A stretch of DNA of 57,906 bases from Thermoplasmatota archaeon (GTDB taxonomy: Archaea > Thermoplasmatota > DTKX01 > DATEUP01), in assembly GCA_035283065.1 (NCBI GenBank), contig DATEUP010000100.1, forward strand, positions 1 to 57,906, in the 5' to 3' direction. The position numbers and the translations under genes were made by a program. Positions within the stretch are counted from its first letter, which is position 1; each line of letters starts with the position of its first letter. Of this stretch, positions 1-57,906 are shown piece after piece. The notes beneath the pieces were generated by a model that was not told the origin of the DNA, did no database searches, and worked only from the letters and a program-made list of their open reading frames with translations.

Positions 1-109
1 CGCAAGCCGCGACCTTGATGAGGAGCTCGCCCTCGCCGGGTGCGGGCGTCGGGACTTCCTTGACCTGGAGTTCGTGCGCGTCTTTGCTTTCAAGGACTGC
101 AGCCTTCAC
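1..109 (-). CDS. Zn-dependent alcohol dehydrogenase (MDR superfamily), 5' fragment truncated by the window edge. Candidate Had-type hydroxyacyl-CoA dehydrogenase.
   Basis: My translation of the minus strand from GTG at 107-109 gives VKAAVLESKDAHELQVKEVPTPAPGEGELLIKVAAC..., the classic MDR/ADH N-terminus. A GGGGAGG Shine-Dalgarno lies about 8 nt upstream (about 118-124). It is absent from the ORF track because it runs off the window. Confidence 0.55.
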   Translation of the reverse strand, partial: MKAAVLESKDAHELQVKEVPTPAPGEGELLIKVAAC

Positions 110-123
110 GAGTTCAACCTCCC

Positions 124-900
124 CTAGTGCCCCTTGAACACCGGGCGCCTACGCTCCGCGAAGGCCCGCAGGCCCTCGTTTGCGTCCTCAAGCGCCATGA
201 GCTCGCCAAGGTAGAGCCGCCGCAGCGACTCGAGCGCGCGCGGGTCGATGGGCGGGGCGGCTTCGCGGAGCGCCCGCTTCGCGAGCGCAAGGACGGGGCG
301 CGAGAGCTCGCCGAGCTTTGCGCAGACCTCGTCGGCCTTGGCGAAGACGTCGTCGTCGCCGAACACGTCGTTCACGAGCCCGATCTCCTTCCCGCGCGCC
401 GCGCTGAAGGTCTCGCCCAAGAACACGATCTCCGCCGTGGCGCGGACGCCAATCCTCGAGGGGTACGCCACGACGGCCGCGGGGGGGAACACGCCGACCT
501 TCACCTCGGGCTGGCCGAGCTTCGCGCCTGCGCCCGCGTACACGAGGTCGCAGCAGGCGGCAAGCTCGAGGCCCCCGCCGAGGCAATGGCCGTGGACGGC
601 CGCCACCACGGGCACGGCGGCCATGTCGACCGCGCGAAGCATCGCAACAAAGGCGTCCATCATGTCGCCGGCCTTGTCGGCCGTGTGGTCGGCCATGTCG
701 ACGCCGGCCGAGAAGGCCCGGCCCGCGCCGCGGATCTGGATCCCGTTCACGGCCCGGTCCACCGAAGCCCGCTCGACCTCGCGCGCAAGCTCGCGCATCA
801 TCGCGGTCGAAAGCACGTTGAGCGGCGGCCGGTCAAGGACGAGGGTCGCAAACCCCCTGCCGTCCGTGCGTCGCACGGTCGTTGGCCCCTCGTCGCTCAA
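124..900 (-). CDS. Enoyl-CoA hydratase/isomerase (crotonase) family protein. Candidate dienoyl-CoA hydratase (Dch-like).
   Basis: 258 aa. Crotonase signatures are LDRPPLNVL, GAGRAFSAGVDMADHT and HGHCLGGGLELAACCD. The TTG start overlaps the stop of the upstream ATPase gene (TTGA at 897-900), so it is co-transcribed with the bcr-like genes. Confidence 0.85.
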   Translation of the reverse strand: MSDEGPTTVRRTDGRGFATLVLDRPPLNVLSTAMMRELAREVERASVDRAVNGIQIRGAGRAFSAGVDMADHTADKAGDMMDAFVAMLRAVDMAAVPVVAAVHGHCLGGGLELAACCDLVYAGAGAKLGQPEVKVGVFPPAAVVAYPSRIGVRATAEIVFLGETFSAARGKEIGLVNDVFGDDDVFAKADEVCAKLGELSRPVLALAKRALREAAPPIDPRALESLRRLYLGELMALEDANEGLRAFAERRRPVFKGH

Positions 901-1721
901 GCGGCCGCCCCCGCGCGGTGAAATGCCTCGACCTCTCTCCGCCGGTTGAGCCGCACCCGCCCGAGCAGGGCCGCGCCGAAGGCGCCGGCATAGGTCGACT
1001 CCCCGCTCCTTGCGATCGGGAGCCCAAGGCGCGAGGAGAGAGCGGCGACCGTGCCCCCGTTCTGGGCCACACCGCCTGTTATCACGACGGGGGCGTTTGC
1101 GCCCACCTGCCGCGCCAGCGCCACGACGCGGTCGGCAATCGAGTGGTTCGCCCCCATCACGATGTCATCGATCGGGCGCCCCTCCGTCACGAGGTTGATG
1201 ATCTCGGACTCTGCAAGCACCGCGCAGATCGAGGAGATCGGCTGCGCCTCCTTCGAGCCTGCCGCGGCCGCCTCGAGCTGCGACACGTCGAGCTCGAGGG
1301 CCTTGGCTACCCTTTCGAGGAACCGGCCCGCGCCCGCGGCGCACCTTTCGCTCATCTTGAACTTGAGGACGCGCCCCGCCTCGTCCACGGAAATGGCCCG
1401 CGTGTTCTGCGCCCCCACATCAATCACCGTGCGCGTCCCCGGGAAGAGCGCGCAGGCTCCCCTCGCGTGGCAGGTGATCTCCGTGATCTGGATGTCCCGC
1501 TTGGCGAACTGGTACCGCCCGTACCCCGTCGCCGCGATGTACTCCAGGTCCTTCTCGCTTAGCCCCACCGCGGCAAGCGCTTCCGCAAGCGCCCTTTCGC
1601 CCGCGCCGTTGAGGTCCGAGCCCGAGCGCACGAGCGCGTGCGCCTTCAGCGCCCCCGACTCGTCGATGAGCACGGCCTTCGTCGAGACCGCCCCGATGTC
1701 CACCCCTGCGATGTACCGCAT
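897..1721 (-). CDS. BcrAD/BadFG/HgdC-family ATPase subunit (benzoyl-CoA reductase or 2-hydroxyacyl-CoA dehydratase activator type), second copy.
   Basis: 274 aa. It has the ASKHA phosphate-1 motif AGVDIGAVSTKAV and two conserved Cys contexts, MSERCAAGAGRFLE and ISSICAVLAESE, which are cluster ligands in this family. It starts 3 nt after the stop of the preceding paralog. Confidence 0.85.
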   Translation of the reverse strand: MRYIAGVDIGAVSTKAVLIDESGALKAHALVRSGSDLNGAGERALAEALAAVGLSEKDLEYIAATGYGRYQFAKRDIQITEITCHARGACALFPGTRTVIDVGAQNTRAISVDEAGRVLKFKMSERCAAGAGRFLERVAKALELDVSQLEAAAAGSKEAQPISSICAVLAESEIINLVTEGRPIDDIVMGANHSIADRVVALARQVGANAPVVITGGVAQNGGTVAALSSRLGLPIARSGESTYAGAFGAALLGRVRLNRRREVEAFHRAGAAA

Positions 1722-1724
1722 CTC

Positions 1725-2564
1725 TCAGTGCCCCCTCAGCATCGGCAGTTCGCCCGGCGGCGCTCTCGGTGAGGGCGCCCCTTGCGCCCGCTCGAGCGCG
1801 AAGATCGCCGCCCCGATGCACCCCAAGTACTGCGACAGCGGGCTCACGTTGATCTTTTGTCCGAGGCGCTCCTCGAGCGCCGTCACCATCCCCGGGTTCC
1901 TCGACACCCCGCCCGTGAACGTGATTTCGGGGTCCACTCCCACCCGCCGCATGAGCGCAAGGCTCCGTGCCGCAATCGCGCTATGCACGCCGCGGAGGAT
2001 GTCCTCCGTCTTCCTGCCCTTCGAGAGGTGCGACATGATCTCCTGCTCCACGAACACCGTGCAGACGTTCGTGATGCGAAGCGGCGCCTTGCTCGTGAGC
2101 GACACGGGGCCGATCTCGTCGATCGTCAGCCCCATGACGTTTGCCGCCGCGTCGAGGAAACGGCCCGTGCCCGCCGCGCACTTGTCGTTCATCGAGAAGT
2201 CCACGATCTCGCCTTCGGCCGAGATCCGGATCGCCTTCGTGTCCTGTCCGCCGATGTCGAGGATCGTCCGCGTCCCCGGGAACACGGAGATCGCGCCCCG
2301 CGCGTGGCAGGAGATCTCCGTCACCTGCGCGTTGCCAAAGGGGACCTTGTAGCGCCCGTAGCCCGTCCCCACGACGTACCCCACGTCGTGCTCCTCCAGC
2401 CCGGCCTCCTTGAGCGCCTCGGCAAAGAAGTTGCGCGCGGCGCGAACGACGTTCGCCCCCGTGGGCCCCAGGCTCTTGCCCACGAGCGTCTTGCCGTCGT
2501 CGAGGATCGCCGCCTTCGTCGTCGTGGAGCCCACGTCCACCCCTGCGTAGTACACTTCAGGCAC
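1725..2564 (-). CDS. BcrAD/BadFG/HgdC-family ATPase subunit, first copy.
   Basis: Motifs are [27 protein letters not shown] and [12 protein letters not shown]. The ORF track extends to 2705, but I place the start at GTG 2562-2564 ([12 protein letters not shown]), which overlaps the BcrB-like stop by 8 nt. The longer version would overlap the upstream gene by about 150 nt. Confidence 0.85.
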
Positions 2565-3834
2565 CCCCCTTTGCCGTGAGCTTGCGGTGCTCGAGCGCCT
2601 CGAAGAACGCGTCAATCCGGTTGCGCAGCTGGGCCTCCTGGAAGTAGCGCGGGTCGGCAAGGTCCGACTCGACAAGCAGCGTGGGGATGTTCTTCTCCCG
2701 GACAAACTTGTCCCGGAAGTCCCCCTGGCCCACGGAGAAGGACCTGCAGCTCTTCACGCTGTGGATCACCACGGCGTCGGCCTTGAAGTGCTTCACGTAG
2801 TCCTCAATCAGCTTCGCGCGCTTGTCGAGCGACCAGTTCGTGTAGCACTGGAGCGAGTACTCGGCAAGCGACTCGATGGGCCTCGACGGGTCGTGGCGCA
2901 GCCCCGTGTCAAAGAGGCCCCCGACCTTCGGGTACGTTGCGGCCGTCGCGACCACGCCCCACCGCTTGAAGAGTTCCCAGAAGGCGCGGAAGTGCGGCCA
3001 AGGGGGGGGCCCTTCCATCACCACGCGGAAGCGCTCCTTCTCGACGGGGCCGATCCCGCGCTCTTTTCGCTCCGCGATCTCGCGCAGCACCGCATCGTAG
3101 TAGTCGACACACTCCTTCGTCCCGCGGAAGATGTTGATCCCGGCCATGAAGAAGACCGCCTCGAAGTACGCGTCGATCGGCGAGGGCACGTTCGCGGCCT
3201 CCTCGAGCACCTCGCACCAGCGGTCCTCCGCCTTCCTCGAAAGTTCGAGGATCCGCGAGAGCTCCGCCTTGTCAAACGCCTTGCCCGTGATCTTCTCACA
3301 CGTCGCGACAAGGTCGTGCAGCTGGCTTACCGTGTAGTCGAGGTCCTCCTTGGGCACCGCCGCGTCGCGAACGTAGGGCACGTCGAGCATGACGAGCGGC
3401 ACGTCGTAGAACTCGGAGAGCGCCTCGAACCACTTGATGTAGGTGTTGCACCCGGAGAAGTTGCACACAAGCAGGTCGGGCCTCGGCAGGTTTCCCATCG
3501 GGCTCTTGTTGTTCTGGATCACGAGCCCGATGTCGTTCTTCACATAGCCGCACACGTCGGAGGAGTACCCTTTGTCCTCCGCCTTCAGGATCAGGGGGCC
3601 CGCCGCCTTCTTGATCCCGCACTGGAGCGCGTTGATCTCGGGGTAGAGGACGAGGAAGCCAAAGGCGCGGAAGAGTTCTTGGATGTTCCCCGAGATGAAG
3701 AGGTAGGCGACCGGCGTCTTCGTCTCCTTCGCATGCGCCAGGGCGTCGTACTCCTGCCCCATCATCTTGCGCTGGAGGTTCTTCCCCGCGTCCTGGTACT
3801 TGAAAGGCGATTCCCCTGGCGGCTGGATCATCAT
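2557..3834 (-). CDS. bcrB: Benzoyl-CoA reductase subunit B / 2-hydroxyacyl-CoA dehydratase beta-type subunit (BcrB/BadE/BzdO/HgdB family).
   Basis: 425 aa. It resembles the HgdB/BcrB family ([30 protein letters not shown], a C-terminal RIDAFFEAL helix). An AAGGAGGGAGGG SD lies just upstream, 20 nt after the BcrC-like stop. Confidence 0.8.
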
Positions 3835-3854
3835 GTTCCCTCCCTCCTTGGGTT

Positions 3855-5030
3855 TTACGCAAACAAGACCGACTCGACAAACGTCTCGACCTGCGTGCGC
3901 GCCGACTCGAAGGCGCCCATCTTCTCCTCGAACTCGACCGAGAGGTAGGGGACCTTCTCGCGCTCGAGCACCTCTTTGAAGAGCACGAAGTCGTAGAGCG
4001 CCGGCTCGCAGAACTTCGCGGAGCAGAAGATTACCCCGTTCGCCTTCGCACGCCGGACCCGCCCGACCAGCGTCTCGCTGCGCCGGCTCTGGCCTTGGTG
4101 GCGCACGCTCGTCATCGACGAGTGGTTCACATAGGCCGCTGCAAGCGCCCGCACGGGGTCGCCCCCGTTTACCTCGACCTCCTCGTTGAACCAGCGCTGG
4201 CCGAGGCAGAGGTCGTCGTCGACGATGTAGCAGCCCGACTCCTCGATCGTCTCGATGAGCTCGAGCGGCGGCTGTTCGCAGAAGGACCCTTCGAGGATCA
4301 CGCGCACAGCGTCCCGGGGCCTCGCGCGGCGGGCCTGGATCTCTTCGAGCGCGCCATCAAGGACCTTGATGTGCTCCTCCTTGGGCATCACGCACCCGAG
4401 CCTTGCAAGCACGGAGGACTCTGCCGCCGACAGGCGTTCTGGGTGGAGCGCGCGCACCTGGTAGAGCGCCCTCAAGCGCGCCCGCCCGCGGTTGTAGAGG
4501 TCGATGGAGTCGCGCAACTTCTCCGGCGTGGCTGTCTCGCCAGAGAGCGTTTCGAGACGCTTGAGTAGCCGGGCAAACTCCGCCGTGAGGTACTCGACGG
4601 CGGCCGCGTGGTTCGAGTGCTGGGGCATGTGGAGGAGTTCGGAGAGCGCCACCTGGCCGAAGTTCCGCTTCCAGACGCCCGAGAGGTTTCGGGCAACGTC
4701 GCAGATCGTCGTGAAGGTCATCCCGTCAAGGAAGTCCAGCCGGTTCGTGAGCCCGAGCTCGAGCGTCGAGCGCGAGATCGAGCAGACGAAGGACTGCATC
4801 CTTGAGTCCGCGTGGTCGATCTCGACTCGCGTGCCGCCGCCCATGATGCCGACCGGAAGCATCCCCGCCGCGTGGATGAGCTCCGCGGGCGGGAACACGG
4901 GGAAATAGCCGACGGCCTTTCGGCCGGTCTTCGCCTTCCACTCGCGTACCGACGGGAATGTGGGGTCGGTCGCCAGGTCTGCGAACCTCTCGACGAAGGG
5001 TGCTTTCGACACGCGCCCGCCTCCGGCCAC
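3855..5030 (-). CDS. bcrC: Benzoyl-CoA reductase subunit C-type (BcrC/BadD/BzdN family).
   Basis: 391 aa and the same dehydratase-component fold family (FCSAKFCEPALYDFVLFKEVLEREKVPYLSVEFEEK). It is the first gene of the operon. GTG starts are possible at 5030 or 5012. A TATA-like element plus a palindrome lie 20-35 nt upstream. Confidence 0.8.
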   Translation of the reverse strand: MAGGGRVSKAPFVERFADLATDPTFPSVREWKAKTGRKAVGYFPVFPPAELIHAAGMLPVGIMGGGTRVEIDHADSRMQSFVCSISRSTLELGLTNRLDFLDGMTFTTICDVARNLSGVWKRNFGQVALSELLHMPQHSNHAAAVEYLTAEFARLLKRLETLSGETATPEKLRDSIDLYNRGRARLRALYQVRALHPERLSAAESSVLARLGCVMPKEEHIKVLDGALEEIQARRARPRDAVRVILEGSFCEQPPLELIETIEESGCYIVDDDLCLGQRWFNEEVEVNGGDPVRALAAAYVNHSSMTSVRHQGQSRRSETLVGRVRRAKANGVIFCSAKFCEPALYDFVLFKEVLEREKVPYLSVEFEEKMGAFESARTQVETFVESVLFA

Positions 5031-5043
5031 AAGGCCGTGGTAA

Positions 5044-5067
5044 CCACAATGTAGCTACAATATAACC
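5044..5067 (-). promoter_or_regulatory. Putative promoter/operator of the bcr-like operon: TATA-like TTATAT followed by the perfect palindrome TGTAGCTACA.
   Basis: The minus strand reads GGTTATATTGTAGCTACATTGTGG. This is an AT-rich island in GC-rich DNA. The TATA-like element lies about 30 nt upstream of the bcrC-like GTG at 5030. The 20-mer 5046-5065 matches 5741-5760 at 17/20 positions. Confidence 0.5.
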
Positions 5068-5108
5068 TATCGGCATTTACAGCCGGGCTTCCCTGAAGGC
5101 CGGCCAGG

Positions 5109-5558
5109 TCAAGGCGAGCTTTCGAGCAGGACGGCATCCCCGCGCCTGAACCCCAACGTGGCGAAGTACGAGACCATCTCGCCCGCGTCCCAGGGGACGA
5201 GCGTCTTCACGCGGCGAACACCGCGCTTGCGCAGGCGCCGCAGCGCCTCCGCTCCAAGCGCGTGGCCGAGGCCCTGCCCCTGGAACTCGGGGTCCACGCC
5301 GACGACCTCGATCCAGCCGACCGGCTCCTTCTCCCCGAACTCCACGGTGCGCACTTCCGCCACGAGGAAACCCCCGAGGCGGTCCCCCACGGGGGCCGCG
5401 AGGCAGATGCTCGAGCTGCCGGCCTTCAGGCGAGCCCGCAGGTTCCGCTCGAGCCCCGTGCGCCCGCGGGTGCGCGTCACCCGCCGCTCGAGCGCCACCG
5501 CCAAGGGCACGTCGCGCGCGGCCATCGCCCGCACCTTGACCTTGCCGCGCCTTGGCAC
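5109..5558 (-). CDS. GNAT-family N-acetyltransferase.
   Basis: 149 aa. It has the acetyl-CoA-binding motif VGVDPEFQGQGLGHALGAEALRRL and ends YFATLGFRR. GTG start at 5558, with a G-rich SD 12 nt after the stop of the small upstream gene. Confidence 0.8.
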   Translation of the reverse strand: MPRRGKVKVRAMAARDVPLAVALERRVTRTRGRTGLERNLRARLKAGSSSICLAAPVGDRLGGFLVAEVRTVEFGEKEPVGWIEVVGVDPEFQGQGLGHALGAEALRRLRKRGVRRVKTLVPWDAGEMVSYFATLGFRRGDAVLLESSP

Positions 5559-5570
5559 TCTCTTCCCCCC

Positions 5571-5717
5571 TTAGTCGATCCGCACGATCTTCACGCGCTT
5601 GCCGATCCAGTCCGGCGGCAGGTAGATCCGCCCGGAGTTGCCCGAGGGCTTCACGACCTTCTCCACCATCTCGTGACCTTCCACGATGAACTGCGCCTTC
5701 GACGGTGACCGCGCCAT
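5571..5717 (-). CDS. Small AbrB/SpoVT-like (DUF2080-like) DNA-binding protein, 48 aa.
   Basis: My translation gives MARSPSKAQFIVEGHEMVEKVVKPSGNSGRIYLPPDWIGKRVKIVRID. The core GNSGRIYLP..W.GK.V is the swapped-hairpin AbrB/SpoVT signature that I associate with the DUF2080 family. It is too short for the ORF track. Confidence 0.55.
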   Translation of the reverse strand: MARSPSKAQFIVEGHEMVEKVVKPSGNSGRIYLPPDWIGKRVKIVRID

Positions 5718-5737
5718 GTTCCGCTCGCCCGGCTTGC

Positions 5738-5764
5738 GCTACAATGTGGCTACAGGATAAAAGC
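5738..5764 (-). promoter_or_regulatory. Second copy of the TATA + TGTAGCYACATTGT promoter/operator motif.
   Basis: The minus strand reads GCTTTTATCCTGTAGCCACATTGTAGC, 21-47 nt upstream of the ATG of the 48-aa gene. It has the same orientation and architecture as 5044-5067. Confidence 0.45.
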
Positions 5765-5844
5765 TCGGCTGCGGGCGCCTGCGGGAGGTATTTACGCGAG
5801 GCTAATGATGCGGCCGGGACACATCGGCACGGAGGCCCTGAAGC

Positions 5845-6804
5845 GTGGCGCGCGACCTAAAACCCCAGGATGCGGGGTCCTTTGGCTTCGAGGACATTCT
5901 CTATTCGAAGGCGGACTGGGTCGCGACGGTGACCTTCAACCGGCCGCGCGTGTACAACTCCTACCGGACCCAGACGCTCATCGAGCTCCGCGAGGCCTTC
6001 CGCGACGCGACGGTTGACGACGCCGTCGCCGTAATCGTCCTGACGGGCGCCGGGGACAAGGCGTTCTGCACCGGCGGCGACGTGAAGGAATACGCGGAGG
6101 TCTACACGCGGCGGCCCTCTGAGTACTGGAAGTACATGAACGAGTTCGTGGCCGCCCACGACGTCCTGCGCGGCTGCGGCAAGGCGACGATCGCGCGCGT
6201 GAACGGCGTCGTGGCTGGCGGCGGCAATGAGTTCCACATGGCCTGCGACCTGTCGGTGGCCGCCGACCACGCGGAGTTCCTCCAGGTCGGCACGAAGGTC
6301 GGTTCCGTGGCCGCCGGCGGCGCCACGCAGTGGCTCCCCCTACTCATCGGCGACCGGCGCGCGCGCGAGATGCTGCTCCTTTGCGAGAAGGTCGACGCGA
6401 AGAAGGCGCTCGACTGGGGGCTCGTAAACCAGGTCGTCCCCGCGTCCGAACTCGACGCGGCGGTCCGCGCGCTTGCGGAGAAGCTCATCGACAAGTTCCC
6501 CGAGTCCACGCGCTACACGAAGGAGCAGGTGAACTTCTGGAAGGACCTCGCCTGGCACCAGACCGTGGGGCACGCGCGCGATTGGCTTTCCGTCCACTTC
6601 GCGACCCAGGAGCCCTTCGAGGGGATGCGCGCGTTTGTCGAGAAGCGCGAAGCGCGCCCCCGCAAGATGCGGGAAGAGCGCGCCGGCGGGGGGTCCCCCG
6701 AATACCTGTGGGGTCCTCCCGCAAAGACCTGCTCGTCCTGCCACGCCGCCGGGATCCCCGAGGGCTTTGCCTTTTGCGGGAAGTGCGGCGCCAAGCTCGG
6801 ATGA
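5845..6804 (+). CDS. MenB/BadI/Oah-like crotonase (candidate ring-opening ketoacyl-CoA hydrolase) with a C-terminal zinc-ribbon extension.
   Basis: 319 aa. FEDILYSKADWVATVTFNRPRVYNSY...VLTGAGDKAFCTGGDVKEY closely follows the MenB/BadI-type N-terminus. The last about 26 aa, CSSCHAAGIPEGFAFCGKCGAKL, form a CxxC...CxxC ribbon. GTG start. Confidence 0.8.
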   Translation: MARDLKPQDAGSFGFEDILYSKADWVATVTFNRPRVYNSYRTQTLIELREAFRDATVDDAVAVIVLTGAGDKAFCTGGDVKEYAEVYTRRPSEYWKYMNEFVAAHDVLRGCGKATIARVNGVVAGGGNEFHMACDLSVAADHAEFLQVGTKVGSVAAGGATQWLPLLIGDRRAREMLLLCEKVDAKKALDWGLVNQVVPASELDAAVRALAEKLIDKFPESTRYTKEQVNFWKDLAWHQTVGHARDWLSVHFATQEPFEGMRAFVEKREARPRKMREERAGGGSPEYLWGPPAKTCSSCHAAGIPEGFAFCGKCGAKLG

Positions 6805-7565
6805 CCGGGGGCCTTACTCTGGGCGAATTCAAGGGCAAGGCCGCGTTTGTGACGGGCGGCTCGTCGGGGATCGGCGCCGCGATCTGCCGCGCGTTTGCGC
6901 GCGAGGGGGCCAATGTGGGCCTCACGACCTTCGGCCCGCGGGGCGACGTGCGCGCGGTTCTCAGAGACATCAAGGCGGCTGGCGCGACCGCCTGGGCCGA
7001 CGAGGTGGACGTGGCGGATTACCGAGCGGCGAGCCGGACCCTCGAGGCCGCGCAGGACGCCCTCGGCCGCCTCGACATCGTCGTCGCCAACGCGGGGATC
7101 AACCTCGACCACACGATCCTCAAGATGCGCGAGGATGAGTTCGACCGCGTGGTCGCTGTGAACCTCAAGGGGTGCTTCAACTACCTGCGGGCGGCCGGCC
7201 TCCTGTTCAGGGAGAAGGGCGCAGGGGCGATCGTCACCGTGTCTTCGGTGAACGGCCTTCGCGGAAAGGCCGGACAGGCCAACTACGCCGCCTCGAAGGC
7301 AGGCGTCGTCTCGCTCACCCGGACGGCCGCCCTCGAATTCGCGCACTTCGGCGTGCGGGTCAACTGCGTGGCGCCGGGGTTCACACAGACGCCGATGACC
7401 GACGAGCTTCCGGCCGACGTCCGCAAGCGCGCAGTCGATGCGACGCCGGCGGGCCGGAGCGCCCGGCCCGAGGAAATCGCGGACGCCGTCCTCTTCCTCG
7501 CTTCCCCCCGCGCCTCCTTCATCACGGGCCAGGTCCTTTCCGTCGACGGCGGCCTCCTCCTCTAA
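6801..7565 (+). CDS. Short-chain dehydrogenase/reductase (FabG/BadH-like 3-oxo/3-hydroxyacyl reductase).
   Basis: 254 aa from the ATG at 6801 (ATGA overlap with the upstream stop). It has TGGSSGIGAAI (the TGxxxGIG motif), NAG and the YAASKAG catalytic Y-x3-K. The upstream part of the track ORF 6330-7565 is an out-of-frame shadow of the crotonase gene. Confidence 0.9.
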   Translation: MTGGLTLGEFKGKAAFVTGGSSGIGAAICRAFAREGANVGLTTFGPRGDVRAVLRDIKAAGATAWADEVDVADYRAASRTLEAAQDALGRLDIVVANAGINLDHTILKMREDEFDRVVAVNLKGCFNYLRAAGLLFREKGAGAIVTVSSVNGLRGKAGQANYAASKAGVVSLTRTAALEFAHFGVRVNCVAPGFTQTPMTDELPADVRKRAVDATPAGRSARPEEIADAVLFLASPRASFITGQVLSVDGGLLL

Positions 7566-7660
7566 GCTTCCCCGTCAAACTCAAATGCCCGCGCGCGGGT
7601 CAAGGGCTCCGGGGTCGCACTCGCCTGAAGACCGCCGACATCAAGGTCTGCATCCTCCGG

Positions 7661-8461
7661 ATGGAGGGCACGAACAACGAGCAGGAGATGCTCGAGGCGT
7701 TCCTCCGCTCGGGCACCGACGCCGAACTCGTCCACCTCAAGCAGGTCCTCGGGAAGACCACCGGCGTCGGCTCGCAGCGCAACCTCGAGGACTACGAGAT
7801 CCTCATCTTCCCCGGCGGCTGGTCGGCCGGCGACTACATCCGCGCGGGAGCGATCTTCGCCGCCCGCCTCAAGGCGGAAGCCCGCAGCGAACTGAAGGCC
7901 TTCGTCGAGGCCGGCAAGCCCGTCGGCGGCATGTGCAACGGCTTCCAGATCCTCGTCGAACTCGGGCTCCTCCCGCACCTTGGCGCAGAGACGATGGCGG
8001 CTCAGCCCGAAGCCGCGCTTGCCGTCAACGAGTCCGACCGATTCGAGTGCCGCCCGACCTACCTCAAGGTTGAGAGCTCGAAGTGCGCCTTCACGGGCTC
8101 GATCAAGAAAGGCGAGGTCCTTTACATTCCGTCGGCCCACAGTGAGGGCAAGTTCACGGTGCCCCCCGAGGACGAGGCACGCGTCGTCAAGCGGCTCGAG
8201 GACGAGGGGCGGATCGTCTTCCGCTTTGTGAACCCCGAGACGGGGGCCTACGACGGTTACCCGTACAACCCCAACGGCTCGCCCGCCAACATCGCCGGGC
8301 TCTGCAACGAGGCGGGCAACGTCTTCGGCATCATGCCGCACCCCGAGCGCTCGTACCTCGGCATCAACCACCCCGACTGGTACCGAAGGCGGCAGGGCGA
8401 GTGGGGCGATGGGAAGCAGGTGTTCGATTCTGTCGTGGGGTACGTTTCGAGGCGCTTCTGA
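7661..8461 (+). CDS. purQ: Phosphoribosylformylglycinamidine synthase glutaminase subunit PurQ.
   Basis: It has the class-I amidotransferase nucleophile elbow GMCNGFQIL and the C-terminal HPER. The conserved first strand IKVCILRMEGTNNE extends upstream of the ATG at 7661, and no ATG, GTG or TTG precedes it after the SDR stop, so the start is uncertain (7625-7661). Confidence 0.8.
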   Translation: MEGTNNEQEMLEAFLRSGTDAELVHLKQVLGKTTGVGSQRNLEDYEILIFPGGWSAGDYIRAGAIFAARLKAEARSELKAFVEAGKPVGGMCNGFQILVELGLLPHLGAETMAAQPEAALAVNESDRFECRPTYLKVESSKCAFTGSIKKGEVLYIPSAHSEGKFTVPPEDEARVVKRLEDEGRIVFRFVNPETGAYDGYPYNPNGSPANIAGLCNEAGNVFGIMPHPERSYLGINHPDWYRRRQGEWGDGKQVFDSVVGYVSRRF

Positions 8462-8494
8462 TTTCCGGGGACCCGACGGGATCCACCGAACCGC

Positions 8495-9181
8495 CTACCC
8501 CCGCAGCATGGGCACGGTCCAGGTGAGCCCGACCCCGTGCCTCTTCGCCTCTTTCAGCATCTGAACCCACCCGGGCACGAGCGGGCCCGCCTTCAGCGCC
8601 CCCTCGAGGCCATTCGCTCTCGGCCCAAGCACCTCCAACATCGCCCCCACCTCGTCCTCCGTGAGGTAGCCGCCCGTGTACGCATTGTCGTGCTGCATCC
8701 ACTCCGGCATCCCCTCCAAGAGCTTGCCGGCAAGCGCCGCCGCCTCCGGCACCGCCGCCTGAATCTCAAGAAGCAATTCGACGAGCCCCGCGCCTGTCTT
8801 TCCGGCCGGGCGGATCTCGCCCTGCCAGCCCTCCTTCTCGGCCGCCTTCACCACCAAGTCCACGACGAGCCTCTCCGCGTCCTGCGCCCACTTCGGGTGC
8901 CGCCAGTCGAAGAGCGCCGCCTCTTTGTCGATGTACTGCTTCCAGTGCTCCGGCAGCGGGCCCTCTCCGCGGTAGTCGATCTGCCCGTGCAGGACGTCGT
9001 TGCGAAGCTCCTGCCAGTCCCTTTCAAGCGTCGCGCGCGCGCCCATCCCTTGGAGCGCCGTCCCCCGAACGACCGCGGCCAGGGCGTCGAGCTCGCGGCC
9101 GAAGAGCGCGGCCCGCAGCGCCGGCATCACCTCGGCCTCGAGCTTCCGGCCGAGGATCGGCACAACGACCTCCTCAAGCAC
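8495..9181 (-). CDS. Hypothetical protein.
   Basis: 228 aa with a GTG start. Its composition looks protein-like (W/H/K-containing, not an R/P/A shadow). I recognise no family. Confidence 0.55.
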   Translation of the reverse strand: MLEEVVVPILGRKLEAEVMPALRAALFGRELDALAAVVRGTALQGMGARATLERDWQELRNDVLHGQIDYRGEGPLPEHWKQYIDKEAALFDWRHPKWAQDAERLVVDLVVKAAEKEGWQGEIRPAGKTGAGLVELLLEIQAAVPEAAALAGKLLEGMPEWMQHDNAYTGGYLTEDEVGAMLEVLGPRANGLEGALKAGPLVPGWVQMLKEAKRHGVGLTWTVPMLRG

Positions 9182-9257
9182 GCCGGCGCCCCCGCCCGCG
9201 GCAATCCCTCAACCCGCTAAAAGGGTGCGGGTCGGGCGCGCCTTTCGCCCCTCCACT

Positions 9258-12200
9258 TCAGACCTTCGGGCGCTTGCGCCGCTGCCTTCCGAGCAGGAAG
9301 AGCGCCGCACCCGCGCCCGCCAAGATCGGCACGAGCGCGAGGAGCCCCATCGAGGCCGGCGGCGAGGTCGTCACAGGCGCGGCCTCCGGCGCAGGCTCCG
9401 AGGGGGGCCGTTCTTCGACCACGAAGTTCACCCGCGCCTCGTTGTTGTACTCGTCGGACTCGTAGACCCGCCCCACCACGGGGCTTGCCCCCGGCTCGTC
9501 CTTCGGGTCAACAAAGAGGGCGAGCGCGTGGGCCCCCGCCTTGAGCGTGAGGGGTACGCGCAGGAAAACGGACAGCCCCGGCCCGACTGAGGGCACCTCG
9601 TCCACCAGCACAATACTTCCGTCGACGAGTACGCGAAGTCCCGTCGGCGCCGAGGCCGCTTGGCCCGCGTTTGCCACCCTCAGCACAACCTCTCCTGCAA
9701 GCTCGGGGTCGGCAAACCCCTGAGGCAGGCTCTCGACCGTGACCGTGAGGTCCGGCAACACGACCCGCACAACCGTCGCAAAGCTCGCCGTGGGTCCCCT
9801 CGCGCTCGACAGCACGACCGTCACCGGGACGCTCACGGGGACGGGCTCCCGCGGCGCAGTAATCTCGAGGAGGAGCCGCCCGCGCGCGTAGGGCGCCAGC
9901 GTAAGCGTCCCCGTCCCCAGGAAGCTCGTGTCGTTGGAGTCGCCCCGCTCGTAGCGCATGTCGACACCCCAATACTGCGGCGCGTCTACGCGCACCGTTA
10001 CGACGAAGATGTCCCGGACGTTTCCAAGGTGCCGCAGCGCGCCCTCAATCCCCACGACCCCCGAGGGCCCGACGTCGAGTCCCGACGCATTGAACGCCGC
10101 CTCAAGGCCGTAGGCGGCAGGCAACCGCACCGTAAGCGAGAGGTTCCAGGGGTCCATCGCGCCCGCCCTCAGCCGCACCGTGAGCTGGTACGACCCCGAG
10201 GGGGCCTCGGCGGGCGCCTGAACGCGAAGCGCGACCTTGCCCTGCCCGAAGGCGGGGACCTCTTCGGCCGGGGTGCCCCCGACGGAAAGCGCGCTTTCGA
10301 CGGTAAAGCCCGGAGGCGAGGCGACGACCTCGACTTCGACCGCCTCGCCGACATTCCCCATGTTCTCCAGCGTGAACTCGAACGAGGCCGCGCCGCTTGC
10401 GTCGGCGTCGACTGCGGTGCCCTGCGACCTCCACGCCGCGCTGTGCACGCTCCGGACGGTGATCTCGACGCGCGCTTCGCCCACGGCCACGCTGCCCGCG
10501 CAGGTGCCGCGCACCGTGAGGTTCAGCACTTGCCCCCCAGGGGCGTTGCCCGGCGCGGCGACCTCAAATGAAGCCGCCGCCGTCTGCCCGCCGGCAAGTC
10601 GCGCGCCAAACGGGCTCCCGAGGACCGTCCAACCCGAGGGCAGGCTCTCCACGAGCCCCAGCGTGCAGTCGACCGGCTGCCCCGCGTTCCCCTCGTTCAA
10701 CATCGCAAACGCCGGGCGCGTCGAGCCCCCGGGGTCCACCTCGACGGCCTGGAAGTCCGGCGTCACGACGGGCCTTGCCACGAGCCCCACGCGCACGCAG
10801 AACCCCGCGGTCGCCAGGGAAAAAACATCGTTGGGGTTCTGGACCTTGAGCCTTCCGCAGTAGCTTTCGCCCGCGCTCGCGTCGACCGGCGGCGTGACGG
10901 CGAGCACGACGGCCTGCGACGCGCCCCGCGGGGCCGTAAAGTCCGCCGCCGAAAGCGCGGCGCTCCAAGCCGGGTCGAAGGGCGGCACACTCAGGGCGAG
11001 CGGCACCCCCTGCTCGTCGGCAAGGCCCGTGTTGCGCACCGTGAACGTCAAATTGGCCGTGGCCCCCGGCCACGCGGTCACGTTTTGGTCCGCAGGGTCC
11101 ACCTGGAAACGGTGCCCGGCAACGACCGTCACGTTGACGCGAAGGTCGAGCACCACGCTCGGCCGGTGCACATCCGCCACCTGGACCCGCACCACGGCCC
11201 TGTAGGGCGTAGGGTCGAAGACCGGCCCCCGGACCTCCAGGGAAAGGCCCGCCGACTCGCCGGCCTCCAAACCGAGGTCCGCGACCGGCGCCCCCGTCGT
11301 GGCATTCACCACGCCGGCGGTCCAATTCGTGGGGCCTGCGCCCACGGAGACCACGGCCCCGACGGAGAGATTCACCGCCTCCGGCGACAGGCTCGCAAAG
11401 GCGAGTGGGACACTGCCCACTTCGCCGCGGATGAGGGTCATGTCCGGCGCGTCTACCGCCACCCGGTACCCCGTCCACCGCAGTCGCAGCGGCGCGCCCC
11501 AGATCGTCGAAGTGTAGGCCCCTGTGTCGTTTTGCCAAACGACCCAAACGGAGCCGTCAGGCGCCGCAGCCGCCCGCGCGTTCACGTCGGACTCGGCCCC
11601 CAGCGAGACGCTGGAGGCCGCCGCCACCACGGACAAATCGGCCGCGTCGAGCGCGCCCGCCCGGACTTTCAAGCCGCCCCCGCCCGCCGCCGACGACCAG
11701 ACCACGAGCACCTCGCCCGAGGGCAGGAGCACAGGGCGCGGCGTCTGCGCCTCCGGCTCGCTTGCAAAGACCACTCGGTCGGCAAGCTCCACACCCCCCG
11801 TCGCGTTGAGCTTTACCGCGTGGACGCTTGCGCCGTCCGACCATACGGCCACGACCCCGCCGTCCCCCACCGCCCCCACGCTGAGGTTCGCGGCCGTCGT
11901 GCCGAGGCTCACCGGCCCCCACGCCGCCGACCCGTTTTCGTTAAGGGCTCGCACGTATCCCGTCCCCGCCCGCGACGCCCAAGCGACCAGCATAAGCCCT
12001 GCGGGCCGGTCGTAAGCCAGCTGGGCCGGGAACCCCGTCCCGCCGTCGCTGTAGAGCGTCAGGTTCGTTGCCGTCCACGAGCCGTTTGCCGCCATCCGCG
12101 AGTAGAGCAGCGACGTGTTCCACCGCACGACGTGGACCGAGGCGTTTGCCCCCACAGCCACCGCCGCACTCGCCGTCCCGTAGGGCGTTGTCCCCACGCG

Positions 12201-12695
12201 CCGGTCCGCCACGAGCGTGCTCCCGGCAAGGTCCACGACCTTCACATTCACCGCCTGCGCCGGGAAGGCATAGGACCAGTAGACGCGCGCCATCCGGTCG
12301 GCCGCGTCGAGCGCCGCGTAAGCCCCCCGCGCCGTCGTATTCCCCCATGTGTCGTACTGGAGCCCCGGCGCCAGATCGACTTCCAAGCCGACGGGGTTTG
12401 CGTTTCCCCACTCAAACCTCTGCAGTTTCGGCGAGGTCCACCCCGGGAACGACCCGCCGAGGTAGCCCAGCACGAGGCCGCCGCCGGACTCAGCGAACGG
12501 CTCCGGGACTTCCTGGACATTCGAACCGCTCACTAGCTCGACTGCGCCCCCGACATCCAAGTACCGACCCTGAGGCACCTCGAGCGCGACCTCCGCGGCC
12601 TCCCGCCCCCCCGCGGCCGCCGGGCCCGTCACCAAGTTGCCCGCAACCAAAAGCGCGCAGAGCGCCAGGGCAGCCCCACCCGCCTTCGGCGACAT
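9258..12695 (-). CDS. Large cell-surface protein: signal peptide, propeller-like repeats, multiple NEW3/CARDB-type Ig-like domains, C-terminal TM anchor.
   Basis: I place the start at ATG 12695 (MSPKAGGAALALCALLVAGNLVTGPAAAGG is a signal peptide). The track start at 12821 would overlap the TatD gene. The C-terminal CARDB-like domain ends ...YESDEYNNEARVNFVV, followed by a Pro-rich linker and LLALVPILAGAGAALFLLGRQRRKRPKV. It has many N-x-S/T sequons. Confidence 0.8.
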   Translation of the reverse strand: MSPKAGGAALALCALLVAGNLVTGPAAAGGREAAEVALEVPQGRYLDVGGAVELVSGSNVQEVPEPFAESGGGLVLGYLGGSFPGWTSPKLQRFEWGNANPVGLEVDLAPGLQYDTWGNTTARGAYAALDAADRMARVYWSYAFPAQAVNVKVVDLAGSTLVADRRVGTTPYGTASAAVAVGANASVHVVRWNTSLLYSRMAANGSWTATNLTLYSDGGTGFPAQLAYDRPAGLMLVAWASRAGTGYVRALNENGSAAWGPVSLGTTAANLSVGAVGDGGVVAVWSDGASVHAVKLNATGGVELADRVVFASEPEAQTPRPVLLPSGEVLVVWSSAAGGGGLKVRAGALDAADLSVVAAASSVSLGAESDVNARAAAAPDGSVWVVWQNDTGAYTSTIWGAPLRLRWTGYRVAVDAPDMTLIRGEVGSVPLAFASLSPEAVNLSVGAVVSVGAGPTNWTAGVVNATTGAPVADLGLEAGESAGLSLEVRGPVFDPTPYRAVVRVQVADVHRPSVVLDLRVNVTVVAGHRFQVDPADQNVTAWPGATANLTFTVRNTGLADEQGVPLALSVPPFDPAWSAALSAADFTAPRGASQAVVLAVTPPVDASAGESYCGRLKVQNPNDVFSLATAGFCVRVGLVARPVVTPDFQAVEVDPGGSTRPAFAMLNEGNAGQPVDCTLGLVESLPSGWTVLGSPFGARLAGGQTAAASFEVAAPGNAPGGQVLNLTVRGTCAGSVAVGEARVEITVRSVHSAAWRSQGTAVDADASGAASFEFTLENMGNVGEAVEVEVVASPPGFTVESALSVGGTPAEEVPAFGQGKVALRVQAPAEAPSGSYQLTVRLRAGAMDPWNLSLTVRLPAAYGLEAAFNASGLDVGPSGVVGIEGALRHLGNVRDIFVVTVRVDAPQYWGVDMRYERGDSNDTSFLGTGTLTLAPYARGRLLLEITAPREPVPVSVPVTVVLSSARGPTASFATVVRVVLPDLTVTVESLPQGFADPELAGEVVLRVANAGQAASAPTGLRVLVDGSIVLVDEVPSVGPGLSVFLRVPLTLKAGAHALALFVDPKDEPGASPVVGRVYESDEYNNEARVNFVVEERPPSEPAPEAAPVTTSPPASMGLLALVPILAGAGAALFLLGRQRRKRPKV

Positions 12696-12763
12696 TGCAG
12701 GGGGCCCTTTCCCTTCGTTCCAATTAACCCTGCGCAATTGCGCTACCCTTCCACAACGCCCCC

Positions 12764-13621
12764 TTAGATCTCGACCTCGACGCCGTAGAGCGCTTCGGGG
12801 TTCTCCTTGTGGATCCTCCACACGCGCTCCTCTGCCACCCCCTGCTCAAGCATCGCCCGCGTCCGGCGCGGCACCGTCGCGGGCGCCATCACCGCCCCCG
12901 GCCTCCGCCTGTCGTCGATGAAGTCCGTCTCGAGCATGAACCGGTCCCCCTTTCCAAGCGCCTCCTTCACATTCGGCCTCGACGCCATCACGGACGGCAT
13001 GAGCCCGAAATTCTCGTCCGGCCGCACGAGCGGCCCGCAGTAGTGCTTCGCCACCTTCGCCTTCGAAAGGCCCGAGGCCTCAACCCGGGCCGCGAGGTCC
13101 TTCATCACTTCGACCGTCGCCGACTCCGTGTGGAGCTGAACGGCGAGCCCCGCGTCCTTCGCGGCCGCAAACTCAAAGGCCATCAGCCGGTTCGAAAACG
13201 CCCACATCTCCTCGGACACCGCGTAGTGGGGCCGACCCGCCTCCGAGAGCGCGACGACAAGCGGCTCCTCGCGCGCGATCTTCACGCACTGCCCGATGGC
13301 CCCCGTGAGGAGATCCCACGCGCCCTCGAAGCCCAGCCGCTCGCCGTGCCTCGTGAACTCGGCGGGGTGCGGGCAGAGCGCGACGAAGCACCGGACGTCG
13401 CCCCGCGCGTTCACGGCCCGCCCCATGTCAACCGTTCGCACGAACTCCGCCCGGTACGCTTCCGCCGTTGTCGAGAGGGCTTCGAAGTCGGGCTTGTGCA
13501 CGAGTAGGAAGTGCGTGCCCCCCGCCTTCACGAACTCGTCGACGCTCGCCTGGTAGCCGCCGTGGACGGGGTCAAGGTGGAAGTGGTCGTCAAAGACCGG
13601 CACGTTCGGAGGGGCTCCCAT
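12764..13621 (-). CDS. TatD-related metal-dependent hydrolase (TIM-barrel, archaeal COG1099 type).
   Basis: 285 aa. It has the N-terminal metal motif VFDDHFHLDP and later His/Glu/Asp ligand contexts (LHTES, ETDFID). Confidence 0.75.
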   Translation of the reverse strand: MGAPPNVPVFDDHFHLDPVHGGYQASVDEFVKAGGTHFLLVHKPDFEALSTTAEAYRAEFVRTVDMGRAVNARGDVRCFVALCPHPAEFTRHGERLGFEGAWDLLTGAIGQCVKIAREEPLVVALSEAGRPHYAVSEEMWAFSNRLMAFEFAAAKDAGLAVQLHTESATVEVMKDLAARVEASGLSKAKVAKHYCGPLVRPDENFGLMPSVMASRPNVKEALGKGDRFMLETDFIDDRRRPGAVMAPATVPRRTRAMLEQGVAEERVWRIHKENPEALYGVEVEI

Positions 13622-13663
13622 TCCGCCTGCCCCCCGGGGCCCTCGCCCCCCAAAGCCCGCCCT

Positions 13664-14224
13664 TCAAGTCTGGATGAGCCCCGCCTGCTTGAGCTCGTTC
13701 AGGATGTTCACGATCGCTTCCTTCACGTCGTCGGGCTTCTTCGCGCCCGTGCAGACCATCTTGCCCGACCCGAAGAGCAGGAGGACGACCTTCGGTTGGT
13801 CCATCCGGTAGACGAGCCCCGGGAATTGCTCGGGTTCGTACTCGACCTTCTCGAGGCCGAGCGACACCGTGATCGTGTTCAAGTTTAGGGGGCTCCCAAG
13901 GTCCGTGGAGGCCACGAGGTTTTGGATCGTGATCTCCACCTTCTCCGAGACCTTCACGCCCGAGGCGATGAGCCGCTTAATCACCGTGTTGATGGCCTGG
14001 TGGACTTCGGGGATCGACTTTGCCCCCGTGCACACCATCTTGCCGGAGCGGAAAAGGAGCGTCGCCGTTTTCGGGCTCTCCAGCCGGTAGATAAGCCCGG
14101 GGAAGCGCTCGGGCTCGTACTCCGCGCCCTCCAAGGTTAGGGCGATCGAGGGCAGGTCAAGCTCGTTGTCAAGGAGAGATGTCGCAACCACGTTCTCGAT
14201 ACGGAAGTCTGGCAGGGAGATCAC
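13664..14224 (-). CDS. tbp: TATA-box-binding protein.
   Basis: 186 aa with two direct TBP repeats: IENVVATSLL...FPGLIYRL..PKTATLLFRSGKMVCTGAKS and IQNLVASTDL...FPGLVYRMDQPKVVLLLFGSGKMVCTGAKK. GTG start. Confidence 0.95.
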   Translation of the reverse strand: MISLPDFRIENVVATSLLDNELDLPSIALTLEGAEYEPERFPGLIYRLESPKTATLLFRSGKMVCTGAKSIPEVHQAINTVIKRLIASGVKVSEKVEITIQNLVASTDLGSPLNLNTITVSLGLEKVEYEPEQFPGLVYRMDQPKVVLLLFGSGKMVCTGAKKPDDVKEAIVNILNELKQAGLIQT

Positions 14225-14246
14225 CTTTTAAGTGGGACGTTCTTGG

Positions 14247-14256
14247 GTTTAAATAC
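14247..14256 (-). promoter_or_regulatory. Putative TATA box of tbp.
   Basis: The minus strand reads GTATTTAAAC, centred about 27 nt upstream of the GTG at 14224, which implies a leaderless or near-leaderless transcript. An inverted copy, GGTATTTAAAGG, is at about 14325-14336. Confidence 0.45.
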
Positions 14257-14354
14257 GGGCTTTCTTAAAAAGGGTTGGGGTGCCGGGAGGCCGTTTTCCA
14301 CCCTCCGTGGGGCGCCGCCGGCTGGGTATTTAAAGGCCTTCTTTACGTGGAATC

Positions 14355-14378
14355 GGGGTCTCGAATGACCCCAAAAAA
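14355..14378 (-). terminator. Oligo-T tract plus GC hairpin after the coiled-coil/KaiC-like gene pair.
   Basis: On the minus strand, 9 nt after the stop at 14388, TTTTTT (14378-14373) is followed by the hairpin GGGGTC-ATTCGA-GACCCC (14372-14355). Confidence 0.5.
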
Positions 14379-14387
14379 CGCTCTTCC

Positions 14388-16646
14388 TCAACGGATCTTG
14401 TCGAGCGAGAACGAGCCGATGTTGATGCCCTTCCGCGAATACTCGTAGGAGATCCACCCGCGGTTCTGCGCGTCGGTGATCCCGACCACGCGGATGTAGT
14501 TCTTCGTGTTTTCCGTCTTGACCTGGATCGAGCCGTCCATCGCGTGGGCGAGGTTTGCAAGGTCCGTTGCCGAGTGCATGGCCTCGTCGAGCGCGTAGAC
14601 CGAGACGGCCTTCTTCATCTTGCTCTTGCCCGTGAGCATCTGGAGGAAGCGGAACGTGGCCGTGACATCCGAGTACGTGATGAAGGTGGAGATCGACATC
14701 ACCACGACGCGGTACGTGGGGTGCTTCTCCTCCTTCGTCCACCTGTCCGTGATGACCTCCATGGCTTCCATGATCGCCTTGTAGTCCGTCGGGTGGTCGA
14801 TGAACGCGGCATATTTGTTCTCCTCCGCCTCGCCCATGGCGCGCGAGTAGCAGTCGACCCACCGCAGGAGCCCGAGCTTCTCATACTCGTCGATCGACGG
14901 GAGGATCGCCGCCAGCTCCTGCTTGACGGACGCGGGCGCGACATCCGTGAGGACCATCGCGACGGGAACGCCCTTCTGGAGCCCCTCGGCGGCGAAGGCA
15001 TACATGAAGACCTCCTTGCCGATGAACGCCGGGCCCGACACGAGGATGTTCCCGCCGATCGGGAACCCCCCGTACACGAGGTCGTCCATGCGCGGCGTGC
15101 CGGTCTTCACCTTGCGCGCCTTCATCTCGAGCTCGATTTCCTTCTTGCGCATGTCGACGTCTTCGCGGACCGCCGCCTCTTCCTTGATGCGCAGCTGGCC
15201 CTCCTTCTGGCGCAGGAACGACTCCTTGGCCTTCATCTCCTCTTCCTTGGCCGCAATCTCGCGCTCGAGCTGCTGGAGGCGCTTCTTCATCTCGAGCTGT
15301 TCGACCGAGCCCTCCTGCTGCTTGGCCTCCTGGAGCTGGCGCAGCGACTGCTCGACGACCTTCTGCTTGTAGTCGAGCTCCTCCTGGCGCCGGTTGAACT
15401 CCTCGTCCTTGTACTTCACGACGGTCTTGAGTTTCCTAAGCTCGTCCTCGCGGGACTCCATCGAGATCTTGAGTTCCTTGATCCGGTCGTCGCGCTCGAC
15501 GATGAGCTTCTGCATTTCCGGGAGTTCGTTCATCTTGTTGTTGAACTGGGAGTCGGCCTCCTCGCGGCGAAGCTCGCGCTCCTCCTTGAGGCGCTGGAAC
15601 TGCTCCGTGAGTTCCTTCTCACGGGCCTTGAGGCGCCGGTCCTCGGCCTCGAGCTTTGCGCGCGCGTCCGCGAGCTGGAGCTCCTTGGCCTTGACCGCCT
15701 CGCTGTCCACGGCGGGCCCGCCCCGGACCGGGACCGGGCGCCCGGCGACGGGCTGCGGGAGGGTGCCCGCCTTCGCGAGGGCCTCGCGCTTCTCGACGAC
15801 TTCCTTCTCGAGCGCCTGGACCTGCTCCTCGAGCCCCTTGCGCCGTGATTCCTCCTCGCGGGCCGTCTCGCGGAGCGACTCGAGCTCCTCGTCGTGCTTC
15901 TTGCGCTGGAGGTTCGTCACGTACTTCATCATCGCAATCGAGCCCTTCTTGAGGTTCTCGAGCTCGGCCTCGATCTCCGCGCGCCGCTTCTCCTCGCGCG
16001 AGTACATGTCGCGGAACTCTTCGAGTTTCATTCGCGCCTGGCGCAACTCGTCCTCCATCGCCTGGACCTCGGCGGAGGTGAGGCCGAGCACGGCGGCGCC
16101 CACCACGCCCTCGCCGGCCTGGGCGCGCATGAGCTTCTCGCGGAGGTCCTCGACCTCGGCCATCTTCTTCTTGAGCTCGAGGCGGGCCTTGTCGAATTCG
16201 TCTTCCTTGACGCGGATGTACTCGTCGGCCTTCTTGAACTCGGCGTACTGCTCGAGCCGCCGGTTCATGTCGTTGAGCTCCTTCTCGTACTTGATGCGCT
16301 GGAGCGCGATTGTGTTGCGCATCTTGATCTGGAAGTCGTTCTTGACGCGGTTGAGCTCCTCCTCCTTGGCGGCAAGGTCGGCCTTGAAGTGCTCGAGCTC
16401 GGCGCTCGCGGCCTGGCTGGCGGCGCGGCCCGAGCCGCCGTCGACGGTGATCGAGCGGGCGCCTTCGCGTGTGAGCCCTTCGGTTTCCTCGCCGCCTTCG
16501 GTCTCGCGGGCCTTGAGGATCTCGCCGCGCCTGCGGTATGCCGCCATGTAGCGGTCCAGCGGCGAGCGGGGGGCGATTGCGGGGACTTCTTGCGTGGCCA
16601 CGGCGCTTCCCCCCGCCTCTTTGAGCCTCGATCGGGGCGGGGGCAT
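14388..16646 (-). CDS. Coiled-coil protein (about 480 aa of heptad-rich sequence) with a C-terminal KaiC/FlaH-like RecA-superfamily domain and a degenerate Walker A.
   Basis: 752 aa. The long E/K/R/L/Q-rich region is followed by GTPRMDDLVYGGFPIGGNILVSGPAFIGKEVFMYAFAAEG, the KaiC-type P-loop context with Glu in place of Ser/Thr. It ends DGSIQVKTE..YIRVVGI...ISYEYSRKGINI, as KaiC-like domains do. Confidence 0.8.
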   Translation of the reverse strand: MPPPRSRLKEAGGSAVATQEVPAIAPRSPLDRYMAAYRRRGEILKARETEGGEETEGLTREGARSITVDGGSGRAASQAASAELEHFKADLAAKEEELNRVKNDFQIKMRNTIALQRIKYEKELNDMNRRLEQYAEFKKADEYIRVKEDEFDKARLELKKKMAEVEDLREKLMRAQAGEGVVGAAVLGLTSAEVQAMEDELRQARMKLEEFRDMYSREEKRRAEIEAELENLKKGSIAMMKYVTNLQRKKHDEELESLRETAREEESRRKGLEEQVQALEKEVVEKREALAKAGTLPQPVAGRPVPVRGGPAVDSEAVKAKELQLADARAKLEAEDRRLKAREKELTEQFQRLKEERELRREEADSQFNNKMNELPEMQKLIVERDDRIKELKISMESREDELRKLKTVVKYKDEEFNRRQEELDYKQKVVEQSLRQLQEAKQQEGSVEQLEMKKRLQQLEREIAAKEEEMKAKESFLRQKEGQLRIKEEAAVREDVDMRKKEIELEMKARKVKTGTPRMDDLVYGGFPIGGNILVSGPAFIGKEVFMYAFAAEGLQKGVPVAMVLTDVAPASVKQELAAILPSIDEYEKLGLLRWVDCYSRAMGEAEENKYAAFIDHPTDYKAIMEAMEVITDRWTKEEKHPTYRVVVMSISTFITYSDVTATFRFLQMLTGKSKMKKAVSVYALDEAMHSATDLANLAHAMDGSIQVKTENTKNYIRVVGITDAQNRGWISYEYSRKGINIGSFSLDKIR

Positions 16647-16711
16647 TAATAAGGGTTTGTCGCAGGGGTGCGGCCTTTGCAGGGTCGGGGGACAGGGGAG
16701 CTTGAAGGGCG

Positions 16712-19700
16712 CTACCCCTCCGTCGAGCTCCCGACATCCGCGCTCTCGATCATGCGGATGCGCCCCTCATCGAACCGGTAGAGGGCGCGCGGGCGCTTGA
16801 GCACGACGTCCGTAAGGTTCGCGATCGCAATCTCGCCGAGGAAGTCCTCCGTCCTTGAGATGTCGCGCATGACAAGGACGCCGTCGACGGACTTGTCCGC
16901 GTTGTGCTGGTCGTCGCGCTCTTGGACGAGGATGAGGTCGCAGTTCGCGCCGCGCACGAGGTCCCGCTGGAGGGTCTCAACCAGGGACTTGTACTCGATC
17001 CCGTACTTGCGGGCAAGGGAATCGGCGCGGTCAACGACGATGACGAGCTTGCTCGGCAGGAGGCGCTCGACGGCGTCGTAGAGGTTCACGATCTCGGCCA
17101 TCGCCGGGTTGAGGGCAAGGAGCCTGGCGATGCGCTCCGTGTTGATCCGGTAGGTCTTCGGCCGGTCGAGGACGGGCGGCAGCGCGCCCGGGGGCAGGTC
17201 GCCTTTCAGCGAACGGACGGCGTCGACGAGCTTCTGGCGCGCGGCCCGCGCGTCCGCGCCGGGCGGCTGGAGGATTGCGTCGGGTGTGTTCGGCCGGTTG
17301 AAGAGCAGGAAGTCCTGGAGGCGCTTCTCGCCAACCCAGGCGTAGGCGTCGTGGAGGCGTTTGTCCGGCTCGTGGGTGAAGAGCAGGAGGACCTCGTCGT
17401 CGAAGTTCGCGAGGGCCTCGGCGAGCTCAAGGGCGAAGTTGCTCTTGCCCGTGCGCCGCTTGCCGTTGATGATGAGCGAGCGGCCGTTCGGCTTGTTGAG
17501 GTAGTTGAGGAGCTCCGAGGGCAGCGAGATCCGGCCCTTCGCCAGGGCGCGCCTGGCGGAGGCCTGCTGGGTTGCCGATTCGTCGAGCTTGCGCAGGGGG
17601 GCGAGGTCGGAGCCCGAGGAGGAGAGGACGGAGATCCGCTCCTCAAGGTCGCGCCTTGAGGCTTGCGTGCCCGACGGGGTCGCCGCCTGCGGTGCCATCG
17701 GCGGGCCGGGCCCGGGGGCCGCGGAGGCTAGGGAGGCGTGGGGCGCCTGGAGGGGCACAGGCCCCGAGGCGCCGGCGGTCGAGGATGTGGGCGTTTGCGG
17801 CGCGGCCTGCGGGGGCGCGGGCTGGTTCTGGACGGCCGCGGCCGCGCGCGCCGCCATGGAAGCCGCGCCCTTGGCCTCCGCGCGCGTCTTGTTGAGGTCG
17901 AGGCGCACGCCCTCGATCTCCTCCATCGCGAAACGCAGCTGGAGTTCGATCTCGTTGCGCTGCCGGCGCTCCTTGTCGACCTGCTGCTGGACGTCGGAAA
18001 GCGCCTGGTCCTTCGCACGGACGAGCTTGTTGGCCTCGAGCGCGTCGACCTTTGCGCGCTCAAGGTCCGTGGCGAGGTGCTTGATCTCCGCGGAGACGTC
18101 GGCCCCCGGGGACGCCGAGAGCGAGACCTTCGCCATGTCGGTCTGGAGCTTGGTGATCTCGCGGTCCATCCGGTCGACCGTCTCCTGGTCGCGGTCGCGC
18201 TGCCGCTCGGCCTGGGTGAGCGCATCGCGGACGTGCTGGAGCTCCTCCATCTGCTCCTGGAGCTTGAGCTGGGTCTCCTGGCGGCGGCGCTCCTCGTCGC
18301 GCAGGTTCGTGAGCGCCCGGTCGAGCTGCTGTTCCTTCGAGGCGCGGTCGGACTCCGCGACCTGGCGCGCCTTGTCGTTGGCCTCAGCGGAGACCTTGAG
18401 CTGCTTGACGGAGTCCTCGAGGCGCCGGGCCTCCTGCTCGACTTTGCCGCGGGCCTGGACTTCGCGCTCGACCTGCGTGCGGGCCTCTTCGAGGGCCACC
18501 TGCGTGCGCTTCGTGAGTGTCTCCTGCGTCTTTAGCGTCTCGCGTTCCTTGTTGAGCGAGGTGTTCAGCGACGCGATGTCTTTCGTCTGCTTGTCGAAGT
18601 GCTCCTGGATGACGTTGCGCTTCAGGGTGTCCGCCTCGACCTCGCGCTCGAGAGTGAGGACGGCCTCCTCGAGCTCCTTCATGCGCCCTTCGCTCACCTC
18701 GCGCCGCCTCTTCTGCTCGTCGAGCTGGCGCTTGAGGACCTCGAGCTCCTTGTCTTCGGCCTGGAGCTTCTTCGTGAGCTTGAGGGACTCGCCGCGGGCG
18801 ACCTCGAGGCTCGCCTCGAGCTCGACCATCTTGGCCTCGCCGCCCGAAAGGAGTCTCTCGAGTTCCTCGCCCCGGGTCGTCTGCCGCTTGAGCTCTTCCT
18901 CGGCCTCCAGGAGGCCCCGCTTGGCCTCCTCGAGCGCGCGCTCGGCGCGCTGCCTTAGCGAGATTTCCTCGTGGAGCTTGCGCTCATAGCGCTCGAGCTC
19001 GCCTTTGCGCTGCGCCGCCTCCTTCTCCTGGACTTCGCGCCGCTGGGACTCCTCCGCAAGGCGCGCCTTGAGGGTGGAGGCCTCTTCGACCGCGGAGCGC
19101 AGCGAGGTCTCGAGGGCCGAGAGCTTCTTGCGAGCGTCCTCCTCGGATTCGCGCATCCGCTGGGCCGCGTCGCGGGCCTCCTTGATCTCGGCCTCGAGCC
19201 GCTCCTGGTCCTCCTGCAGGACCGATTCGTGGGCCTCGAGCGCCTGCCGCTGCTGCTGGAGCTGGCCCATTTCCGCCTGCATCTCCTGCTCGACTTCGAG
19301 GAAGGACCGCTCGCGGGCGGCGGACTCGTCGCGGAACTTGAGGAGTTCCTTGAGTTTCAGGTCGAGGGCGTCCTTCTCCTCCCGCAGCTGCTTCTCGGTC
19401 TCGCCCTGGCGGGCTTTGAGCGCCCGCGCGCCCTGGAGCTCCTCCTGGAGAGAGGCCTCCTGCTGGTCGAGGCTCGCCTGGCGGGCGCGCAGCTCCTCGG
19501 AGAGTTGGACGAGCTGGTCGTTGAACGACTTGAGCTGGCGGTCGCGCTCCTTCGCGCTGATCTCGCCTTTGGAAAACCGCGCCTCGACGTCCTTCTTGCT
19601 CTTCTCGAGTTCTTCCGCGTCGTCGCGCATTTTGCGCTTGCGGCCCTCGAGATCCGTGACCTGGGCGGCAATCGCGTTTTCCCGGTCGGCCATGCCCGCT

Positions 19701-20077
19701 TCGCGGCGCCGGATCTCCATCTCGCGGCGCTCGATCTCGCGCAGCCGGTCGGCGGCCTGCAGCGCGGCTTCGTTGCCCTTGGCCTTCGCGTCGGCCTGGA
19801 GCCGCGACTTGAATGTCTGGAGGCGCGCCTCCCGGTCGGCGAGCTTCTTCAAGGTGGCGTCGAGGTCCGTGCGCCGCCTCTGCCTCTCGCTCGTGACCTG
19901 GGAGAGCTCCTGCTCCTTCTGGGCGGAGGTCTCCTCGACCTGCTTGCGGATTTCGGCCGACTGGGCGAGCTGCTTGTGGAGGGGGTCGGTCTTCGCGAGG
20001 AAGGACTTCTCGAGGATCTGGCCAAGCTGGGCTTCGTCGAGCGCAGCCACGTCGACGCCGCGCATGGCCTCGGGCAT
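16712..20077 (-). CDS. Giant coiled-coil protein (about 750 aa) with a Pro/Ala-rich linker and a C-terminal KaiC/GvpD-like P-loop ATPase domain.
   Basis: 1121 aa. The C-terminus has SLPSELLNYLNKPNGRSLIINGKRRTGKSNFALELAEAL (an intact GxxxxGKS), the Walker-B-like KLVIVVDRAD, and ends DGVLVMRD...YRFDEGRIRMI. Confidence 0.8.
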   Translation of the reverse strand: MPEAMRGVDVAALDEAQLGQILEKSFLAKTDPLHKQLAQSAEIRKQVEETSAQKEQELSQVTSERQRRRTDLDATLKKLADREARLQTFKSRLQADAKAKGNEAALQAADRLREIERREMEIRRREAGMADRENAIAAQVTDLEGRKRKMRDDAEELEKSKKDVEARFSKGEISAKERDRQLKSFNDQLVQLSEELRARQASLDQQEASLQEELQGARALKARQGETEKQLREEKDALDLKLKELLKFRDESAARERSFLEVEQEMQAEMGQLQQQRQALEAHESVLQEDQERLEAEIKEARDAAQRMRESEEDARKKLSALETSLRSAVEEASTLKARLAEESQRREVQEKEAAQRKGELERYERKLHEEISLRQRAERALEEAKRGLLEAEEELKRQTTRGEELERLLSGGEAKMVELEASLEVARGESLKLTKKLQAEDKELEVLKRQLDEQKRRREVSEGRMKELEEAVLTLEREVEADTLKRNVIQEHFDKQTKDIASLNTSLNKERETLKTQETLTKRTQVALEEARTQVEREVQARGKVEQEARRLEDSVKQLKVSAEANDKARQVAESDRASKEQQLDRALTNLRDEERRRQETQLKLQEQMEELQHVRDALTQAERQRDRDQETVDRMDREITKLQTDMAKVSLSASPGADVSAEIKHLATDLERAKVDALEANKLVRAKDQALSDVQQQVDKERRQRNEIELQLRFAMEEIEGVRLDLNKTRAEAKGAASMAARAAAAVQNQPAPPQAAPQTPTSSTAGASGPVPLQAPHASLASAAPGPGPPMAPQAATPSGTQASRRDLEERISVLSSSGSDLAPLRKLDESATQQASARRALAKGRISLPSELLNYLNKPNGRSLIINGKRRTGKSNFALELAEALANFDDEVLLLFTHEPDKRLHDAYAWVGEKRLQDFLLFNRPNTPDAILQPPGADARAARQKLVDAVRSLKGDLPPGALPPVLDRPKTYRINTERIARLLALNPAMAEIVNLYDAVERLLPSKLVIVVDRADSLARKYGIEYKSLVETLQRDLVRGANCDLILVQERDDQHNADKSVDGVLVMRDISRTEDFLGEIAIANLTDVVLKRPRALYRFDEGRIRMIESADVGSSTEG

Positions 20078-20279
20078 CTCCTCCTGCGCGGCCTTCGGGC
20101 GCTTGGCCGCCCCGGGGGGCGGCGCGTCGTCCTTGGAATCGGGCGTGCTTTTCCCCCCTAGAAGCGCTGGCGCTCCACCCTGCTGGAGACTCGGGTTTTC
20201 AACCCGCGCCGGTTATAATAGTGTTGCCCCGCGAGTCGGCCCCTCGCGATTCAGGAAGCTGGCCGGGCAGCGGGAAGGC

Positions 20280-20657
20280 TTGAGTAAGCGGGGGGAATTC
20301 GCGGGGAGCGGGCGGGGGAGGAAGTCCTTAAGCGCGAAGCGGCCGGCGCGCCGGTACATCGGCCTCATCTATGCGCCGGCGAGCGCGACACGCCGGGAGG
20401 TCACGCGCGCAATCGAGGAGGCATGGTCGCGAAAGGGCCCTAAGGGCCCCGCGCCTGCGCCCCGCCTCCTCGTGTGCGAGGGCGGGCGGGCGATCGTGGC
20501 CGTCCCGCGGGAACTTGCCGCAAGCGCGAGGCTCGCAACGGACGCGCCTCCCCCCGCGGCGGGGGGCCTTTCGCTCTCGCCCGTCGTGACTTCCGGCACG
20601 GTGGCGGCAGTCAAGGCGCGGCTCGGCCTGCGCTCCCCGCGGCCTCGGCCCCGCTAG
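20280..20657 (+). CDS. rnp2: RNase P protein component 2 (Pop5/Rnp2).
   Basis: Only the last 125 codons of track ORF 19005-20657 look real: (L)SKRG...RRYIGLIYAPASATRREVTRAIEEAW...LLVCEGGRAIVAVPRELAASARLA...PVVTSGTVAAVKARLGL. This matches the Pop5 pattern (RY-hydrophobic strand ... GIVRC-like strand ... SGT..K). The TTG at 20280 is the only in-frame start. Its position upstream of psmA is typical. Confidence 0.6.
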   Translation: MSKRGEFAGSGRGRKSLSAKRPARRYIGLIYAPASATRREVTRAIEEAWSRKGPKGPAPAPRLLVCEGGRAIVAVPRELAASARLATDAPPPAAGGLSLSPVVTSGTVAAVKARLGLRSPRPRPR

Positions 20658-20715
20658 GGGCCCGGCGCGAACCTATTTGCCCGCCCTCAGTCCTCGGTCG
20701 GCTGGCGGGCCCCCC

Positions 20716-21615
20716 ATGGCAACCGGCGACCCGCTGCTCGATTTCGCCCTGGGGCTCCGCAGCGACGCGCTCACCCCCATCATGCGCGCGCTTTCCGACC
20801 TGAATTCCCAGTACGCCTACCTCGTGGCAATTCCCGTGCTTTACTGGCTCCTCTCGCGGCGGGTCGGCTTCGCGCTCCTGCTTGCCGACGCCGCGGCGAC
20901 CTCGGCGACGGTTATCATGAAAGACGGCTTCGCGCTTGCGCGTCCGCCGGACGCGGGCGAGACCGCGTGGCTTTCAAGCGCCGAGGGCTACGGCTTCCCG
21001 AGCGGGCACACCTCGGCCGCGTCCACGACCTGGGGGACGCTTGCGGCGAAGCTCCGCAAGGCGCCGGTCGCGCTTGCGGGGGCGGCGGTCACGGTTGCCG
21101 TCGGCCTCTCGAGGATGTACCTCGGGGTCCACTACGGCCGGGACGTCGTGGGCGGCGCGCTCCTCGGCCTTGCGGTGGGGCTCTTCGTGCTCCTTGCCGC
21201 GCCCTCCCTTGAGGGCCGCATCCGCGCGGCGCGCCCCGCGCAGCGCTTCGCTCTTGCAGCTGTCCTGCCCGCGCTCCTCCTGGCCAACACATCGAGGGAG
21301 GGCGTCGTGATCGTCTGCGCGGCGACCGGCGCGGTCTTCGGCCACCTGGCGGCCGATGAGCTTGGGGCGAAGTGGACGCTGAAGACCGGCGACCCGAGGA
21401 CGCTCCCGGTGTTCGGGCTCGCGCGCATGGCGATCGGCCTGCCCGTCCTCGGGCTCCTGGCCCTCGGGCTCGGCTCGCCCTCGTCGTCCGACGTGCTCGC
21501 GCTCGCGCTGCGCTTCACGCTCCTCGGCGCGTTCATGACGCTCTTGGGCCCGCGTGTGTTCAATGCGGCGGAATCCAAACTGCCGGCGCGCCTGCGTGGA
21601 CGGGCCACGACCTAG
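20716..21615 (+). CDS. PAP2-family membrane phosphatase with extra C-terminal TM segments.
   Basis: It has the PAP2 motifs KDGFALARP, PSGHTSAA and SRMYLGVHYGRDVVGGALLG. The start is ATG 20716 (MATGDPLLDF) or TTG 20677. Confidence 0.8.
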   Translation: MATGDPLLDFALGLRSDALTPIMRALSDLNSQYAYLVAIPVLYWLLSRRVGFALLLADAAATSATVIMKDGFALARPPDAGETAWLSSAEGYGFPSGHTSAASTTWGTLAAKLRKAPVALAGAAVTVAVGLSRMYLGVHYGRDVVGGALLGLAVGLFVLLAAPSLEGRIRAARPAQRFALAAVLPALLLANTSREGVVIVCAATGAVFGHLAADELGAKWTLKTGDPRTLPVFGLARMAIGLPVLGLLALGLGSPSSSDVLALALRFTLLGAFMTLLGPRVFNAAESKLPARLRGRATT

Positions 21616-21660
21616 TCATTAAATCGCGGGCCTAGCCAATCCTTTTGTGCAGGCGGCCTG

Positions 21661-22440
21661 ATGCCGCCGGCCGAGGGTTCTGCGATGCAAGCTGGACAAA
21701 TGGCGTATGACCGCGCGATCACGGTGTTCTCCCCCGACGGCCGCCTGTTCCAGGTCGAGTACGCCCGGGAAGCCGTCAAGCGCGGCACGACGACGATCGG
21801 GCTGAAGTTCAAGGACGGCGTCGCCCTCATCATCGACAAGCGCGTCTCCTCGCGGCTCATCGAGCCCTTCTCGATTGAGAAGATCTTCGTCATCGACGAC
21901 CACATCGGCTGCGCGACCTCGGGGCTCGTCGCCGACGCCCGCGTCCTCGTCGACCGCGCGCGGGTCGAGGCCCAGGTCAACAAGATCACGTACGACGAGA
22001 CGATTCCCGTCGACATGCTCGTGAAGAAGATCTGCGACTTCAAGCAGAACTTCACGCAGTACGGCGGCGTCCGGCCCTTCGGGACCTCTCTCCTCATCGC
22101 GGGCGTGGACTCGGCGGGGACGCACCTCTTCGAGACCGACCCCTCGGGCGCGCTCATGGCCTACAAGGCCGGCTCGATCGGCTCGGGCCGCAACGAGGCG
22201 ATGGCCGTCTTCGACGAGAAGTACAAGGAGGACCTGAAGCGCGACGAGGCCGTGGCGCTCGGCCTCGAGGCCCTCGCGAAGGCCACCGAGGGGGAGATCT
22301 CGGAGGTCTCCGTCGAGATCGGGCTCATCGAGAAGGGGAAGCGCTTCCGCAAACTCGACCCCGACGAGGTTTCTAAGTACGTGAAGCAGTACCTGAAGGC
22401 GCATGAGGGTGACCCGAAGCCCGAAAAGAAGCCCGAGTGA
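21661..22440 (+). CDS. psmA: Proteasome subunit alpha.
   Basis: [35 protein letters not shown] is the alpha-subunit signature. 259 aa. Confidence 0.95.
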
Positions 22441-22476
22441 GGTCGGCCTCACCGGGCCCCTCGAGGGGGGCGCCTT

Positions 22477-23181
22477 GTGGTAAGCGTCGAGGACGCGGTC
22501 GTCGCGCGCTTCGAGAGCCACGGCGAGCGCTTCGAGATCCTCGTCGACCCGAAGATCACCGAAAAGCTCGCGCCGGACGGCTCGAACCTCTCGGACCTCC
22601 TTGCGGCCGACAAGATCTTCAAGGACGCGCGCAAGGGCTCGCAGGCCTCGAGCGAATCGCTGCAGAAGATCTTCAACACGACGGACTTCACCGCCTGCGT
22701 CCGCCACATCCTCAAGAAGGGCGAGGTCCAGCTCACGACCGACCAGCGGCGCGAGCTCACGGAGGCCATGCGGAAGAAGGTCGTTGCCGAGATCGTGAGG
22801 AACGCGATCAACCCGCAGACGAAGGGCCCGCACCCGCCGCAGCGGATCGAGACCGCGATGGCGGAGGCGCGGGTGCACATCGACCCCTTCAAGCCCGTCG
22901 AGGCCCAGGTGAAGGAGGTCATCGACGCGATCAAGCCGCTCATCCCGATCCGGGTCGAGCGCGCGCAGCTTGCGATCCGCGTCTCGGGCGAGAACTACGG
23001 GAGGATCTACAACGACCTCCACGGGATGGGCACGGTCAAGAAGGAGGAGTGGACGGGCGGGGGCGCGTGGATCGGGGTCCTCGAGGTGCCCGCCGGCATG
23101 GTCGGCGACGTGATCGACCGGCTGAACGAGCGCACAAAGGGCGACGTCGAGGTGCGCAAGCTCGACAAGCATGTCGTGTGA
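22477..23181 (+). CDS. sdo1: Ribosome maturation protein SBDS/Sdo1.
   Basis: 234 aa. [19 protein letters not shown] is the typical archaeal SBDS N-terminus. It lies between psmA and the exosome genes. Confidence 0.9.
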
Positions 23182-23191
23182 GGCGCGTGCG

Positions 23192-24280
23192 TCAGCGCCG
23201 CCGGAGGCCGGCAAGCCGCGCGGCCGGGCGGTGGGCGGCGGCGGCGAGCCGGACTTTGACCTCGACGGGCGCGAAGCGGTAGGCAAGGGCCGCGCCCGCG
23301 GCCACCGCCACGCCCGCGGCCCAGAGGAGCCCGGCCTGCGAGCCGGGAGGCGCCGCGGGGACGGGGTTTCGGCCGCCGGCGGCGGCCACGGGGTCGACGG
23401 CAAACGCGCAGCCCGAGAAGTCCGCGAACTCGCCGGAGGGCGAGGAGCCGTTCCACAGGGCGGGCGGCGCGATGAGGATCTCCTCAAGCTCGGAGGGCGC
23501 GAAGGTGTAGCGCTCGGCGCCGGTCCGCAGGACGGCGAAGTCGTCCTCGATGCGGATGCCGAAGCACCCCTCCAGGTACACGCCGGGCTCGACGGCCACG
23601 ACGTCGTTGCGGGCGGTGATGAGCACGTCGTCGGAGTCGGGGCAAAGCATGGGCGGCACGTGGACGTAGAGGCCGACACCGTGGCCGAGGCAGTGGATGA
23701 AGAACTCGCCGTACCCCTTCGAGTCGATGAAGGTGCGCGCAAGGGAATCGAGGTCGCGCGCGAGCGCCCCGGACTGCACGGCGGCGCTTGCAAGCGTTTG
23801 CGCCTCCTTGACGACGCCGTAGATCTCGACAAATTCCTCGGGCGGGTTTGGCCCCATGAAGTAGGTCTTCGTGTTGTCGCTCACCCAGCCCTTGTAGCGC
23901 GCGCCGATGTCCACGACGACGACTTCGCCGGGCAGGATCAGGTTCGCCGCGTCGTCCGACGGTTCGCCGTGGGGGATTGCCGAGGCGGGCCCGGAGGCGA
24001 CGATCGCCTCAAAACCCGCGACGTACTCGGATGAGCCGTTTTCGACCATCGCGCGTGAGAGGGCCGCGACGACGTCGGCCTCGGTCACGGGGACCTCGAA
24101 GGCGCGGGCAAGGGCGTCGCGGGCCGCGGCCTGGCCGAGGTCGGAGAGGCGCGCCGACTCGCGGATGAGCTCGCGCTTGACAACCGACGGGGCGTCGGGG
24201 GCCCCGCTCGCCGAAAGGGCGGGGCCGGCGGCAAGAAGGGCGATGAGCAGGAGGCACAGGGAGGCGGCGGGCCGGCCCAT
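23192..24280 (-). CDS. M24-family metallopeptidase (Xaa-Pro/creatinase fold) with a signal peptide and a C-terminal TM segment.
   Basis: The pita-bread metal ligand contexts are VVVDIGARYKGWVSD, HCLGHGVG, VVAVEPGVY and GIRIEDD. The N-terminus is MGRPAASLCLLLIALLAAGPALSASG and the C-terminus is LLWAAGVAVAAGAALAY plus a basic tail. Confidence 0.8.
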   Translation of the reverse strand: MGRPAASLCLLLIALLAAGPALSASGAPDAPSVVKRELIRESARLSDLGQAAARDALARAFEVPVTEADVVAALSRAMVENGSSEYVAGFEAIVASGPASAIPHGEPSDDAANLILPGEVVVVDIGARYKGWVSDNTKTYFMGPNPPEEFVEIYGVVKEAQTLASAAVQSGALARDLDSLARTFIDSKGYGEFFIHCLGHGVGLYVHVPPMLCPDSDDVLITARNDVVAVEPGVYLEGCFGIRIEDDFAVLRTGAERYTFAPSELEEILIAPPALWNGSSPSGEFADFSGCAFAVDPVAAAGGRNPVPAAPPGSQAGLLWAAGVAVAAGAALAYRFAPVEVKVRLAAAAHRPAARLAGLRRR

Positions 24281-24588
24281 CGCGCCCGTGTTTGGGGGGC
24301 CGTCGCATCAACCTTTGCCTGGGGTCAAGGGGGCTGCCGCTCCGATTCGTTTCCTCACGGCGTGTGGCAAACCCTTATCTGCCGCTGCCGGTTTGCCCGG
24401 CTTTGAAAGCGAGAGACGACGACTGAAGCGCGCCCTTGCCGCGGGGTCTAGGTGCCCTGCGCCTTTGAGCCCCTCGGGGGCTTTTTGTAAGGCGCGAGAC
24501 GAAGGAAGGCAACCGGATGAAGACCGTCCGCCGATTGGCTCCCTTGAGGGCCCCCGCGCCAAGGCGCGGGGCGCCCGGTCGCTCTCCC

Positions 24589-24599
24589 GTTTAGAAGAA
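24589..24599 (+). promoter_or_regulatory. Putative TATA-like element for the rrp4-rrp41-rrp42 unit.
   Basis: GTTTAGAAGAA lies about 30 nt upstream of the GTG at 24625. Confidence 0.35.
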
Positions 24600-24624
24600 C
24601 CGGGGCGGCGAGAAAGGGATTCCT

Positions 24625-25458
24625 GTGGAAAGCGTGGAAGTGGCAAGCGAAGGGGCAGGCGCGCCGGTCAAAGTCCGGTTTGTCCTGCCTGGTGATGCGA
24701 TCGAACTCAACGGGCTCAAGGCGGGCCCGGGCACTTACGAAGAGGGGGGCAAGGCGTTCGCCTCGCTCGTCGGGCTTGCGCTCGCGCACAAGGGCGTCCT
24801 TACGGTCGTGCCGCTCTCGGGCGTCTACAACGCGCGCCAGGGCGACGTCGTGATCGGCCATGTGCTCGACCTCGGGCCCTCGAACTGGACCGTGGACATC
24901 CGGGCGAGCCAGCCCACGTCCCTCCACGTGAACGACGTGCCTTGGAAGGTCGATTTCGGCGACACGGCGCGCTATGTCGACGTGGGCGAGGCCGTCCTTT
25001 GCAAGGTCTTCAAGGTCGATGAAGTGAAGCGCGTCTTCCTGACGCTGAGTGGCCCGGGCCTCCGCAAGCTCGAGGGCGGGCAAGTCGTCGAGGTCCCGCA
25101 CACGAAGGTCGCGCACATCGCAGGGAAGCGCGGCGAGAGGCTCGAGAAGATCAAGAAGTGGACGAACTGCCGGATCTACGCGGCCGCAAACGGGCGCGTG
25201 TGGGTTGACGGCGACCTGAAAGACATGGAAGTCGCCGTAGGGGCGATCCGCCTCATCGAGCGCGAGGCGAACGCGCCGGGGCTTTCCGATTCGCTCGACG
25301 CGTACCTGAAGGAGCACGGGCGGGAGCCCGCGCCCGAGGCGCAGGCCTCCGCGGGGTTCGGCACGGCCGACGAGGCGAAGGCCCAGGTTGGCGCCGCGCA
25401 GGGCGAGGACGGAGAAGAGACGAAGCGGCGCGAGAGCGCCGCGAAGGAGGAGGAATAG
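24625..25458 (+). CDS. rrp4: Exosome complex RNA-binding protein Rrp4 (S1 + KH).
   Basis: The S1 segment is GDVVIGHVLDLGPSNWTVDI. The KH segment is HIAGKRGERLEKIKKWTNCRIYAAANGRVWV. The tail is acidic. Confidence 0.9.
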   Translation: MESVEVASEGAGAPVKVRFVLPGDAIELNGLKAGPGTYEEGGKAFASLVGLALAHKGVLTVVPLSGVYNARQGDVVIGHVLDLGPSNWTVDIRASQPTSLHVNDVPWKVDFGDTARYVDVGEAVLCKVFKVDEVKRVFLTLSGPGLRKLEGGQVVEVPHTKVAHIAGKRGERLEKIKKWTNCRIYAAANGRVWVDGDLKDMEVAVGAIRLIEREANAPGLSDSLDAYLKEHGREPAPEAQASAGFGTADEAKAQVGAAQGEDGEETKRRESAAKEEE

Positions 25459-25508
25459 GGCCGCCTTTCGGCTGCCCTTGACTCTCACAAAACGTTGGAG
25501 GAATACTC

Positions 25509-26801
25509 ATGGGAGGAGCAAATCCGGATGTTGTGCTGGTGAAGGACGATGGAATGCGGCTCGACGGCCGAAAGCTCGACGAGCTGCGCCCGATCAAGAT
25601 CAAGGCCGGCGTGCTCGAACGCGCGGACGGCTCGGCGTACATCGAGTGGGGGAACAACAAGGTCTACGTCGGCGTCTACGGGCCGCGCGAGGTGCACCCG
25701 CGCCACGACCAGTCGCCCTCGAAGGCGATCGTGCGCTGCCGGTACTCGATGGCGCCCTTCTCGGTCGACGACCGCAAGCGGCCGGGCCCCGACCGGCGCT
25801 CGCAGGAGATCTCGAAGGTCATTTCGGAGGCGTTCTCCGCCGTCGTGTTCACGGACCAGTTCCCGCGGACGGCAATCGACGTCTTCATGGAAGTCGTCCA
25901 GGCCGACGCGGGCACGCGCTGCGCGGCGATGACCGCCGCGGCCGTGGCGCTCGCCGACGCGGGGATCCCGATGCGCGACCTTGTGGTCGCGGTGGCGTCG
26001 GGCAAGATCAACGGGAAGGTCGCGCTCGACCTCAATAAGGCTGAGGACAACTTCGGCGAGGCAGACTGCCCCATGGGCATCGTCCCCTCGACGGGCGAGG
26101 TCGTGCTCCTCCAGATGGACGGGCACCTCACGCGCGACGAGTGGGAGCAGGCGCTTGCGTACAACCAAGCGGCCGTCAAGGTCATCCACGAGATTCAGAA
26201 GGAGGCGCTCAGGGAGCGGTGGGCGAAAGCCGCCGAGGCCGAGGGCGAACCCGAACTTTACCTCGAGGCGGCCCGCGAGGGCGCGCCTTCGGGCGAGGGA
26301 GGCGGCTCCTTTGGAGGCGGCGGCTTCCGCGGTGGACGCGGGGGCGGCGGCGGAGGCGGCGGCTTCCGCGGCGGCGACCGGGGCCGGGGCGGTGGCGGGG
26401 GATTCCGCGACCGTGACCGGGGCCGGGGCGGCGGCGGCGGCTTCAGGGACCGCGACCGGGGCGGCGGCGGTGGAGGCGGCTTCAGGGACCGCGACCGAGG
26501 CGGCGGTGGCGGCGGCTTCAGGGACCGCGAAAGGCGGCGGGACTCTGGCGGCGGGGACGCACCGCGCGACGGCCCTCCCGATTCGGGCCCCAGCGATTCT
26601 GGTGACACGGGCGGCGGCGGCGGGGGCGAAGGGCCCTCCCCGAGCGGCGACCGAATGGACGAATTCGCCGACCGAGACCGAATGGGGCTCGGGCGCAGGC
26701 GCAGGCGCACGGGCGGCGGCGGGGGCGGCTACGGCCGCGACCGCGGCGAGGGCAGGCCCGCAAACGACGAAGCCGGCGGGTCTGAAGGAGGGGGGGCGTA
26801 A
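25509..26801 (+). CDS. rrp41: Exosome catalytic subunit Rrp41 (RNase PH fold) with a C-terminal [10 protein letters not shown] low-complexity extension of about 185 aa.
   Basis: The RNase PH core is [43 protein letters not shown] ... [11 protein letters not shown] ... [26 protein letters not shown]. The core ends near aa 245 and the ORF continues to 430 aa. Confidence 0.9.
26296..26545 (+). repeat. In-frame tandem GGC-rich repeat encoding G(n)FRDRDRG units.
   Basis: The near-identical 23-mer ggcggcttcagggaccgcgaccg starts at 26436 and 26475, with a variant at 26511 (period 36-39 nt). More degenerate GGFRGG units lie upstream. Confidence 0.85.
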
Positions 26802-27593
26802 ATGTCCGAAGAATTCGTAGCCGCACTCAAGAAGGACTACCTCAACGAGCTCGCGCTCAAGGAGCAGCGCGTCGACGGCCGCAAGGCCGACGAAGTGCGC
26901 GCACTCAAGATCACCACCGGCGTGATCGGCACGGCCGAAGGGTCGGCGATGGTCGAGCTTGGCAAGACCAAGGTCTTCGTCGGCGTCAAGGTCGCCACGG
27001 GGTCACCCTTCAGCGACCGGCCGAAGGACGGCGTGATCATCACGAGCGCCGAGCTCATCCCGATCGCGTCGCCGAACTTCGAAGTCGGCCCGCCATCGCA
27101 AGCCTCGATCGAGGTCGCGCGCGTCGTGGACCGCGGGATCCGCGAGTCGAAGATGATCGAGCTCTCGGAGCTTTGCATCAAAGACGGGGAAAAGGTGTGG
27201 ATGGTGAACATCGACATCCACACGATCGACTACGACGGGAACCTCTTTGACGCGGCGCTCATTGCGGCCGTCGCCGCGCTGAAGACCACGGTGATGCCGG
27301 CCAAGCGGCTCAAGGTCGCGTCGGAGGACTTCCCGCTGAAGCTCCACCACACACCCACGTCGCTTACGGCGGTCAAGGTTGGCAAGAGCGTGTTCGTGGA
27401 CCCCCAGGTGGAGGAGGAGAGCGTCGCCCAGGCGCGCCTTACGGTGACTGTCGACGAGCACGGCGCAATCCGCGCGATGCAAAAAGGGCTGGTCGGTTCC
27501 TTCACGGTCGACGAGGTTAAATATATCATCGAGACTAGCCAGCGCCTCGGCCACGAGACTCGCGAAGCGATTCGAAAGGCCAGCGGGAAGTAA
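26802..27593 (+). CDS. rrp42: Exosome subunit Rrp42 (inactive RNase PH-like).
   Basis: 263 aa. RVDGRKADEVRALKITTGVIGTAEGSAMVELGKTKVFVGVK. The ATG immediately follows the rrp41 TAA. Confidence 0.9.
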   Translation: MSEEFVAALKKDYLNELALKEQRVDGRKADEVRALKITTGVIGTAEGSAMVELGKTKVFVGVKVATGSPFSDRPKDGVIITSAELIPIASPNFEVGPPSQASIEVARVVDRGIRESKMIELSELCIKDGEKVWMVNIDIHTIDYDGNLFDAALIAAVAALKTTVMPAKRLKVASEDFPLKLHHTPTSLTAVKVGKSVFVDPQVEEESVAQARLTVTVDEHGAIRAMQKGLVGSFTVDEVKYIIETSQRLGHETREAIRKASGK

Positions 27594-27615
27594 GGGGCAG
27601 CAAGGGGGCTTTGGC

Positions 27616-27936
27616 GTGGCGTCGGGCGCGCGGAAGGTGGCTGGCCGGTTCGGCCCCCGCTACGGCGTGAAGATCCGCAAGGGCGTCGAGGAAGTCGAGC
27701 GCCTGCAGAAGGCCCGCTACAAGTGCCCGAAGTGCGAGTTTGTCGCCGTGAAGAGGCACGCGTCGGGGATCTGGCGCTGCCGCCACTGCGGGCTCAAGTT
27801 TGCGGGCGGCGCCTACGCGCCGACCTCGAAGGAGATCGAGGCGCTCGAGGAGACCCTTTCCAAGGAAGGCGCCCCCGCTGAGGGCGACGAGGCCGAAGCC
27901 GCCGCAGAGCCCTCGCCGGCAAAGGCCTCGCCGTGA
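27616..27936 (+). CDS. rpl37ae: Ribosomal protein eL43 (L37Ae) with an acidic/Ala-rich C-terminal tail.
   Basis: GRFGPRYGVKIRKGVEEVERLQKARYKCPKCEF..VKRHASGIWRCRHCGLKFAGGAY, a C4 zinc ribbon. GTG start. Confidence 0.9.
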   Translation: MASGARKVAGRFGPRYGVKIRKGVEEVERLQKARYKCPKCEFVAVKRHASGIWRCRHCGLKFAGGAYAPTSKEIEALEETLSKEGAPAEGDEAEAAAEPSPAKASP

Positions 27937-27946
27937 GCCCGCGTCG

Positions 27947-28099
27947 ATGGAGGACCTCGATATGATGTACAAGTGCGGCCGCTGCAAGACGAAGGTCCAG
28001 CTCGACACCTCGACGGTGGGGCTCCAGTGCGAGCGCTGCGGGTCGAAAATCTTCTACAAGACGCGCCCGAATGTCAAGCGCGTGATCAAAGCGCGCTAG
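27947..28099 (+). CDS. rpoP: DNA-directed RNA polymerase subunit P (Rpo12).
   Basis: 50 aa from the ATG at 27947: MEDLDMMYKCGRCKTKVQLDTSTVGLQCERCGSKIFYKTRPNVKRVIKAR. This is the RpoP zinc ribbon plus the ...YK.R tail. The upstream part of track ORF 27800-28099 overlaps eL43. Confidence 0.85.
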   Translation: MEDLDMMYKCGRCKTKVQLDTSTVGLQCERCGSKIFYKTRPNVKRVIKAR

Positions 28100-28140
28100 A
28101 CCTGCGCACCCATTCTTCAAGCGCACTGCGCGCCAGCCCC

Positions 28141-28758
28141 TTACACGTTCTTCCTGGCGGTTGGCTGGCGCGTTTTCCGCGAGGGGGCGGCGGCCCCATT
28201 GAATTGCTCCAGGAGGCTCGGGCTCCCGTCGGCGCCCTTCGCGCGAAGGGTTCTTGCAAGGTCGGCCTTAATCGCGCGCAAGCCGGACACGAGCGCTTGG
28301 ATTAGGATATCGCCGCCGGGGAAGGCACGGAAGGCGGGGTTGTCCACAAGCGCGCTCAAGGCATCGAGCATCCCTGTAAGGTCCGCCACGAGGAACGCGC
28401 CGCCCTCGGCACGGGTGACCACGCCCAGCTGCAGGCCGCCGTCCTTCCCGTCGATCACAACCAGCGCAACCGCGTCGTCTTTGAGGCCGTCGAATTCGAA
28501 GTCCGAGGCGTGCTGCCAGCCGCCCATCGAGGAATCCTTGATTGCCCCGAGGACGGGGATCGTGAGCGTGCCGCCGCCTTCGAGTTCGCGGGTCTGCGTA
28601 GGGAGCTCCTCGTTCTTTTTCAGCCCCACGACCGGCGTGCCGGGAGGCAGGGACGCGCGGAGGGCCTCCGAATTGGCGAAGGGGCGGACAGCCTTCTCGA
28701 AGACCGCATCGAGGGGGTTTGCCGGCGCGTCGTTGGAGGGGGACGCCGGCGTGGACAT
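28141..28758 (-). CDS. Hypothetical protein.
   Basis: 205 aa with balanced composition. I recognise no family. It is antisense to the surrounding superoperon. Confidence 0.5.
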   Translation of the reverse strand: MSTPASPSNDAPANPLDAVFEKAVRPFANSEALRASLPPGTPVVGLKKNEELPTQTRELEGGGTLTIPVLGAIKDSSMGGWQHASDFEFDGLKDDAVALVVIDGKDGGLQLGVVTRAEGGAFLVADLTGMLDALSALVDNPAFRAFPGGDILIQALVSGLRAIKADLARTLRAKGADGSPSLLEQFNGAAAPSRKTRQPTARKNV

Positions 28759-28795
28759 CGAGAACCGTCCCTGCGCGGCAAAAGGCAGCTCGCCT

Positions 28796-29005
28796 TCAGG
28801 CCTCGTCCTCGTCGGAGGGCGAATAGCCCGCCAGGCTGATCTCGCTCTCCTCGGGCTCCCAGGAATTCAGGTCGCGCATCGTTTGGCACCTGTCGCAGCG
28901 CACGCGCGTGGGGTCCTCGGGGTTCAGGAAGGCGTGGCGGCGCACGGTTTGGCACGAGGGGCAGAAGAGGTCGGCAAAGGAAGGCGCCGCCTCCAGCTCG
29001 GGCAA
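28796..29005 (-). CDS. Small zinc-ribbon protein with an acidic tail.
   Basis: 69 aa with CPSC...17 aa...CDRC and a C-terminal EESEISLAGYSPSDEDEA. Confidence 0.45.
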   Translation of the reverse strand: MPELEAAPSFADLFCPSCQTVRRHAFLNPEDPTRVRCDRCQTMRDLNSWEPEESEISLAGYSPSDEDEA

Positions 29006-29115
29006 GGTGACCTTGGCCCGGCTCTTGAGGTAGGAGATTGCGCACCCCTCGCGGGGGCGCCATTTTGTCCGCTAGTAGATAAGGGTAAAGGTGGTGGCCG
29101 GGCGAGGCGGGAGGG

Positions 29116-29421
29116 TTGGGCGGCCACGGCAAGAGAAGGGCGGGCCCCTTTGTCGTGACATTCACGTTGTCGATGGGGAGGTCCCGCGGGGCGGCCGTGC
29201 AGGCCTCGAGGCTGCGCAGGGCGCTGGAGCCCGAAGCGGGCCGGGCGCTGCCGGGGGCCTCGGTCACGCTCCGCAACGCCGACCGGGGCCGCGCGCTCTC
29301 CGTGCGCATCGAGGCCGACTCCCTGCGCGCGCTTCGAGCAGCGACGAATTCCTACCTGCGCTGGACGACGCTCGCCGCCGAGGTCGTCGAGGCCGCCGGC
29401 CCGCGCTCGGAAGAGGAGTAG
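29116..29421 (+). CDS. pcc1: KEOPS complex subunit Pcc1.
   Basis: ...FVVTFTLS...RRALEPE....VTLRNADRGRALSVRIEADSLRALRAATNSYLRWTTLAAEVVE. The LRA..NSYLRW motif is the Pcc1 hallmark. TTG start. It lies next to pfdB, as in many archaea. Confidence 0.7.
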   Translation: MGGHGKRRAGPFVVTFTLSMGRSRGAAVQASRLRRALEPEAGRALPGASVTLRNADRGRALSVRIEADSLRALRAATNSYLRWTTLAAEVVEAAGPRSEEE

Positions 29422-29505
29422 GCGACCCGCGGGGTCGCCGGGCCCCCGATGGTTTCAAGAGGGCCGGCCAGCCTACCGTGGCCCTACCCCGAACGAGGAA
29501 TCACC

Positions 29506-29850
29506 ATGGCCGTCCCCCGAGACATCCAAGAGAAGCTCTCGAAGTACAACCAGCTCTACCAGCAACTCCAGATGATGGCCTCGCAGAGGCAGCAGTACCA
29601 GTCGCACATCAACGAGATCGAGTTCGCGCTGGAGGAGATCGACGGGCTGCCGCAGGGCGCCACGCTCTACAAGGCCGCGGGCGCTCTCCTCATCAAGACC
29701 GACGACGTGGCGGGGATCAAGACGGCGCTTGGCGAGCGGAAAGAGGAGCTCGAGATCAAGGTGAAGGGCGTGGAGAAGCAGGAGAAGCAGCTCCAGGGGC
29801 TCTACGAGAGGCTGCGCCAGGAGCTCAACGAGGCCGTGCAGTCGGGGTGA
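29506..29850 (+). CDS. pfdB: Prefoldin subunit beta.
   Basis: 114 aa from the ATG at 29506: MAVPRDIQEKLSKYNQLYQQLQMMASQRQQYQSHINEIEFALEEI...ATLYKAAGALLIK...ELEIKVKGVEKQEKQL. Confidence 0.9.
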   Translation: MAVPRDIQEKLSKYNQLYQQLQMMASQRQQYQSHINEIEFALEEIDGLPQGATLYKAAGALLIKTDDVAGIKTALGERKEELEIKVKGVEKQEKQLQGLYERLRQELNEAVQSG

Positions 29851-29969
29851 GGCCGGGCCACCCGCCGCAGGGGACGGGCGGGCGCTCGCGCGCTTTGGGC
29901 CCAAGGCGGGTGAGGGCGGCCACCGAAAGCGCTATTGAAGAGCCCTCCAAATGCCGGGCGGGGCTTCAA

Positions 29970-30452
29970 TTGGGGATCAGGTACAACTTGGTGGCGATCA
30001 AGCAAAGCCAATTGAAGGATGTGCTCGCACCGACGGAATACGCTCCCGACGGCTATGCGGACGAGGCCTTTGATAGCAACGAGGGCGAGGTTTTTTTCGA
30101 TAAAGGGTTCGGCGTCATCTACGACATCCTCTGGCGCAGGAAAACCGGGGCTTGGGACGAGGCGCGGATCGCGTTCTTCGGCTCGCCCGAGCGCCCGCGG
30201 GCCGACGAGCGCGGTTACATCGATGCCGCAGATGTCCGGCGCGCAGCCGAGGGCCTTCGGGCGCTGCCGCGGGCCCCGTTGCGCCAAGAAGTGCGAGCCA
30301 TGGCCGAGGTCGTCCACGGAAAGGCCTCCGAGGAGGAAAGACGGGAGGCGAACGAACTCGAACGCGAGTGCCTGGACGGATTCGAGGAGTTGACCACCTT
30401 TTACGAAAAGGCTGCGAACGCAAACTTGGTGGTATTGATTTTCGTCGGCTAG
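29970..30452 (+). CDS. DUF1877 (YfbM-like) family protein.
   Basis: 160 aa from the TTG at 29970: (M)GIRYNLVAIKQSQLKDVL ... FFDKGFGVIYDIL ... ends ANLVVLIFVG. As I recall it, E. coli YfbM begins MGMIGYF..I....I..LL and ends ALTVIVG. The rest of track ORF 29091-30452 is a shadow. Confidence 0.6.
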   Translation: MGIRYNLVAIKQSQLKDVLAPTEYAPDGYADEAFDSNEGEVFFDKGFGVIYDILWRRKTGAWDEARIAFFGSPERPRADERGYIDAADVRRAAEGLRALPRAPLRQEVRAMAEVVHGKASEEERREANELERECLDGFEELTTFYEKAANANLVVLIFVG

Positions 30453-30607
30453 GCCGTTGGGTCACCCTTTTGCCGGCGCCCCGAGTCGGGCTCTGGCGGC
30501 GTGCGGCGTTGCGAATCGGGCCGAAACTACATATCTAACGCCCGAGGATGGGCGGCGAAAGACCGCCGCCGGAAGTCGCGTGGCCTTTCAGCCCGGAAGC
30601 GCCGCCG

Positions 30608-31738
30608 ATGCGAGAAGCCCGAAAGGACGACCTGCCGCTGGTCGACACGATCATCGAGCGCCTCCGCGCATCGAAGAAGACCCTCGCCGTGGGCCACGTG
30701 AATGCGGACCCCGACGCGATCGGCGCGGCGATCGCCGTGGCCGAAGCCTTCCCCCATGTGACCGTCGGCGCCTTCGAGGGGCTCAACAAGAGCGCCCAGC
30801 GCCTCGTCGACGCCCTCGGCGTGAAGGTCGAGATCAACCCGCGGGTCGAGGACTTCGAGACGGTCATCGTCTGCGACGCGACCTCCGCCTCGCAGCTCAA
30901 CTGCAGGGACCCCGCACAGTTTGCAAGCGCGATCTTCATGGACCACCACCAGCCCTCAAACTTCGCGGGCACCCCGTACTACTGGTCCGACGCGCGCTAC
31001 AAGGCGACCTGCGAGATGGCGCTCTTCCTCCTTAGGCGCGCGGGGGCGAAGGTCACGGAGCGCGCGCAGGTCGCGATCCTGTCGGGCCTCATCACGGACA
31101 CCGGGCGGTTCAAGTACAACGACGAGGCCGTGTTCAAGTCGGTCGCCGACCTCTTCTACGGGGCCCGCACGGAGGCGCCGCCCGAGGGCCTCTACCAGTA
31201 TGCGCGGGGGCTCATGGAGGAATCCGAGCGCGACGCCTCCGAGGTGACGGCGCAGCTCAAGGGCATGCAGCGCGTGCAGTGGGAGCGCGTGGGCGACTGG
31301 TTCGTGGCCTGGACCGTCGTCTCCTCCTTCGAGTCGAACTGCTCGGTCCTCCTGCTCTCGGCCGGCGCGGACGTGTCGGTGGCCTTCTCCGAGCACGGCC
31401 GGAGGCTGCGCGGGTCGTCGAGGGCGACGAGGCAGGCCGCCGAGGCCGGCGTGAACCTCGGCGCGCTTTACCGGGACTTCCGGGTGAAGGCCGCCGGCGT
31501 GGAGTGGGACGGCGGCGGCCACGCGGCGGCTGCGGGGTTCACGGCCCAGAGCGAGGCCGGCGGCGGCGAGGGCGGCGGGAGCGCGGGGCAGCTCGCGCCT
31601 TGGGCCGACGCCGTGCGCAAGGAGGTCCTCGCGGCGATCGCCAAGCAGCTTGAGGGGAAAGCCGCGCGCTCCTCGGCCCTGCCGCCCCCCTGGGACGCGG
31701 GCACGCTCCCCCAGGGGCCCAGCGGCGGCATGGGTTGA
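30608..31738 (+). CDS. DHH/DHHA1-family phosphoesterase (NrnA/RecJ-like).
   Basis: Motifs are VGHVNADPDAIGAAIA, VIVCDATS, FMDHHQPS and the DHHA1 motif GGGHAAAAGF. An alternative ATG is at 30548. Confidence 0.85.
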   Translation: MREARKDDLPLVDTIIERLRASKKTLAVGHVNADPDAIGAAIAVAEAFPHVTVGAFEGLNKSAQRLVDALGVKVEINPRVEDFETVIVCDATSASQLNCRDPAQFASAIFMDHHQPSNFAGTPYYWSDARYKATCEMALFLLRRAGAKVTERAQVAILSGLITDTGRFKYNDEAVFKSVADLFYGARTEAPPEGLYQYARGLMEESERDASEVTAQLKGMQRVQWERVGDWFVAWTVVSSFESNCSVLLLSAGADVSVAFSEHGRRLRGSSRATRQAAEAGVNLGALYRDFRVKAAGVEWDGGGHAAAAGFTAQSEAGGGEGGGSAGQLAPWADAVRKEVLAAIAKQLEGKAARSSALPPPWDAGTLPQGPSGGMG

Positions 31739-31826
31739 CGGCCCCCCTCACGCGCGCGCGACCGTACCCAGCGCTTGGGCCCGGCCCCCCCAAACCTTAA
31801 TCTCAAGGCCTTGGCTCCCCGGCGCG

Positions 31827-32558
31827 ATGCCCCCGGTCACCCTCGACCTGCTCGCGCGGACGAGCGTCGTGATCCCGACGCTGAACGAGGCCGCGTCGAT
31901 CGGCAAGGTCATCGAGGAGCTCCCGAAAGGGCTCCTCGAAGTCCTCATCGTCGACGGGAACTCGACGGACGGCACGCAAAGCGAGGCGCAGGCGCGCGGC
32001 GCGCGCGTCGTCGTGGAGCCGCGCAAGGGCTACGGGCGCGCGTACAAGACGGGCTTCCTCGAGGCCCGCGGGGCGTTCATCGCCACGCTTGACGGCGACC
32101 TCACGTACCCGGCCGAGCGCGTCGGCGAGCTCGTGGGCCGCCTCGATGAGGGCCGCCTCGACTTCATCACCTGCGACCGCCTCACGACGCTTCGCCGCGA
32201 GGCTATGAGCGGCAAGCACCGTTTTGGCAACTTCGTCCTCTCCTTGACAACCCGCGTCCTTTTCGGCGTGCCGGTCCGGGACTCCCAGAGCGGGATGTGG
32301 GTGTTCCGCCGCGAAGTCCTGAAGGACCTGACTCTCACGGCCGACGGGATGCCCTTCTCCGAGGAACTCAAGGTCGAGGCGTTCCGCGCGAGGCGCGGCC
32401 GGTGCCTCGAGGTGCCCATCGAGTACCGCGTGCGCATCGGCGAGGCCGTCCTCTCGACTTGGAGCGACGGCTTTCACAACCTCGCGTTCCTCTTCGGGAA
32501 GCGGTTCGGCCGCCCGAAGGGTACCCGCGGGGAGCTCTACGGCGCGCCGCAACCTTAA
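31827..32558 (+). CDS. Family-2 glycosyltransferase (dolichyl-phosphate sugar synthase-like).
   Basis: 243 aa from the ATG at 31827: SVVIPTLNEAASIGKVI...LIVDGNSTDGT...GYGRAYKTGF...LDGDLTYP. Confidence 0.9.
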   Translation: MPPVTLDLLARTSVVIPTLNEAASIGKVIEELPKGLLEVLIVDGNSTDGTQSEAQARGARVVVEPRKGYGRAYKTGFLEARGAFIATLDGDLTYPAERVGELVGRLDEGRLDFITCDRLTTLRREAMSGKHRFGNFVLSLTTRVLFGVPVRDSQSGMWVFRREVLKDLTLTADGMPFSEELKVEAFRARRGRCLEVPIEYRVRIGEAVLSTWSDGFHNLAFLFGKRFGRPKGTRGELYGAPQP

Positions 32559-33640
32559 GCGGCGGACGTCGTCACCTGGAAGTCGACGAAGTCCGAGACG
32601 CCGTTCGAGTCGATGACCTCGACCGTCGCGGTGTACGTGCGCGTGAACGTCGAGGCCGGGTACTGGTGCGCCTCGGTCGGGTTTGCGAAGTTCGTGACGA
32701 CCCCCGGGTCCGAGGGGTCGTTGAAGTTCCAGTTGTACTGCACGATCGCGATGTCGTCCCTCGAGCACGAGGCGTCGGCGACGATCGTGAAGTTGTTCGC
32801 GTTGTTCCCGTGGTAGCTTTGCGCGACGGTGCACGCGTAGGGCTTGTTGTGCACGAATGAGGTGTTCGCGTTCGTGAAGGTCTTGATCGGCGCGTTGCTC
32901 TTCACCCACTGGTTCGTGAAGGTCGCCTCGACGCTGTAGTTGCCGGGCCCCAGCGAGACGTTGAGGGTCCTCGTGATGAAGGTCCGGCCCTCGACGGCAA
33001 GCGTGATCGGCGAGCCGTCCGGGAAGGCGTTCTTCCTGAGCTGGATGACGAGCGAGGAATTCGGGGGTGCGGGCGCTTGGAAGCCGCTGGCTTCGTCCGA
33101 GTAGAAGGTCGCGGAAAATTGGAGCGCGCCGGTGTGGCCGTCGCCCACCCACGTTTCGTTCTTGAGGTACGTGGACAGCGAGGTCACGATGAAGTTCGTT
33201 CGTTCGGGCACCCCGATCTCGTAGCGTGCGGTGCCGCGCACGCCCTTGTAGTCGAGGTGAAACGTGTAGTTGCCGTTGCCCACGACGAAGTCGGCAAGGT
33301 GCACATCGAGCCGGCCGCCGCCCCCGCGGACGTCGACGGGCCGCGTGAACACGGTCGAGGCGCTGAGAAGGACCGTGAGCGTGCCCTCGCCGGTCGCCGA
33401 GGCGCGCTCCGTCGTCACGGTGTAGGCAAACGTCAGGAGGTCTTGGCTCCGGGAGGGCGCCGTGAGCTCGACGGCCGTCACGCGGCCTTCATCGACGGTG
33501 AAGAGGAGGAGGAGGACGCCCGTCGTCGCAAGGACGACGAGGACGGCGACGATCGCGACGAAAGTGCGGCGTGACAGGGCCGATGCGCCGTCCTCTTCCT
33601 CCTCCTCGAGGGCGGTTTCGTCGTGGATGCTCTTGGACAC
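32555..33640 (-). CDS. Type-II membrane protein with a C-terminal PKD domain.
   Basis: I prefer the GTG at 33640, which is preceded by AAGGAGAGG. It has an acidic N-terminus, the TM segment FVAIVAVLVVLATTGVLLLLF and a PKD-like C-terminus, IVQYNWNFND...HQY....TYTATVEVIDSNGVSD. Confidence 0.75.
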   Translation of the reverse strand: MSKSIHDETALEEEEEDGASALSRRTFVAIVAVLVVLATTGVLLLLFTVDEGRVTAVELTAPSRSQDLLTFAYTVTTERASATGEGTLTVLLSASTVFTRPVDVRGGGGRLDVHLADFVVGNGNYTFHLDYKGVRGTARYEIGVPERTNFIVTSLSTYLKNETWVGDGHTGALQFSATFYSDEASGFQAPAPPNSSLVIQLRKNAFPDGSPITLAVEGRTFITRTLNVSLGPGNYSVEATFTNQWVKSNAPIKTFTNANTSFVHNKPYACTVAQSYHGNNANNFTIVADASCSRDDIAIVQYNWNFNDPSDPGVVTNFANPTEAHQYPASTFTRTYTATVEVIDSNGVSDFVDFQVTTSAA

Positions 33641-33714
33641 GTCAACCTCTCCTTGACTTTCAGTGCGCGCTTGCCACGGGGGGCTGCAGGGTCCCGCAAG
33701 GGGCCGTGGCGCCC

Positions 33715-34626
33715 TCACTTGAGGATGCGGCGGACCTTCCTCTGCCTCGAGCCGCCCGCAAGGGCGGCCGCTGCGATGGCTGCGAGGAACACGATGGGCG
33801 CCTCGAAGCCCGGCAGGGAGAACCCGACCGTGCGGATGAACACGGGCAGCATGTCCTCGAAGGGCTGGTTCTGCGCGGCGCCTTCACCCGAGCTTGCTTG
33901 GAACTCGATCACCGTGACCTTATTGTCCGAGACGAGGCGGAATTCCTTCGGCAGGCCGACGCTCACCTGCACGTCGCTAAAGAGGGTGGGCTCGATCGTG
34001 AAGGACTGCCTCGACATCACGATGATCCACTGCGCGGTGGAGAGCTCCTCGAGGTTTTTCACGGTGACCCTGATCTGGTCGCGGACATTGCCTTCGTTGT
34101 AGATGCGGAAGACGAGCACGACTTGGGTCGAGTACGAGGATTCCATGAACGGCGTGGTCGACGAGACGATCGTGCGGAAATAGGCCTTCGGCGTGACGAT
34201 GGCCTGGGCCTGCGCCTGGGACTGGAGGCCGCCGGCGATCACGCGGCCCGTGACCGTGAGCTGGCCCACCTCGGTGGCCGAGGTGCCGGCCGGGACGACG
34301 ACGGTCACGGAGAAGGGCCCCGTGCGCACGTTTGTCACGGTGATCGAGGCGGGGGAGACAGTCGCGACCCAGCCCGTCGTGACGACAGCGGTGAAGCTCA
34401 CTTGGGCGCGCTCGATGTTGAGCTTGTCGACCGTGTAGTTGCCCGTGAACGTGACGGCGGCCTGCTGGGAGGCCGTGATTGGGGCGACGCGCTCGGAGGG
34501 GAGCAGCGTGATTGCGATGACGGGGACAGGGTTCTGCGCAGCCGCGGTCTCCGAAAGGGCCGAGACGGTGGACACAAGGAGGATGGTTGCGATCGACGCG
34601 CGGGCAATCTTCTGGGTCAAGGTCAT
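33715..34626 (-). CDS. Secreted surface protein with a PGF-CTERM archaeosortase sorting signal.
   Basis: The signal peptide is MTLTQKIARASIATILLVSTVSALSETAAA. The C-terminus, GFSLPGFEAPIVFLAAIAAAALAGGSRQRKVRR, is PGF plus a TM segment plus a basic tail. Confidence 0.8.
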   Translation of the reverse strand: MTLTQKIARASIATILLVSTVSALSETAAAQNPVPVIAITLLPSERVAPITASQQAAVTFTGNYTVDKLNIERAQVSFTAVVTTGWVATVSPASITVTNVRTGPFSVTVVVPAGTSATEVGQLTVTGRVIAGGLQSQAQAQAIVTPKAYFRTIVSSTTPFMESSYSTQVVLVFRIYNEGNVRDQIRVTVKNLEELSTAQWIIVMSRQSFTIEPTLFSDVQVSVGLPKEFRLVSDNKVTVIEFQASSGEGAAQNQPFEDMLPVFIRTVGFSLPGFEAPIVFLAAIAAAALAGGSRQRKVRRILK

Positions 34627-34826
34627 GGGAATTCGGCTCCAGGCTGGCGCTGCGATCGTGGGGTCGATATATAACCCTTAACTCCGGGGACGCTCGGCCA
34701 TCCAGGCGGCGTCTTTCGCGCCCCTGGGGCGTGTGCGGCGGAGTCGGTCGCGGGCACCGGGCAACCGTTCGCGCGGGCTATATTAAGAAAAGTGGTGGGG
34801 GGCTTTGACGGGGCCCGCGGCCGGGG

Positions 34827-36242
34827 TCAGAGGGAGGAGGGGTCGAGGAGCGCCGCGTCGGTCCCGGGGGCGGGCTCGGCGGGGCCGCCCGGGGAGGGGG
34901 CCGAGGCGCGCAGGCACACGTCGCGCCCGCGCCTTTCCGTGGAGAGGAGCAGGGCGTCCCTGAGGACGCCGACATTGTAGGAGATGACCTGCTTCGACTC
35001 GCCAAGGGCGCGGGCGACCTCCCGCTGAGAGACGCCCGGCGTGCGTTCGGCCGCCTCGAGGATGTCGACCTGGAGGCGCGTGAGGAGGGTTCGCCCCCTG
35101 GGGATCTTGTAGTCGCGGGGGTAAAAGCGCTTGAAGATCCCCTCGCTGCGCGCGACGAGGTAGTTCTCGCGGAGGAGCACGCGCAGGTGGTAGGCGAGCA
35201 CGCCGTTCTCGATATCGAGGACCTCCTGGATCGCGCTGTAGTGCGCGCCGGGGTTCGCCTGGATGTAGCCGTAGATCTGCCCGCGCGTGAAGTTGTCGAG
35301 CACCCTGTCGCGCTTGAGGCGGGTGAAGAGCGGCACGAGGAGGGCAAACGAGAGCGCGAGGTAGCCCACCTCCGTGAGGGAGAAATACGCGACGAGCCCG
35401 AGGCCGAAAAGGCCGAGGGTGATGGGCACCCAATACGTCGAGAGGAAGTCGCCGGGGGGCGCCCCGGGCAGCGGTGCGGGGCGGATGACCTCGAAGGGCG
35501 CGGAGAGGGTCGCGGAGATCTCGGGGTGGGAGGCGGAGGTCACCGTGACCGACCACTCGTAGTCGCCGGAGGGGGCGGTTGAGGGCACGCGGAGCTCGAG
35601 GCTCACGTTTTCCCTCGAGCCGGGTGCGATGACCTGGACGGGCGGCGGCACGGTCCGGGCGGTCCATCCCGCGGGGGTGGTGAAGGCTGCGTCGAAGTCG
35701 AGGTCGAAGGTGGCGAGGTTGCGGAGCGTAAGGACCCAGGTGGCGGCCTCGCCGGGGTGCGGCAGCGGCGAGGCGAGCGCCGCCTCGATGGCAAGGGGCC
35801 CGCGGAAGACCGACACGGTAAAGGCCGCGTGGGCGTCGATGGGGAAGGGCTCGCCGTCCGTCGCGCGGACGCGGAGCGGGTAGGAGCCTTCGGCGGCCTG
35901 GCGGGGGACGTCGACCCAGGCGGTGAAGCGCACGTCCGTGTCGCTCGCGCGCGAGATCGTCGAGGGGGAGATGTCGCGGGCCCAGGAGGTGCCCTCGACC
36001 GTGAGCGCGAGGTTCACCATGTGGCGGCCGTCCGTGTTGATCCGGACGGTCCCCGCAAGCGAGACGCGCAAGTCGCTCTGCGCGTTGTACAGCGTCGCGG
36101 TGAGGGCGGACTGGTCGATCTCGATTGTGGCGCCGATGGCCGCGTCCTCGGCCGAGGCCGGCAGCGCAAGGAGGGTCAGCACAAGGGCCGAGGCCAGCAG
36201 GGGGGCAAGACCGCGGAGCGCCAAGCGCGAAGCGCGCATCAA
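34827..36242 (-). CDS. Transmembrane regulator: signal peptide, extracellular Ig-like (NEW3/CARDB-type) domains, 2 TM segments, cytoplasmic tandem winged-helix domains.
   Basis: The start is TTG 36242 or ATG 36239. The extracellular part includes GEAATWVLTLRNLATFDLDFD... and SGDYEWSVTVTS. The TM segments are WVPITLGLFGLGLVAYF and LALSFALLVPLF. The wHTH domains are GQIYGYIQANPGAHYSAIQEVLDIENGVLAYHLRVLLRENYLV and LQVDILEAAERTPGVSQREVARALGESKQVISYNVGVLRDALLL. Confidence 0.8.
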   Translation of the reverse strand: MMRASRLALRGLAPLLASALVLTLLALPASAEDAAIGATIEIDQSALTATLYNAQSDLRVSLAGTVRINTDGRHMVNLALTVEGTSWARDISPSTISRASDTDVRFTAWVDVPRQAAEGSYPLRVRATDGEPFPIDAHAAFTVSVFRGPLAIEAALASPLPHPGEAATWVLTLRNLATFDLDFDAAFTTPAGWTARTVPPPVQVIAPGSRENVSLELRVPSTAPSGDYEWSVTVTSASHPEISATLSAPFEVIRPAPLPGAPPGDFLSTYWVPITLGLFGLGLVAYFSLTEVGYLALSFALLVPLFTRLKRDRVLDNFTRGQIYGYIQANPGAHYSAIQEVLDIENGVLAYHLRVLLRENYLVARSEGIFKRFYPRDYKIPRGRTLLTRLQVDILEAAERTPGVSQREVARALGESKQVISYNVGVLRDALLLSTERRGRDVCLRASAPSPGGPAEPAPGTDAALLDPSSL

Positions 36243-36260
36243 CGTCTAACGCTTGATGCG

Positions 36261-36272
36261 GGTTATTATATG
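36261..36272 (-). promoter_or_regulatory. Putative TATA box for the transmembrane wHTH gene.
   Basis: The minus strand reads CATATAATAACC, 20-30 nt upstream of the start codon. It is an isolated AT island. Confidence 0.45.
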
Positions 36273-36315
36273 AAATTGGTGGGGACGTTGGACGTTGGAA
36301 GGGGCGCGGGGCCCC

Positions 36316-36672
36316 TCACGCGTCCTTGAGAATCGCGGGGAGGCGCTTCACGAATGCCGAACGGGCAAGCACGAGGTTGCAGCCGGCGCCCTCCGCTTCG
36401 GCCTTCAACGCAACCATGACGTGCGAAAAGTAGCCGACGACGAAGGCGCCGCGGGTTCGGGGGTCGGCCTTGAGCGCCTTCAGTGCCTCCACGCGCGAGT
36501 AGCCCTCGCCGTTGAGGTCGAGGATCACGAGGCGCGCGCCTACTCGGGCCGCGGATTCGACGGTCTCCCCAATCGAGCGCGTGAAGAGGAGTTCGACGCC
36601 GACACCGTGCGCGGCCTCCTTGAGCTTCGACGCGAAGAATACGTCGTCCACGGCGGCAACGGCAGCGGGCAT
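36316..36672 (-). CDS. Single-domain response-regulator receiver (CheY-like), divergent.
   Basis: 118 aa. It has the acidic pair VDDVFF, the phospho-acceptor context LVILDLNGEG and YFSH at the T/S position. The conserved Lys position appears to be Arg (LARSAF). Confidence 0.6.
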   Translation of the reverse strand: MPAAVAAVDDVFFASKLKEAAHGVGVELLFTRSIGETVESAARVGARLVILDLNGEGYSRVEALKALKADPRTRGAFVVGYFSHVMVALKAEAEGAGCNLVLARSAFVKRLPAILKDA

Positions 36673-36687
36673 CGCGGGGCGGCCTCC

Positions 36688-37083
36688 TTAGAGCGTGCCG
36701 TCGACAGCAAGGCCGGCCGAGCCCCTCACGAAGAGCACCGGCACGCCGCGGCGGCGCAGGCGGCGCCGGAGGTCCCGGTCGTTTGTGAGCACGGCCCGCC
36801 GCGGGCCCGCAGAGGCCGCCTCGATGATCGCGTCGTCGCCCAGGCCCTCGGCCTCGAACGCGGGAAAGCCCTTCGCCAGCGCGCGGGCCTCCCGGGCGTG
36901 CCGGCGCGCCCCGAGGCTCTCGAGTTCGCGCCCCACGCACGAGGGCACGACGGCGGTCCAGCCGGGTGCCGCCGCCGAAAGCCCGCGCGCAAGGTCGATG
37001 CGCAGGCGCGCTGCAGTCATGAGCGCGTTCGCGTCGAGCAGAACGAGCCGCTCGCGCGGCGCCGCCGCCTTAGGGGAGGCCAC
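36688..37083 (-). CDS. PIN-domain protein (Fcf1/Utp24-like, COG1412 type).
   Basis: 131 aa from the GTG at 37083, with a GGAGGGG SD in the 14-nt gap after the aIF2-gamma stop. Motifs are LVLLDANALM, DDAIIEAA and AVLTNDRDLRRRL..RGVPVL. It is a conserved neighbour of aIF2-gamma. Confidence 0.75.
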   Translation of the reverse strand: MASPKAAAPRERLVLLDANALMTAARLRIDLARGLSAAAPGWTAVVPSCVGRELESLGARRHAREARALAKGFPAFEAEGLGDDAIIEAASAGPRRAVLTNDRDLRRRLRRRGVPVLFVRGSAGLAVDGTL

Positions 37084-37097
37084 GGCCGCCCCCCTCC

Positions 37098-38336
37098 TTA
37101 CTTCAGGATCACGCCGTGGCCGATTAGCCGCCAGCGCGCGCCGAAACGCCGCGAGATCGCCACGCGGTCGCCAAGCTCGGCGCAAACGGGCATCTTGAGG
37201 TCGAGGTCGACCTTGGCGGCCGACATCCCCTTCACGGTCCCCACGTTCGTGGCCGCCCCGATCGAGAGCATGAGCAGCTCGGTCGTGCGGATCTTCTCGA
37301 CCTTGATGTCTTCGCCCGCGCCCACAACATAGTCGAGCAGGTGCGTCTCGACCGTCACGCGCTGGATCTGGCGGGGCAGCGTGCCCGGCGCCCCCAGCAT
37401 GCGGCCCACGAGCGAGTCGGCTTTCGTGAACGAGGGGTCGATCCCCGTGCCTACGGCGATGAGTCCGCCGGAGTGGGTCTCCTCGACCGCCTGCCCGCCG
37501 ACCATGAGCGAGACGATGCGCGTGTGGAGGTTCTCCCAGCGCGTGCGCCCCTCTTCCTCGAGCTTGCGCCCGGGCACGATCTCGACCTCGTCGCCGACCT
37601 TGAGCGACCCTTGGAGGAGCGAGCCGCCGAAGACGCCGCCGCGCAGGTCCTGGGGCCGCGTGCCGGGCTTGTTGATGTCGAAGGAGCGCGACACGTACAT
37701 GCGGGGGGGCGCCTTGGCGTCGATCGCGCGCGTCGGGATCGTCTTGTCGATCGCCTCGAGGAGCGCGTCGATATTCACGTCGTGGTGGGCCGACACGGGG
37801 ATGATCGGCGCCTTCTCGGCGATCGTCCCCTTGAGGAACTCCTTGATCTCGCGGTAGGACTCCTTCGCGCGCTCGACCGTGACGAGGTCGACCTTGTTCT
37901 GCACGACGACGACCTTGTCGATGCCGGCGATCTGGAGCGCAACGAGGTGCTCCTTGGTCTGAGGCTGCGGGCAGCGCTCGTTGGCGGCCATGAGGAGGAG
38001 CGCGCCGTCCATGAGCGAGGCGCCCGTGAGCATGGTCGCCATGAGGGTCTCGTGGCCGGGGGCGTCGACGAAGGAGACCGTGCGCAGGAGCCTCGTGGGC
38101 TTGCCGCAGTGCGGGCACGCGGGCTTCACGGTGTAGGCCTTCGTCCCCTCCTCGGAGTCGCACTTGTAGAAGGCGGCGTCGGCATAGCCGAGCTTGATCG
38201 AGATCCCCCGCTTGACTTCCTCCGAGTGGCGGTCGGTCCACTCGCCCGTGAGCGCTTCGGTGAGCGTCGTCTTGCCGTGGTCGACGTGGCCGACGACGCC
38301 GATGTTGAGTTCCGGGGGCTGGGGGACTTTGGCCAT
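37098..38336 (-). CDS. eif2g: Translation initiation factor aIF2 subunit gamma.
   Basis: 412 aa from the ATG at 38336: MAKVPQPPELNIGVVGHVDHGKTTLTEALTG ... CPHCG zinc knuckle ... VDAPGHE ... NKVDL. The upstream extension in the track is a shadow. Confidence 0.95.
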   Translation of the reverse strand: MAKVPQPPELNIGVVGHVDHGKTTLTEALTGEWTDRHSEEVKRGISIKLGYADAAFYKCDSEEGTKAYTVKPACPHCGKPTRLLRTVSFVDAPGHETLMATMLTGASLMDGALLLMAANERCPQPQTKEHLVALQIAGIDKVVVVQNKVDLVTVERAKESYREIKEFLKGTIAEKAPIIPVSAHHDVNIDALLEAIDKTIPTRAIDAKAPPRMYVSRSFDINKPGTRPQDLRGGVFGGSLLQGSLKVGDEVEIVPGRKLEEEGRTRWENLHTRIVSLMVGGQAVEETHSGGLIAVGTGIDPSFTKADSLVGRMLGAPGTLPRQIQRVTVETHLLDYVVGAGEDIKVEKIRTTELLMLSIGAATNVGTVKGMSAAKVDLDLKMPVCAELGDRVAISRRFGARWRLIGHGVILK

Positions 38337-38501
38337 TGTAGGGGCACCGGGGATGGCGAGGATACGGAAGGGGGTATTTCCCGGTTTGCGTGGGGCGTCC
38401 CGCCCGCTGGCTTCCCTTTCTTGGGGGGCCTTGGGGCACCCGGCTCGCGGGCAAAACGGTAAACCCGCGGGCGGCGGATCGGAAGGCGAGGCGCGGGGAG
38501 A

Positions 38502-39380
38502 ATGGGCCCGGAGGCGACCACCGACGTCGACGAGGTCGAAGGCGCCCCCCGGCCGCTGCGGGCGCCCGCGCAAGTGCGGGGCCAGCTCCTCCTGCTCTCC
38601 GCCGCGACTTCCGCGCTTGCCGTGGGGCTCTTCGTCTCGTGGGCCGCACTCCACGGCACGGCCGCGTTCTTGAGCCCGCTCCTCTGGGCGGCGATGGCCG
38701 CGTTCTGGGCCTCCGTCTTCCACCTCCTCTATTTCTTCACCGTCGAGGCGGTCGCGCGCACGATGAAGGCGCAGGGCGCGGCCGAGGTCGTGGGCGCCCG
38801 CGTCCTCTGGCTGCCGCAGGGGACCGCGCGCACCGTGGGCGCCACGATGGAGTTCAAGGCGAGGTCGGACGGCGAGCGCCTTCCCTCCGAGTTCACGCTC
38901 TACCTTGGCGTCAACCTGTTATGGGCGGTCCATGTGATCGGGCTGAGGGCCGTGTGGCAGTGCCACGAGAGCGGCGTCCTCCTGCTCACGCCGAGGGCGC
39001 CGCGCTTCCTCGGCGGCGCGACGGCCGAGAGCCTCGAGCTCCCGTCGCCCGAAGTCGCCGCGATCAAGGGCTTGCTTGCAAGGCCCGGCGAGCCGAAGGG
39101 GATGCCGGACTGGGGGACTCCCGTGGGCCCGCTTGCGCGCAGGGCGCTTGAGGACGTCAAGGCGACCGATTGGCTCCTCGGCCCCGAGCAGCCCTTCGTG
39201 GCGCTCGAGGCCTTCGGCGGGCGCCTCGAGAAGTTCTGGCCGCCGATCGCCCAGCAGATCGCGGACCTCGACGTGGAAGGCGCACTCGACTTGCTCAAGG
39301 TCGTCCGCGCCTTCGACCGCGACGCGATGAACGCGCGGGCCGGAAGGCTCACTTCTTCTCCTTCTTCTCCTCGGCCTTGA
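38502..39380 (+). CDS. Hypothetical membrane protein (2 N-terminal TM segments).
   Basis: 292 aa. The TM segments are LLLLSAATSALAVGLFVSWAAL and LLWAAMAAFWASVFHLLYFF. The soluble part contains W and H and looks protein-like. Its 3' end overlaps the rps6e 3' end by 32 nt. Confidence 0.5.
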   Translation: MGPEATTDVDEVEGAPRPLRAPAQVRGQLLLLSAATSALAVGLFVSWAALHGTAAFLSPLLWAAMAAFWASVFHLLYFFTVEAVARTMKAQGAAEVVGARVLWLPQGTARTVGATMEFKARSDGERLPSEFTLYLGVNLLWAVHVIGLRAVWQCHESGVLLLTPRAPRFLGGATAESLELPSPEVAAIKGLLARPGEPKGMPDWGTPVGPLARRALEDVKATDWLLGPEQPFVALEAFGGRLEKFWPPIAQQIADLDVEGALDLLKVVRAFDRDAMNARAGRLTSSPSSPRP

Positions 39381-39786
39381 GGAGGTCTTCGACGGGCTTC
39401 GCGCCGCGCGTCGTGATCTTGAGGTTGAGTTGCGAGGTCTCCGGCGAGATTGTGTTGCCGCGCACGGGCTTCTTCTTGCGCAGGCCCGACTCGTGCGTCG
39501 GCTTTTCCCGCTTCTTCTTGTGGCGCGTGCGCGCGTGGTAGCCCGTGCCTTCGCTTGCAAGGATCCGGCGGTAGCGGGTCCCCGGCAGGTCGCCGACCAT
39601 CGGGAACCCCGAGCGGTCGGAGCCGCCGGTGATCTTGAGCTTGTACCCGGGCAGCGCGACGAAGATCCCGTCGATTTCGTCGCCGATCTTCTTGCCGACG
39701 AGCGTGTTGGCGTGCTGGCCGGTCACCTTGGTTTGGAAGGACTTGCCGCCCTTGGGGTCGTTCACAACTGCGAGGAATTCAACCAT
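39349..39786 (-). CDS. rps6e: Ribosomal protein eS6.
   Basis: VVNDPKGGKSFQTKV...GKKIGDEIDG....PGYKLKITGGSDRSGFPM..DLPG, with a basic tail. Confidence 0.9.
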   Translation of the reverse strand: MVEFLAVVNDPKGGKSFQTKVTGQHANTLVGKKIGDEIDGIFVALPGYKLKITGGSDRSGFPMVGDLPGTRYRRILASEGTGYHARTRHKKKREKPTHESGLRKKKPVRGNTISPETSQLNLKITTRGAKPVEDLLKAEEKKEKK

Positions 39787-39885
39787 CGAAGGGACACCTT
39801 GCCCGGCCGGCGAGGAAGCCGCCTAACGCGCCTTTCGATATAAGCGTTGGGGGCGCGGGGCGACGGCCCCGGGACGCCTGGCTCC

Positions 39886-42219
39886 TCAAGTCGAGCCCGC
39901 GTCGCTCCGGCGCAACGAGCGGTAGAGCGCAACCCCCGCGACGGCCGCGACGGCGATGAGCCCCGCGCCCACGAGCGCAAGGAGCGCAGACGTCCCTGCC
40001 TGTGCGCCGTTGAGTTCGGTTCGAAGCCGCACGCTTTCGTTCTGCTCGGCAGCCAAGTCTGTCTGCGTTAGGTTGAGCGCCGCCCGCGCGCCGTCAAGTT
40101 CCCCGCGCAGTGCCTGAATCTCGAGGCCGAGGCCGCCTACCTGGTCCGAGATCCGCGAGAGGTTCGCGTTCGTTTGGGTCTCGATTGCGGAGGCCTGGAG
40201 GTCGAGGGTCGTGAGTTCAGCCAGGGCTTGGGCCAAGTCGGACTGCGCCTGCGCGAGGCCGGCGGCGGTCGAGTTGAGCCTCGCGTCAAGCGCGGAGCCT
40301 TGACGCGCGAGGTCGTCGGAGGTCGACTCGAGCGCGGTGCGGAGGGCGGCAAGGTCCTGCTGGAGGAGCGAGATGTTCGACTCGGCCCCGGCAAGCGAGG
40401 CGGCGGTGCGGTTCAGTCTCGCCTCAAGGTCGTCAGCCCGCGCCCGGAGGTCGGCCGCCTCGCCTTGCAAGTCCGAGATGTTGGCGTCGGTTAGGTCAAG
40501 CCGTGCGCGCGTGAGATTCAAGAGGCCGAACACGGCCGAAAGGCGCGACGCCGTTCCGATGAGTTCGTTCCGCAGCCCTTCAAGGTCTGCGCGCAAGGCG
40601 GGATAGGGGTCGTTGAAAGTCACATTGACAACCCGAGATGCGACGTTGCCCGCGAGGTCTGTGGCCTGCACAGGAATTCCGTTGGGGCCCGGTGCAAGCG
40701 CGACTACAACGCTAAACGAGCCATTCGGGGACGGATGGAGCGCCAGGCCACCCACCGAGACGGCCGCGCCAGGCTCGGCCTGGCCCGACACGCGGACGGC
40801 GGGAACCGCGAAGGACGTGTTATTCGCCGGTTCAGCGAGGGTAAGCGCGGGCGCAGCGTGGTCGTACTCGACGTACCGGTTGGCGAAGATGTTCTGGAGC
40901 CCTGCCGGCGAGCCTCCCCAGGCCACAATGAACTGCCCCGACCCGGCCACGGCCGCATCCGAGCCAAAGGCCGACAAGTTGCCTGCGCCCGGAACGCGCC
41001 ATTCCGTCGCGCGCCATCCGCCGGATGGCGTGTACCGGTTCGCGACAAGCACGCCGTCGCCAAAGTACGTGGTTGCGACCGCCTCGCCGCTCGGCGCCAC
41101 GTCAAGGGCAGGGGTTTGGGCGGCTGCGAGGCCGTACGATTCGACGGGGGCGTCCGTCCCCCAACCCGTGCCGGGGACAAATCGGTTGGCGAGCATGCCC
41201 TCCGTCGTCCCATCATGCTGCCGCCAGAGGGCCACGGCTGCCCCAAAGGCGTCCATTCCCACGGATGGGAACCACACATCGGCCGCGCCGCTCTCGACAA
41301 GGACGCGCGCGGTCCACGCGGCGCCGGGCGCGAAATGGCTGGCGTACAGGTTGAGGCTGCCGCCGCCCTGCTGGGTCCATAGCACCGTCGCGTTTCCGGC
41401 CCGATCCATCGCCACGGCTGTCTGGACGCATGCGTTTGCCGCGTCGTTTTCGAGGAGCGTGGCGGCGCCCCAGCCTCCGGCGGCCGCGAAGCGGCGGGCG
41501 TAGGCGCTCTCGGCCCCGCCGAACGACTGCACCCATACGACCGTCGCGTTGCCGCCCTCGTTCATCGCCACACTCGGTTTCGAGGCGCTCGGGCTGCCTA
41601 CGTCCAAGGCTGCGGCGGGCCCCCAACCGCCAGATGGCGTCCACACCCGCCCGACGAGATTCCAGCTTGCCCCGTCGTACTGTAGCCAGACGGCCGTCGC
41701 GTTGCCCCCGGGCGAGACGGCAAGGTCGGGCTCCGTGAGGGAGTTCGCCTGCGTAGTGAGCGTGACGGTGGGCTCCCACCCCCAGCCGCCCACGAAATGC
41801 GCCGCGAAGATCGCGCTTGCCGAGCCCGCAGCGTTGAAGTGGTTCCAGAGGAAGAAGGCGCCTCCCGAGGCATCGGCCGCGACGCGGGGGTCGACGGCGT
41901 TGCCCGTCGTGTTGTTCCCGCCAAAGGACGAATTCGAAAGCACTCGTGCCTCGCCCCACCCGACGCCGGGGGCCATGCGGTTTGCCCACACTTCGATTCG
42001 GGTGCCATTGTACTGCTGCCAGATGGCGAAGACATTGCCGTTCTCGTCGGCGTCCACCCGGGGCTCCTCCCCAAAGGTGGCGGTGCCAGCCTGGAGGAGC
42101 GCGGAGACGCCCCAACCCTCCGGCGGCGCCCCGCCGGAGGCCGAGCCGGAGAGCCCGACCAATAGGGCGTTTGTAAGCAAGCCTACAACCAAGAGGATTC
42201 CAAGCTTCATGGTAGCCAC
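39886..42219 (-). CDS. Surface protein: signal peptide, eight Trp-containing propeller-like repeats, an Ig-like domain, a sequon-rich coiled-coil stalk, a C-terminal TM anchor.
   Basis: 777 aa. The repeat anchors are PEGWGVSALL, GVGWGEARVL, GGWGWEPTVT, SGGWGPAAAL, AGGWGAATLL, GAAWTARVLV, GTGWGTDAPV and SGGWRATEWR, each followed by ..GNA..VW.Q. The C-terminal about 230 aa are heptad-like with many N-x-S/T sites, then ALLALVGAGLIAVAAVAGVALY. Confidence 0.8.
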   Translation of the reverse strand: MATMKLGILLVVGLLTNALLVGLSGSASGGAPPEGWGVSALLQAGTATFGEEPRVDADENGNVFAIWQQYNGTRIEVWANRMAPGVGWGEARVLSNSSFGGNNTTGNAVDPRVAADASGGAFFLWNHFNAAGSASAIFAAHFVGGWGWEPTVTLTTQANSLTEPDLAVSPGGNATAVWLQYDGASWNLVGRVWTPSGGWGPAAALDVGSPSASKPSVAMNEGGNATVVWVQSFGGAESAYARRFAAAGGWGAATLLENDAANACVQTAVAMDRAGNATVLWTQQGGGSLNLYASHFAPGAAWTARVLVESGAADVWFPSVGMDAFGAAVALWRQHDGTTEGMLANRFVPGTGWGTDAPVESYGLAAAQTPALDVAPSGEAVATTYFGDGVLVANRYTPSGGWRATEWRVPGAGNLSAFGSDAAVAGSGQFIVAWGGSPAGLQNIFANRYVEYDHAAPALTLAEPANNTSFAVPAVRVSGQAEPGAAVSVGGLALHPSPNGSFSVVVALAPGPNGIPVQATDLAGNVASRVVNVTFNDPYPALRADLEGLRNELIGTASRLSAVFGLLNLTRARLDLTDANISDLQGEAADLRARADDLEARLNRTAASLAGAESNISLLQQDLAALRTALESTSDDLARQGSALDARLNSTAAGLAQAQSDLAQALAELTTLDLQASAIETQTNANLSRISDQVGGLGLEIQALRGELDGARAALNLTQTDLAAEQNESVRLRTELNGAQAGTSALLALVGAGLIAVAAVAGVALYRSLRRSDAGST

Positions 42220-42367
42220 ACTCCAGCCGCGGCGGCGCGCAAGGCCCGCAGCGACATGGCCAATTCGCCGAGCCCCTATTTACGCCCGGCGGTGGACTGG
42301 GGCTGCCGATCCTTGACGGACACCTTGCGGGCGGCCGCGCGCGGCCCCTTCGCCTCGTTCCCGAGGC

Positions 42368-42670
42368 TCAGAGTTCTCCGCCGCCCACGCCCGACGAGCC
42401 CATGCCTGTGCCGCCGCCGCCCCCGCTGCCGGTCTCTTCCATCCCGCCTTCACCCGTGGCGCCCGGGCGCACCTTGCGCGGCGAGAGCCGCCGCTCCACG
42501 ACGGCGATGAGGTCGCGCTTGAAGTCCTTCGAGATGTTCGTGGCCACCTGGAGGTCCGAGAGCTTCATCCCCTCGAGGCGGCCGAAGAGCTCCTCCGAGA
42601 GGTTCCAAACGGACGCGACGACCTCAAGGTCCCTGCGCGTGACGACGGCGTTCGGGTTCACCGTGAGCAC
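42368..42670 (-). CDS. Hypothetical small protein with a Gly-rich tail.
   Basis: The first canonical start is the GTG at 42670: (M)LTVNPNAVVTRRDLEVVASVWNLSEELFGRLEGMKLSDLQVATNISKDFKRDLIAVVERRL...GGGGGTGMGSSGVGGGEL. The rest of track ORF 42368-43912 is antisense to the HDAC gene. I recognise no family. Confidence 0.35.
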   Translation of the reverse strand: MLTVNPNAVVTRRDLEVVASVWNLSEELFGRLEGMKLSDLQVATNISKDFKRDLIAVVERRLSPRKVRPGATGEGGMEETGSGGGGGTGMGSSGVGGGEL

Positions 42671-42873
42671 GGGGGGCGGCGGCGCGGGCGGGGGCTTCGG
42701 GACGAGCGGCGGCGCCGCGAGGTTCGGGAGAATCCGGGGCCTTGCGGGGGCGCCCCCCGCGCGCTTGGCGCGCCGGAGGACCTCGTCTCCGACCGTTGCC
42801 GAACCCCCCCTTGCCAGGTAAGGAACCCCCGCTTGAAAAGGCGCGGCGTCCCGAATGGGGTATATGCGTCCAG

Positions 42874-42884
42874 TTAGATAAAAC
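42874..42884 (+). promoter_or_regulatory. Putative TATA box for the HDAC gene.
   Basis: TTAGATAAAAC lies about 30 nt upstream of the ATG at 42911. Confidence 0.4.
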
Positions 42885-42910
42885 CCTTCAAGTCGAGGGG
42901 TAAAGAGCCG

Positions 42911-43930
42911 ATGAAATTCGTGTACGACGCCCGGTGCGAAGACCACGTCCAGTGGCCCGGCCACCCGGAGCGGCCCGAGCGCGTGAAGGCGATTGTCGAA
43001 CGGCTCGCGGCCGAGGCGCCGCGCCGCAAGTTCCTCGCGCCAACCGCAGCAACCAAGCGCGACCTCATGCGCGTGCACGACGAGGCCTTCGTCGAGAGGT
43101 TGCGGCAGGCGAAGGAAGGCCCGCTCGACGCGGACACCTTCATCCACAAGGGCACCTACGCGCTCGCGCTCCTCGCGGCGGGGGCCGCGCTTACCGGCGC
43201 GCGCGAGGTCGTGAAGGGCCCCGAGGAAGTTTTCGCCCTCACGCGGCCGCCCGGCCACCACGCGGGCGCGGACTTCGCCGGGGGATTTTGCTACTTCAAC
43301 AACGCCGCGGTGGCGGCGGACTTCCTGTCGCGCGAAGAAGGGCTTGCCCCCGTCGCGGTCGTCGACTTCGATGTCCACCACGGCAACGGGACGCAGGCCA
43401 TTTTCCAGAAGCGCCGCGACATCGTCTACCTCTCGACGCACCAGTGGGGGATCTTCCCCGGCACGGGGGCGGCCGACGAGGTCGGAAAGGGCCCCGGGCG
43501 CGGACGCACCGTGAATGTGCCGCTGCCCGCCGGGTCTGGGGACCGGACCTTCGAGGTCGCGTGGGAGCGGATCTTCCTGCCCGTGCTCGAGGAGGCCCGC
43601 CCGCAGGCCGTGGTCGTCTCCCTCGGGCTCGACGCCCACTACGAAGATCCTCTGGCGGGGCTCTCGTTGAGCTCGCCAGCCTACATCGAGATGTGCCGCA
43701 AGGTCGCGGAGTTTGCAAGGAAGCGCGCGCGCGCGAAGGCGCTTTTCGTGCTCGAGGGCGGCTACAACCTCACGGCGCTTGGCGAGACCGTCGCGGGGCT
43801 TGCCGCGACGCTCGAGGGCCGCCCTGCGAAGACCGGGCTCAACACCGTGGCGGACGCCTCCGGGGTCGGGGCGAAGGCCGTCGAGGAAGCGGCCGCCGTC
43901 CAGCGCGCGCACTGGGCGCTGAATGCCTGA
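42911..43930 (+). CDS. Histone deacetylase-family amidohydrolase (AcuC/APAH/HDAC class).
   Basis: 339 aa. Motifs are RPPGHHAG....GFCYFNNAA, DFDVHHGNGTQ and the later LEGGYN. Confidence 0.9.
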   Translation: MKFVYDARCEDHVQWPGHPERPERVKAIVERLAAEAPRRKFLAPTAATKRDLMRVHDEAFVERLRQAKEGPLDADTFIHKGTYALALLAAGAALTGAREVVKGPEEVFALTRPPGHHAGADFAGGFCYFNNAAVAADFLSREEGLAPVAVVDFDVHHGNGTQAIFQKRRDIVYLSTHQWGIFPGTGAADEVGKGPGRGRTVNVPLPAGSGDRTFEVAWERIFLPVLEEARPQAVVVSLGLDAHYEDPLAGLSLSSPAYIEMCRKVAEFARKRARAKALFVLEGGYNLTALGETVAGLAATLEGRPAKTGLNTVADASGVGAKAVEEAAAVQRAHWALNA

Positions 43931-43939
43931 CTCGGCCCC

Positions 43940-45130
43940 TCACGTGAGCTTGGCCGGGCCCCGGCGGGGCTCGCCCGAGCGCGCCTTCCGGGGGCTCGGC
44001 CGCCTCCGGTCCTTGTCGCGCAGGACCTGCTTCTCGAGCCTCTCGAGGACGCCCGCGACCGCGCGCATGAGGTCGTCGTCCTCTGCCGTGGCCGTGAAGA
44101 GCCCGACATCCGTCTGGAGGCGCGCGCGCACTTCGGCGCGGTGCCCGTAGGTCCGGTGGTGCTCCATCACGTGCGCGTTGAACGTCCGGGGGCGCACGTG
44201 GGATGCGAGCTTGAGGACCGCGGGCTCGACGGCCGCGAAGACGTCCTCGAGGACGAAGGGGTCGTGGCCCTCGAGCCCCGTGACCTGGAGGAACACGCCT
44301 TCCCGGGGCGCCAGCGAGGCGATCATGTCGATGAGGTCGGCTTTCGTCACGATCCCGTCGGGCGCGTCCTTCTCCGCGATGACGACGGAGGAAGCCTTCG
44401 TCTCGATCATCCGGTCGATGAGGTCGCCGACGAGCGCCGTTCGCGGCGCGTCGACGACGGGCGAGGTCATGACGCCTTCGACCGTCATGGCGCCTTTCTT
44501 CTCCCGGGTCGGCGAGCCCTTGGGCACGCGCCGCTGCGCCGTCCACCCCGCGTAGAGCCGCAAGATGTCGCGGCCGCTCACGACGCCCGCAAGGCGCCCG
44601 CCGTCGTCGACGACGGGGATCGTCGGCTCGTCGAGCTTTCGAAGCTGGTCGAGGGCGAAGTCGAGGGTGTCGCTCGTGCGCACGACCACGGGGTCGGGCG
44701 TCATGACCGCGTGGGCAGGCAGCGCGCAGATCTCGCGGTCGCCCTTGAGGATCTCGAGGAGGCGCCAGCGCGTGAGGTGCCCCGCGAGCGTGCGCCCGTC
44801 CGCCTCGAGCACGGGGACCTGCCTGAACCCGCTCGACAGGAGCGCCTCCGCCCCCTTGGAGAGGGGGTCCTCGACGGTGAGGCGCGGGGGGACGACGAGG
44901 AGGCTCGATACGAGCGTGTCGAGCGAGAGGCGGCGCCTCTTGAGGAGCGTGTCATCCGAGAGGACGCCGAGGAGGTCGCCACGGGGCCCCACGACGGCGA
45001 CCTCGTGGAGGCCGGCCTTCTTCATCGTGCCAAGCGCCTTGCCGAGGTGCGCGTCGGGCGGCAGGGTGGCTGGCAGCGGCTCGACCGCATCGGCAAGAGT
45101 CATCTCTTCGAGTCGCAAGGTTTTGGCCAT
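43940..45130 (-). CDS. Four-CBS-domain protein fused to a C-terminal RaiA/HPF (S30AE)-like domain.
   Basis: 396 aa from the ATG at 45130. It has four CBS units (each ending ..G.LS/T..D.L). The last about 120 aa, VFLQVTGLEGHDPFVLEDVFAAVEPAVLKLASHV...FNAHVMEHH....RAEVRARLQTDVGLFTATAEDDDLMRAVAGVLERLEKQVLRDKDRR, follow the HPF/RaiA beta-alpha-beta-beta-beta-alpha pattern. Confidence 0.8.
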   Translation of the reverse strand: MAKTLRLEEMTLADAVEPLPATLPPDAHLGKALGTMKKAGLHEVAVVGPRGDLLGVLSDDTLLKRRRLSLDTLVSSLLVVPPRLTVEDPLSKGAEALLSSGFRQVPVLEADGRTLAGHLTRWRLLEILKGDREICALPAHAVMTPDPVVVRTSDTLDFALDQLRKLDEPTIPVVDDGGRLAGVVSGRDILRLYAGWTAQRRVPKGSPTREKKGAMTVEGVMTSPVVDAPRTALVGDLIDRMIETKASSVVIAEKDAPDGIVTKADLIDMIASLAPREGVFLQVTGLEGHDPFVLEDVFAAVEPAVLKLASHVRPRTFNAHVMEHHRTYGHRAEVRARLQTDVGLFTATAEDDDLMRAVAGVLERLEKQVLRDKDRRRPSPRKARSGEPRRGPAKLT

Positions 45131-45161
45131 GGAACCGTGACGTGCATGGCCTCTGGCGAAA

Positions 45162-45169
45162 GTTAAAAC
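45162..45169. promoter_or_regulatory. Shared AT-rich TATA-like element between the divergent CBS and Fap7 genes.
   Basis: GTTAAAAC lies 25-32 nt from the GTG at 45194 (+) and 32-39 nt from the ATG at 45130 (-). Confidence 0.35.
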
Positions 45170-45193
45170 CTTGGACAGGGGTGCTACGGCGCG

Positions 45194-45733
45194 GTGAGGT
45201 TGGCACTTACCGGCACGCCGGGCACGGGCAAGACGCAGGTCGGCCGGGCGCTCGAGCGCTCCGGGTTCCGCGTCGTATGGCTGAATGAGGAAGCGGCGCG
45301 CGCGGGGGCGGTCGTGGGCAGGGACGCAAGGCGCGGCGCGCTTGAGGTCGACGTGCGGAGGCTCGACCGGTGGGTGTCCAAGAACCTCGCGGGCGTCGAA
45401 AGCCCCGTGATCCTCGAAGGCCACCTCTCGCACCACCTCAGCGTCGACCGCGCCGTGGTGCTTCGCTGCGCGCCCCGCGTCCTTGCCAGGCGGTTGAGGC
45501 GCCGGGGGTGGAGCGAGCGCAAGGTGAGGGAGAACACGTGCGCGGAGGCGCTCGGCGTGATCGTCACCGAGGCCGTGGGACGGCTCGGCCGGGCCCGCGT
45601 GTTTGAGCTCGACACGTGCGGCGCTTCCGCCCGCGAGCGCGCGGGGCGCGTCGCCCGCATTGCGGCGGGCGGGGGCGAGGGCGACCTTGCAGGCCGGGTC
45701 GACTTCCTCGAGGAGGCGCCGCGTTGGTGCTAG
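45194..45733 (+). CDS. Fap7/AK6-type adenylate kinase-like NTPase (small-subunit rRNA maturation factor).
   Basis: 179 aa. (M)RLALTGTPGTGKTQVG is the P-loop at the extreme N-terminus. VILEGHLSHHL and RLRRRGWSERKVRENTCAEAL are typical of archaeal Fap7. Confidence 0.85.
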   Translation: MRLALTGTPGTGKTQVGRALERSGFRVVWLNEEAARAGAVVGRDARRGALEVDVRRLDRWVSKNLAGVESPVILEGHLSHHLSVDRAVVLRCAPRVLARRLRRRGWSERKVRENTCAEALGVIVTEAVGRLGRARVFELDTCGASARERAGRVARIAAGGGEGDLAGRVDFLEEAPRWC

Positions 45734-46389
45734 ATGAGTACCGGGGTGTGGGCGAGCGGTGGCTCGCACCCCTTGCAGACCGCCTGGCAAGAGGCGGCGC
45801 CGACCGCCTCACGTGGGCCTCCCTCGTATGCGCCGGCGCCGCGGGGGTCTGCTACACGCAGGCCTCGCCGGAGGCGCCGCTCTTCCTCGTCCTCGGGGCC
45901 CTCTTTGTCGTTGGAAACGCCGTCCTTGACGCGCTCGACGGGATCGTGGCCCGCAAGACCGGCACGGCCTCGAAGGCCGGCGACTTCCTCGACCACGCGC
46001 TCGACCGCTACGCCGACCTCTTCATCATCGGCGGGCTTGCCGCCTCGGGGTTCGGGGGGTTTGCATGGGGGTTCTACGCCGTCACGGGTGTGTTCCTCAC
46101 AAGCTACATGGGGACGCAGGCGGCGGCCGTCGGCCTCAAGCGCGACTACAAGGGAGTCCTGGGGCGAGCGGACCGCCTGATCCTCCTCACGTTCGTACCG
46201 CTCCTTGCGGCCGTGCTTGTCCTTGGGGGCCTGCCCTCGACCTTCCTCCTCCCCGGCGGACTCGACGCCTACGGGCTGCCCCCTTCGGTCACGCTGATCC
46301 AAGGGCTGCTGGGGACTTTTGCGGTTCTTGGCCACGCGACGGCCGTGCAGCGGTTCCGGCGCGCCCGCGCGGCGCTTGTCGCGGGGTAA
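45727..46389 (+). CDS. CDP-alcohol phosphatidyltransferase (archaetidyl-inositol/serine phosphate synthase-like).
   Basis: It has the signature DALDGIVARKTGTASKAGDFLDHALDRYAD (D-x2-DG-x2-AR-x8-G-x3-D-x3-D) and multiple TM segments. The GTG or TTG start overlaps the Fap7 stop. Confidence 0.85.
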   Translation: MLDEYRGVGERWLAPLADRLARGGADRLTWASLVCAGAAGVCYTQASPEAPLFLVLGALFVVGNAVLDALDGIVARKTGTASKAGDFLDHALDRYADLFIIGGLAASGFGGFAWGFYAVTGVFLTSYMGTQAAAVGLKRDYKGVLGRADRLILLTFVPLLAAVLVLGGLPSTFLLPGGLDAYGLPPSVTLIQGLLGTFAVLGHATAVQRFRRARAALVAG

Positions 46390-46581
46390 GACCCCCGGCG
46401 GCGCGCCCACGCCCGCGCCCGTTTCCATCCTTGTGAACACGTTGTTGGCAGGTCGGTGGCGCCGCTCGAAGCCTTCATATATGGACGCCTTGATCCTGGC
46501 GCACTCCGCCCGAATGCTGGCGGTGTATCTATCGGAAGTTGAAAGGCTCCGAAACTTCCAAAGCGAATCGAGGGACGATCC

Positions 46582-49500
46582 GTGGCTACTCCTGCCGCAA
46601 ATGCGGGCCCGACCGCGGCCAAGGCGCCCGCTAAGGCCGACGCGCCTGGCGTCATGTCCAGGCTCAACATCGAGATCGTGCTCATCGCCGTGCTTGCGGC
46701 CGTCTCGATCGCCGCGATCCTCGCCTCGGCGTTCCTCTCCTCCCAGGCCCCCTACGGCTACACGCCCGTCGCGCAGGAGCCAATCTCGAAGCTCCCGCCC
46801 ACGATCAAGATTGAAGGCGTTGACACGGACAACGACGGCCTCTTCGACATCGACGAGAACTACATCTACGGAACCGACACGACCAAGGTCGACACGGACG
46901 GGGACGGCATGCCCGACCCCTGGGAGGTCCAGTACAAGGACACGCGCAACCTCGAGACGCGCGAGCTCGTGATCGACCCCGTCGACCCCACGGACGCCTA
47001 CGAGGACCCTGACAGCGACGGCTACGACTTCAACAACAACGCGAAGGTCGACATCTTCCAGGACTCGGTCGTGCGCGCGAACCTCTCGATCCCCGCGAAG
47101 TCCCAGTACACGCTGCTCGGCGTGTGCCCGATCTACCAGAACCAGCTGGCCTACGACGGCGAGCTCCTGCACTTCGACCGCGTCGCGGTGATGGACAACG
47201 GCACCTACGGCGACCCCTCGACGAACCCGACTTCGGCGATCGAGGTCCGGATCACGGAGGTCAACTCGCGCGAGGAGGACCAGGGGGTCATCTACACGCC
47301 GAAGGACGACCCGAACTGCTTCCTCAAGGTCGAGCTCAACCCCGGGTCGAGCCGCCCCGCGGAGCTTGCGGCTTGGAAGCAGCGGCCCTCCGGCGGGTGG
47401 ATCGAGGGCGAGCTCGTGAACATCGAGGGCCTCTTCCACGTGGACCCGGCCGACGTCACGAACTGGTGGCTCGAGGTGCGCGGCGGGGAGACCTTCCCGA
47501 ACATCCAGGAGTACCAGACGTGGCACGACTACGAGGGGACAGGCAGGCTCACGGGCGCAAACCCCCTCGACCGCGACACGGACGGCGACGGGATGTCCGA
47601 CGGCTTCGAGGCCCACTACGGCCGCGGGCACGCGCTCTCGGGCAACGGCACGCTCTCGTGGGTCTGGGAGTTCTTCCTCTCGCCCGTGAACGTCTCGGAC
47701 GCCACGGAGGACCCCGACGGCGACGGAATCCGGATCACCTGGGCCGACTACGTGATCGCAAGGCTCCTCCGCGACGCAAACGGCTCCGTCGTGAACGAGG
47801 TCCCCTCGGACGTCGCGCCGGGCGACTTCGTCCTTGCCGGCACGAACCTCAACGAGTTCTTCCTCGGCACGAGGCCCGACCTCCCTGACAGCGACAACGA
47901 CACGTACCCGACGCCGCTGCCCGGCTCGCTCATCGCCGACTGGAACACGGCCGACATGCAGGAGGTCCTCGTCCTCAAGACCGACCCCCTCAAGTTCGAC
48001 ACGGACGGCGACGTCATGGACGACGGGTGGGAAGTCTACAACAACCTTCTCCCCCTCGACTCGGCGGACAAGTTCCAGGACATCGAGCCGGACAACCTCA
48101 CGAATTACTTCGAGTACATCAACCCGGGCTGCCGGCTTGACCCGCGCGCGCCCGACACGGACAACGACCTCCTGCCCGACGGCTGGGAGGTCGCCTACAC
48201 GCTCGACGCCTGCCGCAACGACGCGTCGGAGGACGTCGACCTCACGCGCGGCGTCGTGACGCCGGACGGCCTCACGAACCTGCAGGAGTTCATTTACGGC
48301 ACAAACCCGCGCAAGGTCGACACGGACGGTGACTTCCTCAACGACTTCGACGAGGTCCACAAGGTGTGGAACGTCTCCGTCGAAGGCAAGATCTACCTCT
48401 ACCGCACGGACCCCACGGCGCCTGACACGGACCTTGACGACAACCTCGACGACGAGGACGGCGACGGGAGCGACTTCCCCTGCGAGGAAGTCCTCGACGG
48501 CTCGGACAACGACGGTGACGCGCGCTTCCTCCAGAACGACAACTCGGACAACGACGGGGACGGCGTGATCGACGACGGGCCCTTCGGCAAGGTGCCGACG
48601 GCCGGGCTCCCGGGCACGGACCCATCGACCTGGCTCCCCGAGGGTGTGGACGAGGAGCATGACCTCTGCGACTACAATGAGGTCGTGATCTACCACACGA
48701 ACGCCTCGAACGCGGACACGGACCTCGAAGGGCTCTCGGACTGGATCGAGCTCAACACGGACCGCAACGCGACGAAGCAGGGCATCCAGACGACGAACCC
48801 GAACCTCAAGGACAGCGACGGGGACAAGCTCGACGACTTCGCGGAAGTCCCGCACCTCGTGGACGGCCTCTACCAGTGCCTCCTGCTCCAGCTGCCGGGC
48901 TTCACAGACAAAGTCGAGCGCTGTACGGATCCGTTGAACCCCGACACCGACGGCGACGGCCTCGAGGACGGCCTCGAAGTCCTCACGGATTTCCAGCTGT
49001 TCGACCCCGACACGGGCGAGCGCGACACGGTCATCCACTCCTCGGACCCCACGGATCCCGACACGGACCGCGACGGCCTCAACGACGGCTTCGAGTTCGA
49101 CAACAGCGACCTCGACGGCGACGGCCTGCCGACCTCCTGGGAGCTTGACAACCTCGCGATCTACCCGCTCGCCTACACGGAGGTCGACGCCGACGACAAC
49201 GGGGTCGACGACACGCAGGACGACTGGGACGGGGACGGCCTTTCGAACCTCGACGAGTACGTGCGCCGGCTCCAGCCCTTCGACCCGGACACGGACGACG
49301 ACGGGGTCCTCGACTCGAACGAGGAGCCGGGGCGCTTCGCGATCCTTCGCCTGCCGGTCTACTCGGACAGCGACGGGGACTTCATGCCCGACTGGTGGGA
49401 GAAGAAGCACGGGATGAACGCGAACCAGCGCGTGGACGGCTGCGCCGTGGACTCCGACAGCGACGGGTTCGCCGACCTCGACGAGTACCTCTACAACACG

Positions 49501-50709
49501 GACCCGCGGGGCTCTCTCGACAGCCAGACGCCGGACAAGTGGAACCACGTGTTCATCGCAATCCCGAACTCCTGCGACCGCGACGGCGACGGGATGGCGA
49601 ACTGGTGGGAGGAGAGGTACGGCCTTGCCCCCGACGACGCGACGGACAAGGACCGCAACCTCGACAGGGAGCTCAACCTCACGGGCGCCTACGACACCGC
49701 GACGGGCCTCATCATCCTGCCGGACAACTGGACGAACTATGAGGAGTACATCTATTCTCGTAACCCCTTCGGCCACATCTCGACGAACCCCGCGATGGGG
49801 GACTCGGACTACGACGCCTACAACATCCGCGTACGCCCGCTCGACGGCACGTTCAACAACACGGGGCTGAAGACCGACTGGAACAAGTTCTACACGGACG
49901 ACCGGGACGAGGACCCCGTGATCCTGTGGCACGCGAAGAACCCGACGAACCCGTCGGCAAACGCTACGGCTCTCTCGCCGATCCGGAGGGGCGACGCGAT
50001 CGGCGACATCGACCGCGACGGGATCAACAACACGGTCGAGGCGCAGAAGAAGACCTCGGCCTTTGACCCCGACTCGGACGGCGACGGGATGCCGGACGGC
50101 TGGGAGGTCCAGTACGGGGTCGGCAACCAGACGACGGGCAAGCCGATCCTCAGCCCGCTCTTCCCCGGCGACGCGAACGAGGACCCGGACAACGACGGCT
50201 GGAACTACAGCCGGGTGATGGACACGACAATCCTCCCGGACCCGTGCTCGGGCCTGCCGCCGCCGATCATCACGAGGCGCGACTTCAACGGGGACGGCCA
50301 GGTCGACGACTACATGGACAACGAGCAGTTCACGAACATCGAGGAGTACTACTTCGGCGACGACACGAACGGGGACGGGATCCACGACGTGACGACGCAC
50401 CCGGGCAAGCGGATCTCCGCGGCCGACTCGAACTGCCGCGGGCCCGTCGACGGCTTCCTGATGTACTTCAAGGACCGCGACTTCGACCAGATGGCGCGCT
50501 GGTATGAGGTCATGTTCCAGTTCGACGACGGCGACTCGACCGGCATAAACGGCCGGGAGGCCGACCCCGACCTCGACGGGTGGAAGAACATTATCGAAGC
50601 GCGCTCCATCCCCTGGTTCATCCCGCGGGACCCTGCAAACCACCCCGAGTGGTGCAACGTGCCGCGCGAGTTCCTGCCCGACCCCGAGCGGCCGCCGCCG
50701 CCCTGCTGA
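46582..50709 (+). CDS. Giant (1375 aa) N-terminally anchored surface protein made largely of thrombospondin-type-3-like Ca-binding repeats.
   Basis: The TM/signal anchor is MSRLNIEIVLIAVLAAVSIAAILASAF (an alternative ATG is at 46654). By eye there are 25-30 D-x-D-x-DG-x-x-D-x-x-E units (DTDGDGMPDPWE, DRDTDGDGMSDGFE, DTDNDLLPDGWE, DSDGDGMPDGWE ...), often preceded by N-[YFL]-x-E-[YF]..G[TS][ND]P. Confidence 0.85.
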   Translation: MATPAANAGPTAAKAPAKADAPGVMSRLNIEIVLIAVLAAVSIAAILASAFLSSQAPYGYTPVAQEPISKLPPTIKIEGVDTDNDGLFDIDENYIYGTDTTKVDTDGDGMPDPWEVQYKDTRNLETRELVIDPVDPTDAYEDPDSDGYDFNNNAKVDIFQDSVVRANLSIPAKSQYTLLGVCPIYQNQLAYDGELLHFDRVAVMDNGTYGDPSTNPTSAIEVRITEVNSREEDQGVIYTPKDDPNCFLKVELNPGSSRPAELAAWKQRPSGGWIEGELVNIEGLFHVDPADVTNWWLEVRGGETFPNIQEYQTWHDYEGTGRLTGANPLDRDTDGDGMSDGFEAHYGRGHALSGNGTLSWVWEFFLSPVNVSDATEDPDGDGIRITWADYVIARLLRDANGSVVNEVPSDVAPGDFVLAGTNLNEFFLGTRPDLPDSDNDTYPTPLPGSLIADWNTADMQEVLVLKTDPLKFDTDGDVMDDGWEVYNNLLPLDSADKFQDIEPDNLTNYFEYINPGCRLDPRAPDTDNDLLPDGWEVAYTLDACRNDASEDVDLTRGVVTPDGLTNLQEFIYGTNPRKVDTDGDFLNDFDEVHKVWNVSVEGKIYLYRTDPTAPDTDLDDNLDDEDGDGSDFPCEEVLDGSDNDGDARFLQNDNSDNDGDGVIDDGPFGKVPTAGLPGTDPSTWLPEGVDEEHDLCDYNEVVIYHTNASNADTDLEGLSDWIELNTDRNATKQGIQTTNPNLKDSDGDKLDDFAEVPHLVDGLYQCLLLQLPGFTDKVERCTDPLNPDTDGDGLEDGLEVLTDFQLFDPDTGERDTVIHSSDPTDPDTDRDGLNDGFEFDNSDLDGDGLPTSWELDNLAIYPLAYTEVDADDNGVDDTQDDWDGDGLSNLDEYVRRLQPFDPDTDDDGVLDSNEEPGRFAILRLPVYSDSDGDFMPDWWEKKHGMNANQRVDGCAVDSDSDGFADLDEYLYNTDPRGSLDSQTPDKWNHVFIAIPNSCDRDGDGMANWWEERYGLAPDDATDKDRNLDRELNLTGAYDTATGLIILPDNWTNYEEYIYSRNPFGHISTNPAMGDSDYDAYNIRVRPLDGTFNNTGLKTDWNKFYTDDRDEDPVILWHAKNPTNPSANATALSPIRRGDAIGDIDRDGINNTVEAQKKTSAFDPDSDGDGMPDGWEVQYGVGNQTTGKPILSPLFPGDANEDPDNDGWNYSRVMDTTILPDPCSGLPPPIITRRDFNGDGQVDDYMDNEQFTNIEEYYFGDDTNGDGIHDVTTHPGKRISAADSNCRGPVDGFLMYFKDRDFDQMARWYEVMFQFDDGDSTGINGREADPDLDGWKNIIEARSIPWFIPRDPANHPEWCNVPREFLPDPERPPPPC

Positions 50710-52277
50710 TGCGGGCCCTTGCCCTCGCGCCACGCATCGGGGTGGGTCGGCCCTTCAGCCCTTCGACCCCCGTATGGGAACCCATAAGTAGCGCGCGCGG
50801 GGCTTTTCGAGCGGGAAACGCGGTGGGCGCGCGCGTTCTGGCCGGCTCCTCGAAGGCGCGCCCGGGTCTCGCCCTCGGCCTTGCGCTCGCGGTGCTCGGG
50901 TCGCTCGCCGTCCCGTCCTTCGGGGCGCCGAGCGCGTACATCCTCGACGTGGAGGTCCTTCCAGTCGACCTCAACGCCAACGACCTCTTCGATTACCTGA
51001 ATATATCGGCAATCCTCGACGTGCCCCAGGCCGGCAGCTACCTCGTGGGCGTGACGCTGCGCTGGCCTGTCACCGGGACGGAGGTGGCTGCAAACTCGTC
51101 GCTCGCGTCTTTCGCGGCGGGCGCCGCGCGTTACACGCTGAGGATCGACGGCGCCTCGATTGCCGAGAAGCAGCTCGACGGCCCCTTCAACCTCACGGTC
51201 GACCTCCTGTCCTCTCCGTCCGGCCCCGTGCGGGACTCCGCCTCGTTTCCGACGCCGCTCCTTCGTGCCAAGGACTTCGAGAGGCCCCCCCAGGCCGGCA
51301 GGCCCGAGCTCGAGGTGGGCCCTTCGGCCGTCCAGCTCGCCTCGCCCTCGATCAACGCGAGCGTGAACCTCTCGCGACCATCGGTCGCCTGGGGGCCGCG
51401 CGCTGCGGGAGGGGCGGCGCCGGCGTTTGAGGCGACGTTCCCGAGCGTAGTCGCCTTTTCCGATGACGGCGACCACGCCTATGAGCCCAGCGAACTCGCC
51501 TGCAGGGCGGACACGGGCGTGGGGCCCTGGTCGATCGCCGCGCTCGAGGTGGGAGCGTCTTCCGACCTCGGTTTCGCGATCCGCTTCACGCTTGCATCGC
51601 GGGTGCGTTTCGAGGGCCCAAGCTGCCCGACGCCCATCGGGGCGAACGCCTCGATCGCGTTCCTCATCGCCGAGCGCGGCGGCGCGGTCGGGGGGCCGAC
51701 CCCCTACCCGCTCGAGGGCGGCCTCGAAGTCAAGGTCGACTTGAGGCTTTCGCCGGACGGCAGGCTCCCCGGGTCCGACCTCGCCTTCGAGGTCGCGCTG
51801 CGCGACCTCTGGGGTAACCACTCGTTCCTCCTGCGCGGCCCCCAGGGGTTCGAGGCGGTCGACCCGGCCTCCGCCAACCGGCCGGTCACGCCGCTTGCGC
51901 CCTCAAGGCCCTTAGACCTCGAGCGCATCGGTTTCCTCGACGCCCAGGGCGCACCCCGCGGCCACTTTGCGTGGCTGGCGCTGGGGCAGGAGACCCTCAC
52001 GACGGGCGCGCAGCGCACGGTGCGCGTGGCGGCCTCGAGCGGGCTTGAAAACCGCACGCTCGGGCTCTTCCTCGCGGTGCCAAACGACGCCGCGCTTGAG
52101 TCCGTGACGCTCGACCCGGCGGTCGGCGTGCCCGCGGCCGTCCGGCCCCCCGCCACGGGGGACGGGACGCCGGAGCCTAACGTGGAGAAGCCCTCCCTCA
52201 CGGTCTTCGTGGGCGCGCTTGCCGCGGTGGCGGCGATGTTCTTCTTCTCAGTCTACGCGCGCGCGAAGAAGTACTGA
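50709..52277 (+). CDS. Secreted/anchored protein translationally coupled to the TSP3-repeat gene.
   Basis: 522 aa from the ATG at 50709 (TGATG overlap). The signal-like segment is LALGLALAVLGSLAVPSFGAPS. The C-terminal TM segment is LTVFVGALAAVAAMFFFSVYARAKKY. I recognise no family. Confidence 0.7.
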   Translation: MRALALAPRIGVGRPFSPSTPVWEPISSARGAFRAGNAVGARVLAGSSKARPGLALGLALAVLGSLAVPSFGAPSAYILDVEVLPVDLNANDLFDYLNISAILDVPQAGSYLVGVTLRWPVTGTEVAANSSLASFAAGAARYTLRIDGASIAEKQLDGPFNLTVDLLSSPSGPVRDSASFPTPLLRAKDFERPPQAGRPELEVGPSAVQLASPSINASVNLSRPSVAWGPRAAGGAAPAFEATFPSVVAFSDDGDHAYEPSELACRADTGVGPWSIAALEVGASSDLGFAIRFTLASRVRFEGPSCPTPIGANASIAFLIAERGGAVGGPTPYPLEGGLEVKVDLRLSPDGRLPGSDLAFEVALRDLWGNHSFLLRGPQGFEAVDPASANRPVTPLAPSRPLDLERIGFLDAQGAPRGHFAWLALGQETLTTGAQRTVRVAASSGLENRTLGLFLAVPNDAALESVTLDPAVGVPAAVRPPATGDGTPEPNVEKPSLTVFVGALAAVAAMFFFSVYARAKKY

Positions 52278-52362
52278 GGAGGGGGCCGAAACCGGCCTGC
52301 TACCTCCCGAGGACTTCCTTGTCGCGCGCGTGGGGCTGTGGGCAAAAGCGGAGGACGAACGG

Positions 52363-52632
52363 ATGACCGGAGCATTGGAAGTGGTGCTTTCAGCAAGCGT
52401 GATCGTGCTGTCCCTTGGCCTTGCAGGGACGACCTGGCTCTCGCTCCACAGGACGGGCAACCGCCGCCTCATCTTCGTCACGGCCGCCTTCCTCGCGTTT
52501 TCCCTGAAGGGCGTGCTCACGGCGGCCGCACTCTTCACGGCGCTCGTGCTCGTCCCGGTGGACGTCGTGCTCCTCGGCCTGGACCTCGCGATCCTGCTCC
52601 TGCTCTACCTTTCGCTGATCATCACGAAATGA
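52363..52632 (+). CDS. Small membrane protein (3 predicted TM segments).
   Basis: 89 aa from the ATG at 52363: MTGALEVVLSASVIVLSLGLAGTTWLSL...LIFVTAAFLAFSLKGVLTAAALF...VVLLGLDLAILLLLYLSLIITK. Confidence 0.55.
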   Translation: MTGALEVVLSASVIVLSLGLAGTTWLSLHRTGNRRLIFVTAAFLAFSLKGVLTAAALFTALVLVPVDVVLLGLDLAILLLLYLSLIITK

Positions 52633-52737
52633 AGGGGAAACGGAGGGAGGTGAGAGCATAACATCGCAAGACGGCGCGGTTGGGGGAAGCACGCGCCGTG
52701 GGTCTTGAAAGTCGCAGGGCGCAAGGGAGGTGAGCGG

Positions 52738-53412
52738 GTGCAGGGCGGTCCGGTGGGCGAAGGAGGCGAGCCGGAGGGCCCGCCTCAGACGCCCCCGCCC
52801 CCAAGTCCCCCGGCCGGGGAAATGCCCGCCGAGGCGGTGCCGGCAGCGCCGGCAGTGCCGGCAGCGCCGGCTCCGAAGCCCGCGCGAGGCGCCCGCACGC
52901 CGCCCCGGTCGACGCGCCAGATCATCTTCGAGTTTGTCCGCGACGCGCCCGGGACGCACCTGCGGGGGGTCCAGCAGGCCCTCGCCCTGCCGCTCGGGAC
53001 CGTCGAATACCACCTGCGCGAACTCGTGCGCCTCGAGCTTGTCACAGAGCGCGAGGACGGGATCTACCGCCGGTACTTCGTGGTCGGACAGCTCGGCGGG
53101 GTCGACCGCGAGCTCCTCGGGGCGCTTCGCCAGGAGATCCCGCGGCGCATCGTGATGCACCTCCTCCTTAACCCGGGGCTGAACTTCGGGCAGGTGCGGG
53201 AAAGCTTCGAGATCTCGGGCTCCACGCTGCACTACCACCTCAAAAAACTCGAGAAGCGCGGGATCCTCCAACGGCGGCGCGAGGGCCGCGAGACGTTTTT
53301 CTGGGTGCTGAACGAGCGCGAGGTGGCCAAGGTCCTGCTCGCGCACAAGAAATCGTTCGGCGACGACCTCCTCGACGCGTGGGCCCTCACTTGGGACCAA
53401 ATCCGCCCGTGA
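52738..53412 (+). CDS. Tandem winged-helix (ArsR-like x2) transcriptional regulator.
   Basis: The GTG at 52738 is preceded by AAGGGAGGTGA (the track start at TTG 52705 is also possible). It has a Pro/Ala-rich N-terminus. The wHTH domains are IIFEFVRDAPGTHLRGVQQALALPLGTVEYHLRELVRLELV and IVMHLLLNPGLNFGQVRESFEISGSTLHYHLKKLEKRGIL. The architecture matches the cytoplasmic half of 34827-36242. Confidence 0.8.
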   Translation: MQGGPVGEGGEPEGPPQTPPPPSPPAGEMPAEAVPAAPAVPAAPAPKPARGARTPPRSTRQIIFEFVRDAPGTHLRGVQQALALPLGTVEYHLRELVRLELVTEREDGIYRRYFVVGQLGGVDRELLGALRQEIPRRIVMHLLLNPGLNFGQVRESFEISGSTLHYHLKKLEKRGILQRRREGRETFFWVLNEREVAKVLLAHKKSFGDDLLDAWALTWDQIRP

Positions 53413-53458
53413 GCCCCGGAGCGAAAGGGTCAAGTGGCCCTTTGCCCACAGCCTCCCC

Positions 53459-54115
53459 GTGACCCGGAAGATCGTGACCTGCCAGGAGTCGCGCCAGGAG
53501 GTTGTGGCCTCCGGGTGCCACTGCGGGGCGGCCGCGCAGTACGAGCAGTCGCTAAAGCTCGGGCTCATCGTGCTGTCGGACACCGAGACGGTCCCGGGGC
53601 TCCACGCGTGGTTCGAGTCCGAGGCCGCGATGGACCGCCTGTGCGCCTTCAAGGAGCGGCCGCGCGACCAGTTCATCTACCTCTTCCCGGACCTCGCCTC
53701 GATCGAGACGCTCGCGGATGTTTCGGCCGTGCGCCTTCGCGGGCTCGAGCGGCTCCTTTCGAGTATGCGGTCGCCGATGACCATGGTCTTCCCGAGCCAC
53801 GACGAGGACGAGACCACGACGGTGGCCGTGCGCGTCGTGTCCCACCCTTTCCTGCGCGCGGTGCTCCGGGGCGCCTACCCGCTCGCCTCTACGAGCGCGA
53901 ACAAGCATGGCGCCGCCGCGCCCGAGTCCCTGCGAGACGTGTCGACGCAGGCGCGCGACTCGGCCGATGTCGAGGTGCGAACGCAGCTCCCGTCAGCCGG
54001 AATCCCCTCGGCTGTCGTCGACTTCGCTGTGCGCCCCGTGACGCTTCGGCGGCCGGGGGCGCTCAATGAGGGGGAGTTCCGCGCGGCCCTCAAGGCCTTT
54101 GAAGTCGTCCCGTGA
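53459..54115 (+). CDS. YrdC/Sua5-family L-threonylcarbamoyladenylate synthase (YrdC domain only).
   Basis: 218 aa. Motifs are LIVLSDTETVPGLHA, AFKERPRDQFIYLF, PLASTSANKHG and PSAVVDF. Confidence 0.75.
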   Translation: MTRKIVTCQESRQEVVASGCHCGAAAQYEQSLKLGLIVLSDTETVPGLHAWFESEAAMDRLCAFKERPRDQFIYLFPDLASIETLADVSAVRLRGLERLLSSMRSPMTMVFPSHDEDETTTVAVRVVSHPFLRAVLRGAYPLASTSANKHGAAAPESLRDVSTQARDSADVEVRTQLPSAGIPSAVVDFAVRPVTLRRPGALNEGEFRAALKAFEVVP

Positions 54116-54171
54116 CACCCGCGTCACCCCAAGGGCTTTTTCCCCCCTCGCGGGTGGGGGCGCCTCCCCCC

Positions 54172-55080
54172 ATGCCTGAAGACCTGAAGCTCACGGACGA
54201 AGCCATCGAGAAATGGCGGGAAGCCGGGAAGATCACCTCGAGGGCCCGGGAGCTTGCCGCCTCTCTCGTGGTCCCGGGCGCGAGGCTCGAGGACGTGGCC
54301 GAGCGGGTCGAAGGCTTCATCCGCAAGCAGGGCGCGAAGCCGGCGTTCCCGCTCAACTTGTCGGCCGACCACCTAGCGGCCCACTACTCGCCGGACATCG
54401 ACGACCCCTTGAGGTTCGTGGCCGGCCAGCTCGTGAAGGTCGACATCGGCGCGCACGTGGACGGCTACCCGGCCGACTCCGCGATGACCGTGGAGGTGGG
54501 GGGCCAGCGCCGCTACGGGGACTACGTGCGGGCGTCCCGCGAGGCGCTTGCCGCCGGCGTCGAGACGATCGGCCCGGACGTCAGCCTCTCGAAGGTCGGC
54601 GAGGCGATCGAGCTCACGGTAAGGGCCTACGGCCTGCGGCCGATTTCGAACCTCACGGGCCACCTGATCCGGCGAAACGAGCTCCACGCCGGCAAGTCGG
54701 TGCCAAACGTCGGCGGCCACAAGGGGGACTTCGCGCGAGTCGGCGAGGTCTTCGCCATCGAGCCCTTCGCGACGAGCGGGGACGGGGAGGTCGTGAACGG
54801 CGAGCCCGGGAACATCTACAGGTTCCAAGGGGTAAGGAAGGTCAAGGACCCGGACGCGGACCGCCTCCAGAAGGCGATCGCGCGCGAGCACCCCTCGCTG
54901 CCGTTTGCCGCGCGGTGGTGCCGGACGCTCTGCGATTCCCCCAAGAAGAGCGTGAAGGCGCTTCGGAGCGCGGGCGTGCTCTACGCGTACCCCGTGCTCG
55001 TGGAGAAGGCAGAGGGGCCCGTCTCGCAGCACGAGCACACGGTCATCGTGGCCGCGTCGGGCGCGCAACTCATCACTTAA
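54172..55080 (+). CDS. map: Methionine aminopeptidase, type 2 (archaeal).
   Basis: 302 aa from the ATG at 54172. Motifs are AFPLNLSADHLAAHYSP, VKVDIGAHVDGYPADSA, TGHLI, FAIEPFAT and HEHTVIV. Confidence 0.9.
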   Translation: MPEDLKLTDEAIEKWREAGKITSRARELAASLVVPGARLEDVAERVEGFIRKQGAKPAFPLNLSADHLAAHYSPDIDDPLRFVAGQLVKVDIGAHVDGYPADSAMTVEVGGQRRYGDYVRASREALAAGVETIGPDVSLSKVGEAIELTVRAYGLRPISNLTGHLIRRNELHAGKSVPNVGGHKGDFARVGEVFAIEPFATSGDGEVVNGEPGNIYRFQGVRKVKDPDADRLQKAIAREHPSLPFAARWCRTLCDSPKKSVKALRSAGVLYAYPVLVEKAEGPVSQHEHTVIVAASGAQLIT

Positions 55081-57604
55081 CGGGAGGGGGCGCTTTCGAG
55101 GCCGGCCGCGGCGCCGCGGCCGGGGGGCGGGGCGAGGGCGCCGCGGCGATCCGGGGGCCTTTGAGGGCCCGCCTTCCAAGCACGGCCGCAAAGAGGGCCA
55201 AGAGGACGAAGGGCAGGATGATCAGGAACGCCAGCTGCCACATGCGCCCGAGGATCGCCATCGAATCGAGTTCGACCACGACCGTGACCGGCGGGTTGAG
55301 CTCCCAGACATTCGTGCGCGTGATCGCGCGCGCAAGCGTCACCTTGAGGTCCCGCTTGTCCCCGTTGAAGGCGCCGGAGGGAGCGCTTACCGTGATGTTG
55401 ACGGGGAAGGACTCGTAGGGGCGAAGCGTGAGGCGGCCGTTGAGGTCCGTGCCGTTCTCGTCCTTGATGGCCACCGTCCATGAGGGGTCAGCCTTCGCGC
55501 CGTCGTAGAGCGCGACCTCGTAGTCCACAAGGACCTGTGCGTTGCCTGCGCTCACGATGTACCCGGAAAGGGTGACCGTGCCGCCCTGCGCAGAGACCCT
55601 GGACGGGCGCCCGTCGAGGATGAGCGAGTAGGACGTGACGGTCTCCACGAGGATCGAGAGGTTGAGTTGGGCCACCACGGAGGGGTTGTGGTCGACCATC
55701 GCGAAGAGCGTGAACGTGTACGTGCCCGCGCGCGCGTGTGCGGGCGCCTGCACGGTGATCGTGATCACCTGGGACGAGCCCGGCGAGGCCGCCTTCGGGC
55801 AACAGCCGATCGGCGCGGGCACCGTGATCGCGCCGCCGTCGTTCCCCTGGATGGTCTGGGGGTTGAAGGGCGCCTCCGTGACCCCCATGTCGCTCCCGGT
55901 CACCACGTGCTCGTTGAGGGGGTCCGTGTTGGCAATCTCGACCTGGATGTCCACGTAGCCGCCCGGCGGAACCTCGGGCTTGGGGTCGGGCGAGATCCGG
56001 GTGAGCTCGATGCCGAGCAAGAGGTGGGTCGTCGCGACGAACGTTGCGGTCGCGGAGGCGTTTTCGACCGCGCGCGCGGCGACCGTGCACTCGAAGGTCG
56101 TGGCGTTGCCGGACTCGGCGGGCGCATAGCCCTCGAGCGTGAGCTGCCGTTCCCCGCCCGCCTCGACGGAGGCGAAGCGCCATGTCCCCCCTTCGTCGAC
56201 GAGGCCGGCACCGGCAAGGGCACGGTCCCAACCCGAGGGGGGTGCCGTCGCGTTGAAGACGATGTCCGTCGCCTTGCCGCCGTTGTTGCGGACGGTCGTA
56301 GAGTAGGAAGCGGTGCCCCCGAGCTTCACGCTCGAGTCCGTGCGCGGCGGGTCGAACACGAGCGTGATCTCACTCTGGATGATCGTGGTCGTTGTGAGGG
56401 TCGCGCGGGCCTTCAGCGGCGAGGGGTCGGAGCTTGCCTGCGCGATCACGACGATTTGCGTCGAGTTGCCCGGGCCGATGGATGCCGAAGGGGTAATGCG
56501 CAAGGTCGTAGCGCCAGATGCGGCGGCGTCGAGCGGGATGTTGTTGCTCGTGAAGGTCGCCGACCACAGGGCGGGGACCGTTTCGGTTACAAGGAGCACG
56601 GCCGTCGCCGACCCCCCGACATTCGTGACCGTGAGTTCGTAGTCGGCGGCCACGCCCTGCGTGGTGTAGCGCGTCGCGCTGTCGCCGACTTGGTCCTGCG
56701 TCGTGATCCGCAGGCCGTAGTTCACGAAGCTGAAGCTCACGGTGGCGTTGTACGAGTGGCCTTGCGTGTCGTTGACCTGGACGAGGGCCGTGTAGGCGCC
56801 GGCGGTCGAGGGTGGGTAATTCCAGTTGAAGGTCCAATTGCCGGCCGCGACCACGCCGGTCGCGTCGGCCACCAGGCCGCCCTGCGGGTCGCGCACCTGC
56901 ACGGTCACCCGGGAGATGAGGGCGTCCGTGAAGGCGTTGCCGAGTGTGCCGCTGAAGAACACCGTGCGGTTGGCCGGGAGGTCGTTCGGGTAGAACGCGC
57001 TCGTGGGGCCGGCGGAGTTCGCGGTCTGCGCGGTGGGCGCGACGGGGTCGGTCACGCGGATAGCGATATGTGCATTGCGGAAGTCACCGGTCGAGAGCTG
57101 GTTCGGGCTCGTGACCTCTAGCGCAAGCGTGTGCCCCTTCAAGACGGTGCAACCCACGCGACCCGAGCTGAAATTCAGGTTCCAGAGGCCGTTGAACGGT
57201 GGCGCGCCACGTGCGATGGAAAAGCTCTCCTCGGCCAGGACGAAGTCGATGTCCAGCACCCGGATCGTAAGGTTGACGCCGGCGGAAAATGTGTTGAACC
57301 CCAAGCTGAGCTGCACGGCAAACCCCTGCCTACCGCTGCCGATGTCGACGCCGTCAATGCAGAGGTCCTTCTGTAGCCCTTCGGCCGTACGCCACACCCT
57401 TGTGGTGAAGACCTGAGGCGCGCCCACCTCATTCCCGTTGCCCGCCATCGAAAGCGTGTCATCGCGGTGGATCCACAAGGACAGGTCGACCGGCGTGCCG
57501 GCAAGAGCCGTGGGTGCGGCCCCGGCCGCCGGGAGCAGCACAAAAGCCGGCAGCATGAGCCACGCGACCGACAGGGTCGCCAATCGCCGACGACGGGGAG
57601 CCAT
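55073..57604 (-). CDS. Large surface protein with an Arg-rich (Tat-like) signal peptide, multiple NEW3/CARDB-type Ig-like domains and a C-terminal TM anchor.
   Basis: 843 aa from the ATG at 57604 (MAPRRRRLATLSVAWLMLPAFVLLPAAGAAP). It has repeated ...YELTVTNVGGSAT...-type beta-sandwich units. The C-terminus is LAFLIILPFVLLALFAAVLGRR plus a Pro-rich tail. The track start at 57814 would read through the tRNA gene. Confidence 0.8.
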   Translation of the reverse strand: MAPRRRRLATLSVAWLMLPAFVLLPAAGAAPTALAGTPVDLSLWIHRDDTLSMAGNGNEVGAPQVFTTRVWRTAEGLQKDLCIDGVDIGSGRQGFAVQLSLGFNTFSAGVNLTIRVLDIDFVLAEESFSIARGAPPFNGLWNLNFSSGRVGCTVLKGHTLALEVTSPNQLSTGDFRNAHIAIRVTDPVAPTAQTANSAGPTSAFYPNDLPANRTVFFSGTLGNAFTDALISRVTVQVRDPQGGLVADATGVVAAGNWTFNWNYPPSTAGAYTALVQVNDTQGHSYNATVSFSFVNYGLRITTQDQVGDSATRYTTQGVAADYELTVTNVGGSATAVLLVTETVPALWSATFTSNNIPLDAAASGATTLRITPSASIGPGNSTQIVVIAQASSDPSPLKARATLTTTTIIQSEITLVFDPPRTDSSVKLGGTASYSTTVRNNGGKATDIVFNATAPPSGWDRALAGAGLVDEGGTWRFASVEAGGERQLTLEGYAPAESGNATTFECTVAARAVENASATATFVATTHLLLGIELTRISPDPKPEVPPGGYVDIQVEIANTDPLNEHVVTGSDMGVTEAPFNPQTIQGNDGGAITVPAPIGCCPKAASPGSSQVITITVQAPAHARAGTYTFTLFAMVDHNPSVVAQLNLSILVETVTSYSLILDGRPSRVSAQGGTVTLSGYIVSAGNAQVLVDYEVALYDGAKADPSWTVAIKDENGTDLNGRLTLRPYESFPVNITVSAPSGAFNGDKRDLKVTLARAITRTNVWELNPPVTVVVELDSMAILGRMWQLAFLIILPFVLLALFAAVLGRRALKGPRIAAAPSPRPPAAAPRPASKAPPPVK

Positions 57605-57683
57605 ACGCGTACTCGCGCCAGAAGGCACGCGGGGCAAATAGGTTTCGCAACTTGCCGAAGGTCTGGCGAGGGGGTGAGCGGAA

Positions 57684-57755
57684 ATGCGGCCACCGGGATT
57701 CGAACCCGGGTTTAGAGCTTGGGAAGCTCCAGTCCTAACCGCTAGACTATAGCCG
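57684..57755 (-). tRNA. tRNA-Gly (anticodon CCC).
   Basis: The minus strand reads GCGGCTA-TA-GTCT-AGCGGTTA-GGAC-T-GGAGC-TTCCCAA-GCTCT-AAAC-CCGGG-TTCGAAT-CCCGG-TGGCCGC-A. It folds as a full cloverleaf with a 7-bp acceptor stem (one G-U pair), a GTTCGAAT T-loop and anticodon loop TT-CCC-AA. It has no intron and no encoded CCA, and TTT follows. Confidence 0.85.
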
Positions 57756-57906
57756 CACGTGGGGGCGCCAGGCCCGGTTGCTGGCGCGGAGCCGCGCAAG
57801 CCCGGTCGGGTCATAAATTCTTTGGGGCGAATGATCGCGGATCCCTCCGGTGGCGCGTGCGGCGGCGCCTCTCAAGTTCGGCGCGCGAAAGGAGGTCCGA
57901 GGCGAG

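Follow-up and report, generated by a model that had tools for sequence, protein, structure and literature searches.

A gene cassette for a probable ATP-dependent class I aryl-CoA reductase and ring-opening enzymes in a Thermoplasmata archaeon

The first 7,565 nucleotides of the window, a 57,906-nt stretch of DNA, probably encode a four-subunit ATP-dependent aryl-CoA reductase of class I (BCR/MBR type) along with ring-opening enzymes. The gene content of the locus, the family placement of its products, their conserved metal ligands, the synteny and the purifying selection were all directly observed. The DNA belongs to a member of the class Thermoplasmata from soil or sediment, in line with the archaeal origin proposed in an earlier note on this sequence. 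The locus would represent an intact archaeal cassette for the oxygen-independent cleavage of aromatic rings, of a kind already known from archaeal metagenome genomes.

Organization of the locus

A minus-strand operon contains genes for a BcrC-like and a BcrB-like subunit, two BcrAD/BadFG-family ATPases, a crotonase and an MDR dehydrogenase, while a MenB-like crotonase and an SDR are encoded divergently from it on the plus strand:

1..109, minus strand: MDR Zn-dehydrogenase (Had-like), start only, read from the sequence; the complete 342-aa protein is encoded on the same contig (L001 13726-14754)
124..900, minus strand: crotonase, candidate dienoyl-CoA hydratase (Dch-like), 258 aa, Pfam ECH_1
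897..1721, minus strand: ATPase 2 (delta-like), 274 aa, Pfam BcrAD_BadFG
1725-2555 or 1725-2564, minus strand: ATPase 1 (alpha-like, BcrA/MbdQ-like), 276 or 279 aa, Pfam BcrAD_BadFG
2557..3834, minus strand: BcrB-like (beta, substrate-binding) subunit, 425 aa, TIGR02260 match
3855..5030, minus strand: BcrC-like (gamma) subunit, 391 aa (385 aa in other gene callers), Pfam HGD-D
5046..5059, minus strand: motif copy 2, TGTAGCTACATTGT, directly 3' of a TATA-like box, ahead of the C gene
5109..5558, minus strand: GNAT acetyltransferase, upstream of the C gene, Pfam Acetyltransf_1
5571..5717, minus strand: DUF2080 ORF, 48 aa, PF09853, opening the minus-strand unit
5741..5754, minus strand: motif copy 1, TGTAGCCACATTGT, 14 nt, directly 3' of a TATA-like box, ahead of DUF2080
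5845..6804, plus strand: MenB/BadI/Oah-family crotonase, candidate ring-opening hydrolase, 319 aa, TIGR03200 as top model
6801..7565, plus strand: FabG-like SDR, 254 aa, Pfam adh_short_C2

All genes listed in the earlier note lie where it had placed them, and the tight spacing that it described matches the measured gaps and overlaps: 20 nt between the C and B genes, a 1-nt gap or an 8-nt overlap between B and ATPase 1, 3 nt between the two ATPases, a 4-nt overlap of ATPase 2 with the crotonase, 14 nt between crotonase and MDR dehydrogenase, and a 4-nt overlap of the MenB-like gene with the SDR. ATPase 1, given there as 280 aa, is actually 276 or 279 aa long depending on the gene start.

The GNAT acetyltransferase gene and the DUF2080 ORF, which separate the C gene from the divergent pair, had gone unmentioned. 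The former occupies the same position in the archaeal relatives L007, L008, L043 and L088, and the latter is called as PF09853 in 6 assemblies as well as in L088, a 75%-identical relative. The 14-nt motif is present in two exact copies in 58 kb where 0.07 matches would be expected by chance; being a palindrome, it also gives one overlapping two-mismatch reading on the opposite strand. A copy is found directly upstream of the C gene in L007, L088 and L038, too.

Placement of the catalytic subunits

Judged by sequence, the catalytic subunits belong with the benzoyl-CoA reductases (BCRs) and not with the 2-hydroxyacyl-CoA dehydratases. Among curated models the C-like subunit scores best with TIGR02263 BcrC (355.4 bits, versus 239 for HadC and 135 for BzdN) and the B-like subunit with TIGR02260 BcrB (381 bits, versus 232 for HadB and 125 for BzdO), the NCBI cut-offs being 421.15 for BcrC and 486.55 for BcrB. 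MbdO and MbdN of the proven 3-methylbenzoyl-CoA reductase (MBR) reach 220 and 227 bits on the BcrB and BcrC models, well under the window subunits. Over its whole length the B-like subunit also shares 41% identity with P0125, a canonical BcrB representative that scores 815 bits on TIGR02260. Among solved structures, the best matches are MbdN for the C-like (301 bits) and MbdO for the B-like subunit (244 bits), with HadB and HadC in second place.

The phylogenetic check suggested in the earlier note points the same way. In a tree of 113 beta-type subunits, made by neighbour joining only, canonical BcrB, MBR and the window clades form one group in 100/100 bootstraps, apart from HadB and BzdO. 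Support within this BCR clade is weak (67% for the canonical sequences with groups I and II, 60% for group I), and MBR forms a separate subclade (96/100 bootstraps). The subclade that includes the window is widespread and without a characterised member.

Cysteines of both catalytic subunits are strictly conserved. The cluster ligands Cys95, Cys129 and Cys363 of the B subunit, which align with Cys95, Cys128 and Cys380 of BzdO, are invariant in 71 orthologues together with Glu66, and Cys83, Cys110, Cys251 and Cys341 of the C-like subunit are invariant in 20 aligned homologues. The position of BzdO His131 is variable, being Tyr or Phe in the window clade (Tyr in the window protein itself) and Phe in MbdO.

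It could be argued that the operon encodes a 2-hydroxyacyl-CoA dehydratase with its activator, used for amino-acid fermentation: the Pfam domains of the reductase genes are HGD-D and BcrAD_BadFG only, close homologues carry the NCBI product name '2-hydroxyacyl-CoA dehydratase' and no other, and HadB and HadC are the runners-up among the structures. We regard this as very improbable, given that there are two different ATPase genes instead of one homodimeric activator, that the HadB and HadC scores are far from their cut-offs (750 and 700) and below those for BcrB and BcrC, that the BCR clade is separated from the HadB clade in 100/100 bootstraps, and that the surrounding genes resemble Had, Oah and Dch, not a CoA transferase and a 2-hydroxyacid dehydrogenase.

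The two ATPases

ATPase 1 and ATPase 2 are only 42% identical and hence truly distinct. Both contain the two cluster cysteines, in the contexts already noticed earlier (KCAAGTGRF and VCTVF in ATPase 1, RCAAGAGRF and ICAVL in ATPase 2). The BcrA model matches ATPase 1 at the C-terminal part only (positions 227-432, 209.7 bits), and the search of solved structures gives MbdQ with 341 bits. For ATPase 2 the curated models BzdQ and BcrD are close (154 and 147 bits), and on structures the alpha subunit MbdQ (214 bits) scores slightly above the delta subunit MbdP (192 bits); its phosphate-binding motifs are altered compared with ATPase 1 (DIGAVSTK, DVGAQNT). Two dehydratase-like subunits plus two different ATPases in the order C-B-A-D correspond to the class I architecture that the earlier note had recognized.

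That note had further deduced a Bzd-type enzyme from the small size of the ATPases. We reject this assignment in favour of a BCR/MBR type: the BzdO and BzdN scores are roughly a third of those for BcrB and BcrC, the C-like subunit is devoid of the six-cysteine double-cubane motif of BzdN, and small ATPases also occur in the BCR-related MBR enzyme (MbdQ 269 aa, MbdP 273 aa).

Partner enzymes and conservation of the cluster

The top curated model for the MDR dehydrogenase is TIGR03201 Had (242 bits). The crotonase obtains 142.8 bits with TIGR03189 Dch (cut-off 292.5), about level with generic enoyl-CoA hydratase models. For the MenB-like protein, Oah (TIGR03200, 207 bits) comes ahead of MenB (193-195 bits) and BadI (191 bits), all under their cut-offs and with scores that do not separate these identities; its best solved structures are MenB. 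The Dch and Oah/BadI models, whose use the earlier note had suggested, are best or near-best matches that stay below their cut-offs. The MenB-like protein has a C-terminal CxxC...CxxC zinc-ribbon tail, kept in reductase-adjacent orthologues of archaea and at least eight bacterial lineages. The SDR, which matches FabG models with 264-268 bits, is translationally coupled to the MenB-like gene.

The C-B-A-D order is found in 62 of 73 related loci, and the four-gene core recurs in uncultured members of many phyla with homologues of the crotonase, MDR, MenB-like and SDR genes. In 13 of the 16 long group I loci, from different phyla, the reductase is accompanied by homologues of two or all three of the crotonase, MDR and MenB-like genes, in varying order; a crotonase homologue is near the reductase genes in 12 and an SDR homologue (41-49% identical) in 11 of these 16. 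A contig (L015) with a bin name that includes SY.153, a South China Sea core label of the Yaplasmales study cited below, has the same C-B-A-D-crotonase-MDR order, with identities of 55-68% for the four reductase subunits, 47% for the crotonase and 55% for the MDR dehydrogenase. One orthologous cluster, from Ignavibacteriales, contains besides a Had-like MDR dehydrogenase a bona fide Oah, with 569 bits on TIGR03200 (cut-off 464), and also a thiolase, an acyl-CoA dehydrogenase and an indolepyruvate:ferredoxin oxidoreductase.

The dearomatisation and ring opening postulated in the earlier note thus remain the main reading, in view of the clade, the partner genes and the synteny. None of the reductase subunits or partner enzymes reaches its NCBIfam equivalog cut-off, and for this reason the identity of the substrate is a matter of inference. 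A BCR-family reductase acting physiologically on something other than benzoyl-CoA, such as hydroxy- or methyl-benzoyl-CoA, an alicyclic-CoA or a partly reduced polycyclic carboxyl-CoA, with partner enzymes adapted to that product, is an unlikely alternative. It would fit a clade distinct from canonical BcrB and MBR with scores under the equivalog cut-offs, the variable residue at the BzdO His131 position, and a hydrolase that forms a separate zinc-ribbon-tailed MenB-like subfamily and is not a canonical Oah. The pairing of the SDR with this hydrolase is reminiscent of BadH, which is paired with BadI in the Rhodopseudomonas bad cluster. On the other hand, members of the same group in Ignavibacteriales and Bacteroidota (B subunits 57-60% identical) adjoin a canonical Oah, which serves the route of unsubstituted benzoyl-CoA, the window subunits come nearer than MBR to canonical BcrB and BcrC by score, and MBR itself also turns over benzoyl-CoA.

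Host and integrity of the cassette

At least six independent ENA and JGI assemblies reproduce the arrangement together with its archaeal flanks, the GC content at third codon positions (GC3) of the cluster genes (0.89-0.92) is like that of neighbouring genes, and dN/dS values for eight genes compared with an 84%-identical relative are 0.08-0.15. The cluster is therefore not an assembly artefact, and the cassette is intact and selected.

Neither the 58-kb window nor the adjoining 7.4 kb on its left side contains a gene for an aromatic-acid CoA ligase, a ferredoxin or a 2-oxoacid:ferredoxin oxidoreductase. This bears out the absence of a benzoate-CoA ligase and a ferredoxin from the window reported earlier; of the genes that it proposed to look for to the left of position 1, the complete Had-like MDR gene is there, and ferredoxin, oxidoreductase and ligase are missing over the 7.4 kb. 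One might thus suspect a horizontally acquired island, left unused by the archaeon for want of ligase, ferredoxin and downstream beta-oxidation genes in the vicinity, especially as the archaeal sequences nest among bacterial ones in the beta-subunit tree, the 75%-identical relative carries the cassette between other flanks and it is embedded here amid housekeeping genes. We give this very little credence, since the eight tested genes are intact and under purifying selection, their codon composition is host-like, and the whole cassette is kept among archaeal relatives together with the promoter-proximal motif.

Proposed pathway

Homology to the BCR of Thauera, to MBR and to BzdNO is the basis on which substrate, electron donor and sequence of reactions are inferred. 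Reduced ferredoxin would deliver electrons to a [4Fe-4S] cluster bridging the two different ATPases, and ATP hydrolysis should lower the potential of this cluster. The C-like subunit, through its own cluster, could then relay the electrons to the three-cysteine [4Fe-4S] cluster in the B-like subunit, where benzoyl-CoA or a close analogue would be converted to a cyclic dienoyl-CoA. Hydration of the diene may be carried out by the co-transcribed crotonase (Dch-like step), oxidation of the resulting alcohol by the MDR dehydrogenase (Had-like step) and ring cleavage by the divergent MenB-like hydrolase (Oah/BadI-like step), with the SDR most likely oxidizing the resulting 3-hydroxyacyl-CoA.

Comparison with known systems

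With BcrCBAD of Thauera aromatica and BadDEFG of Rhodopseudomonas palustris (TIGR02263, 02260, 02259, 02261) the window shares the C-B-A-D order, two different ATPases each with the bridging-cluster cysteines, the best curated models for both catalytic subunits, the 100/100 clade and adjacent Dch-, Had- and Oah-like genes. It differs in that the alpha ATPase has no counterpart of the ~200 N-terminal residues of BcrA, the catalytic subunits score under the equivalog cut-offs, a ferredoxin or 2-oxoglutarate:ferredoxin oxidoreductase gene is not nearby, the host is archaeal and the candidate ring hydrolase is MenB-like with a zinc-ribbon tail.

MbdONQP (MBR; PDB 9G87, 9GAI, 9GAL, 9GBA) is the best solved-structure match for all four subunits and has ATPases of ~270 aa, the same three cysteines per catalytic subunit and the FCE(Q/T)PP motif in the gamma subunit; it constitutes a separate subclade, however, and the window subunits are nearer to the canonical BcrB and BcrC models. 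BzdNOPQ of the Azoarcus type (PDB 8S02; PMC11971306) is part of the same superfamily. BzdO Cys95, Cys128, Cys380 and Tyr97 are identical in the window B subunit whereas His131 is replaced by Tyr, and the C-like subunit retains as conserved three of the six double-cubane cysteine positions of BzdN, a fourth cysteine not being kept in relatives. HadBC and its activator HadI (PDB 3O3M, 4EHT) have the same fold, three-cysteine cluster sites and a homologous ATPase, but this activator is a single homodimer in contrast to the two distinct ATPases of the operon, and clade and gene neighbourhood are different.

The earlier note considered class I BCR to be described in very few archaeal lineages, which is out of date at the level of genome surveys. 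Bcr clusters were described in MAGs of Thermoplasmata and Bathyarchaeota (PMC6472368), in Ca. Yaplasmales/RBG-16-68-12 (PMC9239135) and in Hermodarchaeota, Asgard MAGs whose genes were treated as bzd-type (PMC8163825). These reports, based on KEGG-style annotation with no biochemical support, arrived at the same inference as we do, namely class I bcr with dch, had and oah in uncultured archaea. Since such cassettes have already been reported from archaeal MAGs, the window is a good example of this kind of locus rather than a discovery.

Results

Genes of the cassette (window coordinates)
1-109, minus strand, start of an MDR dehydrogenase gene that continues past the window edge
124-900, minus strand, crotonase, 258 aa
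897-1721, minus strand, BcrAD_BadFG ATPase 2, 274 aa
1725-2555/2564, minus strand, BcrAD_BadFG ATPase 1, 276-279 aa
2557-3834, minus strand, HGD-D protein, BcrB-like (B) catalytic subunit, 425 aa
3855-5030, minus strand, HGD-D protein, BcrC-like (C) catalytic subunit, 391 aa (start placed differently by other gene callers)
5109-5558, minus strand, GNAT acetyltransferase, 149 aa
5571-5717, minus strand, DUF2080 ORF, 48 aa
5845-6804, plus strand, MenB-like crotonase
6801-7565, plus strand, SDR

The class I reductase architecture is present in a single operon, with two HGD-D catalytic subunits and two different BcrAD/BadFG ATPases that are 42% identical to each other, and on the opposite strand the MenB-like and SDR genes overlap by 4 nt. 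The cluster described in an earlier note on this DNA is real: all of its genes are present, the gene coordinates bear out its intergenic gaps and overlaps, the cysteine contexts it gave for both ATPases are found in the translations, and the same cassette occurs in six public contigs (ENA/JGI) with its flanks in identical arrangement. An identical B protein is encoded on contigs in 27 blocks of the public collection.

The locus is archaeal. The G+C content of the window is ~69%, and the GC3 of the coding frames within 1-7565 (0.89-0.92) equals that of the rest. L001, the window's own contig extended to the left, reaches 7.4 kb further and completes the MDR protein (342 aa), which is followed in order by a hemerythrin-domain protein, an RHH/DUF3368 pair, hypothetical genes, the RNase P subunit Rpr2 and YhbY. 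The remaining window genes include TBP, TatD, proteasome alpha, SBDS, Rrp4, Rrp41, Rrp42, prefoldin beta, eIF2-gamma and ribosomal protein S6e. L007, a GenBank MAG contig labelled Thermoplasmata archaeon, is collinear past the cassette limits at 75-85% nucleotide identity, and dN/dS between the two contigs is 0.08-0.15 in the eight genes tested. As an example from a Thermoplasmata archaeon the locus is clean, under selection and well supported by synteny.

Positions 21616-27593 hold an archaeal housekeeping group (proteasome alpha, SBDS, an M24 peptidase on the opposite strand, Rrp4, Rrp41 and Rrp42), with prefoldin beta, eIF2-gamma and S6e lying beyond it; the whole set is useful as host taxonomic markers. 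Four very large proteins of ~930-1390 aa are predicted at 9258-12821, 16712-20212, 46543-50709 and 55073-57871. They give at most faint CARDB, NPCBM_assoc or TSP3 matches, and the 1166-aa one gives none; the protein at 9258-12821 has a hydrophobic anchor at its C-terminus and is probably of the surface or S-layer type. The AT skew is strongly negative at 14-20 kb, down to -0.42. Positions 14388-16766, 34827-36245 and 52654-53412 encode a 792-aa protein whose C-terminal domain is a KaiC/DUF7504 ATPase and two proteins with HVO_0163-type double winged-helix domains.

Both catalytic subunits score best on the canonical BCR models of NCBIfam: 381 bits for the B subunit on BcrB (TIGR02260, cut-off 486.55), against 232 on HadB of 2-hydroxyisocaproyl-CoA dehydratase and 125 on BzdO, and 355.4 bits for the C subunit on BcrC (TIGR02263, cut-off 421.15), against 239 on HadC and 135 on BzdN. 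Neither reaches the equivalog cut-off. The proven 3-methylbenzoyl-CoA reductase (MBR), scored as a calibration, gives 220 bits for MbdO on the BcrB model (HadB 136, BzdO 70) and 227 for MbdN on the BcrC model (HadC 157, BzdN 93), so that the canonical models fit the window subunits better than they fit an aryl-CoA reductase of proven function. Two canonical BcrB representatives score 630 and 815 bits on the BcrB model and 164 and 160 on HadB; the window B subunit aligns with the 815-bit one over its full length at 41% identity. For all four subunits the closest solved structure is a chain of MbdONQP.

A neighbour-joining tree was built from 113 beta-type subunits, MbdO, HadB and BzdO included; representatives were collected by exhaustively searching 1.84 billion proteins, and orthologues came from 80 genomes. 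The canonical BcrB references are 50%-identity cluster representatives picked by TIGR02260 score; canonical bcr/bad genes sought on plasmids as named references gave only distant 'dehydratase family' matches of 26-33% identity. A single clade, recovered in 100 of 100 bootstraps, unites canonical BcrB and MBR with two uncharacterised groups and leaves HadB-like proteins and BzdO outside, which bears out the placement with BCRs rather than with 2-hydroxyacyl-CoA dehydratases. Within this clade the window falls in group I, a sister subclade with no characterised member (60/100). Groups I and II join canonical BcrB to the exclusion of MBR in 67/100, and the archaeal B sequences group together at a bootstrap of 11/100, on which no single transfer into archaea is claimed. 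The main interpretation of the earlier note, that the locus would encode a class I reductase, is supported; the predicted type is BCR/MBR.

The catalytic [4Fe-4S] cluster of BzdO is held by Cys95, Cys128 and Cys380, with Glu65 and His131 flanking a bound water (PMC11971306). When the window B subunit is aligned with BzdO, MbdO and HadB, Cys95, Cys129 and Cys363 as well as Glu66, part of a PE(I/V)NALQ motif, are invariant across 71 orthologues. The position of His131 is occupied by Tyr or Phe in the window clade and by Phe in MbdO, and the Bzd acid/base pair is therefore absent from BCR/MBR-type enzymes. Two cluster cysteines can be read in each ATPase, and the C subunit has conserved Cys83, Cys110, Cys251 and Cys341. 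Cys274 of the C subunit (DDDLC), which aligns with a BzdN/DCCP double-cubane ligand, was considered as a fourth ligand or as a sign of a double cubane, and rejected, since even relatives of 75-84% identity do not keep this residue.

The top model for the MDR protein is Had, the pathway dehydrogenase (TIGR03201), with 242 bits, 29 bits over the next model and under the equivalog cut-off of 338.65. The crotonase scores 142.8 bits on the dienoyl-CoA hydratase (Dch) model (cut-off 292.5), and generic hydratase models score equally; the protein cannot be told from generic hydratases by score, and it is synteny that points to a candidate Dch role. The SDR is FabG-like. The MenB-like protein matches Oah best with 207 bits (cut-off 464.45), then MenB with 193-195 (343-380) and BadI with 191 (467.6), all under cut-off. 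It is a member of the MenB/BadI/Oah branch, where it stands in a subfamily of its own that has a zinc-ribbon tail. This tail, a CxxC...CxxC zinc-ribbon-like C-terminus at 6730-6804 (EYLWG...C.SC.A.GIP..F.FCGKCGA), is kept in orthologues from archaea, Chloroflexota, Zixibacteria, Neomarinimicrobiota, Planctomycetales, Eisenbacteria and Armatimonadota. That it might be part of the Oah model was considered and rejected; on its own it matches no NCBIfam family.

For the roles of these partners synteny is stronger evidence than model scores. Among 80 related loci, two ATPase genes come after C and B in 62 of 73 cases, and 13/16 group I loci of at least 12 kb carry homologues of two or more of the partners crotonase, MDR and MenB-like protein. 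The order of the partner genes varies by lineage (Ignavibacteria, Bacteroidota, Zixibacteria, Neomarinimicrobiota, Planctomycetales, Eisenbacteria, Thermoplasmata). In an Ignavibacteriales MAG the orthologous reductase (identity 51-53% for C, 58% for B and 67% for ATPase 1) adjoins a Had-like MDR (266 bits) and a bona fide Oah that clears the TIGR03200 cut-off (569 bits against 464), a canonical 375-aa protein that stands in place of the tailed MenB-like one. The cluster there also contains an acyl-CoA dehydrogenase, a thiolase, a fused hydroxyacyl-CoA dehydrogenase/hydratase and an indolepyruvate:ferredoxin oxidoreductase. These neighbours tie the clade by association to the benzoyl-CoA pathway. 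The earlier note had seen no CoA ligase or ferredoxin inside the window, and indeed no AMP-forming ligase, ferredoxin or 2-oxoacid:ferredoxin oxidoreductase is found in its 58 kb or in the 7.4 kb to the left.

Since in a 75%-identical relative the cassette, from the SDR through the hemerythrin gene, is flanked by different genes, it appears to move as a unit. The gene for the 174-aa hemerythrin-domain protein (L001 14783-15307, ~0.9-1.5 kb left of window position 1) comes after the MDR gene. The protein weakly resembles the iron-sulfur repair protein RIC (44.8 bits); the 84% relative (GenBank JBGPNV01) and the 75% relative keep it at this position, and a Planctomycetales locus has a homologue just upstream of the C gene. 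The hemerythrin may protect the oxygen-sensitive reductase or sense oxygen for it. Directly after it, at the cassette edge, an RHH_1/DUF3368 (PIN-like) pair (L001 15392-16199) is probably a toxin-antitoxin module.

At the other end, the DUF2080 ORF and the GNAT gene (5109-5717, minus strand) lie ahead of the reductase genes and are kept there in archaeal relatives. The DUF2080 protein (GRIYLPPDWIGKRVKIV) is, we presume from its look, AbrB/SpoVT-like; in Rhodopseudomonas palustris a GNAT protein (BadL) takes part in bad gene regulation. A partly palindromic 14-nt motif, TGTAGCYACATTGT, occurs on the minus strand at 5046-5059 and 5741-5754, in each case just downstream of a TATA-like box, one copy upstream of the C gene and the other upstream of the DUF2080 ORF. 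These are the two exact copies in 58 kb (chance expectation 0.07), accompanied by one overlapping two-mismatch palindrome reading on the opposite strand. The copy just upstream of the C gene is also found in the relatives L007, L088 and L038, and the motif is a candidate operator of the cassette.

Discussion

Anaerobic ring reduction is the bottleneck step for lignin-derived and petroleum aromatics, and for a long time the ATP-dependent class I BCRs were believed to be limited to facultative anaerobes. The locus overturns nothing, archaeal class I bcr clusters being already in the literature: Thermoplasmata and Bathyarchaeota MAGs with class I bcr, dch, had and oah were reported in 2019 (PMC6472368), bcrABCD of Ca. 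Yaplasmales (RBG-16-68-12) in 2022 (PMC9239135), and similar clusters in Hermodarchaeota and Lokiarchaeota (PMC8163825). One of the related contigs belongs to a bin whose name includes SY.153, a South China Sea core label that was used in the Yaplasmales study, and has the same C-B-A-D-crotonase-MDR order. Because of these MAG reports, the claim that archaeal class I BCR is described for very few lineages holds for cultured, physiologically tested organisms and has to be given up for MAGs.

The subclade of the window comprises at least 370 species-level genomes, the 80 loci listed all coming from MAGs, and the NCBI product name is only 'dehydratase'. No member of the whole subclade is biochemically characterised, and in many of them the hydrolase is the distinct MenB-like protein with the zinc-ribbon tail. 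Group I occurs in at least 15 bacterial phyla as well as in Thermoplasmata, up to now in uncultured organisms only. One might see in it a fourth class I aryl-CoA reductase subtype, uncharacterised and distinct from canonical BCR, MBR and Bzd, a tentative reading to which we give rather low odds. Such a subtype would use the tailed MenB-like hydrolase and an SDR in place of canonical Oah in many lineages, and the hemerythrin would travel along in the archaeal members and one Planctomycetales locus. If this were true, group I may act on a substrate range, or form a product, of its own, for instance by a Rhodopseudomonas-like route via a BadH/BadI-type pair, and ATP-costly dearomatisation may be open to energy-limited anaerobes. 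Group II (L012, L024-L027, L034-L036 and other loci from Acidobacteriota, Binatia and Deltaproteobacteria) has the same C-B-A-A core, with a B subunit 44-50% identical to that of the window. Its partner set differs, consisting of more distant SDR, MenB-like and MDR genes (29-39% identity), and it may have another substrate specificity. A single characterised member would allow annotation pipelines to assign the potential for aromatic degradation correctly across many genomes from soils, aquifers and sediments, and would also test how strict anaerobes meet the ATP cost.

The predicted BCR/MBR-type enzyme can be set against known systems. It contrasts with 2-hydroxyacyl-CoA dehydratases, which have a single homodimeric activator in place of two ATPase genes, in falling in a separate clade and in scoring only 232 and 239 bits on HadB and HadC, whose cut-offs are 750 and 700. 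The small ATPases had suggested a Bzd-type enzyme to the earlier note, but small ATPases occur in MBR too, and the scores on the BzdO and BzdN models of the Azoarcus system (125 and 135 bits) fall far short of the cut-offs of 448.6 and 453.8. Moreover, of the six cysteines that hold the [8Fe-9S] double cubane of BzdN only 3/6 positions are conserved in the clade of the C subunit, and the residue comparisons, this incomplete pattern and the His131 position among them, reject a Bzd-type enzyme; the assignment is corrected to the BCR/MBR type. Compared with Thauera-type BcrA (432-position model TIGR02259), ATPase 1 is short and matches positions 227-432 alone; in this it resembles MbdQ of MBR (269 aa).

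Follow-up and report, generated by a model that had tools for sequence, protein, structure and literature searches.

Two genes lie side by side and in the same orientation on the minus strand of the DNA analyzed here (the window, a stretch of 57,906 nucleotides from an uncultured Thermoplasmatota archaeon). We call the upstream gene p1 and the downstream gene p2. Their open reading frames are 65 nt apart and are followed by a terminator-like element, as a preliminary description of this DNA had reported. The locus comprises the following features.

16712..20077, minus strand: p1 gene, 1121 aa (open reading frame, identical protein on other contigs, dN/dS); an N-terminal segment, a ~700-aa coiled coil, a Pro/Ala-rich linker and a C-terminal GvpD-type P-loop domain
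16647..16711, minus strand: p1-p2 spacer, 65 nt (sequence reading)
14388..16646, minus strand: p2 gene, 752 aa (open reading frame, identical protein on other contigs, full-length homologues); a subtype-specific N-terminus, a ~420-aa coiled coil and a C-terminal inactivated KaiC-like domain
14355..14378, minus strand: predicted terminator of the pair, a T6 run and hairpin directly past the p2 stop codon (sequence reading)

A Shine-Dalgarno sequence, GGAGGAG, is located 5′ of the p1 ATG. Within the spacer, the A/T-rich sequence CTTATTAA adjoins the p2 start codon and is a possible internal promoter element. Some gene callers set the p2 start 15 codons further downstream, which gives a protein of 737 aa. 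The T6 run (14373-14378) and the hairpin GGGGTC..GACCCC (14355-14372) likely form the transcription terminator of the p1-p2 pair.

The host genome is ~69% GC and yields numerous spurious long open reading frames. Given this and the strongly biased composition of the coiled-coil rods, it might be argued that the two frames are low-complexity, mis-assembled or nonfunctional E/K/R/Q-rich sequence. However, the p1 protein was found identical on two and the p2 protein on four independent contigs, giving six contigs in all, each assembled independently (JGI and Logan). In comparisons with the L009 orthologues, dN/dS ranges from 0.04 to 0.13 for coils and heads (p1 coil 0.13, p1 C-domain 0.085, p2 coil 0.086, p2 C-domain 0.041), with the p1 linker giving the highest value within p1 (0.25). 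Moreover, dozens of genomes carry full-length orthologues, both C-domains have significant domain matches, and the p1 C-domain has a confident AF2 fold. Thus, p1 and p2 are real genes with purifying selection acting on both coils and both heads, and an artefactual origin, including one confined to the coils, is refuted to the point of being scarcely conceivable.

Domain architecture of p1 and p2

The p1 protein is divided as follows.

17843..19927, minus strand: coiled-coil rod, residues 51-745 (heptad score)
17588..17842, minus strand: Pro/Ala/Ser-rich flexible linker, residues 746-830 (composition)
16715..17587, minus strand: C-terminal GvpD-type RecA/KaiC-fold P-loop domain, residues 831-1121 (Pfam, HMMER, AF2, Foldseek)
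17441..17464, minus strand: Walker A G872-KRRTGK-S879, canonical GxxxxGK[ST] (sequence reading)
17030..17047, minus strand: Walker B L1011-VIVVD1016 (sequence reading)

Heptad periodicity is raised in p1 residues 51-745 and p2 residues 86-505 relative to the globular parts and to shuffled sequence, and the p1 rod scores 0.41-0.68 per 50-aa block versus 0.04-0.38 for the globular domain. E, K, R, Q and D together make up about 55% of the rod, and Pro or Gly is nearly absent. These data bear out the long coils noted earlier, although calling them uninterrupted slightly overstated the case: a G-rich stretch around residues 401-415 interrupts the p1 rod roughly halfway along, and the p2 coil (residues 86-505) has breaks near 176-195 and 293-315. 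The only NCBIfam matches of the p1 rod are to SMC and Rad50, and these are coil-only and fall far under the cut-offs. The linker contains 17 Pro/Gly in residues 751-800 and has a negative heptad score.

The p1 C-domain passes the Pfam threshold for PF07088 just barely (24.3 bits versus a cut-off of 24), and nine of ten relatives scanned against Pfam match this family, strongly in most cases. An exhaustive HMMER search yielded 182 relatives. The AF2 model (pLDDT 89.9, pTM 0.89) has KaiC, PH0284 and FlaH as its best Foldseek matches in the PDB (probability 1.0, E ~1e-8). The p1 C-domain is therefore a GvpD-type RecA/KaiC-fold P-loop domain, and its Walker A and Walker B motifs are intact: in the family, the G, G and K of Walker A are each at least 90% conserved, and conservation of the Walker B Asp is 85% or higher in a 127-sequence alignment. 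The domain ends DGVLVMRD...YRFDEGRIRMI. In the GvpD-type family, S-T-R usually stands where KaiC has its catalytic Glu pair, so that ATP hydrolysis by p1, beyond mere binding, is an assumption.

For p2, three features of the coil and the head are relevant here.

15702..15770, minus strand: Pro/Gly-rich break at the coil midpoint, residues 293-315, reading GTLPQPVAGRPVPVRGGPAVDS
14391..15131, minus strand: C-terminal KaiC-like domain, catalytically degenerate, residues 506-752 (Pfam, PDB profile matches)
15012..15035, minus strand: degenerate Walker A G538-PAFIGK-E545, with Glu for Ser/Thr (alignment to PH0284 GGPGTGKT)

The midpoint break, with six Pro/Gly in block 301-350, is a possible hinge or, as we infer from sequence, hairpin apex. 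The p2 C-domain matches the Pfam families PF06745 (9.8e-19) and DUF7504 (6.6e-12), as well as PH0284 (PDB 2dr3; 2e-15 when p2 alone is the query, 2e-21 with the family profile). Residues 516-547 read GTPRMDDLVYGGFPIGGNILVSGPAFIGKEVF, which places GK-E545 where GK[ST] is expected, and GK[E/D] occupies this site in 73 of 73 family members. In addition, the catalytic Glu-Glu of PH0284 aligns to Thr-Asp in p2, and its Walker B Asp aligns to Met in p2 and to Arg or Glu in relatives. As judged from these alignments, the p2 C-domain is a KaiC-like domain whose catalytic set (Walker A Thr, Glu pair, Walker B Asp) is lost. Its tail, GSFSLDKIR, is a family signature (GSFSLD[KH]I[RK] across the family). 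All motifs quoted in the preliminary description are present in the sequence, and its assignment of both C-domains to the RecA/KaiC superfamily, for which it expected HHpred or Foldseek support, holds up, as does its contrast between one intact and one degenerate head.

A conserved pair within a widespread p2 family

Proteins composed of a coiled coil and an inactivated KaiC-like domain, as in p2, occur in no fewer than 446 Thermoplasmata species genomes, and full-length homologues of 575-888 aa were found at 80 of 80 fetched genome loci. Rather than the rare oddity it had seemed, the window protein represents a subtype of this family, whose members mostly lack a p1-like partner. The majority, or canonical p2, have an N-terminus with a Zn-ribbon, a helix-hairpin-helix (HHH_5, Pfam 5e-13) and “WLxGE” repeats, and a GvpD-type P-loop gene stands beside none of the 68 canonical loci. 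Most members of the family work without an adjacent partner, a point against the docking proposal made below.

The Zn-ribbon and HhH are missing from the window p2 and from its entire subtype. Three conserved elements were located in the window protein.

16530..16562, minus strand: N-terminal motif P29-LDRYMAAYRR39, specific to the P-loop-partnered p2 subtype
16266..16334, minus strand: subtype-specific block F105-QIKMRNTIALQRIKYEKELNDM127 (alignment A5, motif census)
15915..15956, minus strand: in-coil conserved block N231-LKKGSIAMMKYVT244 (family alignment, motif census)

Related versions of the N-terminal motif occur at L013, L090, L092, L094, L096 and L097; it is missing from canonical p2, where the Zn-ribbon and WLxGE repeats stand instead. 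In the F105-M127 block, 19 of 23 residues are invariant in alignment A5, and the motif census found K[ML]RN[TS]x[AS]LQR in all five partner-linked p2 and in 0 of 68 others. The N231-T244 block, also invariant in alignment A5, is common to 37 of the 68 canonical p2.

In a tree computed from the C-domain alone, 14 of 14 partner-linked p2 proteins group together in a single clade, and this subtype, window included, is monophyletic with a single origin. Wherever the flanking DNA is long enough to tell, partner-type p2 is in every case directly preceded by a co-oriented GvpD-type P-loop gene (partner-type loci: the window, L005, L006, L009-L011, L013, L090-L094, L096-L098 and the contig carrying P0002). 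The gap between the genes is 65-141 nt in 11 of 12 measured cases and 416 nt in L096. As the earlier interpretation requires, the pair is co-conserved: p1-p2 makes up a two-gene module maintained in one Thermoplasmata lineage. Adjacency inside one monophyletic clade could be partly inherited synteny, yet the outer flanking genes are not conserved.

The P-loop partner comes in two forms, one fused to a giant coil and one stand-alone (~285 aa), the latter in one sister lineage (L096-L098, 283-289 aa). Because stand-alone partners occur, the conserved unit is the P-loop partner plus the subtype p2, and the p1 coil, once regarded as a defining feature, is optional. Lengths are 1121-1417 aa for p1 proteins (coils of ~700 to ~1100 aa) versus 734-878 aa for p2 proteins.

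Among the window neighbors, genes for TBP, TatD, PAP2, proteasome alpha and SBDS were confirmed. The frame at 20283-20657 (+), earlier called Pop5, has no Pfam match up to E=10 and neither a Pop5 nor any other significant PDB match. Synteny with TBP, TatD, PAP2, PsmA and SBDS is confined to the window's own clade. These neighbors, TBP and the proteasome gene included, are therefore lineage-specific, and the earlier argument from core informational neighbors to a housekeeping role fails.

Databases name the p1 and p2 families only “KaiC/GvpD/RAD55 family RecA-like ATPase,” “GvpD P-loop domain-containing protein” or “hypothetical,” and literature searches found no experimental characterization of either family or of this architecture, in line with the initial impression that no characterized family is built this way.

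A proposed role for the pair and its alternatives

The closest proteins to the p1 head are haloarchaeal GvpD and the uncharacterized two-domain GvpD-like proteins of other archaea. GvpD oligomerizes, binds the neighbor-encoded leucine-zipper protein GvpE and requires its Walker motif (PMC4390858). The p1 C-domain belongs to the GvpD_P-loop family (PF07088) with Walker A and B conserved, and its gene, as in gvpD-gvpE, directly precedes a gene for a coiled-coil protein. In contrast, GvpD has a second domain (PF20440, GvpD_bR2) that p1 lacks, p1 has an N-terminal coiled coil and linker, and the host is a Thermoplasmata archaeon rather than a haloarchaeon. No gvp genes were seen among the neighbors examined, and p2 is not homologous to GvpE, making the analogy functional only.

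The p2 C-domain is also homologous to the domain that follows the P-loop domain in two-domain GvpD-like proteins and has no P-loop itself (hhalign probability 97.5%, E=8e-12, 202 columns); p1-type partners do not have this second domain. The idea that p2 supplies this domain in trans is not specific, however, because the p2 C-domain is equally or more similar to single-domain KaiC (PH0284). Compared with single-domain KaiC-like proteins (PH0284, PH0186, SSO2452; TIGR03877), it aligns along most of PH0284 and passes the Pfam KaiC threshold, but p2 reaches only 62 bits against the TIGR03877 equivalog cut-off of 307 and differs in its lost catalytic residues, its N-terminal coiled coil and its signature tail. 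Inactivated KaiC (“iKaiC”) is a recognized domain category in archaeal signaling proteins (PMC5847659). The p1 and p2 heads align with each other over only 52 columns (hhalign, E=0.003), and a recent-paralogue origin was rejected on this basis.

Both heads share the fold of cyanobacterial KaiC, a hexamer of double RecA-like domains. KaiC and the two-domain GvpD-like proteins pair active and regulatory RecA-like domains in one chain and so offer a precedent for two such domains with different activities. Here, by contrast, the domains are on separate polypeptides, the heads are only very distantly related, and there is neither a KaiA, KaiB or thioredoxin-like partner nor phosphosite evidence.

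We tentatively propose, at somewhat less than even confidence, a docking of the p1 head on p2, with ATP binding and hydrolysis by this head controlling how p2 is assembled or whether it is available. The p2 protein would be the scaffold, with a long coiled coil that is presumably dimeric and would span ~60 nm at full extension. Given the loss of its catalytic residues, its head would most likely serve in oligomerization or docking and not as an enzyme, leaving the GvpD-type P-loop domain as the only competent NTPase of the pair, fused in the window lineage to its own coil through the flexible linker. Docking might involve the degenerate p2 head, the N-terminal elements that mark the p2 subtype, or both. 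This proposal fits two precedents, the action of GvpD on GvpE and the pairing of active and regulatory RecA-like domains in one chain; a signaling-hub role would be conceivable.

The interpretation offered initially was a hetero-oligomeric active/degenerate RecA-like ring, or stacked rings, on myosin- or SMC-length coils, forming a filament, lattice or tether and implying a cytoskeletal or membrane- or chromosome-organizing element. It is upheld only in part, although the underlying observation is confirmed. KaiC, PH0284 and FlaH form rings, and the fold, the motif pattern, the homology of the p2 C-domain to the degenerate GvpD-like domain, and the long coils under purifying selection agree with this interpretation; the wide distribution of p2 in Thermoplasmata suggests a core role. 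However, the partner coil is dispensable, the neighborhood argument is lost, and p1 and p2 coil lengths neither match nor co-vary, so that a joint heterodimeric rod is unlikely. On balance, we consider a ring or filament rather unlikely. Action on DNA, through RadA/RadB-paralogue-like or Rad50/SMC-like bridging in chromosome organization or repair, seems less probable still. HHH_5, present in canonical p2, also occurs at the N-terminus of RadA/Rad51, the p2 C-domain lies in the RecA superfamily, and the coils resemble SMC, Rad50 and ASRP (archaea-specific SMC-related proteins) in length, central break and weak profile matches. These matches reach only 45 bits versus 567 and 38 bits versus 300 at the cut-offs, however, and the split ABC-type head, signature motif, hinge and zinc hook are all missing; the NTPase is instead a complete RecA-fold domain at one end. 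Furthermore, the window subtype lacks the Zn-ribbon and HhH, the RecA-like p2 head appears catalytically dead, and no conserved DNA-repair genes lie near p2 loci.

More doubtful again is the idea that p2 serves, in the manner of ArlH/FlaH, as regulatory subunit in a machine resembling a type IV pilus or archaellum, with p1 as an accessory ATPase. ArlH, the archaellum motor ATP-binding subunit, consists of one KaiC-like domain and structurally matches the p1 C-domain (PDB 4yds), but it has no coiled coil, and the NCBIfam FlaH match reaches only 24.8 bits where the cut-off is 194. ArlH is reported to act by oligomerizing and binding partners more than by robust catalysis (bioRxiv 10.1101/2021.03.19.436134). 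Type IV pilus genes are missing near the pair in the window and in the other partner-type loci inspected, and the window likewise has no archaellum genes close to p1-p2. Archaeal type IV pilus loci are nevertheless frequently linked to KaiC-family ATPases (PMC4858521), and PilB/T2SSE ATPase and pilin-like DUF7289 genes lie 0.8-1.9 kb downstream of canonical p2 at 15-19 of 80 loci, a minority in which the linkage may reflect inherited synteny.

Anatomy of the gene pair

In a window with a G+C content of approximately 69%, two genes on the same strand lie 65 nt apart. The first encodes p1, a coiled-coil protein with a C-terminal GvpD-type P-loop domain, and the second encodes p2, a coiled-coil protein that ends in an inactivated KaiC-like domain. 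The pair and the features to which the text refers are as follows:

16712..20077, minus strand: p1 ORF, 1121 aa
14388..16646, minus strand: p2 ORF, 752 aa
13664..14224, minus strand: TBP gene, after the likely p2 terminator and TATA-like elements
20283-20657, plus strand: ORF initially read as Pop5, between p1 and PAP2
57684-57757, minus strand: tRNA-Gly(CCC), the sole RNA gene detected within the window

All of the p1 and p2 motifs quoted in the preliminary description are present in the two proteins where it had placed them. As it also proposed, a likely transcription terminator is found 3′ of the p2 stop codon, in the form of a T6 run and a hairpin (GGGGTC/GACCCC), and is followed by TATA-like elements and then the start of the TBP gene. 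A Shine-Dalgarno sequence (GGAGGAG) is located 5′ of the p1 ATG. The A/T-rich sequence CTTATTAA (window 16647-16660) directly adjoins the p2 ATG, and in the output of some gene callers p2 begins at Val16, yielding a protein of 737 aa. Given this element and the alternative start, p2 may be transcribed from a promoter of its own and be shorter at the N-terminus.

The same p1 and p2 proteins, with 100% identity, are encoded on six independently assembled contigs. In addition, the dN/dS values relative to L009, the locus of the nearest species-level relative, are 0.13 for the p1 coil, 0.086 for the p2 coil, 0.085 for the p1 head, and 0.041 for the p2 head. These identities and low ratios rule out the possibility that the genes are assembly or low-complexity artefacts. 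Elsewhere in the family, a p2 homologue (L007:8674-10936) is broken by frameshifts on an ENA contig, probably due to long-read assembly errors, so that the length recorded in databases, as for P0013 (311 aa), falls short of the real ~750 aa. We consider it very probable that the anatomy of the locus is as we describe it here.

Residues 859-1070 of p1 match PF07088 (GvpD_P-loop) with 24.3 bits, which is borderline compared to the gathering cut-off of 24, and the p1 orthologue at locus L013 scores 35.7 bits. A word-indexed homology search returned only five close relatives. When a profile built from their alignment was run exhaustively with HMMER against 1.84 billion representatives, 182 proteins were recovered at E ≤ 1e-3, including 89 at E ≤ 1e-10. 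Most of these are proteins of 470-550 aa in which the P-loop domain is N-terminal. Among 10 relatives that were scanned, PF07088 was present in nine (33-78 bits), KaiC in seven, and GvpD_bR2 (PF20440) in three; the latter domain is carried by the ~500-aa relatives P0020, P0023, and P0024. The AF2 model of the p1 C-domain reached a pLDDT of 89.9 and a pTM of 0.89 with a 66-sequence alignment, which was used instead of one with six close homologues alone (pLDDT 41.7). The best Foldseek matches to this model in the PDB are KaiC, PH0284, and FlaH (probability 1.0, E ~1e-8), with TM values of up to 0.62 when normalised by target length. The RecA/KaiC-like fold proposed earlier for this head is therefore borne out both by structure comparison and by the PF07088 match.

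The Walker A (GKRRTGKS, 872-879) and Walker B (LVIVVD, 1011-1016) motifs of p1 are intact and fall in columns conserved across the family, and a helical Pro-rich insertion separates strand 2 from Walker B. Thus, p1 is a member of the GvpD_P-loop family. We rejected its assignment as GvpD proper, because the arginine-rich second domain PF20440 has no match in p1, whose chain stops after the P-loop domain, and because no gvp cluster context exists among the neighbours examined (p2, TBP, TatD, PAP2, and proteasome alpha).

Residues 513-723 of p2 match PF06745 (KaiC) at 9.8e-19 and 68.1 bits, compared to a cut-off of 26.6, and also match DUF7504. The best solved relative is PH0284 (2e-15 with the single sequence, 2e-21 with the family profile), and the KaiC structure is matched at 2e-21. 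As had been proposed, this is a KaiC-type head with a glutamate in Walker A: the pattern GxxxxGK[ST] is absent and the corresponding sequence is GPAFIGKE, wherein Thr is replaced by Glu. The Walker A Ser/Thr is replaced by Glu or Asp (GK[E/D]) in 73 of 73 p2-family members. The catalytic Glu pair has also been lost, since “ALEE” of PH0284 aligns with “VLTD” of p2 (Glu-Glu to Thr-Asp), as has the Walker B Asp, where “VVVDS” of PH0284 aligns with “VVVMS” of p2 and with Arg or Glu in its relatives. Judged from these residues, the p2 C-domain is a predicted conserved pseudo-ATPase, in which a KaiC fold fails every catalytic criterion. This fits the category of “inactivated KaiC” domains already recognised in archaea (PMC5847659). 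The Pfam scan revealed no GvpE-like match in p2.

The pair therefore joins one P-loop head whose motifs mark it as competent (p1) to one KaiC-like head that appears dead by the same measure (p2). BLASTP detects no similarity between the two heads, and the alignment of their profiles is confined to the Walker A region (52 columns). The heads are thus only distant relatives, and we rejected a recent duplication as their origin.

The long coils noted previously are confirmed in extent, with a heptad-periodicity score that is raised over residues 51-745 of p1 and 86-505 of p2 compared to the globular C-domains and to shuffled sequence, but they are not uninterrupted. Short Gly/Pro breaks occur near 401-415 in p1 and near 176-195 and 293-315 in p2. 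In p1 the break is close to the middle of the rod, as is the second of the two in p2, and these mid-rod breaks alone suggest a hairpin (antiparallel) coil geometry. Rod length differs between the two proteins and shows no co-variation.

SMC, Rad50, and ASRP proteins are distinguished by a split ABC head, with Walker A near the N-terminus and the signature motif and Walker B near the C-terminus, that flanks an antiparallel coiled coil with a hinge or zinc hook. In contrast, the P-loop domains of p1 and p2 are complete C-terminal RecA-fold units. Only the coil regions match the relevant profiles, with scores far below the cut-offs for TIGR02168 (45 bits versus 567), ASRP (9.5 bits for p1 and 37.6 for p2 versus 300), and Rad50 (8-13 bits versus ~1000), and therefore neither protein was assigned to these families. 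Defence-system and phage origins of the pair are not supported: PADLOC yields only a coil-level LmuB match (E=0.0027), and PHROGs yields only P-loop-level matches (E 0.003 or weaker).

The p2 family and its partner-linked subtype

With each GTDB species represented by one genome, a scan identified relatives of the p2 C-domain at no fewer than 446 loci/species genomes. The best 80 of these at least 446 are all from MAGs labelled Thermoplasmata, Methanomassiliicoccales, Thermoplasmatota, or Methanobacteriota (a few only “archaeon”), and their genes are long (575-888 aa if complete), encoding a coiled coil and then a KaiC-like domain. The window’s p2 shares the long coil, the KaiC-like C-domain with GK[ED], and the tail GSFSLD[KH]I of this family, and it also carries the KKGS-IA-x-x-KY block present in about half of the members.

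In the family majority, which we call canonical p2 and which lacks a partner gene, the N-terminus has a zinc ribbon (CxxC...CxxC) and often also a helix-hairpin-helix (HHH_5), together with two to four acidic “KWLxGE..WL” repeats before the coiled coil (for example, L082:8381-8900, L035:8231-8900, and L015:8240-8850). The repeat has the consensus “L-x-K-W-L-x-G-E-[DE]...[FL]-x-x-W-L” and looks like a short linear partner-binding motif. The window’s p2 and a few others have neither zinc ribbon, HHH_5, nor WLxGE repeats. Instead, their N-termini carry a P-x-x-RYM-x-A-[YF] motif and the invariant block IKMRNTxALQRIK[YF]EKExNDM.

The typical neighbours of canonical p2 are also absent from the window, namely a 145-aa ORF, TiaS, DUF531, deoxyhypusine synthase, PurM (AIR synthase), a DUF7289 pilin-like protein, and PilB, and thus guilt by association from canonical loci does not transfer. 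The conserved ORF of ~145 aa (MPVKGFEF...IMNNCIPEA...LPPP; L033:11562-11999, minus strand) has equivalents at 64 of 80 canonical p2 loci, where it is convergent to p2 and directly after it, often with TiaS next. It has no credible Pfam match (best E=0.11, far under the cut-off).

Of the 80 genome loci, only L009-L011, which belong to close relatives of the window, and L013 have a p1-type gene upstream of p2, the last with a p1-type ORF of up to 1577 aa. This set coincides exactly with the loci at which p2 has the variant N-terminus. Further pairs are present at L090 and on the contig carrying the protein P0002. A metagenome search with A5, an alignment of the subtype block that is independent of p1, confirmed at least nine loci. 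A GvpD-type P-loop gene is located directly upstream on the same strand at all seven new metagenome loci with enough upstream DNA. At L091-L094, this partner carries a fused giant coil, with lengths of 1154, 1417, and 1405 aa and a version at L094 that is cut short by the contig end, and at L096-L098 it is a stand-alone protein of 283-289 aa without a coil. The coil on the P-loop partner is hence optional. In a neighbour-joining tree of p2 C-domains, all 14 partner-linked sequences form one clade that includes no canonical p2. Gene order is strict and spacing short across divergent lineages, and the expectation that the pair would be co-conserved held at every locus with a subtype p2 and enough flanking DNA.

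Coiled-coil proteins that end in a GvpD P-loop domain also occur in other Thermoplasmata MAGs, such as MEM3341749.1 (1277 aa) and MEM3342626.1 (948 aa), and are named by NCBI only as “GvpD P-loop domain-containing protein” or “hypothetical.” The source-database names for the p1 and p2 families carry no function.

Possible roles of the pairing

Because the partner coil is optional and the rods do not co-vary, the conserved interaction, if any, involves the P-loop domain rather than a joint coil. One possibility, which we put forward tentatively, is that the GvpD-type head docks on p2 and sets its assembly state in a nucleotide-dependent manner. Such docking could occur at the p2 head, at the p2 N-terminus specific to the subtype, or at both. 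The two would amount to a single site if a fold-back of the rod at its central break brought the p2 N-terminus alongside the head. Docking and control is the most economical reading because two precedents exist. In the first, haloarchaeal GvpD forms oligomers and binds GvpE, a leucine-zipper protein whose gene is the next one downstream, and the removal of GvpE by GvpD requires the GvpD Walker motif (PMC4390858). In the second, two-domain GvpD-like proteins and KaiC carry active and regulatory RecA-like domains in one chain. The partners described here lack the second domain of the two-domain GvpD-like proteins, and the p2 C-domain is clearly homologous to that domain (hhalign probability 97.5%, E=8e-12, 202 columns), whereas with the GvpD P-loop domain it can be aligned over no more than 52 columns.

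The preliminary description had favoured a stable hetero-ring or filament formed by the two heads, which we regard as unlikely; stand-alone partners are left unexplained by such a model. A role in DNA bridging is suggested by the HhH and zinc-ribbon modules of canonical p2, the sole pointer in this direction, but these modules are lost in the subtype to which the window’s p2 belongs. Similarly, p2 may be linked to type IV pili, given the synteny with PilB and DUF7289 genes at some canonical p2 loci; however, this arrangement is confined to a minority and could be inherited. These PilB/T2SSE ATPase and DUF7289 pilin-like genes lie 0.8-1.9 kb downstream of canonical p2 at 15-19 of 80 loci (for example, L085:12701-14455 and L080:11692-12687).

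A more far-reaching and quite improbable reading is that the family forms a lineage-wide, hitherto undescribed scaffold inside Thermoplasmata cells, wherein dead-KaiC ring hubs would bear coil spokes of ~60 nm, be targeted by their modules, and in one lineage be remodelled by an ATPase. The zinc-ribbon, HhH, and “WLxGE” modules may target the scaffold in most lineages, and the dedicated GvpD-type ATPase of one lineage may itself have become a tether of ~100 nm. If this scaffold reading is true, it would represent a new type of archaeal system, cytoskeletal or organising in nature, with a RecA-fold NTPase as its driver.

A role as major signalling hubs of archaea has been proposed for RecA-fold proteins of the KaiC and GvpD types, and to our knowledge few of them in archaea have a known partner or output. 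The locus offers a clean and evolutionarily robust pairing, wherein an intact GvpD-type ATPase consistently adjoins one subtype of a coiled-coil/iKaiC protein whose family spans hundreds of Thermoplasmata genomes. This sharpens two vague questions, the role of GvpD-like proteins outside gas-vesicle producers and the purpose of inactivated KaiC domains, into a specific one: does the p1 head bind p2 and remodel it? The finding is robust in its structure and yields a putative interaction that can be tested directly. If higher-order assemblies form, the pair would constitute a new cytoskeleton-like or tethering element in an archaeal class in which cells that lack a wall or have an unusual shape are numerous. 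Otherwise, the family and module so defined are still a useful annotation, and the “informational gene” context is incidental.

The building blocks, namely the GvpD_P-loop domain, the KaiC-like/iKaiC domain, and the coiled coil, are known. In the literature searched, we found no description of the p2 architecture as a Thermoplasmata-wide family, nor of a GvpD-type head fused to a myosin-length rod, nor of the obligate module of partner and subtype p2, although the survey of archaeal KaiC-like ATPases by Makarova, Galperin and Koonin (2017) may include the coiled-coil architecture. Searches of the literature for DUF7504, DUF7090, and KaiC with coiled coils in Thermoplasmata or Methanomassiliicoccales likewise returned nothing relevant.

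Genomic surroundings

The neighbours named in the preliminary description include TBP and proteasome alpha, which are confirmed along with TatD, PAP2, and SBDS, and Pop5, which is not. The ORF in question has no Pfam match up to E=10 and no relevant PDB match, and it is missing from the gene calls of the identical contig L006. It contains an RRYI...SGT pattern that recalls Pop5. TBP, TatD, PAP2, PsmA, and SBDS accompany the pair only in the window’s own clade, and the outer synteny is not conserved. The argument for a housekeeping role previously drawn from these informational genes is therefore not upheld.

Additional gene arrangements were observed for GvpD-like proteins elsewhere. At L100:5627-7566, the stop codon of a Roadblock/LC7 (MglB-like) gene marks the start of the two-domain GvpD-like gene for P0023. 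Neither this gene nor a second such gene, for P0020 (L101), has gvp neighbours, indicating that GvpD-like proteins are widespread outside gas-vesicle producers. Three single-domain KaiC-like genes arranged in tandem, along with the gene for a small GTPase of the Ras/Arf/Roc type (L089:4078-7121), are found 3-6 kb upstream of the gene for P0113, a coiled-coil GvpD-type protein with a degenerate Walker A (GKGSAGQL). In the window itself, a predicted surface protein of 1187 aa with NPCBM_assoc and CARDB domains is encoded downstream of TatD (9258-12821, minus strand), and its C-terminal hydrophobic segment followed by RQRRKRPKV resembles a membrane anchor.

Follow-up and report, generated by a model that had tools for sequence, protein, structure and literature searches.

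A lineage-specific disordered glycine-arginine tail on the archaeal exosome subunit Rrp41 as a candidate RNA-binding arm

Work on the archaeal exosome has dealt with a compact Rrp41 of ~245 aa and has credited RNA recruitment to the Rrp4, Csl4 and DnaG caps. The Rrp41 gene on a 57,906-nt stretch of Thermoplasmatota DNA (contig DATEUP010000100.1, hereafter the window) encodes a much longer protein: its ORF (25509–26801, + strand) specifies 430 aa, composed of an RNase PH core and a 185-aa C-terminal tail rich in Gly and Arg. Is this tail a genuine and maintained part of the protein, and what might it contribute to an RNA-degrading machine?

The core (residues 1–245; 25509–26243, + strand) is that of a canonical Rrp41. 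Pfam places RNase_PH (PF01138) at residues 25–154 (E 9e-37) and RNase_PH_C (PF03725) at residues 157–217 (E 1e-8), and the NCBIfam equivalog TIGR02065 (Rrp41/ECX1) reaches 361 bits (cutoff 318.7), with its alignment ending at residue 237; the rival models RNase PH (96 bits) and Rrp42 (59 bits) both stay under their own cutoffs. The PDB entries 8xie and 8xfx match the core with E 1e-94 to 1e-102, the alignment of solved Rrp41 chains reaches residues 245–252 of the window protein, and AlphaFold2 is confident through the last helix (residues 209–244). These limits agree in setting the core end near residue 245, with ~185 residues beyond it, just as the initial annotation had placed it from the letters alone. 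R96, R97, T136, R137, D180 and D186 are invariant across 50 homologues; given a +2 alignment offset, they probably include the counterparts of S. solfataricus R99, R139, D182 and D188, the putative phosphate-binding Arg and catalytic Asp residues.

The gene sits in a conserved operon, Rrp4–Rrp41–Rrp42–L37Ae–RpoP. Upstream lies the Rrp4 cap subunit (24625–25458, + strand; 277 aa; Pfam ECR1_N, RRP4_S1 and KH_1), which itself ends in an acidic C-terminal tail of ~45 aa, and an Rrp4 gene is also found 5′ of Rrp41 in the related loci L001, L082 and L083. With a complete Rrp4 carrying S1 and KH directly upstream, the earlier idea that the tail partly substitutes for accessory RNA-binding subunits finds no footing here. 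Downstream, Rrp42 (26802–27593, + strand; Pfam RNase_PH and RNase_PH_C) starts directly after the tail stop (...GCG TAA ATG...), and a similar stop/start abutment or overlap between Rrp41 and Rrp42 occurs in L001, L081, L082 and L083. Ribosomal protein L37Ae and RNA polymerase subunit P follow (27616–28099, + strand; Pfam Ribosomal_L37ae and Zn_ribbon_RPAB4).

The tail is organized into five segments. It opens with a 22-residue acidic linker (26244–26309, + strand) of the pattern A(K/R)AA(E/D)AEGEPE..E..R, mostly invariant in all tail-bearing relatives apart from one K/R and one E/D position. A repeat array follows (residues 268–345; 26310–26543, + strand) with six 12–13-aa units, F-R-(G/D)-(G/R)-(D/R)-R-Gn, whose consensus in the window is F-R-[GD]-[GR]-[DR]-R-G-[RG]-G5 and whose net charge is ~+8. 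Next comes a variable acidic spacer rich in Gly, Asp, Ser and Pro (residues 346–380; 26544–26648, + strand); its counterparts in relatives are species-specific micro-repeats of GDQPQ, GDRP or PREGGDRESGGG. Beyond it, a conserved short motif (residues 381–400; 26649–26708, + strand) is retained in frame by all tail-bearing relatives that are complete, downstream of repeats of very different length; no second occurrence of this motif was found in 0.94 Mb of compared loci. A terminal Gly/Arg/acidic stretch with its TAA stop (26709–26801, + strand) abuts the Rrp42 ATG. The peptide quoted in the initial annotation reads exactly so in the translation. Overall the tail contains 42% G, 18% R and 17% D+E, with 10 F/Y; its net charge is +2, the segment charges running −3, +8, −6 and +3, and with 23 RD/DR dipeptides most Arg adjoin an Asp. 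At 69% GC, base composition together with GGC slippage favours Gly, Arg, Asp and Pro codons whatever the function. AlphaFold2 gives pLDDT < 50 from residue 249 onward and 35–50, without secondary structure, over residues 249–430; it thus predicts a disordered tail, and provides neither a fold nor a docking site for the conserved motif. A stop-free run of 185 codons has P ~0.02 at the given base composition, which alone is weak evidence for a real tail; the conservation data described below make it strong.

In the DNA behind the array, the 23-nt repeat GGCGGCTTCAGGGACCGCGACCG, of which none is expected in shuffled sequence, is exact at 26436 and 26475 and carries two mismatches at 26511, where a third direct repeat had been claimed. 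Tandem Repeats Finder reports a period of 39 over 26313–26516, with 5.2 copies and 84% matches; the description of the repeats as near-perfect thus suits only the last 2–3 units, while earlier units diverge by synonymous codons such as CGC versus AGG for Arg. The window sequence is present in ~20 soil metagenome runs, and in four independent runs the unitigs over the core/tail junction and the tail (25900–26465 and 26468–27100) show no differences and no stop or frameshift. The unitig graphs of the tail region show a 39-nt cycle. In X1 and X2, the unitig 25900–26465 is followed by a 62-nt node at ~2× depth (26436–26497, + strand), a 37-mer (26468–26504) with 1 mismatch at ~1× depth, and the unitig 26468–27100; simulation reproduced this pattern exactly only with 26459–26497 duplicated. 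The window assembly has therefore probably lost one 39-nt unit (13 aa) by collapse. Such a missing unit is an in-frame copy-number error; with it restored, the protein would have 7 F/Y-R units and 443 aa. Separately, the short-read contigs L002 and L084 break in the tail repeat. The unit number of the array differs among relatives, and does so in frame even between near-identical strains, which together with the 39-nt cycle bears out the suggestion of recent expansion or contraction.

Tail-bearing relatives were then collected from JGI, ENA, NCBI and SRA-derived assemblies. At least nine are full-length and four are partial, all in the same Rrp4–Rrp41–Rrp42 operon, and they share a common layout: acidic linker, variable F/Y-R-D-R-D-R-Gn units, Pro/Asp/Gly micro-repeats, the conserved motif and a G/R end. 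The clade is a narrow one, made up of uncultured Thermoplasmata from soil with a core identity of ~85% or more in Rrp41, and the Gly-Arg tail was absent from all Rrp41 found with a core identity below ~85%. A metagenome scan with the tail pattern gave one confirmed locus among the matches listed, L084, which represents a near-identical strain and has a contig that begins within the repeat. Two database relatives are irregular: P0006 looks chimeric and P0106 is a frameshift fusion. A tblastn match into the tail also pointed to the Micrarchaeota locus L029, which was set aside as a tail relative since Rrp41 there is an ordinary protein of 244 aa.

Selection was gauged by comparing L001 with L083. 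Their cores differ at 55 synonymous and 0 non-synonymous sites; their tails differ at 57 synonymous and 18 non-synonymous sites, giving dS 0.38 and dN/dS ~0.09, a ratio whose dN is biased downward by the protein-guided alignment of repeats. All six tail indels are multiples of 3, a pattern that triplet-repeat slippage yields even without selection. Judged by these substitution patterns, the tail is a translated reading frame under purifying selection. As far as the compared sequences go, they also show its mode of evolution to be in-frame gain and loss of units with constrained amino-acid content.

C-terminal tails turned out to be frequent on Rrp41 of other archaea, although of a different kind. 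At least 15 of the ~35 cluster representatives first listed carry extensions of 57–232 aa, so that the 240–250 aa given in the initial annotation as normal for archaeal Rrp41 is too narrow. All of these extensions are acidic. Like the window tail, they attach right after the last core helix and are long and low-complexity (e.g., P0125, P0133, P0135, P0142 and P0155); unlike it, they are Asp/Glu-rich, with net charges of −5 to −91, D+E of 23–49% and almost no Arg or Gly in the 15 examined, as against 37–44% G, 14–24% R and +1 to +12 in the tails of the window clade. Four of the acidic-tailed representatives share an acidic-aromatic terminal motif, xRD[LI]E[FY]. Across archaea, long disordered tails thus recur at the C-terminus of Rrp41, and in one soil lineage the usual acidic tail is replaced by a Gly-Arg-aromatic type. 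That the other tails examined are strongly acidic argues against RNA binding as the ancestral role.

The repeat unit itself recurs on bacterial proteins. Among 5.8 billion proteins, nine look-alikes share words with the tail, all of them RNA-binding proteins: a bacterial PNPase (P0121, locus L085; TIGR03591 match) with the tail placed after its S1 domain (E 1.7e-4), and others including the tails of ribosomal protein S6 (P0295 and P0296) and of RRM proteins (P0297 and P0302). A protein search with the tail alone returned a PNPase fragment as its sole match, with composition correction dropping true relatives too, and a search with the repeat block up to E 10 returned eight matches, all non-significant; in neither search did a eukaryotic protein match significantly. 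With E-values that are mostly non-significant, the look-alikes are low-complexity resemblance and not homology. The bacterial tails carry a nearly identical unit C-terminal to an RNA-binding fold; they differ in domain of life and in fold, and lack the conserved Rrp41 tail motif. Our literature searches found no experimental characterisation of them, nor any paper describing an RGG tail on Rrp41 or PNPase or condensates formed by the exosome of archaea. The occurrence of this kind of tail on bacterial RNA-binding proteins suggests that the Rrp41 tail may help to catch RNA, and prokaryotic RNA-binding and RNA-processing proteins are enriched in Arg-rich low-complexity regions (PMC6821194).

How eukaryote-like is the tail? 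By the RGG/RG classes of Thandapani et al. 2013, as cited in PMC6821194 (spacing RGG-X0-4-RGG), the window tail contains 0 tri-RGG, 2 di-RGG, 1 tri-RG and 4 di-RG motifs and so falls in the weaker, di-RGG class only, whereas relatives contain 1–7 tri-RGG. The tail shares with the GAR domains of fibrillarin, nucleolin, GAR1 and FET proteins a Gly/Arg-dominated composition with interspersed Phe/Tyr, predicted disorder, the di-RGG spacing (tri-RGG in relatives) and its place on an RNA-processing enzyme. GAR domains, in contrast, are strongly basic; the Rrp41 tail is nearly neutral and its main unit is the mixed-charge FRDRDR-Gn. Of the earlier label "eukaryote-style RGG", the spacing therefore stands, while the mixed charge, the net +2 and the occurrence of the same unit on bacterial proteins speak against the rest. 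PMC7194090 describes the fibrillarin GAR domain as a eukaryotic addition to an archaeal-type enzyme, so the likeness points to convergence, not inheritance. Among the scanned ORFs of the 58-kb window there was no obvious protein arginine methyltransferase, and no further Gly/Arg-rich protein was found there.

Taken with the architecture of the complex, these features suggest a role. The exosome ring is a trimer of Rrp41–Rrp42 dimers (PMC11201974), so each exosome would carry three tails and ~18–21 aromatic-Arg units in total. Bacterial PNPase is the structural counterpart of ring and cap, and its Rrp41-like second PH domain runs C-terminally into KH and S1 on one ring face (PMC11201974); because these domains continue from the equivalent terminus, the Rrp41 tail plausibly emerges near the RNA-entry face. 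The T. acidophilum structure paper does not treat the geometry of the Rrp41 C-terminus. We propose that these lineage-specific, maintained, disordered tails may serve as flexible, low-specificity RNA-binding arms that would raise the local RNA concentration at the ring and could allow multivalent association of exosomes and RNA, the conserved motif acting as a docking site, whether within the exosome or for some other protein; we give this proposal an even chance of being right. A role in RNA capture or multivalency, as first suggested for the tail, is plausible from its composition and layout, although with a net charge of only +2 (+8 in the repeat block) and Arg placed beside Asp, electrostatic RNA binding would be weaker than that of a canonical GAR domain. 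A search for RNA-seq runs returned no RNA run.

Could the tail instead be an artefact or an accident of base composition? That the true gene ends after the RNase PH core, or that the tail is a chimeric join, might be read from the contigs L002 and L084 ending in the repeat, from the window's probable shortage of one unit and from the irregular P0006 and P0106; yet the unitigs of the four runs pass through the junction and tail without differences, the same architecture recurs in independent assemblies from four sources, the Rrp41 tail reading frame is under selection, and a 39-nt copy-number error stays in frame. We regard such an error as exceedingly improbable, and neither of the observations that would have spoken for it, a stop or frameshift after the core in the reads or confinement of the tail to this assembly, was made. 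A real tail might still be a functionless by-product, with replication slippage expanding codons rich in GGC against a genomic GC content of 69% and the result tolerated at a permissive surface terminus. Near-identical strains already differ in copy number, which speaks of rapid turnover, the tail is missing from all Rrp41 below ~85% core identity, triplet slippage alone predicts in-frame indels, and permissiveness of the C-terminus is clear from tails in many lineages and by a solved construct named Rrp41,Rrp42 as a single chain. This account is nevertheless very unlikely to be right, given a tail dN/dS of ~0.09 at dS 0.38, a motif that four or more species-level lineages keep in frame behind the variable arrays, and a unit peptide retained through synonymous codon changes. 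Were the tail functionless, it would be an example of GC pressure and slippage building and maintaining low-complexity sequence under purifying selection.

Two other functional readings were weighed. The conserved motif could be the working part, docking a partner or folding back on the cap or ring, with the repeats mainly a flexible spacer of a composition set by GC content and slippage. Within the tail, conservation is highest in this motif, whereas the spacer sequence and the number of repeats change freely; disordered tails at the Rrp41 C-terminus are common in other archaea regardless of charge, and four acidic-tailed representatives end in xRD[LI]E[FY]. A comparable design is known from bacterial SSB, with an OB-fold core, a variable Gly/Pro/Gln-rich disordered linker and a conserved acidic-aromatic tip. 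By analogy, Rrp41 would share the folded core, variable repeat-rich linker and short acidic-aromatic motif; fold and substrate differ, and the Rrp41 motif precedes a basic stretch and does not form the extreme C-terminus. However, aromatic-Arg periodicity and Gly runs are kept across species and overall tail dN/dS is low, which argues that the repeats are not a freely drifting spacer; AlphaFold2 neither folds nor docks the motif, and its likeness to xRD[LI]E[FY] appears loose. We consider this reading unlikely. In the second reading, three tails per ring would phase-separate the exosome with RNA into an archaeal RNA-decay body, an analogue of bacterial BR-bodies, with activity tuned by RNA, salt or phosphate. 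The tail's sticker-and-spacer layout (F/Y and Arg every 12–13 residues between Gly runs), alternating charge blocks and trivalence through ring symmetry (PMC11201974) would suit such a scaffold, and RNase E condensates stimulate PNPase, which is homologous to the exosome (PMC10412687). Against this, the argument proceeds from composition alone, the tail is short with a net charge near zero, and the literature contained no report of archaeal exosome condensates, which leaves condensate formation decidedly doubtful.

One parallel to the tail is found in RNase E, whose C-terminal disordered domain is likewise a charge-patterned appendage with short conserved docking motifs on an RNA-decay enzyme; it serves as degradosome scaffold, forms BR-bodies in Caulobacter and affects PNPase activity (PMC10412687). 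RNase E differs in being an unrelated endonuclease with a longer tail and mapped partner sites. It would be a bolder step, and one to which we attach little credence, to picture the exosome ring as its own condensate scaffold, with its three tails driving RNA-dependent clustering of exosomes, the motif recruiting a partner, and the same solution reached independently on bacterial PNPase. If the tail does bind RNA or promote clustering, it would be a clear natural example of RGG-like modules that arose convergently, in two domains of life, on RNA-decay machines that are themselves homologous. It would then also offer a simple system for studying tail effects on a processive phosphorolytic enzyme, through complexes that have or lack the tail.

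A few further candidates in the window were examined and dropped. The tail's G-rich coding strand contains no canonical G-quadruplex motifs, and the idea that an RGG tail targets a G-quadruplex in its own mRNA was abandoned. ORFs overlying the tail on the opposite strand (26258–26710, − strand, poly-Pro) and off-frame (25981–26820, + strand, poly-Ala) are GGC-repeat by-products, rejected since it is the Rrp41 frame that is under selection. An aIF2-gamma ORF with an apparent N-terminal extension merely has an upstream alternative start.

The Rrp41 gene (25509..26801, +; 430 aa) lies in a classic archaeal exosome operon, downstream of Rrp4 (24625-25458, +) and followed by Rrp42 (26802-27593, +), whose ATG directly adjoins the TAA of the Rrp41 ORF, and then, on the same strand, by L37Ae and RNA polymerase subunit P. 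The initial annotation had placed the end of the RNase PH core near residue 245, with the ORF running on, and this is borne out by the Pfam domains RNase_PH (residues 25-154) and RNase_PH_C (157-217), the NCBIfam Rrp41 equivalog TIGR02065 (361 bits, cutoff 318.7, aligned to residue 237), alignments to solved archaeal Rrp41 chains that reach residues 245-252 (best, T. acidophilum 8xie and 8xfx), and the last confidently predicted core helix in AlphaFold2 (209-244). Rrp4 in this clade itself ends in an acidic tail of ~45 aa (window 25320-25458; terminal KRRESAAKEEE), conserved in the related loci L001 and L002 and reduced to a short tail in the more distant L003; the two tails, acidic on the cap and Gly-Arg on Rrp41, could pair. 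An M24 peptidase-like gene (23192-24280, -) separates the proteasome-alpha/SBDS genes (21661-23181) from Rrp4, an insertion present in locus L082 and absent from L083.

Translation of residues 246-430 agrees with the tail sequence quoted in the initial annotation. The tail comprises an acidic linker, six units of 12-13 aa of the form F-R-(G/D)-(G/R)-(D/R)-R-Gn, a Gly/Asp/Ser/Pro spacer, a 20-residue stretch and a Gly/Arg/acidic end. Gly makes up 42% of it, Arg 18%, Asp 11% and Glu 6%; it has ten F/Y and no Lys, and carries a net charge of +2, distributed blockwise as -3, +8, -6 and +3. Of the 23-nt direct repeats described earlier, the copies at 26436 and 26475 are exact and that at 26511 departs from them at two positions; by chance no copy would be expected. 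The GC content of the window is ~69%. Tandem Repeats Finder assigns the array a period of 39, 5.2 copies and 84% matches, and older units are set apart by synonymous codons, so that "near-perfect" holds for the 3' end of the array only. AlphaFold2, run on an alignment of 50 sequences, gave pLDDT 35-50 and no secondary structure over residues 249-430, consistent with intrinsic disorder.

A tail of the same kind is found on all the closest Rrp41 relatives (core identity to the window, 86-92%; from JGI, ENA, NCBI and read-derived sources), in an identical operon context, and is thus not unique to this assembly. Full-length examples are P0002 (493 aa), P0290 (locus L001, 498 aa), P0291 (485 aa), P0003 and P0292 (481 aa each), P0004 (511 aa), P0294 (523 aa) and P0289 (432 aa); L002, L084, P0005 and P0293 are truncated at contig or read ends. 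Two GTDB species representatives, labelled "Thermoplasmata archaeon", are among them. The aligned tails share a modular layout, with a conserved A(K/R)AA(E/D)AEGEPE linker, F/Y-R-D-R-D-R-Gn units in varying number (FGDRGG-type in L082), micro-repeats that differ by species (GDQPQ, GDRP or PREGGDRESGGG) and a motif, (D/N)R(M/L)(D/E)EFADRD(R/K)MGRG, followed by basic residues; within 0.94 Mb of loci searched, no copy of this motif lies outside these tails. P0006 is identical to the window protein as far as about residue 186 and then continues as another Rrp41 sequence, probably from a chimeric contig, and P0106 (481 aa) owes its length to a frameshift that fuses Rrp41 with Rrp42 and not to a tail. 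The next relatives, at most ~75% identical, lack the Gly-Arg tail and have an acidic Pro-rich tail of ~30 aa, often ending PPEVDDL. The (P)PEVDDL end is conserved in the nearest such Thermoplasmata proteins (P0008, P0011, P0021, P0072 and L003:2229-3182) and may be another terminal docking motif.

Rrp41 lengths were surveyed exhaustively with HMMER over 1.84 billion cluster representatives. The length of 240-250 aa previously taken as normal applies to the crystallised model enzymes and not generally: long C-terminal extensions are common, with 57-232 residues on at least 15 of the first ~35 representatives listed. All 15 are acidic (net charge -5 to -91, D+E 23-49%) and almost devoid of Arg, whereas among the Rrp41 tails examined only those of the window clade are Gly/Arg-rich with a net charge of at least 0. 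The oddity is therefore the chemistry of the tail rather than its existence. Strongly acidic extensions of 57-232 aa occur in P0125, P0127, P0132-P0135, P0137, P0138, P0142, P0146, P0147, P0152, P0155 and P0156; we found no discussion of them in the exosome literature. P0142, P0147, P0155 and P0156 share an end motif, [IM]xRD[LI]E[FY], followed by acidic residues and loosely resembling the DRMDEF of the window clade.

Searched alone against 5.8 billion proteins, the tail matched a single entry, P0121 (E 1.7e-4), a bacterial PNPase KH-end plus S1 domain (TIGR03591 positions 608-688) that, like Rrp41 here, carries its repeats C-terminally: ~135 aa of GGGGFRDR(D)R repeats after S1. Its locus (L085:1-1001) is the 3' end of a bacterial pnp with dapB and dapA downstream; the frame is broken upstream of the KH end, through contig error or as a pseudogene. 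The repeat block alone, at a relaxed threshold, gave eight matches, two to bacterial ribosomal protein S6 with repeat tails (16 letters) and six to bacterial RRM proteins with tails of 10-letter repeats or GGGGYRDRDR. By sequence, these are low-complexity resemblances and not homology, although the context is an RNA-binding protein every time and once PNPase, the bacterial counterpart of the exosome. Enrichment of Arg-rich low-complexity regions has been reported in prokaryotic RNA-binding and RNA-processing proteins (PMC6821194). Scored by the published spacing rules for RGG/RG motifs, the tail of the window Rrp41 contains two di-RGG, one tri-RG and four di-RG motifs and no tri-RGG, which occurs 1-7 times in the tails of relatives.

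The tail sequence is present in ~20 soil metagenome runs. In the four runs whose Logan unitigs were compared over 25900-27100, 25900-26465 and 26468-27100 matched without a single difference, so that the frame stays open past the core, with neither stop nor frameshift. At the repeat the unitigs of runs X1 and X2 are interrupted: a 62-mer (26436-26497) stands at ~2x flanking depth, and a single-depth 37-mer covers 26468-26504 with one mismatch. In k=31 unitig simulations, the window sequence as given yielded one unbranched unitig, whereas duplication of 26459-26497 yielded exactly the four observed pieces and their depth ratios. Most economically, the sampled population probably has one 39-nt unit more than the window assembly, as read from unitigs rather than raw reads, which would probably add 13 aa for an Rrp41 of about 443 aa. 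Window 26436-26504 forms a 39-nt cycle in the unitig graphs of independent soil runs; the graph of run X5 is related but not identical to those of X1/X2, so some strain heterogeneity is likely. All repeat variation in the graphs is in frame.

Near-identical cores differ in unit number: one group has proteins of 485, 493 and 498 aa, a second has 511 and 523 aa (one extra PREGGDRESGGG unit), and that of the window has 430 and 432 aa, although copy-number differences among short-read assemblies may partly reflect assembly error. The array thus expands and contracts fast while its peptide content is held, in line with the recent turnover first proposed. Between L001 and L083, close enough for unsaturated comparison, the core has 55 synonymous and no non-synonymous differences, and the tail, over 238 aligned codons, 57 and 18 (dS 0.38, dN/dS ~0.09, with apparent dN lowered by protein-guided alignment of repeats). 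All six tail indels are multiples of three, as triplet slippage alone would also give; that the tail is nothing but neutral slippage is nonetheless quite improbable in our estimate, and an assembly artefact, given the unitig matches, exceedingly so. Taken together, the comparative and modelled data show an evidently translated and constrained, predicted disordered, modular appendage at a permissive terminus, one that evolves by unit slippage.

Three Rrp41-Rrp42 dimers make up the exosome ring. The Rrp41-like PH domain of PNPase runs on into KH and S1 on one ring face (PMC11201974). By this geometry, three tails per complex would project near the RNA-entry side, where Gly-spaced Arg and aromatic contacts would bind RNA with low specificity and raise its capture rate or retention; multivalent exosome-RNA assemblies may follow, and the conserved motif would be a docking element. 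We give this reading as a whole, RNA-binding tails near the entry side plus a docking motif, an even chance; the main doubts are that the tail is near-neutral with many RD pairs, that acidic tails occupy the same Rrp41 position in other lineages, and that a search for RNA-seq runs came back empty. A tether-and-tip model centred on docking is a possible but doubtful alternative; the motif is neither folded nor docked in the AlphaFold2 monomer model. A condensate scaffold we regard as unlikely, and the searchable literature yields no description of archaeal exosome condensates. In the 58 kb covered, which bear on Rrp4 and not on Csl4 or DnaG, the earlier suggestion that the tail substitutes for accessory RNA-binding subunits found no support, a complete Rrp4 being adjacent. 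Nor did the searchable literature describe a Gly-Arg tail on archaeal Rrp41 or RGG-like tails on PNPase. Disordered Arg-rich tails are known from other RNA-decay enzymes, RNase E among them (PMC10412687). DEAD-box helicases are a further example.

Elsewhere in the window, large ORFs of 777-1375 aa at 9258-12821 (-), 39886-42219 (-), 46582-50709 (+) and 55073-57814 (-) contain NPCBM_assoc, CARDB, Glucodextran_B or TSP3 repeat domains and probably encode surface or secreted proteins; the 1121-aa ORF at 16712-20077 has no Pfam match. Two 2-hydroxyglutaryl-CoA dehydratase D-component-like genes (2557-5030, -) with enoyl-CoA hydratase on either side (window 124-6804) suggest an amino-acid or acyl-CoA fermentation module. 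In a 616-aa ORF (43940-45790, -), CBS domains occur together with a weak match to the S30AE ribosome-hibernation family, an unusual pairing.
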